Positions 1 to 64,000 of a stretch of 64,000 bases of DNA are shown here, piece after piece. The stretch covers positions 5,642,001 through 5,706,000 of the forward strand of contig NC_090340.1 in the NCBI RefSeq assembly GCF_035084215.1, read 5' to 3'. The position numbers were made by a program, and so were the translations under genes. The notes beneath the pieces are model-generated. The model made no database searches. It was not told the origin of the DNA and saw only the letters and a list, made by a program, of their open reading frames with translations. The stretch is from Heptranchias perlo (lineage: Eukaryota). Within the stretch, counting starts at the first letter, position 1. Every line of letters begins with the position of its first letter.

Positions 1-2093
1 TTTTTTAATGTTAAATTCTCGACTGAATAACGCCTAAAATTCCATCTGCCTTTTGATAGCCTTTTCTATCTGCACTTCTAACTTGTAAGTATTATGTGTG
101 AGCATCGAACTGGATGCTCACTCAAATTTCCGATATGTGTTCCCGCTGCATGAAACTCTACCAAGAGACCACAAAGATAATTATTTACCGCAAATTGTTT
201 TTGAAAGATATTCTGTTAAAATCATTCCACTCAACAACCCTGACCTTGCGGTTTGGTACTTACACACAAATTGCAAGAATACACACTCAATGGTTGTGTG
301 ACGCCACTGACCTAACGTGAACCACAGGAACCATCTGCACATCAGCTTGTTGTGCAACACTTCCTGTTCAGCCGAGCATAAAAGCAAATTCTAGAGCTGA
401 CCTCAGGTCAACAAGTCCATCTTTTTCTATTAGGAGCTCCATACTTTTGTTAGCTGATAGATGATAGAACTTGTCAAGCCAAGCGCTGTAAATGTTCAGA
501 TTTCCACATTTTGTAAAATGTATCGGTAAACTTCAGAATCGCTGAAGCCAATAACAAATTTAACCGCATCTTCTCTCAGATGGAGCATGTTAATTCAATA
601 CTAATCACAGCTCAGCTATTAGTGCCTGTTCGCTGACTAATGTGCAGCAACAGAATGGAGCAATCGTCGATTCAATACTTCACATGCTTTCTGTGACCCT
701 CATAATGTCAGGGCTGATGATGGTTTACTGACGAAAATGAAATATTCACTGTTTATTTCTTAGAGGCCCCTGGAGAAGTTTCGCCAACGTTACAGGTGAG
801 TTGGGCAGAAATTAGAGAAAAATTAAATGAAACAAAGATCGTCTGTTCGGATACATTAATTAACCATAAGGACCATTATTTCTAACAAATAGCAATAGTG
901 CTTTAATTTACGTCTAAGCTCATTAACCCGATGCATAAGGCAGGTATTCTTTTGATTTGAATTTGTGATTTAAGTCAGTTGTTAAATTAGCTTTTGGATC
1001 TTTCTACTTCCAGATAAATTAAGAATGTTTTCATTTTACCTTCTTGGTGATACGGCCGACGTTGGTATGCATCATTCACATGAAATTGTAAGCATGAATT
1101 TTCAATGAAATGGTGTCCAAATTTTTGTATTGACCTTGGGAACCTACTAAAATAATAAGGGATAGAATTTCCGCGTGGCTTCCGCCGATATCCCTCTGAA
1201 GTCACGGTGGGAAATGGAGGGACGGAAAATGCGCTCCCATTTTCATGTTGGGATGACGGACTACGGGAGTAATTTCAATATCTGGCAATCATGTACACTT
1301 TTCTTAAATGCGGAGCACGGAGCTTTAGACAAACGGGCAGAAGTGACTCAACTGAGAAACATCGACAACTCAATTTTACTCTAATAGTTTATTTACTGTC
1401 CAGCAGACCCTACCAACATTTTACACCCAGACTAACGTCTTAGCTGACTGACTCTCCAGGTCCACGGCATCTCACGCTGATACTGCTTGTCTTCCTTGAA
1501 CTCTCGAGTCAATTCGGAACCTGACTGACGAGTTATACTGCCACTTTATAACTGAATCTGATGTAACTATCGCCGTAGAATTCATAACAAAACAACTAAT
1601 ATCCATAGTTCATAAAATACCCTTAAAATACCCTTAAATATATAAAAATAACCCGAAGATAAATTTGAAATTCTCCACAGTTATTCCAACTGCTATCTAA
1701 TGACCTCCTCTTCAATATGGATTCCTGCTATGAAGACATGGAACGGTAGCTCTATCCCTCAACCCATGGAACGTCCTCGCCTCCAAAATGAGCTTGTTAC
1801 ACGAATCAGACGGATAGATCAGACCTTTAGTACTGAGGAGACCCTCTTCAGGTCAACAATTGACCCATTAATCAGATGCTGTCGAATAAATTAGTTCTGG
1901 ACACGCAAGATTCATTCTTCGTGGCGGGTAAAGAGGTGATGATTTATGAGCTTGTGAGCTCATGTAGAATTTTAATAAGCTCCACCTTGTTTTGTTATTA
2001 ACACAGCCTCCTGGTTCCTGGTACCGTTTCTGCTCACAGCTAAACCCGCAGATCTACCGTAAAAACATGCATTTCTCCAATCCGCAATTACAA

Positions 2094-2115
2094 AGTCATG
2101 TGACATCTGACGTCA
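2094..2115 (+). promoter_or_regulatory. M-box/E-box (AGTCATGTGA) plus palindromic CRE (TGACGTCA) about 105-125 bp upstream of gene A ATG
   Basis: AGTCATGTGA at 2094-2103 and TGACGTCA at 2108-2115; both conserved with the same spacing in copy B (42277-42298). Confidence 0.55.
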
Positions 2116-2219
2116 CAAATAAGTTTGAGATTATATCAGATACAAAGCCGTCCATTCCTCAAATCTTCCTCCATCCCGTTCTCATTCACAACGGATCTAG
2201 CGCAATTTTATTGCCCAAT

Positions 2220-2274
2220 ATGTTTATGAGTGCGTCACTTTGGAGCATGTGTTTCCTGAGCATTTTGTATCAAG
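2220..2274 (+). CDS. Gene A exon 1, signal peptide (MFMSASLWSMCFLSILYQ, phase 1)
   Basis: ATG at 2220, hydrophobic 18-mer, donor CAAG|gtaatt; a 55-nt homologue exists in copy B. Confidence 0.8.
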
Positions 2275-2619
2275 GTAATTTTTTATTTTTGTTGTTATAC
2301 ATTAACTGTCGCTGAGCAAGAAACAACACTTAAAGTCGATCGTATAGTTGATGTGCTATCGGCTATTGCTTTTTGCTGGTTTAATTTGATTTAACTTTTA
2401 TCATGTCCTGTGTTCCTTGCCGCACGGAAAATAAAACAGGATGAGAAAGTTGATGTTATTCATGATAATTCAATAAGAAAACGCATTCAGGATATGGAGA
2501 ATAATTCTGATAGTTAGGTATATTCAATTACTAATATATCTATGGACTGGACGCGCAATGTTAATCTCGTGGTGCAGATCATCTTTCCTATATATTAATT
2601 ATATAACTTTTCTTGATAG

Positions 2620-2931
2620 TTGCTGTGGACACTTCTGGCAAGGTAAAACAGTGTACTGCACAAAACAAGGCGCTTAGAGGTACAAACCTTATCTTGAAAT
2701 GCCCTATCCCCTTCGATCTCGATCATTCAAACATAACCGTTTACTGGTTGAGAAAGGGTAACAATACCTTCCTGCAACAAGATCGCAGAAAACAGTTTCA
2801 AGTAAAGAAAGGCGGCGCCTACCTTCACCTCTTGAATGTGACTGTCCTGGACTCCGGAATTTATCAATGTTTTGCCAAGGATAAGAAACTAACGGTTGGA
2901 AAAGAAACTTGTGTGCAAGTTGTTGTACATG
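2620..2931 (+). CDS. Gene A exon 2, Ig V-set domain
   Basis: Acceptor ttgatag|, donor CATG|gtaagt; motifs LILKC...VYW...AYLHLLNVTVLDSGIYQC...GKETCVQV; 312 nt, phase 1-1. Confidence 0.9.
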
Positions 2932-2984
2932 GTAAGTGGCAGTGGAATTGGAAGCGTGACGGGTTCAGTTGCAATCGATACTAA

Positions 2985-4495
2985 TCATAATTTTCCAATC
3001 CTCTCTGGATACAGGCGTGGTGCCGGAGGATTGGAGGACTGCAAATGTTTTCTATTGTTTAAAAGGGGATCGAGGGATAGACCGAGTAATTGCAGGCCAG
3101 TCATTCGAACATCGGTGGTGGGCAAATTATTGGAATGAATTCTGAGGAACAGAATTAAACTGTCACTTAGAAAGGCACGCAGTAATGAAGGATAGTCAGC
3201 ATGGATTTTTTTTTTATTCGTTCACGGGATGTGGGCGTCGCTGGCAAGCTCGGCGTCTGACTAACTTGATTGCATTGTTTGAGGAGGTAATATGGAGGGT
3301 CGATGAGGGTAGTGCATTTGATGTTGTCTACATGGATTTTAACAAGGCTTTTAACCAGTTCCCACGTGGCAGACTGGTCAAAAAAATAAAGCTCATGTGA
3401 TCCAAAAGAGAATGGAAATTTGGATCCAAAATTGGCTCAGTGTCCGGAGGGAAATAGTAATGGTCGACAGGTGTTTTTGTGACTGGAAGGCTGTTTCCAG
3501 TGGGGGTCCGAAGGGCTCAGTGCTAGGTCCCTTGGTTTTTATTATATATGCTAATGATTTGGCCTTAAATGTAGGGTGCATGATTAGAAGTTTGCAGATT
3601 GTACAAAAATTGGCCGTGTGGTTGATTTTGAGGAGGAAAGCTGTAGGCTGCAGGAAGATATCAATGGACTGGCCAGGTGGGCAGAAAAGTGGCAAATTGA
3701 ATTCAATCTGGAGAAGTGTGAGGTAATGCCATTGGGGCAAGCAAACAAGGCAATAAATGGGAAGATACTGAAAGGTTTAGAGGAAGTGAGCGACCTTGGG
3801 ATCCATGTCCACAGATCCCTGAAGTTAGCAGGACAGGTAGATAAGGTGGTTCCGAAGGCATATGGAATAATTTCCTTTATTTGCCGAGGCACAGAATATA
3901 AGAGCAGGGACGTTATGCTGGAACTGTATAAAACATTAGTTAGGCCACAGCATGAATACTGTGTACAGTTCTGGTCACCATATTACAAGAAGGATGTAAT
4001 TGCACTCGGGAGGGTACAGAAGAGATTTACCCGGACTGGAGAATTTTAGCTATGAGGAAAGATTGGAGAGGTTGGGGTTGTTCTCCTTGGAACGGAGGAG
4101 GCTGAAGGGTGATTTAATTGAGGTGTACAAAATTATGACGGGTCTAGATAGAATGGATAGAAAGGACCGATTTCCCTTAGCAAAAAGGTAAATAACCAGA
4201 GGATTTTGATTTAAAGTGATTGGTGGAAGGATTAGAGGGGAGCTGAGGATTTGTTTTGTCACCCAGGGGGCGATATGAGACTGGAACTCACTGCCTGAAA
4301 GGGTGGGAGAGGCAGAAACCTTCAACTCATTTAAAAAGTACCTGGATATGTACCTGACGTTCCGTGACTTACAAGGCTACAGACCAAGTGCTGGAAAGTG
4401 GGACTAGGCTGGGTGGATCAGATCCAGCCGGCGCATTCACGATGGGCCGAATAGCCTCCTTCAGTGCGTAAATTTTCTATGATTGTATGATTCTA
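2985..4495 (+). mobile_element. CR1 LINE 3' fragment (degenerate RT, ttctatga-type tail) in the V-C1 intron of gene A
   Basis: ORF fragments with YMDF.KAF, G.P.GSVLGP, RPQ.EYCVQFW; tail at ~4475-4495; absent from copy B. Confidence 0.85.
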
Positions 4496-5307
4496 CATTC
4501 ATACTGCATTTAACAAGGAATTTCAGTAAAGAAATGCCCTGTCTATAAAACAGTACAGCTTTCTACTTGCTGATAACGACACTTGCTCAAAAATAAGGAA
4601 ACTTTTCCAGTTTCCAGAATCTCTGCAAAATGTGTCAACTGACCTATATCATCAATTGTGATTTTATTTTATATTTAGCAAAGACCGTGAATTCAAGGCT
4701 GGGAACTCAAACGCTTCATTTCAATTTTAGCATTGTCAGGATGAAATGTCCTGGGGTCACATGCAATTTTATACATGCTTAAAAACCCTATTTGGAAAGA
4801 AGAAGATAGAAAAGTAAATTCCCATTCTCACGATTTATACGACACGATTCCATTTTCTCCGATGAAGAGACAGTTCCTGAACCGCCATTCGGTGGAACTG
4901 GCGAGTCTCATATGATAAAACCAGTCCCGTGGTTCAGACCGAGGGTCGAACTCGATCCTTTCTGTCCAGAAGAATACAATGTTCTCTGTGTAACGACAGA
5001 ACACGAACTGTACTATTGCAACAGTTTAAGCGGAGCATGCGGATTGGAACACATTGATAATTATAAAATGAGACCCGATGTTGAAAATATTTTTGTGAAC
5101 TGTAACAGTGATACGACAATGGCGTAGAAGAGGAAGTTCGGAAAATAATTTCTCTAAATACAATGAAGAAAGGTTCAGATTAGGCTCTAGTCAGGACAAA
5201 TAATGATTTTCGGTACAACTACGATGCCCGACATATAAAAACAAAGGGTGGATATCGTGTACAGTTCAGACATTTTGCTTTACCTCTTTTTGCTCTTTTC
5301 CGTTTCG

Positions 5308-5613
5308 CTGCCCCCGTTCCTCTCAAAAGTGTCTCCATAACATCTGAAGGGGCTTCACCTGGTTCTCTAAGACTCCAGTGCAGAACGGCTGCTTTTTACC
5401 CGAAGGATTTCAAACTCACCTGGTATAAAAACGGCACTGAAATTGTGACAGGATTTAGAACTGAACAACTTGCAAAGACAGAGGGACTGTATGAAGTTAT
5501 CAGCTCCTTAGAAGTGACACAACCAATCGAGCGCGACTCAGTTTACACTTGTCAAGTGTATCACGTTGCAATCTCGATTCCAGCAATTGACAACTACACC
5601 GTTGCTAACGAAG
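5308..5613 (+). CDS. Gene A exon 3, Ig C1-set domain (open frame, acceptor mutated)
   Basis: LRLQCRTAAFYPKDFKLTWYKNG...GLYEVISSL...YTCQVYH, donor GAAG|gtaaaa; upstream reads tttcg where copy B has tttag. Confidence 0.85.
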
Positions 5614-5980
5614 GTAAAATTACAGAACAAGCAGTATTTTAATAGAATTCTGAGTTCCTTCCCCCAGTGATCGAGTATCCTCGAGTATCCATCGCAGATA
5701 ATGGATAAATACAATAATTTTTGGGTAGGGCTTATTACAGTTGTTTGCATGCTAATCTGTCACCTCAGAAGTCTGATTTCACTCCAGCTCCCATTGAAGG
5801 TTCCTGGTGTATGGATGTGATGAGAATTAAGTTGGACACAAGCAACATAATCATTAGTGGACACCAGCCCTCAGCACAGTTTCCATAATTCATGTTAACT
5901 GGCGGAATATTGTCAGTTCACTAAGAGAGGGCACGGTGAGAGTTGATGCCAGAAATCGAACCATGCGTTCATGGGGATAG

Positions 5981-7307
5981 CCATGATGTGGAGATGCCGG
6001 TGATGGACTGGGGTTCACAATTGTAAACAATTTTACAACACCAAGTTATAGTCCAGCAATTTTATTTTAAATTCACAAGCTTTCGGAGGCTTCCTCCTTC
6101 CTCAGGTGAATGTTGTGGAAATGAAATCCTCGAAATAAAATCGCATTTATAAATCACAGAAAAATGCTTGGTGATTACAGACAGTCTTTTCAACTGCCCG
6201 TTGCCAAGGCAATCAGTGTGCAGACAGACAGGTGTTACCTACAAGGTCTCCGAATATACAAATCACCAAAAAAAAACACAGAGATAGAGAGGTAAAAACA
6301 TAGAAAAGACAGCAACTGACCCGTTATATTAAAAACAGATAACATTTGTTCACTGGTGGGGTAACGTGCAGCGTGACATGAACCGAATATCCTGGTTGAG
6401 GCCGTCCTCATGGGTGCGGAACTTGGCTATCAATTTCTGCTCGACAATTTTGCGTTGTCGTGTGTCTTGAAGGCCGCCTTGGAGTACGCTTACCCGAAGG
6501 TCGGTGGCTGAATGTCCTTGACTGCTGAAGTGTTCCCCGACTGGGAGGGAACCCTCCTGTTTGGTGATTGTTGCGCGGTGTCCGTTCATCCGTTGTCGCA
6601 GCGTCTGCATGGTCTTGCCAATGTAACATGCTCTGGGGCATCCTTTCCTGCAACGCATGAGGTAGACAACGTTGGCCGAGTCACAGGAGTATGAACCATG
6701 CACCTGGTGGGTGGTGTCCTCTCGTGTGATGGTGGTATCTGTGTCGATGATCTGGCATGTCTTGCAGAGGTTACCGTGGCAGGGTTGTGTGATGTCGTGG
6801 ACGCTGTTCTCTTGAAAGCTAGGTAATTTGCTGCGAACGATGGTCTGTTTGAGGTTGGGTGGCTGTTTAAAGGCGAGTAGAGGAGGTGTGGGGATGGCCA
6901 TAGCGAGGTGTTCGTCGTCATTGATGACATGTTGAAGGCTGCGGAGAACATTGCGTAGATTCTCCGCTCCGGGGAAGTACTGGACGACAAAGGGTACTCT
7001 GTTGGTTGGTCCCGTGTTAGTCTCCTGAGGAGGTCTATGCAATTTTTCGCTGTGGCCCGTCGGAACTGTCGATCGATGAGTCGAGCGTCATATCCCGTTC
7101 TTACTAGGGCGTCTTTCAGAGTCTGTAGGTGTCCATCGAGTTCCTCCTCGTCTGAGCAGACCCTGTGTATTCGCAGGGCCTGTCCATAGGGGTGGCCTCT
7201 TTGACGTGGTAAGGGTGGAAGCTGGAAAAGTGGAGCATCGTGAGGTTGTCCGTGGGCTTGCGGTAGAGTGAGGTGCTGAGGTGCCCGTCTTTGATGGAGA
7301 TTCGTGT
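5981..7307 (-). mobile_element. Penelope-like element, 5'-truncated (RT C-terminus plus GIY-YIG endonuclease)
   Basis: ORF 6350-7042 with NVVYLMRC..C...YIGKT...LRQRMNGHR...GLN; SLYRKPTD RT motif in ORF 7116-7508; flanked by the 14-bp direct repeat gttcatggggatag (5967-5980 and 7308-7321). Confidence 0.9.
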
Positions 7308-7871
7308 GTTCATGGGGATAGGACTATTTAGTGGTGGATGGAGATCATCAGATACAGAGTGCGGCTCCCTCGACACTGCACCAAATGTGGAGTAAGAATT
7401 ACTTAGGTCCTGCTTGTGGAAAGATAGATAAAACATTCGTGAAAAGTCGATCCGAAAGGCAATTCCAGCGAATTTGTGAATCCGTCCCATTGTTTTTAAC
7501 ATAAACACTGATAAGGGAAAACACCCAAAACGAACTTAATATTTTCCAACATGTCGCGACCATATGAATTCTTATCCCAATGCGCATTACTTGCATCAAT
7601 TAGTCAAGGATCATTCAGTGTGGTTCGGTTCCCCTAATTTCGCATTGCTGCTAATTATATAAACTACGCGGTACTTCAAAATTTTTGTTGCCGATTTCAT
7701 ACAAATCAGCTGAATCGAGATTTAATGCGATGGGCTTGCTAAGACTGTATGTACTGTATTAATTTATTCTCATATGAGTATCTTTGCAAATTATGCAAGT
7801 AATGTTTAAACCTATATTTAGCCTTTTTACATTCCACAGTTTCTAATTTTGATTTGGTATCAATCTCATCG

Positions 7872-7985
7872 ATTTTGTCTCTGCGATCGGTGTTATTCTG
7901 ATTGCTGGATTTGCCGGGGGTGCAGTGCTAATTCTGCTGTTGACCATTATAGCTGTGAAGGGCCTTCAATTCATTACATCCAAAG
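7872..7985 (+). CDS. Gene A exon 4, transmembrane exon (both splice sites mutated)
   Basis: DFVSAIGVILIAGFAGGAVLILLLTIIAVKGLQFITSK; 114 nt as in copy B; flanks ctcatcg| and |ataggaa versus ctcatag| and |gtatgaa in copy B. Confidence 0.8.
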
Positions 7986-9059
7986 ATAGGAACCATCCTG
8001 ATCTTCTGGAGCATTAACTTTCTGACAGCACATTATTAAAAAAGATTTAATTTAGAAATGAATGATATTAATCAGCCTTTCCACGCAGGTAGAGGTTTAC
8101 AGGATTGATTAGAGTTAGCATCATTGGGAGCCACGCTGCCCGATGGTACTGCCTTACTGATGGACTCATGTTAAAATGTTTCTGAACATACATCCCCATA
8201 TCTGTTTGATCATAACGTAACCTTAGCAGCTCGTAGCTGGAGTTTTCTAAACCCTATTGGTGTAGGTCTAGATCCAGTGCAGTGAATGTCTTGGATGCAA
8301 TGAGGTTTGCACAACTTCATCACTCGAGACATAGTACAATCGAAACGGGCGTTTTTAACATTCTGGAGATACATCGCGATACATGAGGTCCTATTATAAC
8401 CTGCCAACTAACCTAATTACATTTGATTTCGTGATTCTGGTGATAAACCAAAATATTGCGCAATTCATGGCGATTCGTTTCAATTTTATTTCCCAACAGG
8501 CGCAAAGAGAATTTCAGTGAATACGGCTCGGCATGAAGGTCGGGTAAGTTCACCTTATTTTTCCCTATACTTTGATTCTCAAGTAAGCGAAAGTTCTGAG
8601 ATTTTGCACTCAAATGGGGACACGTTAAGAATGCTTTTTGCTTGGATTTATTCTATATGTCTCGCAGTTCTACAAAAATTGTACTTTATGCTAAAAACAT
8701 CGACATATAGAATAATGAACGAAGCGTTTAGAAACTCTCCCACCAATTTTAAATGGATAGATATATTGTTCACTTTGATCTATCTTATTAAAAGTGGTCA
8801 TAATAGTTTACAGGACAAACTGTTGCATTCAAGAGCATTACAGGACTTTGTTCGTTCCTTCCTGTTAAGTATGTGATAGCGTTGAGAAGCAAACTTCCAA
8901 CATTGATCCTTGTTCAATTGATAACATATCTCCGCAGAAGATTTGTAACTTCCTGAACAGTTAATTATTATTACCTTATCCCAACCTCGCCGTTTTACGC
9001 TCCTCACAATCAACCCATCCCGTCCTTATTGCACGATGACCTAACTGGGCATCTGCCAG

Positions 9060-9076
9060 GTGACCGAATCCAAAGG
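9060..9076 (+). CDS. Gene A putative 17-nt cytoplasmic micro-exon (GDRIQR)
   Basis: ctgccag|gtgaccgaatccaaagg|gtataa; conserved in copy B; read-through gives V then TAA (9080-9082). Confidence 0.55.
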
Positions 9077-9249
9077 GTATAAGTGATGCAGCCAATCTGC
9101 GGCTATCTTTCACAAGCTGCCGGCCTCAAACATCTATATTTACACGCAGTTCTCGCCACAAATGGTGGCGTGAAAGCTAGAACAAGGAGAGTTAGTGTTG
9201 GAGCACACATTTTTTCGTTATTCATTCTCGGGATCTGTTTGTCGTTTGC

Positions 9250-9540
9250 AAGGATTATTGCCCATCTGTAGTTGCACTGAGAAGGTGGTAGTGGGCCTTC
9301 TTCTTGAACTGCTGACAGAGGTTTGATGCAATTATGTGGCATGCTACGCCACTTCAGACGACAATTAAGAGTCAACCACATTGGTGTGGGACTAGAGTCA
9401 CAAATAGGCGAAACCGAGTAAGGACGGCAGGTTTCCTTCACTAAAGGACATTAATAGAATCAGTTGGATTTTTACGACAATCCAACAGCTTCATGGTCAC
9501 TGTCACTGACACGAGCTTTTTATTTCCAAATATTTTAAAC
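9250..9540. mobile_element. SINE / LINE-tail-derived repeat (also at ~47170-47520)
   Basis: ttattgcccatc...gagaaggtggtagtgggccttcttcttgaac motif, shared with the LINE tail at ~19150 and present in both duplicates. Confidence 0.5.
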
Positions 9541-10911
9541 GTTGTATATCCATTATATCCAGATACTGCCCTATATCTAGTCTTCCCGTCTTTGTCCACG
9601 TCCTGGAACGTGTTTTGCCTCCCATAATTCATTAGTTAACACTCGCCTTTCCTGCGTCTAACTCACGCACTGTGTGTCATTGAAACTCGCAAATGACTTC
9701 TTTGCAACCGTCAACATTGTTCCCATTCCCTTTGAGCTCTTCATCAAGTTTGACATCATGAAACACTGCGTTATTCTCCAATCTATTTGTCGACAGTCCG
9801 ATTCCATAGTACACTTTTTCGCGATCCGCGTGTACTGTTAAACAAGGGCATTAACTTAACTCCATTCCTGAGGTGAATTTTCTCTTCATTTCGTATTTTT
9901 CTCCTTGGGATGGCTCTTACTGCATCAGCTGTTCACAACTTATTTGTTTGTTTAATGCCTTTATTTTCTAAATGTTTCATTCTACTTTTATTCCAGCTTT
10001 AGTTCCTCTCTTAATTTATTTTTCCCCTCGAACCCATTCCCCTTACATCAGGTTATATTAAAATGTTCCATTTCTCATTTTCGTATTCAGAATAGGAACC
10101 AAGTCCCATGTGTTAATCTGCTTGTTCTCTCCACGGTTGCGGACTGGCTCGTGTCTTTCCTGCTTTTTGATTGACTTGAGTTCAGAGTTAGCAGTTTTTT
10201 TACCATTATTCTTGTGATAGCACTTCTAATACATTCTCGCCATCTGCCCACACCATCATGGAGCATTGAGCCCAGTGTTCCATTCACAATTCGTCAACTT
10301 AATCATTGACATGCGATCTCATTGCAATATGATTCAACGGGACAGGATCAGTTTTCAGGTGCACACTTGATACCCAGCTTGCTTTTCGATTGAGTATATT
10401 GCTCCAAAGACTGTTGCTCCCATCTGCAACATTCAGGTCCTGATGAGTCAACAGTTTCTGCATGAAAGGAGAGCCAAACAATATTTGTTATTGCATATCT
10501 TGAGACCCCCAACCTCTTCTGCTTTCGCCTCAGTATAAGTCATGATCTGGAAAACCTCAGCTTATAAGTTGACTGAGAACTAAGCCAAGCATCGCCCCTC
10601 ACCTCCTTTTTGCTGCCATTTTGTTCCGTGCATAACCTCAACATCTTCCTCTTCCGTCGACCACCCTCTCACTGAACTCCTGCAAGAGTGCACTCCTCTA
10701 CTGGTATCTCTCAAACAGCTTACTCCTACTCTGACACATGCATATCTCATATTCCAGCTCAGCTTCAATAACTATCTCCACTCTCCATCAATCTTAACTC
10801 GTTCAGAACATTGGAATACGTACGCTCACCCACAGAATGTTCGTATTCCCGAAATTCTATCCTTTCCAAGCTGCAGTGGTTCCCTGGCACCAAAATCCTC
10901 CTCCTCACCTG

Positions 10912-11795
10912 TACATAAGAGCATAAGGAATAGGATCAGGAGTAGGCCACATGGCCGCTCGAGCCTGCTCCGCAATTCAATCAGATCATGGATGATCTTC
11001 GACGTGAAGTCCACTTACCTGCCCGATCCCCATGTACCTTGACTCCTCTATAGTACAACGACTCAACGACTCAGCATCCATAGCCCTCTGGGGTAGAGAA
11101 TTCCAAAGATCCACAAAGCTCTGAGGAAAGAAATTCCTCCTCATCTCAGTCCTAAATGGCCCACCACTTATCCTGAGATTCTGCCCCTTAGTTCTAGACT
11201 CTTCAGCCATGGGAAGTAACCTCTCAGCATCTATCCTGTCAAGCACCCTCATAATCTTCTGTTTCAATGAGGTCATCTCTCATTCTTTTAAACTCCAGGG
11301 AGTATAGGCCCATTCCACTCAAAATTGTCTCATCGGAGAACCCTCTCATCCCGGGAATTAATCTAGTGAATGTTCGATGCATCACCTCTAAGGCAAGTAT
11401 ATCCTTCCTTAGATAAGGAGACCAAAACTCTACACAGTACTCCAGATGAGGTATAACCAAAGCCCTGTACAATTGTACTAAGACTTCCTTACTTTTGTAC
11501 TCCGACCTCCTTGCAATAAAGGCCAGCATTCCATTTGCTTTCCTAATTGCTGGCTGTACCTTCATGCTAACTTTTTTTGTCTCTTGTACAAGGACACCCA
11601 AGTCTCTCTGAACACCAACAGTTAACAGTTTCTCACCATTTAAAAAATATTCTGTTATTCTCTTCTTCCTACCAAAGTGATTAACCTCACGTTTCCCCAC
11701 ATTATAGTCCATCTGCCACCTTCTTGCCCACTTACTTAACCTGTCGAGATCCCTTTGCAGACCCTTTGTGTCCTCCTCACAGCTTACCTTCTCAC
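10912..11795 (-). mobile_element. CR1 LINE 3' fragment
   Basis: ORFs 10986-11276 and 11239-12042 with CR1 RT C-terminal motifs (PHLEYCVEFWSPYL); tail (cataaga)n at ~10913; absent from copy B. Confidence 0.85.
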
Positions 11796-13433
11796 CTGCA
11801 ATACGTTCCCTGGTCTCGCCCGCTCGACTTTCGTGATCTCCTCCATCCATACATCCCACAAGCAACCGCGGCTCCTCTGACATCACGTTGCACCTTGTCA
11901 CCTCCTCCTCTGATCCACCACGGGGCGTAGCAGTTTTCGCCATTGTGTACGTTGCCATCTCTGAATCGACCTGGCTTACTTGTTCCTTCATAAGACTTAA
12001 AGTATATGCTAAAACCGTTTCATTCGCCTGTAGCTTCCTCAAACTTAGGTTATTTTTTTCATACCACTAAGTCACCATTTCTTTACTCCCATTCAATAAG
12101 ACGTTCTGAGCGTCCTGTATAAAGGCAAGTTTATGTTTAAACAATGTTCGCTGCCAGTACACTTGAGTCATTTCTCTGCAAGATTTATTTTTTGGTCTTT
12201 TGATGAATTGCACTTTCAGATATCGCAATTTTTAACGTTTCACATCATCAACAACGCTTCCTCTTATGTCACCAATTGGATCAGTGAGCACCAAGCCGCA
12301 AAAAATATAAGAAATGTGAAATTTATGAATAACGGAAATGGAAAGTTAATCTTGAGAGAAGTGGAGACGAAATTTAGGGACCTGAAATAATTTGGTTTAC
12401 ATTTGGAGTAAACTTGCTAAAATATGATAAAGCAATATCATTTGTGAAAAGAGTGGTGAATTCTTTGCCGAACTGGTTTCTGAATAATACGGGTTTCAAT
12501 TTAAATGTTATTTAAATATCCTAATCACGAGTATTGTTTAGTGAAACGCAGTTTATTTGGTGTGCACACAACTCTTCAGGAAAACACAATAATCCGATCT
12601 ATCAACGTTCTCGAATTATATACTTGAAACTTATTTGAAGATATGTTTGGAGATTCATGGCAATAGCACAAATGCAAACAATTGAGATGAATGTTTTTGA
12701 GTTTTAGTGAATACCTTCTTAATGTAAGTTATTTTTCAACATTCAGAATGAAAAAAATCCGTATATGGATGTTCACTTAGGACTAAACCAAATCTGTTGT
12801 CTCCATCGTACTCTGTCCACGTTGTGGCTTGAATTTCCAGTGCTCCATTTCATGAAGGAAAGTGAAGCGAACTTGCCCACGGCCCTTTTGCTGACCACTG
12901 ACAGCGAAGCTGTATAAAATGTGTCGGTCTTCCGTATTAAAACAACCACTGTTTGGGTGAAAGGAGTTGGGCCAGGTAATTGGGAGCTAATACAGGAGTT
13001 AACGAACCGCTGCAGCTTAAAAGGGAATGTTTAACATTTGTGGCATTGGTCAGGAGCTGAGAGTTCTGGCAACCAAACGTGATCTTCAAATTTCGCTGAA
13101 CCAAAATGGGTATATTACTGGAAGCTGTGACAGCAAGAATGGCAATGCTGTTTTCACATGAGGAAATTGAGCGATGCAGTCACAGTGTGGGTATAGTGGA
13201 TGTAGCTGGCTAAAATTGTTAGTGCCTCTTGTGCATCCCTTCATGATCAGCAGGGAACAAGTGATAGTGTACCAGAATTAGGAAAGCAAATGCCGCACAA
13301 ATCCGAGTGAATTCATACATATAAATCAAAAAAATATCTGTATTGGACTTCTCGATCTCTCTTTCATATATGTTAAACATTCGCTAAACGCCGGGATATA
13401 CTACTTCTAGCACTTTTCCATTCTGATCAACAA

Positions 13434-14075
13434 AGGGCCAGAAATCGCTCCCGAAATTACAGAGGAGCTCAAAAGCGCTCTCAGTTTTCAGTAGTAAATT
13501 TCAGCATCAAGTTCCCACATTTGCACATGCGCAGTGAAACGCGGAAATCTGGAGCTTGCCCTTCGAGGTTCCCCGGCGAAATGAGAGCTTCGAATCAAAC
13601 AACCATGGCACGCTGCAATCAGAGAAATCATTGAAAAAGCGCAACAATGCTTATTTGTTGAACTGGAAAATAACTAAATACGCCACCAAATAGGTACACA
13701 TAAAAATGCCAGATCGAAACTACGTTTTAACAGCGCGGTTAGTCTTAAAGACTGTCAAACAATTAAAATTAACTTTTAAAAATGTGGGGTCTAATATTAC
13801 TCCCTATTTTAATAGTTTTTGGCTGTTAAAAAATAAAAATGGAAAAAATATATATTTTTTAAATTTTCCCTTCTGTCTTTTTAATTTAATTCAATTATTT
13901 ATTTGGCTTTTTTTTATTTGCAATGACATATAGAATATTACCTTTAACTGAATGAAGATTGCTTGCCTGCTTGGGCAATGGAGACTGAACCTGTGGGCGT
14001 GACTTCTCTTCCTGACAGATTTTGGCGTGTCCTCTCCTCATACACTTTTCCAGCCGCGCAGCAATTCTGGCTGCT
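13434..14075. mobile_element. Possible non-autonomous DNA transposon (MITE-like)
   Basis: Imperfect terminal inverted repeats gggccagaaatcgct (~13435) and agcaattctggctgc (~14060); no coding capacity. Confidence 0.3.
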
Positions 14076-14204
14076 TCCAGGCTGGGTTGATAGCGCAGCA
14101 TTGTATTTAAATTTCACATTCAATCAATTCGACGCCACAGAGCCCGCAGAAATAGTTGTTACATTAATTTAATTCACAGGAGCTGCGGTGATCATTGTCT
14201 TTAT

Positions 14205-15355
14205 ACAAGATCAGAGCTCATGGTGTTGGGGGTAATATACTGGCATGGATAGAGGATTGGCTAACGAACAGAAAATAAAGAGTTGGGATAAAAGTATAAT
14301 TTTCAAAATGGCAATCTGTAACTAGTGGGGTGCTGCAGGGATCGGTGCTGGGGCCTCAACTATTTACAATATATATCAGTGACTTCGATGAAGGACCAGA
14401 GTGTATTTTGACCAAATTTGCTGAAGGTACAAAGGTAGGTGGAAAATCAAGTTGCGAGGAGGACACAAAGTGTCTGCAAAGGGATATTGACATGTTAAGC
14501 GAATGGGCAAAAATTTGTCAGATGGAATACAATCTGGGAAAATCTGAACAAATCCACTTTGGGAGGAGCAATAAAAATGCAAAATATTATTTGAATTGAG
14601 AAATAGTACAAAATGCTGCGATACAGAGGGATCCAGATGTCCTCCTACAAGAAACACAAAAAGTCAACAGACAGTTGCAGCAGTTAATCCGGAAGGCAGG
14701 TGGAATATTGGCCATTATTTCTCGAGGGACGGAATCTCAAAGCAGGAAAGTCATACTAAAACTGTACAGGGTGCTGGTGAGACCACACCTGGAGTACTGC
14801 GTACAGTTATGGTGCCGTTATTATGGAAACATGTACTTGCATTGGAGTCAGTTCAGAGAAGTTTCACTCGGTTGATTCTGGGTATGAAAGGGTTGTCTTA
14901 TGAGGAAAGATTGAACAGGTTGGATCTATATTCATTGGAGTTTAGAAGAATGAGAGGAGATCTTATTGAAACATATAAGATTCAGAAGGGACTCGATAGG
15001 GTAGATGCTGAGAGGATGTTACCCCTCATGGGGGGATCAAAAACTAGGGGGCATAGTCTCAGAATAAGGGGTCGCCCGTTTAAGACGGAGATAAGGAGGA
15101 ATTTATTCCACAGAGGGGCGTGAATCTTTGACATTCTTTACCCCAAAAAGTTGTGGAGGCTGAGTCATTGAATTTATTCAAGGCTGGGTGAGACATTTTT
15201 TTTATCTGCAGGGGAGTCAAAGGATATAGGGAAAAGGCAGGAAAGTGGAGTTGAGGTAAAAGTCAGATCAGCCATGATCTCTTTAAATGGCGCAGCACGC
15301 TCGAAGGGCCAAATGGCCGACTCCTGCTCCTATCTCTGATGGTCTTATGATCTTA
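14205..15355 (+). mobile_element. CR1 LINE 3' fragment
   Basis: QGSVLGPQLF, RPHLEYCVQ, RGDLIETYKI motifs; tcttatga tail. Confidence 0.85.
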
Positions 15356-15914
15356 TACATATTTCCTCCAGTGCAGATTCATATGATATCAAAGGATTAA
15401 TTCAGCCCATTATTCACTTAATAAATTTCAGTTTCAACCAGAAGGGCTCCAGTAAACGTTGTCAAAGATTTATCTTGACTGAGTTGTCAATCAAATCTTT
15501 CAACTGGATAAGTTATCACTTGCATTGTGTAGATGTGTCTTTCGAGGAGTTAAAGCCTCGGAGGACAGCTACGAGAACAAAGAAGGCGTGTCGTTGAATG
15601 TTTGTCAGCGAAAGTCTCTCTCTGGTAAATGAATCTGACTTTCCAAACCTTCTCACAGGAGCTCATAGTTAAGAATTAATCTTTTCCTGACAGCCGCCAC
15701 CACCACCCCCACCATTGACGGTCTGATTATATATAAGGCCTTCATTAACAAAATCTTCAGTGTCACGTATCTATCTGATTATACTCTGTCACGCAAATGT
15801 CCACCCATTTGTATTACATAACATATCATCAAAATGTTACTAATATCAGGATATATTGAATGAAAGAAAATCCTTAAACCTATTTCTACCGAAGTAGTCA
15901 CATATATAAGTCAT

Positions 15915-16990
15915 CACCTGCATTCTGGAGGGGGAGGGTGAACAGCCGGTAGTCGTGGTCCATATCGGAACCAACGACACAGGTAAAAAAAAAGGGATGA
16001 GATCCGGCAAGGTGAATTCAAGGAGTTAGGAGATATATCAAAAAGCAGAACCTCAAAGGTAATGATCTCAGGATTACTAGCAGTGTCACGTGCTAGTGAG
16101 TATAGGAACAGGATACATGCATGGCTGCAGGGATGGTGTAGAGGGAGGAATTTAATTTCCTGGGACATTGGGACCGGTTCTGGGGAAGGTGGGACCTGTA
16201 CAAGCAAGACGGGTTACACCCGAGCAGGACGGGGACCAATGTCCTCGCGGGGGTGTTTGCTAGTGCTTTTAGGGAAGGTTTAAACTAGAGTGGCAGGAGG
16301 ATGGGAACCTGAGCGGGGAGTCAGAACGGAGTAAATTTGAGAGTAGCAAGCGAGGGCAGACCCAGGGGAAATTTACAATACAAATAGTATAAACATTTGT
16401 TCAAGAGCAAGTGAAAGGGAAAAGCGTAGAACATCAGAAAGAAAGTGTACTTTAGGCAATACAGATATAGTGAAAACTAGAAGGTGTAAGGCGATTAACC
16501 CAGCGTCAAAGCTGAAGGTCAGGCTAGGGTGTGTGGTCCAACTAAGAGTTCGATATACAAATGCACGGAGTATAAGGAATAAATTAAATGAACTACAGGT
16601 TCAAATTCAAATTGCAGGGTATGACATGATAGTTATTACTGAGACGTGGCTGCAGGATGGTCAGGATTAGGAATTAAATATACTGGGCTATAATGTCTAC
16701 AGGAGAGACAGGGAAAATGGAAGAGGGGGAGGAGTAGCCTTAGTGATTGGAGTTGAAATCACTTCAATGATAAAGGAAGATATAATGAGAGGTAAGCAGC
16801 CAATAGAGACTCTATGGGTTGAATTGAGAAATAGCAAAGGATCGAAGACTACAGTGGGAGTTTTGTATAGGATCCTGGCAGCAGCTCCGAAGTGCTCGAT
16901 TGTATAAATGCAGAGATTAGACAAGCGTGTAACAAAGGCATAGTGGTCTTAATGGGAAACTTTAACCTTCACATAGATTGGGAAAAGCAG
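15915..16990 (+). mobile_element. CR1 LINE 5' fragment (ORF1 SGNH-like end plus start of ORF2 endonuclease)
   Basis: VVVHIGTND-type ORF1 motif at ~15950; YTNARSIRNK...ITETWL endonuclease motif; MGNFNLHIDW. Confidence 0.8.
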
Positions 16991-18719
16991 ACTCGCAAGT
17001 TGTCAACACATGAATGTTTATTTTACTTGAACTCTTCTTGGACCTCTTCGTTTTCAAAATATTCTGCTATATTAAGCCTGAGTACATTTTATCTTTCCGA
17101 AATTATCGCAAATTCAGGGGGTAGTCTAGATGAGGGATGTTAGTTACTTTTATCGCAACAGCTCCCCATCCCACACCAGGAATAGTTTAAAATTGAACTG
17201 GTATTATTGGATTGACAGGACTTGGCAATGTTTAATTTTATTTTCAAAGAAAACACTCTTTGATACACAGCACTGGACAGGAACCACCGCGAAAGGACTC
17301 TTTATTAAAATAACAATTTGGTTAAATCCTTCAGGTCAATGTTCCCTTCTCGAGTGCTTGAACAGAAGCTCATTTATCAATATATCTTAACAATTTTAAT
17401 TTCAGAATCACATGATGCGCAGGCTTTGTGGTTTTGCTGCAGAGACAGGAATTCTTGCAATTACTTTTGGACGTAAAACCCATATCCCCACAACCATCAC
17501 ACTGGAGCACTTTGTCCGAGAAGAAAACAAACGGCTCGGAATGGGTTAAGGCTGAGTCTTTGTAAGAAAATGTCTCGGTACAATTTGTCAGCAGACTGTG
17601 ACTTTTCACGATTCTTAACACTACTGGATATCCTTCTGACAACAATACCTTTCCAGCAGAGGCTGCTCCGTAACTCTGCTGAATTATTTTCATGTGAAAG
17701 AACAACTCTCGGTAAACCTGCGCCATCACCACTGACGCGGTCCCGAAAAACACGGTCACCTGCTACAAAATAAGAGAAAATCTATTCTGGCTCTTCTTGA
17801 GAGCCCAGTGGATTAATCGAATCACGTGCATTTGCCAATTCCTGATTTCTTTCTGTCATCGTGGGGAAATAGCCATTCAAATTAAGAAATCTAAGACTGA
17901 ACAATGCCCGATATATATTTACATTGAACAATGCAAAGTTATTTTTTGGTGAATATTTACTATAATGATTGAAATCAGATGCCTTTGGAAGAGGTTAACT
18001 TATTCCCGTGGAAAAGAAGGGGAAGCCAATTTCATCGTCATTATGCGTCAAGCAAATTTAAAATAAATTGAAAGAAATTTTGCCCAATGAAAAGGAACCA
18101 AACTTCATTTTTTCCGAAATCTTGGTGTCCTGAACAGTGATCCTGTGGATTTAGTAAATTTAGAGTCACCGATCTTACATAGGATTAATCTCGCACAAAG
18201 ATCCTAATACAGTTAATTTGCTGCAAATAAATTTGAGCTCCTCTTTGACTTCCAATGATCGAAACATAAACCGTGAGGGCACAAAAGTTTTATCATTTTT
18301 TTTGCATCATTAAGAATTTAAAAATTGTTAAAACAAGCAGAAATCATTCCTGTCAGGCAAGATATCATTTTAGTTTCTTAATCACGATGGAAGACAGTAA
18401 AGTGCAGGCAAAATAATTTCAGTGCTGTGCTCCAAGGCTCCCACCAACCTCGATGGTAACCCTTCAGAAGTGACCAAAAGGCCTGGGTTTCCCGCAATCT
18501 TCACTGACTTTATGATGGGATATTTGGATAACCGCCGCGGAAATTGCAAGCATGCGGTTGATAGCCTATTACATCGTTCAAACTTAAGTTCGGCCTCAAT
18601 AATCTACATATAGCCTTGGACTTTTACCGAACAGGCTTAATTCAAGTTACCTGGGGTTATTTTAGACCACGTGGAAGATCCAGGCTTAATTTGTCGGATG
18701 CATCATGGCAAAAAATGCA

Positions 18720-20430
18720 GCGTCCTTCAAAGCAGAGGGCTCGTGTATAAAAATCGTTGAAAGTGGCAGCACAAGTTGAGAAGGCAGTTGAAAAAAAAAA
18801 TGAGATCTTGGGCTTCATTAATAGAGGTAAAGTGTACAAAAGCAATGAAGTTAAGCTAAACATTTATCATACACTAGTGAGGCCTCAGCTATAGTATTGT
18901 GATCAATTCTGGGCACCATATTTTAGGAAAGATGTCAACACCTTAGAGAAGGTGCAGAAGAGATTTACTAGAATAGTAACAGGAATGTGGGACTCAGTTA
19001 TGTGGAGAGATTGAATAGACTGGAGAAGCTGGAGTTCTTCTCCTTAGAGGAGAAAAGGCGAGAAGATTTGATAGATATGTTCAAAATCGTGAACGGTAGT
19101 CTATTTATTCATTCAAGGGATGTGGGCGTCGCTGGGAAGGCCAGCATTTATTGACCTCCCCTAATTGCCCTTGAGAAGGTGGATGTGAGCCGCCTTCTTA
19201 AGCAGCTGCAGTATGTGTTGAAGGTCCTGTGAGATAGGGAGTTCCAGGATTTTGACCCAGCGATGATGAAGGAATGGCGATTTATTTCCAAGTCAGAATG
19301 GTGGGTGAATTGGAGGGGATTTTGCAGCTGGTGGTGCTCTCATGCGCCTGCTGTCCTTGTCCTTCTAAATGTTACAGGTCACGAGTTTGGGAGGTGCTGT
19401 AGAAGTAATTTTGGCGTGTTGCTGCAGTGCATCTTGTAGATGGTACACACTGCAGCCACGCTGCACTGGTGGTGGAGAGATTGAACGTTTATGATGGTGA
19501 ATGGGATGCCAATCATTCCGGCTGCTTTGTCCTGGAAGGTGTCGAGCTTCTTGAGTGTTATTGGAGCTGCACTCAACCAGGCAAGTGGAAAGTATCATAT
19601 CACACTGCCTACTTGTGCCTTGTAGATGGAGGAAAGGCTTTTGGACGTCAGGAGGTGAGTCACTCGCCGCAGAACACCCAGTCTCCTACGTGCTCTTGTA
19701 GCCACTGTATCAATGTGGTTGGTCCAGTTAAGTTTCTGGACAATGGTGACCCCCAGGATGTTGATAGTAGGGTTTTTCGTCGATGAAAATGCCATTGAAT
19801 GCCAATGGGAGGCGGTTGGATTATCTCTTGTTGCAAATGTTCATTACCTGGCATTTGTTTGGCAAGAATGTTACTTCCTATTTATCAGCCCAAGTCTGGA
19901 TGTTGTCCAGGTGTTGCTGCCTGCAGGCACGGGCTGGTTCATTATCTGAGGAATTGAGAAGAACGCTGAACACTGTGGAATCATCAGCAAACATACCGAC
20001 TTCTGACCTTATGTGGGTGGGGAGGGGGGGTTAGGTCATTGATGAAGTGAAGAAGTAATGAAGAAGTAATAAAGAAGTACTGAAATAATGAAGTTCTTTG
20101 ATTCAGTAAATAATGAGAAACAGCTTCCAGTAGCTGAAGGGCCGGTAACCAGAGGACACAGATAAAAGGTGACTGGCAAAAGAACCAGAGCAGACACGAG
20201 GAAACATTTGTTACGCAGAGTGATATTATGCTCTGGAATGCGCTGCCTGAAAGGGTGGTGGAAGCAAATTAGTAAAAACTTCCCAAAGGGAATTGGATAA
20301 ATACTTGAAGGGAAAAAAATTGCAACACTATGAGGAAAAAACAGGAGATTGGGACTATCAAAGTGCCGGCACAGGCACGATGGGACAAAAGGCCTCCATC
20401 TGTGCTGGAACATGATACTATGATACTATG
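18720..20430 (+). mobile_element. CR1 3' fragment split by a nested LINE insertion
   Basis: CR1 sequence at 18720-19095 resumes at ~20085-20430 with a (gatactat)n tail. Confidence 0.7.
19100..20045 (-). mobile_element. CR1/L2-group LINE 3' fragment (different family)
   Basis: INILGVTIVQKLNWTNHI...LGVLRR...IYKAQV...SLHHQCSVAAVCTIYKMH, typical of an RT C-terminus. Confidence 0.75.
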
Positions 20431-21514
20431 ACACTGGCCTATGCAGACTACACCCGTGTAAACTGGACAGGGAGTCAGTGTCATGACCGGTATGCCTGTT
20501 TTCCAAAGTTCTTTACAAGAGAACGTGGATAGTTGATTATGAATAACGCAGCTATGTGCAATTGTTTTATAACCTCTACAATATTCGTGCTCTTTGCATG
20601 ATGCGGGCTGCCCTGTGTAAACTCTTCCACCACACTGAACGGAGATTATTATTTTGCGAATGAGGAAACTCAATGAATTTCAATGAGAGCTGTTGGAAGA
20701 TACTGACTACATGTTTGGGGAGAGAATACCAACTCCGAAACCCTTCTTTTCTTGTTACGCTGCTACTGGACACTGCTTTGGTGCATTCCGTCATTTGTGT
20801 CGAAGCAATGCAAAGAATGAAAGTAACAGTTTTACAAGATTCCCTCCAGCAAGATGAACCAGACAAGGCGGATCCCATTAATTTGCAGCTCACGAAGTCT
20901 ACTGCCTTAGTCAGAACATTTCAAGGAGAACGCACACTTGTACTTATTGCATCCGCCAAGCGATCGTTGGTCTCCGACAGGTGCCATTGGATACGCTTTA
21001 TGCTTCATGGTGGAATGCAGATCTTGCAACTTGTCAAAGCCCACTGCACAGATGCTGCTTCTGAATGGATTCCAACCAGTTGTTCATTCTGCGGTTTCCT
21101 GATCCTCTGTTACAAACTTCACTCGAAGCAGATACGCTGCTTCCTGAATAATCTCAACGTCTAACTCCTACCAGATTGGTATTGTTTTGCTGGGTTCGCG
21201 ACTGGTAGAGTGCTTGATTTTGTGGTCATGAACTTCTGGGCTGCTTACCACATTTGGCTTTGATTCATGACTCTTAATGGAAATCGATAGAAACACCAAG
21301 ATAAACATCTGTTACAATACGGGTTGCACGGAATTCCTCATGTTGCATGAGAAAATTCTTCTGTGTTTTTGAAAGAAGACGTGAATGTTTCATTGTGCCA
21401 GGAAAGGAAAATAATCAGCATTGATTCGTGCTGGTCTGCAACATATCAAGGCCCTTTTGAAATACTCAGCATAATTTTGTCTATAGGTTTCGCATCACGA
21501 ATTCTAAGAGAAGA

Positions 21515-22280
21515 CTGCGGCTCTTTTCCACAGAAAAGAGAAGTCTGAAGGGTGACCTGATAAAAGTCTTCAAGATTATGAAATGGTTTTGTAGGGTAGA
21601 TGTAGAAACGATGCCTCCACTTGTGGGGAGACCAGAACTAGTGGCCATGAATATATTCCAGCCACTGATAAATCCAATAGGGAATTCAGGAGTAACTTAT
21701 TTTCCGAGAGAGTGTTTCGAATGTGGAACTCGCTACCTTAAGGAGTAGTTAAGGCGACTGGCACAGATGCATTTAAGGGGCAGCTAGATAAACACGTGAG
21801 GGAGAAAGGAATAGAAGAACATGCTGATATGATTAGATGAAGTAAGGAGGGAGGAGGCTCGTGTGGAGCATCAACATGTTTGGCCGAATGGCATGTTACT
21901 GTGCTGTACATTGTGCAGAGGAGGTTTACTAGAATAGCAACAGGGATGAGGGACTTCAGTTACATGGAGAAACTAGAGAAGATGGGATTGTTCTTCTTAG
22001 AGCAGAGAAGGTTAATGGAAGGTTTACTGAGTGTTCAAAAGTATGAGGGATTTCGGTAGCGCACATAGGGAGAAACTATTTCCACTGACAGCACTGCCAG
22101 TAACCAAGGGGCACAGCGCACAGCTTTCAAATAATTGGCAAAAGCGCCAAGGCTGGGCGGGGGGTGGGTGGTGAGCAGTTTTTCTAAGCAGCGAATTGTT
22201 ATGATCTGGAATGCATTGCTTAAAAGAGTGCTGGAAGCAAATTCTATAGTAACTTTCAAAAGGGAATTTGATATATAATT
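21515..22280 (+). mobile_element. Two short degenerate CR1 3' fragments
   Basis: gggtgacctgata...tggaactcgctacc and gcagaggaggtttactag...tggaatgcattgc CR1 3' motifs. Confidence 0.65.
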
Positions 22281-24145
22281 AATCTCGTCAGCAGGAGTCT
22301 GACGAAGGGCCATTGACCTGAAACGTTAACTCTATTTCTTTTTCCACAGAAGCTGTCCGATTGTTGAGTATTTCCAGCATTCTCTGTTTTGATTTCACAT
22401 TTCCAGCATCCGCAGTATTTTGCTTTTCACATAGGACCTTAATAGCCTGCAGGCAGAAGCGACTGCAATCTCACGAACATGTTCTGAACCCAAGCCACAG
22501 AGGCGAATGACTAAGTCACTGCATCCCTCCGGCTCCTCGATGTTGCTGGTTATTGGATTGTTCGGTTATCGCGATGTTACAGTACGGTGTCCAAAGCCCA
22601 GTGCGCTGTGAATATCATGTTTTATTACGTGAATTACAAACACCAAAACGGTCCAGTTATTAACTGAGTATCTGGGTATCCATTCTGCACACAGGGCTGC
22701 AACAGCTTCATCTAGCTCTTCGTGGTGAATAACTGAGAATTTCTAGTATACATCTCGCACGTCGAAAATGCTATCTAATTTATACCGGCTAACAATTCGG
22801 ATCCTGATTGCGCCAAACAGGCTCAGAAAAGGGAGTTTTCTGCGCCTCCCTGTAGTCTCTGTGTATAGAGAGAACGTGAATGGATTGATGTGGACGGAAG
22901 TGTGACGTTAATGAGAAAGAGAGCAGTCAAGGAGGGGAGATCGAATCGAATTGCGGGCGGAGAATGTGATCGGAAAAATAGAGAGATAGAACGAAGTGAT
23001 GAAGGAGATTACTGCCCAATTGAAGGACAGAAAAGAAACGAAGTTTGTCGAATTGTCAGCGTCATCACCTGGACTAAAGGAAGCACAAAAAAGGTTGGAT
23101 ACAGGATGAGGAATTGAATCTGATTCGCTGACTAAGGCGTGACTAATTCGCTACTTCTTACACCGATGGGATCGCGATTATCACTGGGCTCCGACGAAGG
23201 CTCAAAAATGGGGTCCCGAATAGTAACAGGGCTGCCACAGCTTTACAAGGATTACCGCAATATAGAGTCGAAAAGCATAGAAGGAGGCCATTCGACCCAT
23301 CGCGCCTGAGCTGCCTCTGAAAGAGCGAACCAAGCAGTGCCACTCCCCCATTCTTTCTCCATATCCCTGCAATGTTTTCCATTCAAATATATGTCTAATT
23401 ATCTTTGGAAAGTTGTATTGAATGTGCTCCCATCACCCTTTCAGACAGTACATTCCAGATCACAACAATTCGCTACGTATAACAAACCCTTCTCATCTCT
23501 TGTAAGACTGTTTCGACCTGATTATTGGTTACAATAATCATCTTTTACTTAAACAAAAGCAAGGACTAATACATGCAATTATCTCGACATGTAATTATCA
23601 ATGAGCATGGAATCACATTACCCCGTTGTCCTCTGGGTGGAGAACGTAACTCAGTCACTGCCTCGAAACCTGCCTTCTTCCTTCATGCTGAGCTGGCTTC
23701 CTTCTCTGCAATTAAATGTTTGCTTGTTCTGGTATTTCAAAGGAACGTAAGGTATCTTAAACACAGCCTGGGTGCTTGATGTGGCTCGGGGCCGGTCTGT
23801 CTGCTAATGATTTCATTGTCCTGGCTAATCTCCAATATGAGCACATTTCAGCATTCATGGGATGCTTTCCACACACTATGGAATGGGGCCGACCTGTCTG
23901 CTCGTTCATGTTGTTTTTCCATTGTCACGGCGAACCTCGAAAATTAGTAAATCCTTATCTGACAATAACCTCTGAATGTGTTTATTTTTTCTTTAAGACA
24001 ACTTGAAATAATTAATCTTTCTAGTCTGCAGCCTGCTCATGGTGGAAAAATACTGAGTCTCTGTTAGAAAAACGCGAAGTGCTTGATAGATGACCAACAA
24101 AAGAATAACTTCCACCAATGGTGTTCCGCTGGAGTCTTAAAAAAG

Positions 24146-24509
24146 AAACATAGAAACACAGGAAATTGGAGCAGGGTTAGGCCATTCGGCCCTTCGATCC
24201 TGTTCCGCCATTCAATATGATCATTTTTGATCCTCTATCAGAATACCATATTCCTGCACTCTCCCCGTACCCCTTGATGCCTTTTGTGTCCAGACATCTA
24301 TCTATCTCTTTCTTAAATATATTTAGTGTCTTGGCCTCCACAGACTTCTGTGGTAGAGCATTCCACAGGTTCATCACCCTCTGAGTGGAGAAATTTTTCC
24401 TCATCTCAGTCCTAAATGTCCTACCACGTATCCTGAGACTGTGACCCCTCGTTCTGGACCCCCCCCCCCCCCCCAACCCTCCACCCCGGCAGAATTTTAT
24501 ATGTTTCAT
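24146..24509 (-). mobile_element. Older CR1 3' end, interrupted by the young CR1 and continuing at ~27141-27300
   Basis: RTRGHSLRIRGRTFRTEMRKNF..QRV.NLWN; (gaaacata) tail; continuation atcccctctcattttt at 27140. Confidence 0.75.
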
Positions 24510-27140
24510 TGAGTCATAGAGTCATAGAGTTATACAGCACGGATAGAGGCCCTTCGGCCCATCGTGTCCGCGCCGGCCATCAAGCCCTGTCTACTCTAAT
24601 CCCATATTCCAGCATTTGGTCCGTAGCCTTGTATGCTATGGCATTTCAAGTGCTCGTCCAAATGCTTCTTGAATGTTGTGAGGGTTCCTGCCTCCACAAC
24701 CCTTTCAGGCAGTGAGTTCCAGACTCCAACCACCCTCTGGGTGAAAAAGTTCTTTCTCAAATCCCCTCTAAACCTCCCGCCTTTTACCTTGAATCTATGT
24801 CCCCTTGTTATAGAACCCTCAACGAAGGGAAAAAGCTCCTTAGTATCCATCCTTTCTGTGCCCCTCATAATTTTGTACACCTCAATCATGTCCCCCCTCA
24901 GCCTCCTCTGCTCCAAGGAAAACAAACCCAATCTTCCCAGTCTCTCTTCATAGCTGAAGCGCTCCAGCCCTGGTAACATCCTGGTGAATCTCCTCTGCAC
25001 CCTCTCCAAAGCGATCACATCCTTCCTGTAGTGTGGCGACCAGAACTGCACACAGTACTCCAGCTGTGGCCTAACCAGTGTTTTATACAGCTCCATCATA
25101 ACCTCCTTGCTCTTATATTTTATGCCTCGGCTAATAAAGGCAAGTATCCCATATGCCTTCTTTACCACCTTATCTACCTGTTCCGCCGCCTTCAGGGATC
25201 TGTGAAATTGCACACCAAATCCCTCTGACCCTCTGTCTTGCCTGGGGTCCTCCCATTCATTGTGTATTCCCGTGCCTTGTTAGTCCCTCCAAAGTTCATC
25301 ACCTCGCACTTTTCCGGGTTAAATTCCATTTTCCACTGTTCCGCCCATCTGACCAACCCATCTATATCGTCCTGCAGACTGAGGCTATCCTCCTCGCTAT
25401 TTACCACCCTACCAATTTTTGTATCATCAGCGAACTTACCGATCATACCTTTTACATTCATATCCAAGTCATTAATGTAGACCACAAACAGCAAGGGACC
25501 CAGCACCGATCCCTGTGGTACCCCACTGGCCACAGGCTTCCAGTCACAAAAACAACCTTCGACCATCACCCTCTGCCTTCTGCCACTAAGCCAGTTTTGT
25601 ATCCAAAGTGCCAAGGCACCCTGGATTCCATGGGCTCCTACCTTCTTAACCAGTCTCCTGTGGGGGACTTTATCAAAGGCCTTACTGAAATCCATGTATA
25701 CCACATCCACTGCGTTACCCTCATCCACACGCCTAGTCACCCCCTCAAAAAATTCAATCAAATTAGTCAGACATGATCTTCCCTTGACAAAGCCATGTTG
25801 ACTATCCCTGATTAATCCTTGCTTCTCCAAGTAGAGACTAATTTTGTCCTTCAGAATTTTTTCCAATAATTTTCCTACCACTGATGTTAGGCTCACTGGC
25901 CTGTAGTTCCCCGGTTTTTCCCTATTCCCCTTCTTGAATAATGGTACTACATTAGCGGTTCTCCAGTCCTCTGGCACATCCCCTGTGGCCAGAGAGGTTC
26001 TGAATATATGTGTTAGAGCCCCCGCAATCCCCTCCTTTGCCTCACACAGTAGCCTGGGATACATTTCGTCCGGGCCTGGGGATTTATCCATGTTTAGGCC
26101 TGCTAAAACCGCCAATACCTCCTCCCGCTCGATGTTAATATGTTCGAGTATATCACAGTCCCCCTGCCGTATTTCTATGTCGACGTCGACCTTCTCCATA
26201 GTGAAAACAGATGCAAAAAATTCATTTAGAGCCCCTCCTACATCTGCCGCCTCCACACACAGATTGCCATTTTTGTCCCTAATGGGCCCCATTCTTTCCA
26301 AAGTCATCCAGCTACCCTTAATATACTTATAAAACATCTTAGGATTTTCCTTTATTTTGCTCGCCAGTGTTATTTCATGGCCCCTCCTTGATCTCCTAAT
26401 TTCTTTTTTAAGTATCCCCCTGCACTTTTTGTACTCCTCTAGGGCTTCCTCCGTCCTTAGCCTTTTGTATCTTCCAAAAGCCCTCCTTTTTTTCCTAATC
26501 CATTCTCGTATATCCCCTGACATCCAAGGTTCCCTGGAGTTCTTGGAACCACCCTTGACCTTTACGGGAACATGTTGCCATTGTATGGTCTCAATCTCCC
26601 TTCTGAAAGACTCCCATTGCCCCGATGCGGATTTTCCTACAAGCAGCTGATCCCAGTCCATTTTGGCCAGATCCTGCCTTATCCTATTAAAATCGGCCTT
26701 CCCCCAATTTAGAACCTTTATTTCCGGCCCCTCCCTATCCTTTTCCATGACCACCTTAAATCTCACCGAATTATGGTCACTGTCACCAAAGTGCTCACCT
26801 ACTGGCACTTCTTCCACTTGGCCGGCCACATTCCCTAGAATTAGGTCCAGTACCGCCCCCTCTCTTGTAGGACTTTCAACATGCTGGCTCAAAAAGATCT
26901 CCTGGATGCACGTTAAGAATTTTGTACCCTCTAAGCCTTTTACACTCTGGGTATCCCAGTTAATATTGGGGAAGTTGAAATCCCCCACTATTATTACCCT
27001 ATTATTTGCACAATTTTCTGAGATTTGCCTACATATCTGTTCCTCTATCTCCCCCTGACTGTTTGGGGGCCTATAGTACACTCCCATCAAAGTGCTTGCC
27101 CCCTTTTTGTTTTTAAGCTCCACCCACATGGCCTCATTAG
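24510..27140 (-). mobile_element. Young CR1 LINE, 5'-truncated ORF2 (partial endonuclease plus RT), one frameshift
   Basis: ORFs 25192-27129 (645 aa) and 24596-25213; FADDTK motif; (ctctatga)n tail at 24510-24535. Confidence 0.95.
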
Positions 27141-27349
27141 ATCCCCTCTCATTTTTCTAAACTCGTGTTGATACAGGCCGAGTCGACCCAATCTTTCCTC
27201 ATACTACAGTCCTGCCATCCCAGGAATCAGTCTGGTGAACCTTCGCTGCACTCCCTCTATCCTAAGAAAGGATATACTTGCCATAGAGGGAGTGCAGTGA
27301 GTTGCACTCGCTCAAGAACTTGTAAATCGGTATTCCACCCTGATGGACA

Positions 27350-29400
27350 TTTGTGATTATTAACTTAGCATCACTTTCTACTGTATGCAATAGTTTCATT
27401 AACTCCTAATACTGTAAAAGTTATCGCACTAGTTCAAGTTTCATTCCTGATATTACAAGTTCTATTTGTTTCTACAAAGTATAATTCTCATGTCCATGAT
27501 GGCGTAGCCATTTTAAAATCCCGCATTGTCCTAACATTTCAAACACATACATTATTCCAAATCGAATACTCTATGAACACTTCATTAATAGTTATGTTGG
27601 GACAAGTCGTAAGTGCACACATAAACCCCTTCCCGACATACACGACTTTAGTTTGTCTTCCCCTATCAGATTTAAGATCAAAATGAAACCTACTTCCTGT
27701 CCCTTCTGGGGTAAAACAAGGATCACTATTCTCAAGTCTACTTCCTTCACAAATAAATCCAAGACCTCCTTCGTGTGTGCATGCCTCCACTGACATAAAT
27801 TCCCATCGTCCATCTGTCCTTTTAGTTGCTAATAAGCGATGATCAGTTGTCATTACGCGTGCTGCAATTTGATGTAATCTTAGAATTATTATAAGATCAG
27901 TGGAGAGGTATGTCGCATTCATCAAGGTTAGTACATAGCCTACATCATATGGAAAGATTACTATATGCCACCAAATCGACAATTTACGTTGAATCTCTGA
28001 GGCGCTCTCCCATATTATCGTTTGCATCTCTGGGGATATAATTCTTCTTTCCCCATTCCTTATCTTACCAATGACCACAGTTTGTAGCCACGCTTGGTGT
28101 TTTATGTAGAAATTGCAAAGAATACATACTCTTGTTTCATCCCTCGTGCTGCCAACAGCAACTAATGATCTTTTTCATTGTCACGATTCCAATCAAGGAA
28201 CATGTGCGCTTGCCCATTACCAATTTCTCCAAGCAGGTTACCAGGGATTTACCCATATCCCTTACTGAGTGACCTATCTTATCTAATTTATTCGTCAATG
28301 TTTCCACATTCATACTATTCAAAACTCCTACTGCAGCACCTCTTCCTTCCATTACTGTACCCAGGATATCACGTTGACGACCTGTATGCGATTTTGAAGA
28401 TTGATGCGGCAGCGTGAGCAACCAAATATTCTAACCTGTATTTCGTGTTTTAATGAAGCGGCACTGGTCGGTTTTATTGAGGAGATATCAGTTCATTTTA
28501 GTGATATTATTATTTTCTTCAGGATCCTACTTTGATTCTCCATTAATCCTTGTGGCGTATTGGTTCGTACTACATTTGGAGTCTTTGTTAGTAAAACGGG
28601 AAATTACCCTGTAACAATGGACGGTCCATAAATAGTCCAAATCCCTCAACTCTCTGGTCTCAAGCGGGTCTTATTTCCACCTTTACAACACATATTTAAG
28701 TGTACTTGTTGTGTGTTGTTACACCATTCATAATCAAATTTATACCAGGGTCCCGAGGTAAACATTTATGGCTGGGAGTATTACCTAATCTATGTTGCAC
28801 AATTCAAACTAAAAGTCAGAACCTTACCATCTGAACTCACCATCATGATGTTATAATTAGGTCCAATTAATTTCTTTGGTCCTAATTAACTATATGTACT
28901 TCTATATTAATGTCCTTATCGAGTTTTGCATGTAAGCGGCTATTCCATGTTATAAAATAACATTAATAATCTACGGCTACACAAATGTCAATCAATTGTC
29001 CACATATTTTGAAGTGCTATGTCCCCAAAACTCTTGAATCGTCTGCAGTAGCCAAACCCTCGCACCAGTAGACTCATAAGCTGTGGTTTGTGTAGTTGGT
29101 GGGTCAAGGACAAGTCCAAAACAACGTCTGGTCACCGAGTGTGAAGCTACCTGACCTCCGTTGCTTTTCTCTGTTGCATCTTGCCATAACAGGTCCAAAT
29201 TATAGATGTGTTTTGCCCTTCAGTATCTGTCAACGTTATTCCACCCACCCCAGTGGATGTCTCTTGTCTCCAAATGATGATGATCACCTGGATAGTGTTG
29301 CTCTCAAAACTTTGTGATGCCACATTCGGCTGGAAGGGCATTCTGAGCCTCCCCAATCCAGCCCTGGGTCACAGCCCATGGACTCATGAATATCCGTAAC
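27350..29400 (-). pseudogene. env: ERV env remnant
   Basis: Cleavage site plus fusion peptide GRQR|DILGTVMEGRGAAVGVLNSMNVETLTNKL (28379 downward), then QAWLQ...IIWESASE...WW...W..MSVEAC...GFICEG...PC...VYVGKG..C...C...NNVCV. Confidence 0.75.
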
Positions 29401-29599
29401 ATTGGTCTTCGTGTGGATAATTTGCTCTTTTTAAAATAAAGCACAGTATCTGATTATCGTTCAGTTTTATCATCTGCTGCTGCCGATTTGAGCTATCAAG
29501 TATGGCACAATTTAACATCCTTGTTATTTCCTTTTCCCGTATACTGTACTAAGTACACATCCAGATTTCGTCTGTGTTCTCTGGGAAAGGGTCCTTTCC

Positions 29600-30720
29600 A
29601 TTTACGCTCAAATACCTGTTCTCGTTTCCCATAATGCAGAACCATAACAAAATATCGTACAGCATACAGAGAGTTTTACTTCTTTGTGGAAAAGCTTTTA
29701 AACCTGATTTTTAGATTTCCCAGTGTTACTTGCCTCAAATCAATTAGTTTCGTTTACATAGTCCACCATCTGATTTAACCATGTACTTCCGATCGCTTCC
29801 AACAACAAAGGAGTTGCTGTGGGCCCTAAAGTGTGTCCTGGTGTGAGCATCGGTCTACTCGTCATGGTGAGTTACCTATGGTGGCAGGAGGAGTTGTTAG
29901 AATTGCCATAAGACACACGGGCAGCATGTTTGCCCACTGAGTGAGGTGATCTGCACAAAACTTCCTAAACAAAATTTATAATGCCCGATTTGCTCTTTCT
30001 ACCTCACCCGACGATTGGGGATGATGTGAGATATGCAGTTTCTGCTCTGTTCTCATGAGCTTTTGGAGTTCAGTCAAGATTTTGCCTGTGAAATGTGACC
30101 CTCGATCACTATCTACTTATGCAAGGAGTCGCACAACACCAGGTTATAGTACAACAGCTTTATTTGAAATCACAAGCTTTCGGAGTTTTGCTCCTTTGTC
30201 TACCCCAGTCCATCACTCTCTACTTATATCGATACTCCCCACCTGCACATCACTTCACTCAACAATATTCTACCTGCAGTAATAATGTTGTTAGTCCGAC
30301 ATGGAAATACTTCTATCAATTTTGTGAAATTATCAATAATGACGAAATAATGCAAGTAGCCTGAAGGCGCTTGGTGTAAAGGACCGATGAAATCAACATG
30401 TAAATTGGTCCACGGTCCTTCAGGGGGAGGTGTGCTTCGAAGGAAAGCAAGATTAATCTGTCAGGCTGGTTTGCGGTGTCAGCATACGAAAGATCTCGCG
30501 ACACTGTGAATGAAGTGATCTTTGCATTCAGGCCGCCATGCAACTTTTTGGATTTAATGCGCCGTGGTCTATGAAGAAAAATGACCACCCCGGGCATGAC
30601 CGTGGAACATGTCAAAGAATCCTTCAGCCATAGTATGCGGAACACACAGAATTGGGAAAGATTCGGTCTTGGATTGATACATAGGTAACAAGTGTGCATT
30701 ATCGCCAAGCATGGTTTCGG
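29600..30720 (-). pseudogene. pol: ERV integrase remnant
   Basis: HGHARGGHF zinc-finger half; GPWTNLHVDFIGPL...IIDNFTKLIEVFP; VDSDRGSHFTG; HISHHPQSSGEVERAN (D,D,E triad recognisable). Confidence 0.9.
30121..30211. mobile_element. Tiny Penelope-like terminal fragment inserted in the ERV integrase
   Basis: caacaccaggttatagt...cacaagctttcggag matches 6037-6088, followed by the inverted ccccagtcc; flanked by atcact(a/c)tctacttat at 30105-30120 and 30212-30227. Confidence 0.6.
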
Positions 30721-30899
30721 GGGACGATGGCGTGGGTTGACGTAGCAGTTTAATTTCTTGGTGCCAAGCCATGCTTTGCTCATACAATGGTCAGGGCACT
30801 TGTCGGCTGTGTAAGTCGAACTTGACGGTATGACTAGCTGTGGCACAGACACGGCCATTGGAGAATGGACCAAATGGATACTCGGTGTGGGCGGCGCCT

Positions 30900-32650
30900 T
30901 GCCAGCCTCGTTGGCTTAGCAATTGTACCAACTGAGTGTTGATTGGTTCCTTTGGTGTGGGCCTTTACCTAACCTATGAAGCGTGGCTGTCCTCTATCTC
31001 TTAATGGGCTCCAAAACATTCTAATTACATCACCATGTACAAGTAATTTCGCAGCAGAGTTGTGGTAGTTATTCTTGCAATATGGAGCAAGTAACAACGT
31101 AGTATTGATAGCATACGCACTATCAGACCGAATGTTAACAGGTTGTTCGGAGGTTTCAATTACAGCTGGGATGCATGCTAGGTTGCTGAGGGAAGTAAGG
31201 GTGGCAATTGAGGGAGTACTGGACTTAATCTTCCATTCATCTTTAAAAACGGGGGAGGTGCCAGAGGGCTGGAAAATTGCAAATGTTACACCCCTGTTCA
31301 AAAAAAGATTTAAAGATAAAGTCAATTATAGGCCAGTCAGTTTAATCTTGACGGTGGGGAACCTTTTAGAAACGGTAATCCTGGACAAAATTAATAGTCA
31401 ATGGAAAACTGTACATTCATTAAGGAAAGCCAGCACGGATTTGTTAAAGGCAAATCATGTTTAACTAACTTGATTGATGAGGTAACAAAAAGGGTTGATG
31501 AGGTTAATGCGGTTGATTTAGTGTGTATGCACTTCCAAAAGGCGTTTGATAATGTGCCACATAATAGGTTTGTCATCAGTGTTGAAGCCCATGGATTAAA
31601 AGGCGCAGTGGCAGCATAGATACCAACTTTAAAATTTGTAGATGACACAAAACCTGGAAGTGTAATGAACAGTGAGGAGGATAGTGATCGACTTCAAGAG
31701 GCCGTAGACAGGCTGGTGAAATGGGCGGACACGTGGCAGATGAAACAACACAGAGAAGAGCGAAGTGGTACATTTTGGTAGGATAAACGGTAGAATTCGA
31801 AAAGGGATGCAGGAACAGAGAGATCTGGGGTTTTCGAGCCCAAATCATTGTGGCAGGCCAGATTGAGAAAGTGGTTAAAAAAGCATATGGGATCCTGGAC
31901 CTTATAAATAGAGGCATAGAGTACAAAAGCAAGCAAGTTATGATGAACCTTTATAAAACACTGGTTCGGACACAACTGGAGCATTGTGTCCAATTCTGGG
32001 CACCACACTTTAGGAAGGTTGTGAAGGTCTTGGAAAGGGCGCTGAAGAGATTTACTAGAATGGTTCGAGGATGAAGGACTTCAGTTACGTGGATAGACTG
32101 GAGAAGCTAGGGTTGTTCTATTTAGAGCAGAGAAGGTTGAGAGGAGATTTGATAGAGGTATTTAAATTCACAAAGGGCCTAGACAGAGTGATAGAGAGAA
32201 ACTGTTCCCATTGGCGAATGGCCAAGAACCAAAGGACACAGATTTAAGGTGATTTGCAAAAGTATCAAAGGCGACAGTGAGTGCTTATGACCTAGAATGC
32301 ACAGCCTGAGCGGGTGACGTAGGCCGATTCAATTGTGGCTTTCAAAAGGGAATTGAATAAGTTTTTGAAAGGGAAAACAATGCAGGGCTACGGGGAAAGG
32401 GTGGTTGAATGGGACCAGCTGGATTGCTCTTGCGAAGAGCCTGCACGGAACCTATGTGCCGAATGGCCTCCTTCCGTTCTGTAACCATTCTATCATTATA
32501 TGATTCTATGAAAAGAACATTGCGACTTCAGCATAATGCGCTGAGTGTGGCACGCACTTCTGCTGGATAATTTATTCAGGGAGGACTACTGCCCATAAAT
32601 GGTACCTCGTTTTGTGAAATGAGGAACCATCGACGTAGACATCGGCAACA
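30900..32650 (-). pseudogene. pol: ERV retroviral-type RNase H, split by a CR1 insertion
   Basis: DVYVDGSSFH and HSAHYAEV (32515-32650); after the CR1, VNIRSDSAYA...VKAHTKG (30930-31165). Confidence 0.8.
31167..32510 (+). mobile_element. CR1 LINE fragment inserted in the ERV RNase H
   Basis: GEVPEGWKIANVTPLFKK, SQHGFVKGKSCLTNL, EHCVQFWAPH; tgattctatg tail at 32501-32510. Confidence 0.9.
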
Positions 32651-32759
32651 TCCTCCAACGAAATCTTCTGAACTGGGTTATTAACGAAGTCTATTAGCGG
32701 TAGTAGACACTCATATCGTTCTCCCCGGTATTGCATCACCTCTGGTAGAAGAGTTGCCT

Positions 32760-33100
32760 ATTTTGGCGCAATGCCAAAATATCGTACCATCAACAACAAT
32801 ATCCAAAGGCTCAAACGAGCAGATGACACCAACGTATCTCCCGGTTTCAGCAATAGGTTAAGTGGAGTGTGCGGGGAGTGGAGCACCAAAGTTTGCAATC
32901 CTATGATGTACCTAAAGTATTTCACAGCCCAAAAGGTGCCCAACAAATGTCTTTGTAATCCCTGAACAAATCCACTCCTGCCAATCCGCGATGCATAAGC
33001 AAAAGGTAAGAGCTTATCTTGGACAACTTGACACTGGACTGCCACTATACTCTGGTCTGATGTTCCTACCTCCACATGGAAAGGCTCGTTTGGTCCCCTA
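32760..33100 (-). pseudogene. pol: ERV degenerate Ty3/gypsy-type RNase H (tether/connection) domain
   Basis: PFHVEVGTSDQS...LLPFAYASR...RHLLGTFWAVKYFRYIIG...HSPHTPL...VSSARL..W.LLL. Confidence 0.8.
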
Positions 33101-33129
33101 TTTCCTCATCCTGACCCTTTATTTGTTCC

Positions 33130-34100
33130 CCAATTAATCCTATCCATCTGAGGTCCCTCATCCACTGACATTGGTTATCCCCAGTTCTCGAATTTTGCTG
33201 CCTCCCGTTGGTCTGGCGATGTGGCCTTCGACATCACCCCAGGCCTCAATAGTGAGTCTCAAAGTTTCGTCCCACCTATCGTTTTTTACAGATAGATACT
33301 CCCAGTGCAGTTTCCAATAACGGTTGCAACAGACTTATAAGCATTTCATAAAACAACTTCTCGTTTCGTCGATCAGGCGGCACTTGGTTTGTTTGTACAA
33401 GTGCTGGCTGAGGTGGCACAATGGATTGTGTCATCCATTACACTTCAAGCAATCGACGGTATAACGCGGTAGTGTGCTCTATAGGTCCCTGTATGGTTGG
33501 TGCAAAATTTGCTTCACATTTAAGGTGTTTATTCCCAATAAATCCAAAAGTCCTCCAAACAGCACACCGGACCCATTTACTGCATGATCGGCAACGGTAA
33601 TACATGATTGTAAGCCCTCATCCAGGGCGGCAAATAAAATAGTTTTTAAATCACCGTTTTCTAGCTCTCCATGGCCCGTTTAAAATCTCCCCAAGCTCGA
33701 GTGAGCACAATAGGGTCATTCCCCTTAATGGGCCTGCCTCGCTTCCCTTCATTAAGTTGCTCAGAAGTTAATTCTTCTGCCGAAGACGCTCTTGGGATAG
33801 GAATGGCAACTCTATCGACGGTTGTTTCAAAACTTGGAAACAAGAAGTTTTACCAAAAAAGGTAAAATGATGAGGCAGTACCTCGGCGGCAGCCATATCT
33901 AGGATACCCTCAAGGCACTGTTACTAAAAGAAGACTGCCTAACTATTATTGTCAAGTTGTTTAAAGTAGCGTAAAATTAGTTTCTCTCCATGAAGCAATT
34001 CAATTGCTTTGAAGTATTTTTAAATTAGCGAGCCCGACGGTCACCTATTCAAACACATCACGAAGGTTTTCTACATTGCAAGGCTTCGTGCCACACTTAG
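33130..34100 (-). pseudogene. gag: Probable ERV gag remnant
   Basis: Fragmented coding-like sequence (e.g. DLKTILFAALDEGLQS) immediately 5' of pol; assigned mainly by position. Confidence 0.4.
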
Positions 34101-34510
34101 ATATTACCTTTGAAATTTTGTCACCAGGTACTGTTCTCCATTTATATGGCCCGTTCAGCACTAAGTCAATGCATTGAGGATCACTGGGAATTCCGCTGAC
34201 ACAGACGTGGGAAGGAACTTAAATACAGCTTCCCATGGCATCGATTTACAACATATTAGCTTATTGTTTTAATTCTTCCTTTTCGTATAATTCTCCCATT
34301 TCTAATCAAAGAGTTTTACAGTCTCTAACTGAATTACCACTTCTGCTGAAGTATTCAATATTCTGATGAACGTCCGTTTGGAAACAGCCCTAAAAACATA
34401 GCCCCACTTCTTATCGTGATAATTCTGATTCCACCCTCCTTGTTACTAAAGGAAACAATCTGTCACTGTTCCCCTTAACAGAAGCTTTCAGAATTATAAA
34501 AGGCTCCCAT

Positions 34511-37100
34511 AGCACTTTGATGGGAGTGTACTATAGGCCCCCAAACAGTCAGGGGGCATAGAGGAACAGATATGCAGGCAAATCTCAGAAAATTGTGCAA
34601 ATAATAGGGTAATAATAGTGGGGGATTTCAACTTCCCCAATATTAACTGGGATACTCAGAGTGTAAAAGGCTTAGAGGGTACAAAATTCTTAACGTGCAT
34701 CCAGGAGAGCTTTTTGAGCCAGCATGTTGAAAGTCCTACAAGAGAGGGGGCGGTACTGGACCTAATTCTAGGGAATGTGGCCGGCCAAGTGGAAGAAGTG
34801 CTAGTAGGTGAGCACTTTGGTGACAGTGACCATAATTTGGTGAGATTTAAGGTGGTCATGGAAAAGGACAGGGAGGGGCCGGAAATAAAGGTTCTAAAAT
34901 GGGGGAAGGCCGATTTTAATAGGATAAGGCAGGATCTGGCCAAAATGGACTGGGATCAGCTGCTTGTAGGAAAATCCACATCGGAGCAATGGGAGTCTTT
35001 CAGAAGGGAGATTGAGACCATACAATGGCAACATGTTCCCGTAAAGGTCAAGGGTGGTTCCAAGAACTCCAGGGAACCTTGGATGTCAGGGGATATACGA
35101 GAATGGATTAGGAAAAAAAGGAGGGCTTTTGGCAGATACAAAAGGCTAAAGACGGAGGAAGCCCTAGAGGAGTACAAAAAGTGCAGTGGGATACTTAAAA
35201 AAGAAATTAGGAGATCAAGGAGGGGCCATGAAATGACACTGGCGAGCAAAATAAAGGAAAATCCTAAGATGTTTTATATGTATATTAAGGGTAAGAGGAT
35301 GACTAGGGAAAAAATAGGGCCCATTCGGGACAAAAATGGCAATCTGTGTGTGGAGGCGGCAGATGTAGGAGGGGTTCTAAATGAATTTTTTGCATCTGTT
35401 TTCACTATGGAGAAGGACGATGTAGACATAGAAATACGGCAGGGGGACTGTGATATACTCGAACATATTAACATCGAGCGGGAGGAGGTATTGGCGGTTT
35501 TAGCAGGCCTAAAAATGGATAAATCCCCAGGCCCGGACGAAATGTATCCCAGGCTACTGTGTGAGGCAAAGGAGGAGGTTGCGGGGGCTCTGACACATAT
35601 ATTCAGAACCTCTCTGGCCACAGGGGATGTGCCAGAGGACTGGAGAACCGCTAATGTAATACCATTATTCAAAAAGGGGAGTAGGGAAAAACCGGGGAAC
35701 TACAGGCCAGTGAGCCTAACATCAGTGGTAGGAAAATTAATGGAAAAAATTCTGAAGGACAAAATTAGTCTCCACTAGGAGAAGCAAAGATTAATCAGGG
35801 ATAGTCAACATGGCTTTGTCAAGGGAAGATCATGTCTGACTAATTTGATTGAATTTTTTGAGGGGGTGACTAGGCGTGTGGATGAGGGTAACGCAGTGGA
35901 TGTGGTATACATGGATTTCAGTAAGGCCTTCGATAAAGTCCCCCACAGGAGACTGGTCAAGAAGGTAGGCGCCCATGGAATCCAGGGTGCCTTGGCACTT
36001 TGGATACAAAACTGGCTTAGTGGCAGAAGGCAGAGGGTGATGGTCGAAGGTTGTTTTTGTGACTGGAAGCCTGTGGCCAGTGGGGTACCACAGGGATCGG
36101 TGCTGGGTCCCTTGCTGTTTGTGGTCTACATTAATGACTTGGATATGAATGTAAAAGGTATGATCGGTAAGTTCGCTGATGATACAAAAATTGGTAGGGT
36201 GGTAAATAGCGAGGAGGATAGCCTCAGTCTGCAGGACGATATAGATGGGTTGGTCAGATGGGCGGAACAGTGGCAAATGGAATTTAACCCGGAAAAGTGC
36301 GAGGTGATGCACTTTGGAGGGACTAACAAGGCAAGGGAATACACAATGAATGGGAGGACCCTAGGCAAGACAGAGGGTCAGAGGGATCTTGGTGTGCAAG
36401 TTCACAGATCCCTGAAGGCGGCGGATCAGGTAGATAAGTTGGTAAAGATGGCATATGGGATACTTGCCTTTATTAGCCGAGGCATAGAATATAAGAGCAA
36501 GGAGGTTATGATGGAGCTGTATAAAACACTGGTTAGGCCACAGCTGGAGTACTGTGTGCAGTTCTGGTCGCCACACTACTGGAAGGATGTGATCGCTTTG
36601 GAGAGGGTGCAGAGGAGATTCACCAGGATGTTACCAGGGCTGGAGCGCTTCAGCTATGAAGAGAGACTGGGAAGATTGGGTTTGTTTTCCTTGGAGCAGA
36701 GGAGGCTGAGGGGGGACATGATTGAGGTGTACAAAATTATGAGGGGCACAGAAAGGATGGATACTAAGGAGCTTTTTCCCTTCGTTGAGGGTTCTATAAC
36801 AAGGGGACATAGATTCAAGGTAAAAGGCGGGAGGTTTAGAGGGGATTTGAGAAAGAACTTTTTCACCCAGATGGTGGTTGGAGTCTGGAACTCACTGCCT
36901 GAAAGGGTTGTGGAGGCAGGAACCCTCACAACATTCAAGAAGCATTTGGATGAGCACTTGAAATGCCATAGCATACAAGGCTACGGACCAAATGCTGGAA
37001 TATGGGATTAGAGTAGACAGGGCTGATGGCCGGCGCGGACACGATGGGCCGAAGGGCCTCTATCCGTGCTGTATAACTCTATGACTCTATGACTCTATGA
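34511..37100 (+). mobile_element. Young CR1 LINE, 5'-truncated ORF2; near-identical inverted copy of 24510-27140
   Basis: ORFs 34618-35778 and 35845-37011 are almost identical to the minus-strand copy; (ctctatga)3 tail. Confidence 0.95.
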
Positions 37101-38261
37101 CAACATTCTCCATTCCACTGGAGAAAAAGCTCACCTGAATCGTTCTACATGGTACCAATTTCTTATTCCTCACAACACTCCAATTAACCTTCATTATATC
37201 TGTGAACAGGATCAAAATACTTTGCTATAATTGGATGAGCCGGACAGCACGTAATGCTCCAAATGTGACTCGAATGATCCTTTGTGCAAATTCAACAACA
37301 CTTCGTTTCTTTTATATTTAGTTCGCGAATGAATAAAACCAAAATCCCATCTGCCTTTTATACTTGCACTTCTAACTCCGATCTATTATATCAAAGCCTC
37401 GAACTGGATGCACACTCGATTTTCTAATATGTACCCCAATGCATGAAACTCTTACCCAAGACCACGAAGATAGAAAATTACCACAAATTGTTTTTGAAGG
37501 ATATGCTGTTCATGGACTCATAACAGTATTATAAATACACCAGAACTTGCGGTTTGACATTTACACACAAAATGCAAAATTGAACAACAGTCAATGGCTT
37601 TGTGATACTTCTGACGTAGCCTGACCCACAGGAACCTTCTGCACAGCGACTTGTTTTGCAGCACATCATATTCAGCCGAGCATAAAAGCAAACGGAAACA
37701 TTGTAGTGCTGACCACAAGCCAAAACGTGCAATTTGCAGATTTTATCGGTAAACTGCAGAATCGCTGGTGCTCTTTACTGCCAATAACTAAATAAACCAG
37801 TCCTTCTCTGAGATAGAGCATGTTAATTCAATCGAAAGTTCAGCTCATCCCTTAACTCCGGTTCGGTGACAAATGTGCAGCAACGGACTGCAGCCATCGC
37901 TGATACATTACTTGACACGCCTTCTATGACCCACCTAATGTCGTGGCTGATGAGGGTTATTGAGCAAAATGAAATATTCGTTATGGCTTTCTCAGGAGTT
38001 CCCGCCGATGTTTCGGCTGTGTTGCGGCGGGAGTTTGGTGGAAACGCTGCCGAAATCACAGGATAATTAATTGACACAAACGCTGAAGATTGGCTTTTCT
38101 GCTGCAACAATTAACTACACAGGACCGTAGTTTAAAACAAATAACAAGCGTGTTTTATTTTAAATCTACGCACATTAACACGATGCACGAGGCAAGTATT
38201 TCGTTAAATTTAAATTGCTGATTCATGTCAGTTGCTAGCTTAGCTTTGGGACGATCTTGGA

Positions 38262-39630
38262 ATCATAGAACCAAAGAATCGTTATAGCACAGAAGGAGGA
38301 TATTCGGCCCATCGAGTCCGTGCCGACTATTTGTAAGAGCAAACCAGTTAGTCCCATTATCCCGCTCTTTCCCCTTCGCCCTTCAATGTTTCCCTTCATA
38401 TATTTATCCAATTCCGTTTGGAAAGCCACGATTGAATCTGCTCCCACCACCCTTTCTGGCAATGAATTCCAGATCATAACTACTCCCTGCGTAAAAAAGC
38501 TTTTCCTTCATTTGCTTGGTTCATTCGTCAATCACCTCAAATCTGTAACCTCTGGTTTGCGATACTTCCACCAATGGGAACAATTTCTCTTTATTTGTTT
38601 TTTCTAACCCTTCAAGATTTTGAATACCTCTATCAAATCTACTCTCAACCTACTCTGCACAAAGGAGGACAACTCAGCTTCTCCAGTCTATCCGCGTAAC
38701 TGAATTCTCACGTCCCTGGAACTATTTTAGTTAATCTTTTATGCGCCCTCTCTAAGGGCTTCACATCCTTCCTCACGTCTGGTGCCCAGAATTGGACACA
38801 ATGCTCCAGCTGTGGTCGAACCAGTGTTTTATAGAAGTTCATCATAGCTTCCTTGCTTTTCTACTCTGTGCCTCTAGTTTGAAGGCCCAGGATACCGAAT
38901 GCTTTATTAACCTCTTTCTCAAACCGCCCTTGCCCCCAGTTCCCTCTGTTCCTGCACACCATTTGGAATTATAGCATTTAGTTTATACTGCATCTCCTCA
39001 TTCTTCCTGCCAAAATATATCACTTCACTTCTCTGCATTAAACTTCATTTGCCATGTGTCTGCCTATTCCACCAGTCCGTCTATTCACTCTTGACATCTA
39101 TTACTACCTTCCTCACTCTTTCGTACACTTCCAAGTTCTGTGTTATCGACAAATTTTGAAATTGTGCCCTGTTCTCCCAAGATCAAGTCAATGATAGATA
39201 TCAAGAAAGAAGTGGTCCTCGTACTGACACCTGGGGAACACTATTGTATGCCTTCCTCCATTCCGAAAAACAATCGCTAACCACTAATCTCTGTTTCATG
39301 TCACTTAGCCAATTTGGTATCCATACTGCACTGCCCCTTTTCGTCGAGAGGCTTGAATATTGGTGACAAGCCTATTATGTGGCAATCGATGTGAAGATTA
39401 ATTTTGTCCCAGATTATCGTTTCTGAAAGCTTTCCCACCACCGCGGTTAAACTGACTGGCCTGTAGTTGCCGGCTTTATCCTTGCACTCTTTTTTGAACA
39501 AGGGTGTAATATTTGCAATTCTCCAATCCTCTGGCACCATCCCATATCTAATGAGGTTTGGAAGATTATGACCAGTTCCTCTGCAACTTCCACCCTTACT
39601 TCCCTCAGCAACCACGGATGCATCCACTCC
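38262..39630 (-). mobile_element. CR1 LINE fragment (copy B-specific)
   Basis: VPEDWRIANITPLFKK...NYRPVSLT; tail gaatcatagaac at ~38262. Confidence 0.8.
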
Positions 39631-40037
39631 AGACGTGGTGAATTATCTACTTCAAAATATGTTGAGGAGGTCCTTATTTTACCTTCTTCTTGGTAAGATG
39701 TTCGACGTTGCAATGTATCATTGACAACGAATTGTAAATGGAAATTCTCCACGAAAAGGTATCGAAATTTAGGTGTTGCTGTGGGGAACCTGTTGATCCA
39801 ATGAATACAATTTTCACCGATGTTTCGCTGAAGATACTGCGGGAGACCAAGAAACAGAAGCAACGAAAAAGCTACGCATTTACAGTTTGGGTTATAGGCT
39901 AAAGGTGTAATTTCAACTTCTCGTGATAGCGCACCACAGGTTAACACTTTTTCTAAACAGCGGACCAAGTAGTTTTCGAGAAACGGTTTTAAGTAACTCA
40001 ATTGTGAGAAATCTAAATCTCAATTTTACTTCATGGG

Positions 40038-41545
40038 TACATAGGAACAGTAATAGGCTATGTAGACCCTCCAGCCTGCTCCGACATTCAATGAGACCAT
40101 GACTGATCTGTATCTTGACTTCATTCATCCGCCTTGGCTCTATAAACTTTAATAACCTTGGCAAGCAAAAATCTACCCATATCAGATTTAAAATTATTAA
40201 TTGAGCTAACATCTGCTGCATTTTGTGCAAGAGAGTTCCACACTTTTACTCCCCTTTGCGTGAATAAGTGTTTCCTAACTTTTCTCCTGAATGGCTTGGC
40301 TCTGATTTTAAAGTGATGTCCCGTTGCACTGGACTCCCCCAACAGCAGATAATGTTTCTCTCCACCTACCCTATCAATTCCTTTCAAAATGATAAAAACC
40401 TCAATGAAATCATCCCTGAACCTTCTGTATTCCAGGGAATACAAAACAGGTTGAAGTAATCTTTCCTCCTAATCTAACACTTGGAGCACTGGTAACATTC
40501 TGCTGAATCTGCACCGCACTACTTCCAAGGCCAATATACCCTTTCTAAGTTGCAGTGCCCAGAACTGTACAGTACTCTATAGGTGGACGAACAAGGGATT
40601 TGTATACATGTAGCAATCATTCCTCACTGTTATATTCTAGCCCTCCAGTTATAAAGGCTAACATTCCATTAGCATTTTTGATTATTTTTTTTGTGGCTAC
40701 TGCATTTTAGTGATCTTGGTATATGAAACCCTAAATCTCTCTGGACCTTCACTGTTTCAAGCTTTTCATCGGTTGAAAATTACAATGATTTCTCTTTTTT
40801 TGTTCCAAAATAGATGACCTGCACTTAAATCCATACGCCACAGTTTCACCCACTAAGTTAAACTATCAATGTATCTTTGTAATTTTATGCTCCCGTCCAC
40901 ACTACGTACTATGCCAACAATCTTTGTGTCACCAGCAAACTTGGAAATATGGCTCTCTATTGTGTTTTCTAAGTAGTTCATAAATGCAGTGAATAGATGA
41001 AGCTGCAGCAGAGATTGTTGTGTGAAACCACGAGTCACTTCCTTCCAATTCGAGTACATAGCCATTACCTCTACTCTCTGCCTTCTACCACTCAACCAAT
41101 CTCCTAACCAGGTCAATAATTTGTCTTCAATTCCATGAGCTTTCATTTTAGCTGACAGTCTCTTATGTGAAACCATTTCAAATTCCTGCTGGAAGTTCAT
41201 ATAAATGACATCCATAGACAGTCCCGTGTCTACTACTTTAGTTACTTCCTCAAAAGGTTCAATAAGATTCCTCAGACATGACCTACACTTTTCAAATCCA
41301 TAATCACTCTCTCGAATCAGCTCAAATTTGTCTAAGTGCTCAGTCACGCTGTCCTTAATAATATATTCCAATAACTTCCCCACAACAGATGTTAGACTAA
41401 TAGGTCTATATTTTCCTGTTTTCTCTGTCACCTTTGTTAGATAATGCAGTTCCATTTGCAATTTTCCAACCGAAAGGCACAATTACTGAATCGAGAGAGC
41501 TTTGGTAGATTATGGCTGAAGCATCTGAATTTCATCGCTTAATTC
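40038..41545 (-). mobile_element. CR1 LINE fragment (copy B-specific)
   Basis: ORF 40853-41482 (YRPISLTSVVGKLLE...KFAGDTK) and ORF 40121-40444. Confidence 0.8.
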
Positions 41546-42276
41546 AGGTCCTGGGGAGTTGTTCAATAGTTTATTTCGTGTTCGGGAGATCCAAACGATC
41601 TTATAGGCCAAGCCTCATGTCTTAGTCGGCTGATTCTCCAGTTGTGGGGCATCTCACACTGCCACTGCTTGTCTCCAGTTATCGCTCGATAAAATTCGGA
41701 ACTTGATTGACGAGCTATGTTGCCATTTTAGCCATATCCTGACGTAACTGCAGCTGCAGAGTTCATAACAAAATGACTAATTTCCATTGTCTATATACTG
41801 CCCACAAATTTGTAATAATAACCCGAGGAGAAATTTGAAAATCTACACATTTATTACATCTAAATTCAATTATCTCCTCTATCACAATCTATTCGTGCCA
41901 TCAGGTCAGGTCATTTTGACTCTGTCCAAGAATCTATGGAACTTACTCCCGTCCAAAATTTAACTTGTTACACGAATGAACGCGATTGACAGGACCTTTA
42001 GTACTCAAGCGATCCTCTTCAGGTCTACAATGCAAATATTAAACAGATTCTTCAGAATCTAAAGTAGTAACGACTTGCAATAATCGCCCTTCCTGGCGGG
42101 CGAAGAGTCGATGAATTATGGACTTGAGAGCTCATGTATAATTTTAATAAACTCCCCCTATTTTTGCTGTAAGTACAGCTTTCTAGTTCCTGTTACCGTT
42201 ACTGATCACAGTTACACTCGCAAATCTTACTCTAATTGTCATGTTTTTCTTCACTTCATCCACTCCACAATTAAAC

Positions 42277-42298
42277 AGTCATGTGATACTTGACGTCA
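42277..42298 (+). promoter_or_regulatory. M-box/E-box plus CRE upstream of gene B
   Basis: AGTCATGTGA at 42277-42286, TGACGTCA at 42291-42298; conserved with copy A. Confidence 0.55.
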
Positions 42299-42405
42299 CA
42301 GATAATTGTGAAATTATATTAGATGCACAGCCACCCATTCCCCAAATCTTCATCCATTCGGCTCTCATTCACAAAGGGTGATCTACTGTACTTTCTTTGC
42401 ACGAT

Positions 42406-42460
42406 ATGTCTATGAGTGTGTCACTTTGGAGCATATGTTCCTTTGGCATTTTGTATCCAG
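42406..42460 (+). CDS. Gene B exon 1, signal peptide (MSMSVSLWSICSFGILYP)
   Basis: ATG at 42406; donor CCAG|gtagac. Confidence 0.8.
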
Positions 42461-45400
42461 GTAGACTTTTATTTTTTTTTGTTATCAATCTATCTTTCCT
42501 GAACAAGAAACAGCACATGAACTATTTCTTATAGTTGATGTACAATTGGATATTATTTTATGCTGTTTTAAATTAATGTTTGTTATCATGTCCCTTGCCA
42601 GAGGGAAACATCTAGTTGAGTAAGGTGATGTTTTTTTTATGATCATTCAATGAGGAAACAATTTCAACAGATGGAAAATAATTCTCAGAATTAGGTATAT
42701 TGAATTACTAAAGTATCAATGGAGTGGATGGAGGATCTTATTTTACCGGTTCAGGTCATCTTCCCTATATATGAATTATTTAACGGTGTGGCTTCTTTTG
42801 TTGATAGTTGCTGTGGATACTTTGGGCAAGTTGTCTCCGGGTATTGTGCAAAAGAAGGCGCTAAGAGGTACGAACATTACCTTGCAATGTCCTTTTCCCT
42901 TCGATCTCGATCATTCAAACATCAGCATTTACTGGTGGAGAGAGGGCATCGGTACCTTTCTGCAAGAAGAGAGCAGAAAACAGTTCCAAATAAAAAAAGG
43001 CTGCGCCTATCTTCATCTCTTGAATGTGACTGTCCCTGACAACGGAACGTATCATTGTTTGGCTGAAGATCAGAAGCAAAGGGTTAGAAAAGAATCTCGT
43101 GTGCACGTTATTGTTTTTGGTAAGTATCAGTGGAACTGGAAATGTGAAGAGTTTAGTTGCTTTTGATATTCAAACTGCGTTTGACATGGAATTCCAATAA
43201 TGAAATGTCCTGTGTATAAAAGAATACAGCTTTCTTCTTATTTATAACGACACGCGTTCAACAATAATGAAACCTTCCCACTTCCAGAGCCTCTCCAAAA
43301 TGTGACAACTGAACAATATCTTCAATTGTTGTTTAATGTTATGTTCATCAAGGAAATAAATTCCAGGCTGGGAAGTAAAATGCTTCTTTCCAATTTTAAC
43401 ACTATGTACCCCTATGAAACATCTCGGGGTTATTTGCAATGTTACAGATATTTAAAGATCCAATGGAAAGAAGAGGATAGAGGAGAAAGATTCCCATTCC
43501 CTCATTTAGACGGCGCGCTTCCCGCTTCTGGTATCCAGATAAAATTCCTGAATCGCCGTTCGGTGAACAGGCGAGATAAACCTGATAAATCAGGTGCCGT
43601 AGTCCAGACCGAGGTTTGAACTGGATCCTTTACATACAAATGAAGGAAATGTTCTTGATGTAACAAGAGAACGCGTCCTGTTCAATTTCAAATGTTTAAG
43701 CGTAGCATAGTCATTCGTACACCATAATATTAATAAAAAGAGGCCCAACTTTGGAAATAAATGTTGTTAAATACAACAGTTATACGTCAGTACTGCTGGG
43801 GAGGAAATTGGGATATTAATACCTGTAGATATATTGAAGAAATATTTAGGTTGAGTTCCATTCAGCATAAATAATAATTGCCAATACAACTACGGTGCCC
43901 CGTCACAAGCGCTGGTTTATTTATGAAAACAGAGTGTAGAAATTCCTACATGTCAAATATTTTTCTGCATCTCTTTTTGTTCTTTACCATTTAGCTGTAC
44001 CCTCTCCGCTGAAGATTGTCGCCATAACATCCGAAGGGGCTTAATCCGCTTCTCTGCGACTCCAGTGCAGAACGGCTGCTTTTTACCCGAAGGACTTTAA
44101 CCTCATCTGGCAAAAAAATGGTACCGAAATCGTGACTGGATTTAGAACTGAACAACAGGCAAACACAGAGGGACTGTATGAAGTTACCAGCTCCTTAGAA
44201 GAGACACACCCAATCGAGCGCGGCACAATTTACACCTGTAAAGTATATCACCTTTCAAACTCAATTCCAGCAAGTGCCAGCTACACTGTTGGTAATGATG
44301 GTAATTTTATAGCACATATGGTATTGTATTGATTTCCGTGTTTCTTCTCGCACTAATCGAGCTTCCATCGCAGATAATGGGTAAATACAAGAAAATGCGG
44401 GAAGTGTTTCCTGCAGTTGTTCGCATATCATTCTGTCACCTCCGAAGTCTGGTTTTACTCCAGCTCCCATCGATCGCGTGAAGATTCCATTTCTGTTGGT
44501 TATTGGGATATGATGAGAAATAATTTGGACACAAGCAACTTAGCTAATAGTGGACAATAGTCCTCAGCACAGTTTCCATAATTCATGCTAACTGGCAAGT
44601 GATATTGCAAGTTCACTAAGAAAGGGCACGGTGAGGGGTGATGCCGGAAAACCGAACCATTCGTCATTGGGATTGAAATAGTTAGTGAGGGCTGGAGGCA
44701 TGGAATGGGGGAATTGATGACTTTGACATCCCTGCATCCAAGACGCAATCCAAGGTCATTCCCTGCATCATCAGATTCACAGTGCGGAGCCCTCGACACT
44801 GCACCAAATATAGAATAATTAGGTTGTTCTTGTGGAAAAATGGAAAAAGTCTTCGTGAGGCTGTGATCCGAAAGGCAATTCTAGTGAATTTGTAAATACG
44901 TCCCAGTGTCTTTAAGAGTTCGCCCTCAATCAGCAATTGTTATTTAATGTTATGTTTATCAAGGAAAGTAGATTAAAGGCTGCGAACTATATTGCGTCTT
45001 TCTAATTTTAGCACTAAGTATCCGTATAAAACATATTGTGGTTATTTGCAATGATGTAGATGTTTAAAGGACCAAAGGAAAGAAGAGGATAAAAGAGGAA
45101 GATTCCCATTCCTTCATTTAGACCACGCGCTTCCAGTTTCTGCGATTCAGATAAAATTCCTGAATCGCCGTTCGGTGAAACAGGCGAGACACATAAGATA
45201 AATCAGATGCCGTAGTCCAGACCGAGGTTTAAACTGGATCCTTTATCTACAGAAGAAGAAAGTGTTCTCTAAAAACGTAACGCTTCCTGCACTATTCCAA
45301 CTGTTTAGCACAGCAAGACGATTCGTACACCGTAAAATTAATATAAAAGAGGCCCAATTTTCGAAATAAATTTTGTAAATACAACAGTGATACATCAGTA

Positions 45401-48400
45401 CTGCTGGGGAGGAAATTAATCATAGAAAACACCCAAAACATCTTTAATATTTTCCTACATATCGCGACCAGATGAATTCTTATCCCAATGAACTATACTC
45501 CCATCAATTAGTGGAGGATCATTCAGTGTGTTTTTCCACCTTTTTACGGATTGCTGCTAATTATCCAAACTACGCGTTATTTGAAACACTTTGTTGCCGA
45601 TTTCATACAAATCAGATGAATAAAGAATTAATTAAATGGACCTGCTGATGCCTTATGTATTGTATTAACGTATTCTCATAGGAGTATCTTTGTAAGTGAT
45701 GCTTGTGATATTTAAACCTACGTATATTCTTTTTTAATTTCCCCAGTTTCTAATTTTGTTTTGATATCAATCTCATAGATGTTGACTCTGCATTCAGTGT
45801 TGCTCTGATCGCTGAATGTGCCGGGATTGCAGTGGTAATTCTACTGTTGACCGTTATGATTGTGAAGGGACTTCAATTCATTACGTCCAAAGGTATGAAG
45901 CATCCCGACCTTCTTGATCATTGACTATCTGTTAGCAAATTACAACAAATTCCTTAAATTAGAAATTAACGGTATAATTGATGCCGAAGCAAATACTATA
46001 CACGCAGGCAGATACTGTATAACATTAGTATAACATCATTGGTAGCGGAGCTGCCCAGTTGTACAAACTATCCGAGGGATTGATGTGACAATATTTCTGA
46101 AGATACATCGCCATATCTCACCGCTTCAACAGCAGCAGTCTCGTAGCTGGAGTTTGCTGAACTCTGTTGGTGTAGGTCTAAATCTCGTGCAGTGAATGTC
46201 TAGGGTGCATAATGTTTACACAGCTTCATCACAAGGGACATAACACAACGGAAGCGCGCGTTTCTAGGATGCTGGAGATAAGGCGTGATACGTGGGGCCC
46301 TATTAGAAACTGCGAACTGAACTAATTGCATTTGATTTCGTGGTTCTGGTGAAACACCGAAATATTGGGCAATTCTTGGCCATTCATTTCAATTTTATTT
46401 CCCACCAGGTACAAAGAGAAATCCAGTGAATTCTGCTCGGCATGAAGATCGGGTAACGTCACCTTATTTTTCACTACTTTGTTTCAAAAGGACTGAGATT
46501 TTGCACTCAAATGAGACAGCGTTAAGAATGTTCCCTGCTTGGATTTATTCTGTGTGTCTCGCTGTTCTGTAAAAAAAAAATTATGATAAAAAATTGTAAT
46601 ATAGAATAACGAACGGAGTGTTTAGAAACTCTCGCACCGATTTTAAGTGATCAGATAATTGTTCAGTTTAATCTACCTTATTGAAAATTGCCATAATATT
46701 ACATGCCATAATATTATAATAACTGTAGTATTGAGCATTACAGAACGTTGTTTGTTTCTTTGTGCTAACCAGGTGATAGCATGGAGATGTAAACACCCAA
46801 CATTGATCCTTGTTCATCAATTGACAACAGATATCCATAACAGATTTCGACCTTCCTAAACAGTCCATTATTTTGAGCAAACTTCAACTCCGCCTTTCTG
46901 CGCTGCTCAAAATCAACCCATCCCGTCCGTTTAGATCGGTGACCTACCTGCCTTCTCCCAGGTGACCGAACCCAAAGGGTATATGCCGTGCAGCCAATCT
47001 GCGGTTATCTTTAATAAGCTGGTGGCCTCAAACAGTATCCTATTAGAGGCTGTTCCCCCCAAAAGTTCCACAAGTGGTGGCGTGGAAGCTGGATCAAGGA
47101 CAGTTGCTGTTGGAGCACATGTTTCATTATTATTCAGTCTCGTGATTTGGGTTTCGTTGGCAAGGCAGATATTTATTGCCCATCCCGAGTTATCCTGAAA
47201 ACGTGGTGGTGGGCCTTCTTCTTGAACCGCTTATAGCGGTTTGATAAAAAATAAATGGCTTGCTACGCCACTTCAGAGGACAGTTAAGAGTTAACCACAT
47301 TGTTGTAGGTCTGGATTTACTCATAGGCTAGACCGTGTAAGGGCGGCAGGTTTCCTTCCCTAAACGATATTATAGAACCAGCTGGATTCTTACGACAATT
47401 CAACATTGTCACTGATACCAGCTTGTTATTTTCAAAAATTTTAAACTAAATTCAAGTTCTCAAACTATTGTTTGAATGCAGCTGCTCAGGGTTATTAGTC
47501 CAGGCCCCTGGATACGGTGACTAAAATTGAAAAAACTTGTTCTGGAATGTTGCGTGCTTCACCATTTTAGGAATAATGTGACATCGCGTTCTCCCTTTCT
47601 TATAAATATCGAGACAGCATGACATATTTGCTCGGCTCAGGGCCATGGTCCCTCCCCGAAGCGGGCACTGTGCCCCCGGTGACATGCAAATCAATATCCA
47701 ATGATATGATAGTCTCCCCAGAGAGCTCGAACAATAAGACCCATACTTTGTCTGCGTTGTATACTGTGATCTGCTCATGTCCATATATGCGTTTCTTTTA
47801 GATTCCAAATGATAAGGATTGCGATGAGTCCAGGTCAATTATAGATCAACAAGTTATTTAATTTTATATGGCACACATGAATCATAGATGCATAGAACCA
47901 TAGAAAATTTACGGCACAGAGGGAGGCAATTCTGCCCATTGTGTCTGCGCTGGCTGAGAAACGAGCCACACAGCCGAACCCCACTTTTCCGCATTTGGTC
48001 CATAGCCCTGTATGTCACGGCTCTTCAGGGACACATTGAGATATTTTTTAATGAGTTGAGGGTTTCTGCCTCTACCACCCTCTCAGGCAGTGATTTCCTG
48101 ACCCCCACCACCCTCTGGGTGAAAGAAAATCCCAATTTCCGCTCTTATCCTTCTACCAATTACATTAAATATGTGCTCTCTGGTTATTCACCCTCTGCTA
48201 AGGGAATTATCAACTTTATCTAGGCCACTCATAATTTTGAACAGCCCACTGCATTCACCCCTCAGCCTCCTCTTTTCCAAGGAAAACAACCCCAGCCTAT
48301 CCAATCTGTCATCATAGCTAAAATTCTCCAGCGCTGGCAACATCCTCGTAAATCTCCTCTGCACCCTCTCTAGTTCAATTACATCTTTCCTGTAATGTGG

Positions 48401-51400
48401 TGACCAGAACTGTGCTCAGTCCTCAAGCTGTCGCCTAACTAGTGTTTTATACAGTTCCAGCATAATATCCCTGCTTTTATATTCTATGCTTTGGCTAATA
48501 AAGGAAAGCATTCCATATGCCTTCTTGACCACCTTATCTACCTGTCCTACTACTTTCAGGGATCTGCGGACATGCACTCCAAGTCCCTCGCTTCCTCTGC
48601 AACTCTCAGTATCCTCCCATTTACTGTGTATTCCCTTGCCTTGTTTGCTTTCCCCAAATGCATCACCTACACTTCTCCGGATTGAACTCCATTTGCCACT
48701 TTGCTGCGCATCTGACCATTCCATTGATGTCTACAGCTTTCCCCCTCACTATCAACCACACGGCCAATCTTTGTGTCATCCGCAAATTTCTTAATCATGT
48801 ACCCTATGTTTAAGTACAAATCGTTAATGTACATCACGAAAAGCAAAGGACCTAGTACGGAGCCCCACTGCACCCCACTGGAAACAGACTTCCAGTCGCA
48901 AAAACACCCGTCGACCATTACACTTTGCTTCATGCCACTGACCCAATTTTAGATCCAATTTGCCTCATTCCCTTGGATCCCATGGGCCTTTACTAATGAT
49001 TATGTTTATCACAGCGAGATTGACCAAGTTTCGATCACTACACCTATATTTTGAAATGAAGACCCATTATATGGGCCGACGGCCTGGAATTTCCTTTCAT
49101 AGACGCGACGCGGAAGTTAGACCCGAAAACGTGTACAATCCCGTGATCATCCTGCCAATGTTGTTAGGCTCCATTTTACTGTGAATCTCATTTGAATGCG
49201 CTTCACCATAAAATGGGAGTAAATCACCTTAAACAATCGGGGCCCAAGCAAAGCACCGAGCTGGCACGATGTATTCCTTCTTTAAGTAAAATTTAAGCTT
49301 TCAATTCATTCATCCATCACAATTACGTCATTGTACGTAAAGCGTTTTGGGACGTCTTGCGATCCTGAAAGGCGCAACACAATGCAAAATCATCCTTGAT
49401 CGATGAACGTTCAGCAGCATGTTTAGGCACCCGCAATCGGGGAAACTTTTCAAGGTTTAAGGTGACTTCTATTGATGCCAAAAAAATTCATGAAAAGAAA
49501 CATCGAACAGAGTGCCGGTCGCAGTAATCATACATGAAATAAAACGCTCCGAAAATTGCAATAAATCACCGGAAAAATGACTTTGTTTCCTACTGCGACT
49601 CAACAACCGGTAGTAATTTTAAGACAGCCCCTGGGCAAGCGCAACTGCAGGAAACTTGTAAACTGAGATTGGCGCCATATGGGAGGGAAAGTACAGAGCG
49701 AGGAGGACGTAAAAAACCTGCAGGGGGATATAGGCAGGCTGGGTGAGTGGGCGCAGATTTGGCAGATGCAATACAATATTGGAAAATGTGAGGTTATGCA
49801 CTTTGGCAGGAAAAAACAGAGAGCAAGTTATTATCTTGATGGCAAGAGACTGGAAAGTACTGCAGTACAAAGGGATCTGGGGGTCCCAGTGCAAGAAAAT
49901 CAAAAAGTTAGTATGCAGGTGCAGCAGGTGATCAAGAAAGCCCACGGAATTTTGGCGTTTATTGCTAGTGGGATAGAATATAAAAACAGGGAGGTATTGC
50001 TGCACTTATATAAGGAATTGGTGAGACCGCACCTGGAATACTGCATACAGTTTTGGGCTCCATACTTAAGAAAAGACATACTTGCTCTCGAGGCAGTACA
50101 AAGAAGGTTCACTCGGTTAATCCCGGGGACGAGGGGGCGGACATATGAGGAGAGGTTGAGTAGATTGGGACTCTACTCATTGGAGTTCAGAAGAATGAGA
50201 GGCGATCTTATTGAAACATATAACATTGTGAAGGGGCTTGATCAAGTGGATGCGGTGAGGATGTTCCCAAGAATGGGTGAAACTAGAACTAGGGGGCAGA
50301 ATCTTAGAATAAGGGGCTGCTCCTTCAAAACTGAGATGAGGCGAAACTTCTTCACTCAGAGGGTGGTAGGTCTGTGGAATTTGCTGCCCCAGGAAGCTGT
50401 GGAAGCTATATCATTAAATAAATTTAAAACAGAGATAGACAGTTTCCTAGAAGTAAAGGGAATTAGGGGTTACGGGGAGCGGGCAGGAAATTGGACATGT
50501 ATTTAGATTTGAGGTTAGGATCAGATCAGCCATGATCTTATTAAATGACGGAGCAGGCTCGAAGGGCCGATTGGCCTACTTCTGCTCCTATTTCTTATGT
50601 TGTTATGTTCGTATTTATGGCCGGAGATTTGTTCAGTGGGAGGTATTGACAGACTGTCGTAAAAGATCGAGGAGATGTCGTAGTTCGGCACATAACTCAC
50701 TTTTACCCTAAATACTGCGATTTCTTAAGCAAGTAATCGGTTTTCCACCAGGTTACGCATGTCTCTAGACATCAAGTACAGAGGCTGTTCAAGCCGTCAA
50801 CTGTAACTTCGACAGAAACCTGTGAGAAATGGCGTTAACGGTCTTGATGCGCATCTTCCACGCAAATTACACCAATTCCAGCCCTACGTTCATTACTCCG
50901 CTGTAGCACTCTGATCATGTGTCAGAAGGTCGTGCATTAAAGCACCACTGCAGAAGCAGATCCTATACTGTAAGTTGACGTTCACGTGCAGTACTCGGGG
51001 AGTGTTGCATTGTCCGATTGTCAAATGAGACGATAAACCAAGGCTTCCGACAAGTCCACTTAAAAGATACCAGCACAATATTTCAAAAACAGCAGGCGAG
51101 TTCTCCTGATATACTGGCCCAACAATGATACTTTAGCAAACACCAACAACACAGATTAACTAATCATTTATTTCACTGTTATTTGCGTAACCATGCTGTT
51201 CATTCATTGGATGCCACATTTCGCTGCATAGAAACAGTATTTATGTTGTAGAAATAATGAATTTCCTATGAAACGCTTCGGGACATCCAGACATCCAGAG
51301 TATCTGGATGCCTCTCTGTAAATACATTTTCTTCCTCCTCCGCCGCCCCACACTTCGCTGTACCGAGGATTAATTTGTACAACTGCCAATCGAAACGATC

Positions 51401-63298: not shown

Positions 63299-64000
63299 AG
63301 AACCATAGAAGCATAGAACCATAGAAAAGATACACCACAGAAGGGGCTATTCGGGCCATCGTGTGCATGCCAGCTGGAAGAACAACCAGGTGCCCATTCG
63401 AATCCTAACTTCCAGCACACGGTCCTTAGCCCTGCAGCTGACAGCACTTCAGCTGCAGGTCCAAGCACTTTATAAAAGAGTTGAGGGCCCTTGCCTCTAC
63501 AACCAATTCGGGCAGCGAATTCCATACACACATCACCCTGTGGGTAAAAAAGATTTTCCTCATGTCCCCTCTAATCCTTCCGCCAATCAGCTTATATCTA
63601 TGTCCTCTAGTTCTCAATGTCTCCGCTAGGCGAAACAGGTATTTCCTGTCTACCCTATCTAGACCACTCATAATTTTGTATAACTCAATTAAGTCTCCAC
63701 TCAGCCTCCTGTGCTTCAAGGGAAGCAACCCCAGCCTATCCAATCCCTCCTCATAGCTGCAATTTTCAAGCCCTGGCAACATTCTTGTAAATCTTCTCTG
63801 CGCACTCTCCAGAGCAATTACGTCCTTCCTGCAATGTGGTGACCAAACTGCGCACAATACTCCAGCTGTGGCCGTACCAGCGTTTTATGCAGTTCCATCA
63901 TTACATCCCTGCTTTTGTAATTCTATACCTCAGCTAATAACGGAGAGCAGACCGTATGCCTTCTCCACAACCTTATCTACCTGTACTGCCACCTTCAGGG
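63299..64000 (-). mobile_element. CR1 3' fragment, tail-to-tail with the previous one, running off the window
   Basis: ORF 63426-63857; (catagaac)n tail. Confidence 0.85.

Follow-up and report, generated by a model that had tools for sequence, protein, structure and literature searches.

Gene A, near the beginning of the analysed window (the whole stretch of 64,000 nucleotides from Heptranchias perlo), is probably a young pseudogene generated by ordinary birth-and-death turnover in a cluster of paired receptors. Three of its splice sites are destroyed and a 2.9-kb deletion has removed its last exons. About three in ten copies of its family are damaged, so that as a pseudogene it would be quite ordinary. 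In the proposed scenario, gene A would have originated as a duplicate of an inhibitory receptor gene of the V-C1-TM-ITIM type (TM, transmembrane). After the split from its sister gene, a single lesion would have ended its function and the remainder would have accumulated without selection; it may still be transcribed, and a transcript would then probably yield, as a by-product, a putative secreted V domain that ends in arbitrary sequence. Gene A bears disabling lesions while retaining introns (three splice sites, two exons lost), as expected of a duplicated, unprocessed pseudogene. The original prediction, which preferred a soluble V-only decoy, had itself named pseudogene decay as the alternative, and this alternative fits the family context better.

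Exon structure of gene A

Upstream motifs, exons, inserted elements and lesions were located as follows:

2097-2115, + strand: promoter-like motifs by sequence (hexamer 2097-2102, octamer 2108-2115)
2220-2274, + strand: leader exon, intact, donor GT
2620-2931, + strand: V exon, open, both splice sites intact, Pfam V-set
2981-4496, + strand: LINE fragment in the V-C1 intron, common to the sister gene
5306-5307, + strand: destroyed C1 acceptor, CG for AG
5308-5613, + strand: C1 exon, open, donor intact, Pfam C1-set
5328-5329, + strand: new AG 22 nt into C1, arisen on the A branch
5981-7343, - strand: retroelement fragment in the C1-TM intron, weak GIY-YIG match, absent from the sister gene
7870-7871, + strand: destroyed TM acceptor, CG for AG
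7872-7985, + strand: TM exon, open, exon start matching Heterodontus models
7986-7987, + strand: destroyed TM donor, AT for GT

The V exon encodes a non-rearranging V with a J-like end. A fold search retrieved generic Ig I- and V-set matches. An Ig fold is predicted for it (mean pLDDT 80), and both core Cys and the Trp are retained. The predicted fold and these residues are compatible with a second explanation, possible but less likely, according to which gene A still works in the family as a soluble protein made of V alone, and its secreted V competes for the ligand of close relatives. However, the gene A V has also gained two Cys absent from all 68 other V domains compared, a private change that suits a pseudogene and, as the new residues could be unpaired, would rather burden a secreted domain. 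In C1, the replacements I7S, S17P and N35K were unseen in 58 C1 domains of the wider family.

Of 68 proximal promoter sites that do not vary among seven other paralogues, one has changed in gene A, and the leader is almost unchanged as well, which does not favour a pseudogene. We take the hexamer to be of E-box type and the octamer of CRE type; the latter is not retained in the intact sister gene. The LINE fragment is presumably of CR1 type and the retroelement, whose GIY-YIG match (E 0.0009) is below the Pfam cut-off, presumably of Penelope type. Acquisition of this private retroelement, together with loss of the terminal exons, is consistent with pseudogene decay.

Splice-site lesions

All three splice lesions that had been claimed are present, and the exons are indeed free of stops and indels. 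The corresponding dinucleotides are AG, AG and GT in gene B, located downstream in the window, as well as in the four further ITIM-type paralogues whose TM exon could be aligned (4/10 fetched). The suggested check against genomic reads (one sample) left the two TM lesions undisputed: the TM acceptor was spanned by DNA contigs with no other letter in 4/4 runs, and the TM donor was covered with no differences, the best run reaching only 30 letters on one side. As for the C1 acceptor, depth extends over it and the listing shows no other letter there, but no contig among the pieces listed bridged it. This missing bridge is the one point in favour of assembly errors; these are nevertheless extremely unlikely given the public contigs at the TM sites and the deletion and private insertion, which represent independent damage. 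In a small-share DNA run of another organism, one piece was listed within intron 1, with nothing over the lesions.

The data support the conclusion that gene A is unable to make a normal membrane receptor. If the new AG at 5328-5329 was used (weak score, 2.0 bits), V would be followed by three residues and a stop. A membrane-bound but non-signalling protein made through cryptic or non-canonical sites appears quite unlikely. Both the C1 and the TM exon are open, with 6 replacements in C1 against a neutral expectation of 9.7 (p 0.15); nevertheless, among nine AGs near the C1 start only that at 5350 is in frame, its score is -8.7 bits and its use would cut into the first strand, the strong AG before TM (see below) does not keep the TM reading frame, and the TM exon has lost its donor.

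Downstream acceptors and the 2.9-kb deletion

Behind V, four further features of gene A have to be considered:

7838-7839, + strand: strong AG, lying 32 nt before the destroyed TM acceptor (12.0 bits, rank 2/637)
8500-8543, + strand: first cytoplasmic exon, acceptor and donor intact, in frame with V
9060-9082, + strand: proposed 'micro-exon' with TAA, probably intron
9539/9540, no strand: deletion junction, 2.9 kb lost relative to the sister gene

For ranking, 637 AGs were scored in 2960-14000. The AG at 7838-7839 would yield a 20-residue tail and a stop; it is kept in the sister gene, B and one more paralogue and missing in the fourth compared. Being symmetric (phase 1), the C1 and TM exons can be skipped in frame, in which case 8500-8543 is the likeliest true exon after V. 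The two ITIM exons were lost in the deletion, and so was the stop codon. Both exon 8500-8543 and the deletion had been overlooked previously.

Instead, the original prediction joined V to 9060. This join is open as claimed, reading GDRIQRV with TAA at 9080-9082, and the AG is kept in A, B and 4/5 other paralogues in which the stretch aligned. It is nevertheless very unlikely that the junction 2931>9060 produces a secreted V with a seven-residue tail serving as decoy for inhibitory gene B, as the site is probably intronic. Inclusion of a 17-nt exon would put ITIM exon 1 out of frame, and of two candidates for a compensating micro-exon after 9060, neither had both sites conserved. The sister gene lacks this AG and has a full reading frame without it, Heterodontus models join the 8500-type exon directly to the ITIM exon, and the site stands behind stronger acceptors at 7840 and 8500, the latter opening an in-frame exon. 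Equally high conservation was found in about 11% of intronic 17-nt windows. The acceptor scores -2.5 bits (rank 191/637), although the low score alone is a weak argument, as the same matrix gives -1.7 for the ITIM-exon-1 acceptor of gene B.

Nine open-frame products were modelled, using acceptors at 5330, 7840, 8500 and beyond, or read-through from V. As far as such predictions go, the products omit the TM exon frame: eight lack a TM and carry tails of 3-57 residues, while the ninth, which reads through after exon 8500, would have a 125-residue tail with hydrophobic stretches and is the one that could speak for membrane attachment. The eight others would agree with a soluble function, whose mRNA might conceivably run from leader and V to exon 8500, or from V to the AG at 7840 or 5330, and then to a new last exon. 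Strong unused acceptors past the deletion (9797, 9997, 10221) would suit this, as would the annotated Heterodontus isoform that skips C1 (P0002), but every modelled tail is arbitrary sequence.

In three presumed RNA runs, all of a single sample and compared at 80% likeness, the listed V and C1 pieces differ from gene A by 22-47 letters and thus represent paralogues; two of them end at exon borders. An A-like piece was absent among those listed from these runs, which carries no weight either way.

Gene B and the intact sister gene

Gene B, with which the original prediction paired gene A, has the following layout:

42406-52495, + strand: gene B, with leader 42406-42460, V 42808-43119, C1 43995-44300 and TM 45779-45892
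46409-46452, 52109-52219 and 52376-52495, + strand: cytoplasmic exon and the two ITIM exons of gene B
44042-44044, + strand: in-frame TAA in the C1 exon

Owing to this stop, gene B cannot be regarded as the intact inhibitory gene it was thought to be, which further weakens a decoy made through 9060. Nor is it the closest relative of A: their V identity is 63-64%, as against 76% for an intact sister gene located 76 kb upstream of gene A, and the proposed receptor/decoy pairing is not supported. The sister gene has a full frame and four tyrosine motifs, and the two have diverged by about 4% per branch since their split. Should gene A work as a soluble protein, its ligand might perhaps be shared with this inhibitory sister and with an Arg-TM gene upstream.

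Substitution rates and the lesion pattern

Rates were compared at nucleotide positions without variation among seven other paralogues. Gene A has changed at 8/181 such sites in V, 9/302 in C1+TM and 32/1026 in introns, i.e. V and C1+TM both behave like the introns (Fisher p 0.37 and 1.0, respectively), whereas C1+TM of the sister is constrained (2/302 versus 51/1026 in introns, p 0.0002). This agrees with a pseudogene, and all eight V changes are replacements. The special conservation of V that could be expected from the original prediction left no sign, which argues against a protected soluble domain. Yet V, whose rate in gene A equals or exceeds that of introns, is also fast in intact paralogues (4-11 replacements at invariant sites), so that its rate does not prove that A is dead. 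The suggested dN/dS comparison on the A branch gave 13 replacements and 6 silent changes in V, and 10 and 4 in C1+TM (Fisher p 1.0); because of the fast V of intact copies the test is without power.

Other observations are less readily explained by decay. On neutral expectation, only about 17-18% of disabling lesions fall at splice sites, while in gene A it is 3/3 (p about 0.005-0.006, or about 0.03 with rates observed in the family); the clustering had been called suggestive, and it does exceed what simple decay predicts. All three lesions affect the two exons that are skippable in frame. If the A branch were wholly neutral, 3.4-3.8 stops or frameshifts would be expected, and none was observed (p 0.02-0.03). 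At conserved protein positions, V carries 3 changes in gene A and 6 in the sister; for C1 the respective counts are 6 and 2. The invariant-site changes in C1+TM (9 in A versus 2 in the sister, binomial p 0.065) likewise look like relaxation of these exons.

The pattern would suit a soluble member, for which ITIM exons, TM and C1 may have been lost stepwise, a course that we hold for possible rather than probable and that would be tolerated or favoured since C1 and TM skip in frame. The shark family might then comprise inhibitory, activating and soluble members, with gene A, on this tentative account, a soluble member in the making. A deletion and the loss of splice sites would alone have rid it of TM, C1 and the ITIM exons, so recently that the discarded exons are still open, a sequence of events that we put forward with reserve. 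That C1 and TM are still without stop or indel does not help this account and implies that any release from selection was recent. If gene A was expressed and selected, it would illustrate, within the oldest lineage that has adaptive immunity, how skipping exons in frame can produce a secreted paired-receptor member in successive steps.

Turnover in the V-C1 family

The preferred explanation, a pseudogene, draws on the family context. About 99 non-rearranging V-C1 genes (C1-bearing places), gene A among them, lie on one Heptranchias perlo contig and form a tandem cluster with turnover and one C1 per gene. The cluster has the make-up of a paired Ig-superfamily receptor family with ITIM-bearing and Arg-transmembrane members: among 12 close copies, ITIM exons were aligned in six and an Arg-bearing TM with a short tail was found in five, and both TM types recur across the wider family.

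Of the 92 copies scored, 28 are damaged in V or C1 by a stop, a frameshift or a splice lesion, and 12 of the 28 have lost a splice dinucleotide. Damage was confined to C1 in nine copies and to V in seven, a similar frequency that favours general decay and shows no excess of C1-only damage such as V-only conversion would leave. L068 is damaged at its V acceptor alone (AG>CG), so this copy cannot be a V-only conversion; L109 and L118 have splice lesions only in a C1 missing a core Cys. Eleven flagged rows (L065, L066, L067, L079, L080, L083, L102, L111, L112, L122 and L130) were removed from the census as alignment artefacts caused by distant or mis-called references, and two more (L103 and L115) were left as unclear. 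Short V-only homologues (56-181 aa) were sought without yielding a candidate, which is weak evidence.

The family is apparently undescribed. No description was found in the full-text literature searched, to which most subscription papers do not belong; supplements of the shark papers may list these genes. With about 99 antigen-receptor-like V-C1 genes, inhibitory and activating, named inconsistently in databases, the family is arguably a more useful lead than gene A. Automatic names of relatives ('PTPNS1-like' for one Heterodontus gene in RefSeq, B7H6/NCR3LG1-like, tapasin-related-like) are based on best hits and conflict among close relatives. The B7H6/NCR3LG1-like and tapasin-related-like relatives share a V-C1 ectodomain; the dichotomy of ITIM and Arg-TM forms points to receptors.

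Relation to known receptor systems

SIRP alpha and beta resemble the shark genes in their V and C1-set domains, tandem tyrosine motifs and inhibitory and activating forms, and SIRP alpha and gamma were among the best PDB sequence matches of one paralogue. The SIRP ectodomain is V-C1-C1; the shark genes have one C1, not two, and their activating TM has Arg. As for synteny, we take NSFL1C and PDYN to be the human SIRP neighbours, with SEP-domain genes as marker for NSFL1C. SEP-domain hits occurred on C22 and C3 only, not on C18, and a search for the opioid family found nothing anywhere.

LILR, KIR, SIRP, PIR and Xenopus XFL genes likewise form clusters, in which the ectodomains are alike and a member has ITIM tails or else a charged TM and a short tail. 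In contrast to them, the shark ectodomain consists of one non-rearranging V and one C1, with about 99 places on one contig. Paired families can include a soluble member, in line with a soluble gene A: Arg-TM activating LILRs accompanied by one soluble member, LILRA3, are described in PMC3533184, and PMC2413239 reports putative secreted forms among XFL cDNAs. However, expression and ligands are known for LILRA3, while for gene A both are hypothetical.

Finally, in the shark non-rearranging VJ-C1 genes UrIg and UrIg2, too, the V exon is unsplit, has a J-like end and precedes C1 (PMC10751288 and PMC12227049). UrIg is secreted, MHC-linked and has three C1 domains, and UrIg2 has ten domains. The genes of the cluster described here have one C1 each, unlike the VJ with three or more C1 of UrIg, and UrIg and UrIg2, unlike the V-C1 family, are not part of a large paired cluster.

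Splice lesions of gene A

Gene A has a leader-V-C1-TM layout on the forward strand. The three splice lesions reported for it are borne out by the sequence:

5306-5307, + strand: C1 acceptor lesion, CG (AG in paralogue B)
7870-7871, + strand: TM acceptor lesion, CG (AG in B)
7986-7987, + strand: TM donor lesion, AT (GT in B)

Canonical AG, AG and GT occupy these sites in B and in four other ITIM-type paralogues (those with an aligned TM exon). The exons are indeed free of stops and indels, all being open and of normal length. Assembly error is an unlikely source of the lesions: in contigs from four public DNA runs (one sample, possibly the source of the assembly itself), the TM acceptor was spanned and the TM donor covered with no differing letter. 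The C1 acceptor was covered by depth, with no bridging piece among the listed contigs.

The concentration of lesions on splice sites had been taken as a hint of a soluble decoy, and it is the best argument for that idea. Because the dinucleotides of the nine real splice sites amount to ~18 base-equivalents against 81-90 for stops and frameshifts, three hits out of three are improbable by target size (p ~0.005-0.006); p rises to ~0.03 when the rates are those tallied by hand in the family (12 splice and ~43 coding events). The hint is tempered, however, by the many damaged copies in the family, by a dead pair (loci L109 and L118) whose lesions are confined to splice sites, and by the window presumably having been chosen for this very oddity.

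In the damage census, V and C1 were scored in 92 of ~99 places (V lay within the stretch for 84); 41 flagged rows were read by hand, 11 being discarded as alignment artefacts and two left ambiguous. Damage was found in 28 copies (five with splice lesions only, 16 with stops or frameshifts only, seven with both), some one-base indels possibly being sequencing errors. Nine copies combined a damaged C1 with an intact V, and seven the reverse (five with near-identical duplicates merged). The sole V/C1 lesion was AG>CG at the V acceptor in L068 and a lost C1 acceptor in L106; each adjoins an intact twin 97-99% identical.

Downstream part of gene A

The closest paralogue of A is an intact ITIM-type sister (V at G000:C18:5568165, on the contig holding the window), with introns ~88-89% identical. 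Alignment to it revealed a clean 2.9-kb deletion in A at 9539/9540 that took out the stop codon along with the two ITIM exons. One further exon was found after TM:

8500-8543, + strand: exon with both splice sites present, in frame with V

The original prediction had overlooked the deletion, this exon, the doubtful nature of the site at 9060 and a stop in C1 of B. It had joined V to a micro-exon at 9060, which is probably no exon, because its 17 nt would shift the frame entering ITIM exon 1 (neither of two candidates was a conserved compensating exon), the sister lacks the AG while its frame still runs to four tyrosine motifs, Heterodontus models join the 8500-type exon straight to the ITIM exon, and conservation of this degree is seen in ~11% of intronic windows. 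On the other hand, the AG is retained in A, B and four of five other aligned paralogues, and the splice matrix used for acceptors also gives one real acceptor a low score.

If A is transcribed, C1 and TM would likely be skipped, V being followed by exon 8500 and a new last exon; joins to an AG at 7840 or to a new weak AG at 5328-5329 could also occur. The predicted products would be secreted V domains ending in a short, arbitrary tail; only read-through past exon 8500 would give a longer one, of 125 residues.

Selection on gene A

The A branch (~0.042 substitutions/site) equals that of the sister, with 168 versus 167 changes at 4548 non-coding sites. Replacements in A, observed versus neutrally expected, were 14.5 versus 10.1 in V, 6 versus 9.7 in C1 and 4 versus 3.4 in TM. 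A comparison of dN/dS between V and C1/TM had been proposed as a check, and there was no sign of V being specially kept: at sites invariant in other paralogues, A changed alike in V (8/181), C1+TM (9/302) and introns (32/1026). Since C1+TM of A evolve at the intron rate while those of the sister are clearly constrained (2/302), C1 and TM of A look relaxed, as expected for both a pseudogene and a soluble V-only gene.

A is probably a young pseudogene. That a secreted V is expressed and maintained by selection is the less likely alternative: the splice pattern and the changes at conserved protein positions (A versus sister, 3 versus 6 in V and 6 versus 2 in C1, which lean towards the original idea) speak for it, while V shows no protection at invariant sites, although intact copies likewise have a rapidly evolving V. 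Two cysteines gained in V of A are unique among 69 V domains, and the fold is still predicted with them. A-branch replacements cluster in V strand A (2644-2667, codons 9-15), one new Cys among them.

Gene B

B, a paralogue 40 kb downstream (~74% nucleotide identity), was supposed to be the inhibitory partner of A. This is not upheld, as B carries an in-frame TAA in its C1 exon (44042-44044) and the V domains nearest to that of A belong to other genes (intact sister 76%, an Arg-TM gene 75%, B 64%). Judging from the exons, B could encode a V-TM-ITIM receptor only through in-frame C1 skipping; the predicted product would resemble Heterodontus isoform X4, the C1-skipping form being annotated as a model (P0002). 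The exact 9060 product together with pairing with B is highly improbable.

B and two paralogues have lost the AG that others use before ITIM exon 2 (52365-52376), and in each of the three an in-frame AG lies 9 nt further downstream. B-type TM exons (45779-45892) bear a charged residue (Glu; Lys in two paralogues), yet precede ITIM tails.

The V-C1 family

Of the 84 matches to V, 83 lie on C18. For C1, scoring 150 of 269 candidates yielded 132 matches, with ~99 distinct places on C18, mostly at 2.7-6.0 and 14.5-15.6 Mb. These non-rearranging genes form a large paired-receptor cluster with inconsistent database names, and relatives were found in Heterodontus and Scyliorhinus. Among the 12 closest copies, six have ITIM exons and five carry an Arg-bearing TM and a short tail, whereas A has neither kind of tail. 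Two TM types, one Cys-Gly-rich and tailed, the other containing Arg and short-tailed, recur across the wider family. ITIM-tailed plus charged-TM short-tailed members are the layout of paired families in PMC3533184, which also names a soluble member, LILRA3. The C18 family has this layout, therefore pairing within it would be of putatively inhibitory with putatively activating members, and the cluster may work like those of LILR, KIR or SIRP. SIRP membership was rejected on domain layout, as was UrIg membership (PMC10751288, PMC12227049). No published description of the cluster was found in the literature searched, subscription papers and supplements lying outside the search.

One Arg-TM paralogue (L011:1498-1806, G000:C18:5477655) is otherwise intact, minus the second core Cys of V. 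Many genes at ~3.5-4.0 and 4.3-4.9 Mb of C18 occur in near-identical pairs with equal scores; either the segment was duplicated recently or a haplotype was left uncollapsed. L043 and L041 carry a partial V-exon duplicate in the promoter region, 5' of the leader. Two inverted LINE copies (24506-27054 and 34552-37100) are 97-99% alike and 7.5 kb apart.

Follow-up and report, generated by a model that had tools for sequence, protein, structure and literature searches.

A dead shark endogenous retrovirus with an Ovex1 ORF3-like envelope and a predicted paramyxovirus F-like core

On the minus strand of the stretch of DNA analysed here (64,000 nucleotides, referred to as the window) lies a dead, old and broken copy of an endogenous retrovirus, every gene of which contains stops and frameshifts. 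Its pieces and the repeats inserted between them are listed in order of position.

23500..24094, minus strand: remnant of the 3' LTR, with terminal CTTACA
24091..24141, minus strand: membrane-proximal piece of env, with an HHWW motif
24583..27300, minus strand: young CR1 LINE in the 3' part of env (97-99% identity to an inverted CR1 at 34552-37024; K2P 0.026)
27306..29408, minus strand: env, broken, with an SU part of ~345 codons and the cleavage site GRQR/DIL at 28382
29490..30817, minus strand: integrase, broken, with a short insertion at ~30120-30212
30870..31168, minus strand: second half of RNase H (SDSAY/VKAH motifs at 31168-30900; Pfam RNase_H E 0.01)
31170..32510, strand unassigned: CR1 LINE fragments (~1.3 kb) inside RNase H, splitting its two halves
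~32510..32640, minus strand: first half of RNase H (VYVDGSS/SAHYAE motifs; P0002 alignment reaching 32521)
32750..33093, minus strand: tether, a degenerate first RNase H (Pfam RT_RNaseH E 5e-9; 51% to P0002)
33095..33733, minus strand: middle part of a gag remnant (blastn to sister copies)

The gene order proposed by an earlier, sequence-only reading of this DNA (gag, tether, RNase H, integrase, env) consists throughout of real pieces, and its dual RNase H holds, although the motifs of the second RNase H are parted by the CR1 fragments. The extent it gave, 27350..34100, has to be redrawn at both ends: on the 5' side the provirus stops at ~33733 (33733-34100 is host flank common only to the paralogues of a duplicated cluster on C18), and on the other it continues past 27350, through ~3 kb of inserted repeats, to the env piece and the 3' LTR remnant at 24094-23500. 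The 5' LTR, the leader and the 5' part of gag are deleted; in sister copies, a zinc knuckle (Pfam zf-CCHC E 1e-5) lies just downstream of the gag-remnant region. Because protease and RT have been deleted as well, the window tether is fused directly to the gag remnant, and at the deletion point (~33092) copies L015-L017 hold an extra 1.66 kb with PR and RT. The CR1 fragments that interrupt RNase H are found in 5 of 6 C18 paralogues, and neither L018 nor the dispersed copies that span the site contain them; uninterrupted copies L018 and L027 match Pfam RNase_H at E 2e-9, versus E 0.01 in the window. Downstream of the cleavage site, the env encodes the fusion peptide and Cys-rich stretch that had been described, with a heptad region, and the three frames of 29450-27300 contain no gamma-type immunosuppressive or CX6CC motif, again as noted earlier. 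The transmembrane segment is absent from this copy and visible in L018 and L019. The Pol of Xenopus tropicalis, P0002, is colinear with the window pol (51% over 197 aa, E 3e-50), the integrase part matching at E 3e-77. The chondrichthyan host suggested before is supported by an MHC class I exon, and the host genome is very likely that of a shark or ray; a short, and hence uninformative, IgNAR-type pattern gave no match, and the Atlas narrowed the host no further than Chordata.

The genome search that had been recommended yielded sister copies with RT and one, L027, with a pair of LTRs (~705 nt when complete), whose order LTR-gag-pro-pol-env-LTR fits non-loki Retroviridae. Copies were located by env DNA, which biases the census. 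Within it, all 8 dispersed copies examined carry internal env deletions (5 share one deletion and 2 another), and near-full env is retained only in the C18 cluster, where the copies have in common both their flanks and an adjacent Ig C1 exon.

For the phylogenetic trees, RT was taken from sister copies, the window having none, and the window's own integrase was included in the integrase tree, which was built without P0032 and CGIN1 itself. The class of each reference row was inferred from its Pfam content and the name of its host. Of the quick tree's 56 rows, 31 entered the careful RT tree, and the chimeric gene models P0061, P0065, P0066, P0069, P0099 and P0101 were kept out of alignment A2. 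In the RT tree the family joins X. tropicalis P0002 (100/99) in an 11-row frog/coelacanth/shark clade (96/96) within Retroviridae (99/94); lokiretroviruses are separate (100/99), and an AU test rejects uniting them with the 11-row clade (p=0.0015). The integrase tree likewise unites the window family with P0002 (100/99), lokiretroviruses being separate (100/100), and the RNase H tree recovers the published grouping of lokiretroviruses with foamy viruses (95/90) with the family outside, subject to a long-branch warning. The RT motif reads PQG in 6 of 9 sister-copy rows (LQG in one, no match in two) and PFG in 24/24 published Loki rows, and against the Xenopus RT domain the family's copies reach 175-332 bits, versus 76-156 against a loki domain. 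The Pol of this family falls inside Retroviridae, nearest that of X. tropicalis and apart from lokiretroviruses.

Other retroelement classes were weighed against the same data. An env-bearing Ty3/gypsy element is contradicted by the RT tree, in which the family groups apart from Metaviridae, and by the presence of a tether beside RNase H in place of the single RNase H of Ty3/gypsy; a gamma/epsilon (class I) ERV by the RT and integrase trees, with neither an ISD nor CX6CC in Env; and a foamy virus (clade Tu) by the RT and integrase trees and the family's Gag zinc knuckle, the foamy rows being motif-found and from mammal-type genomes only, without fish foamy-like ERVs. The family is probably class III/clade Huo, in trees sampled without ERV-L, alpha, beta, lenti or Ovex1 Pol rows; this kind is already known in sharks, most shark ERV RTs being clade III, and CmiERV lineage I represents it in cartilaginous fish; the family shares with SnRV-like, clade Huo and class III elements, as the accessible portions of these sources describe them, a PQG-type RT and a clear tether plus RNase H (PMC4422223, PMC6001957, PMC11089739). 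Related shark families differ in carrying another env type. A relationship to SnRV itself is weakly supported: the quick tree puts SnRV in the family's clade with an SH-aLRT of 88, the careful RT tree gives it no firm position, and the integrase tree and the RNase H tree both group it with gamma/epsilon rows.

As a separate observation, genuine lokiretrovirus pol remnants, placed by the RT tree, lie at other loci of the same H. perlo genome, on C8, C10 and C6; these score the opposite way to the family, with the loki RT domain above the Xenopus domain, and no env was found adjoining them. Wang and Han (2020), in the part of PMC7947760 available, report lokiretroviruses in 0/6 chondrichthyan genomes, and the literature we searched (with subscription papers, Repbase and bioRxiv supplements outside its scope) does not state their presence in sharks. 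The extension of lokiretrovirus host range to cartilaginous fish that had been proposed for the window locus fails there but stands for these other loci, whose remnants close that gap.

The env search returned 47 matches at E<=1e-3, the best of which, P0057 (E 1e-29), is chicken LOC422926 (873 aa), corresponding to ORF3 of Ovex1 as described in the accessible text of PMC2717909. The two proteins match at 33% over 270 aa (E 3e-55) and are colinear over ORF3 residues 269-790 plus 800-816, a span that takes in the cleavage site, heptad, Cys-rich region and membrane-proximal motif. Twenty of the 47 matches were looked up and 15 named (11 birds, 3 turtles and 1 alligator), with no teleost, lamprey or amphibian among those named. 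On these sequence grounds, the window Env is a member of the chicken Ovex1 ORF3 Env family. By sequence it matched no Pfam family, PDB chain or ESM Atlas cluster; a word-indexed search with a 211-aa stretch gave no match, BLASTP gave no significant match to SnRV Env, short exact words of the env motif had 0 matches in the accessible loki supplement (PMC7947760), and the ORF3-type homologues showed no PF00523 match and no sequence-level match to F.

The AlphaFold model of the chicken homologue is of middling quality (pLDDT 64.5, pTM 0.45). Among the Foldseek matches listed for it, paramyxovirus F accounts for 38 of 39 PDB rows, at a best E of 2e-9. Model residues 362-758 match residues 24-449 of hPIV3 F (Z 10.6) and the model aligns to Nipah postfusion F at Z 10.2 (5.3 A over 261 residues), although, according to the structure-comparison tool's own note, Z 10 is attainable by long helices alone; the score to foamy postfusion Env is Z 7.5, and residues 223-356 align to a CD4 Ig domain at Z 8.3. 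ORF3 is thus predicted to hold a paramyxovirus-F-like core behind N-terminal Ig-like domains, and through homology to this model the window Env may be taken to have an F-like fold, in keeping with the resemblance to F claimed earlier. The literature searched (subscription papers such as Calcraft 2024, Repbase and bioRxiv supplements being outside its scope) does not state an F-like fold for Ovex1 ORF3.

Homology between the window Env and that of Ovex1 extends over the whole F-like core, and neither has CX6CC; the available text of Carre-Eusebe (2009, PMC2717909) describes Ovex1 as lacking CKS17, places its RT near SnRV and class III, and leaves the identity of ORF3 as Env uncertain. According to the same text, Ovex1 occupies one conserved locus, its frames are open, and it lacks clear LTRs and a Gag zinc finger, whereas the shark family is dead, exists in multiple copies with LTRs and a zinc knuckle, and is set beside Ovex1 by Env, not Pol. 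SnRV differs in that its Env has no sequence match to that of the window. With foamy Env and paramyxo-/pneumovirus F (class Ib) the common ground is the F core predicted in ORF3; however, foamy Env has its receptor-binding domain between the subunits and the ORF3 model has its Ig-like domains N-terminal to the F core (PMC11468914, as far as accessible). The accessible text of that paper (Fernandez 2024) assigns orthoretroviral Env to class Ia, with SnRV unmentioned there. Lokiretroviruses share a dual RNase H and, on the prediction for ORF3, an F-like Env that carries a furin site, a fusion peptide and a coiled coil (PMC7947760, in part), but have the PFG motif and a short SU, and their RT, RNase H and integrase group apart from the family.

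A recombinant that joined class III-type gag-pol to a lokiretrovirus env, or derivation of the whole Ovex1-type Env from loki Env, would fit the F-likeness common to both Envs and the former presence of loki elements in the same host lineage. In the integrase tree loki pairs as sister with frog/coelacanth class III-type rows (98/94), so modules have been exchanged between these groups. Nevertheless, we consider such an origin improbable: window-type Env has no detectable sequence match to loki Env as represented by the partial gene model P0056, against whose env start an Ovex1-type profile reaches only E 0.35; the SU has ~345 codons, whereas in P0056 some 100 residues precede RPKR; and the 15 named env matches are confined to birds, turtles and alligator. 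Somewhat less probable again is a retroviral Env unrelated to F, in which the fold match would reflect a generic coiled coil and beta-sandwich. Low TM-scores (0.21/0.39), a large rmsd in several rows and the missing sequence-level match speak for this, but the top 8 VIA rows for the ORF3 model are all paramyxo-/pneumovirus F, matched from the F2 strand through the end of the beta domains, and baculovirus F and several viral F proteins head the BFVD search. That the window holds a true lokiretrovirus, as first proposed, is barely credible: a recognisable tether and second RNase H (shared with other retroviruses and not diagnostic), an F-like Env without gamma motifs and the NYNRIN-like names of the nearest Pol proteins suggest it, but the RT motif, the three domain trees, the AU test and the RT bit scores, which reverse for the genome's real loki remnants, all contradict it.

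We are accordingly confident, if short of certain, that the window holds a dead ERV copy with a Pol inside Retroviridae, likely of class III/clade Huo, and an Env of the Ovex1 ORF3 family with a predicted F-like core. In the original virus, a host protease would have cleaved Env at RQR, releasing the fusion peptide, after which the long heptad helix and membrane-proximal helix would have refolded in F-like fashion, merging membranes; N-terminal Ig-like beta-sandwich domains likely formed the attachment module. Because dispersed copies share deletions, env-deleted derivatives may be supposed to have spread intracellularly after germline entry. The window insertion itself would have multiplied as a passenger when an Ig C1-set gene cluster on C18 underwent tandem duplication, and deletion and CR1 insertion would have brought about its decay.

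The locus is in itself ordinary, a dead class III-type ERV in a shark. Its envelope, however, ties a shark ERV to a bird gene of uncertain envelope identity, which thereby gains a testable fold and mechanism, and it indicates that an F-like envelope is insufficient to identify a lokiretrovirus. Because the window Env is related to ORF3, which is predicted to be F-like, the F-type fusion machine likely occurs in a wider range of retroviruses than the literature describes. This bears on which is right of the four scenarios that Wang and Han, in the accessible part of PMC7947760, set out for how retroviral env arose. More speculatively, and with the balance tilting slightly against the proposal as a whole, Ovex1-type Env may form an ancient class Ib (F-like) lineage of its own, bearing an Ig-like attachment head at its N terminus and ranging from sharks to birds; an F-like fusogen, as in loki, foamy and walleye-virus Env, may be ancestral to retroviruses, gamma- and beta-type Envs being replacements; lokiretrovirus hosts would include cartilaginous fish; and the conserved avian gonadal Ovex1 ORF3 may be a co-opted F-like fusogen.

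The feature at the window locus, which a sequence-only reading of positions 27350-34100 took for a lokiretrovirus (loki)-like endogenous retrovirus (ERV) with a fusion-protein-type env, is real, but its family assignment was wrong. The element is probably a class III ERV in a cartilaginous fish, with an Ovex1-type Env predicted from modelling to resemble the paramyxovirus/pneumovirus fusion protein (F); class III ERVs in sharks are an already known kind. The motifs listed by that reading (tether, second RNase H, integrase and env) were all found.

Features of the window element
33733-33095, minus strand: gag remnant
33093-32750, minus strand: tether (Pfam E 5e-9)
Minus strand: RNase H, split into two halves by CR1 fragments
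30817-29490, minus strand: integrase
About 29408-27306, minus strand: env
Between the env main part and the last env piece: inserted repeats, young CR1 among them
24141-24091, minus strand: last env piece
24094-23500, minus strand: 3' LTR remnant

Deletions have removed the protease, RT, 5' LTR, 5' part of gag and env transmembrane segment, every reading frame is broken, and the locus has no evident activity today. A search of the window env for a CX6CC or ISD-like motif found neither, in agreement with the earlier claim that gamma-type motifs are absent. CR1 LINE pieces are dense across the window, which is C18:5642001-5706000 of a 3.25 Gb assembly, and a young, inverted CR1 pair (24583-27054 and 34552-37024; 97-99% identical, 7.5 kb apart) flanks most of the ERV on both sides. 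The best PDB match of an MHC class I alpha-2 exon of the genome is 6LUP (133 bits; next 105), a nurse shark molecule, the next entry group being from grass carp (PMC8236899), so that, with this single exon as basis, the host is very likely the chondrichthyan that had been proposed.

Copies were collected with an env DNA query, which gave 19 matches in the genome; 14 loci besides the window were examined, six on the same contig (C18) and eight dispersed. The C18 copies, at 3.1-4.8 Mb, match the window in their host flanks and in an Ig C1-set exon close by, five of the six have a common CR1 insert in RNase H, and they are best read as a single insertion multiplied via tandem duplication. Such Ig C1-set exons, SIRP-like by the Atlas lead, lie at window 43955-44326 and 5256-5678 (both plus strand) and in L012, L014, L021 and L022; their gene cluster is tandemly duplicated over at least 2.5 Mb of C18, and the ERV was duplicated together with it. 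An internal env deletion was found in all eight dispersed copies, with one breakpoint pair common to five, another to two and a wider deletion in one, and this common pattern suggests that env-less derivatives spread intracellularly. The search for fuller copies proposed by the sequence-only reading recovered sister copies that retain the zinc knuckle, protease and RT, and one dispersed copy, L027, with both LTRs (about 705 nt each; K2P 0.094), giving an age of about 20-210 million years, a range set by two assumed rates from published work (2.2e-9 and 2.2e-10 per site per year). Divergence is 0.10-0.14 among dispersed copies and 0.15-0.20 among C18 copies, two recent duplicate pairs excepted. 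The primer site 3' of the 5' LTR in L025 and L027, which we take to resemble a tRNA-Arg site, is unlike that of the C18 copies L021 (1165-1235) and L022 (1085-1155).

A lokiretrovirus identity is contradicted by RT, integrase and RNase H trees, an AU test and an RT motif. The nearest proteins to the family RT come from X. tropicalis (56%) and from coelacanth and frogs (46-53%), all others reaching at most 36%. Published Loki RT rows read PFG in 24/24 cases, with PQG at the same place in SnRV; the family rows read PQG in 6/9 and LQG in 1/9, with no match in 2/9. Reference sequences were the SnRV genome from IMG/VR (L033), whose RT is identical to the published row, foamy-type genomes chosen by motif, and loki proteins retrieved using a loki remnant of this genome, of which P0047 agrees by eye with the published Loki-Lca row; gamma, epsilon and gypsy labels on tree rows were assigned by inference. 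In a careful 31-row RT tree, the loki clade (100/99) was sister to Retroviridae (99/94), the family joined P0002, the X. tropicalis Pol (100/99), within an 11-row clade (96/96), and a constraint joining that clade with loki was rejected (p-AU 0.0015). SnRV had no resolved position there and joined the 11-row clade at 88 in a quick 56-row tree. The integrase and RNase H phylogenies, also proposed earlier, placed the window's own integrase with the family and P0002 (100/99), with loki separate, and the family RNase H outside a loki plus foamy group (95/90) that matches a published result. By these sequence placements, the element is a retrovirus outside loki, the foamy viruses and class I, probably of clade Huo/class III, a kind known from elephant shark (PMC4422223) and reported to account for most ERV RTs of sharks (PMC11089739). 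In the integrase tree, loki was sister to NYNRIN-like class III-type integrases of frog and coelacanth (98/94), from which the loki integrase may have come.

Genuine loki remnants were found elsewhere in the genome: an RT motif search gave one exact match, on C8 (control 0), and a protein search added one locus on C6 and two on C10.

Loki pol remnants
C8:53.54-53.56 Mb: L109/L110/L152
C10: L114/L148 and L115/L150
C6: L113/L146

All have decayed, and none showed an env nearby. Their RT pieces all fall inside the loki clade, those of C8 and C10 adjoining coelacanth loki (96 in the 56-row tree; C8 96/93 in the 31-row tree), as do the C8 integrase (100/97) and RNase H. Wang and Han (PMC7947760) report six chondrichthyan genomes screened and none with loki, bearing out the earlier statement that cartilaginous fishes were absent from the original host list; no later report was found in the literature searched, the Odin/Troyka papers and Repbase lying outside it.

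An exhaustive HMMER search with an unbroken 211-aa env stretch gave 47 matches; among 20 looked up, 15 were named (11 birds, 3 turtles and 1 alligator). The best is chicken LOC422926 (873 aa), whose length, description and neighbouring locus number agree with those of ORF3 in the Ovex1 paper (PMC2717909), where ORF3 is described as without gamma-type motifs and its envelope identity as uncertain. The window env aligns colinearly with ORF3 residues 269-790 and 800-816 and is, by homology, Ovex1-type; comparisons of it with SnRV Env and with the env start in the loki protein P0056 were not significant. Related shark ERV families carry a second env type, weakly matched by the ORF3 profile (best E 1e-5). 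Since this other type is found in loci whose pol is more closely related to that of the window family (L092, L094, L101, L103 and L106; about 54-68% RT identity), the pattern suggests that env genes were exchanged within the clade. A younger, high-copy related family (L089-L091, L108 and many further loci; 47-48% RT identity) also has the other type, with KKR|GLL, VDLSKC and a W-rich membrane-proximal motif, and several of its copies have a common internal env deletion. Another high-copy class III-type family (L153 at C11:68.91 Mb and protein-search rows at 41-44%), whose sister in the RT tree is L090, has an internally shortened env.

ORF3 was modelled using AlphaFold2 with 53 natural homologues as input (pLDDT 64.5), and paramyxovirus F accounted for 38 of the 39 PDB matches listed (best E 2e-9). 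In VIA comparisons, model residues 362-758 resembled hPIV3 F 24-449 (Z 10.6), the postfusion F of Nipah virus (Z 10.2; 261 residues at 5.3 A) and foamy Env (Z 7.5), and residues 223-356 resembled CD4 Ig domains (Z 8.3). BFVD matches include baculovirus F and the Envs of two walleye viruses, those of epidermal hyperplasia and dermal sarcoma (E 7e-9 and 2e-7), which a review describes as without gamma-type hallmarks (PMC9967133); a 928-aa viral protein, A0A384ZVF2, gave an end-to-end match to the model (E 2e-21). An F-like fold for ORF3 is a prediction with moderate support, low TM-scores and long helices weighing on the match. The window env spans the predicted F core of ORF3 in full and is therefore predicted, by transfer from this homologous model, to be F-like; this part of the original claim stands as a prediction, and the loki link attached to it is not borne out by the Pol trees.

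The ancestral Env would likely have acted as a class Ib fusogen, as Fernandez 2024 uses the term, in which furin-type cleavage would free the fusion peptide and heptad helices would refold upon a beta-rich scaffold, and the N-terminal Ig-like head may have served as the attachment module.
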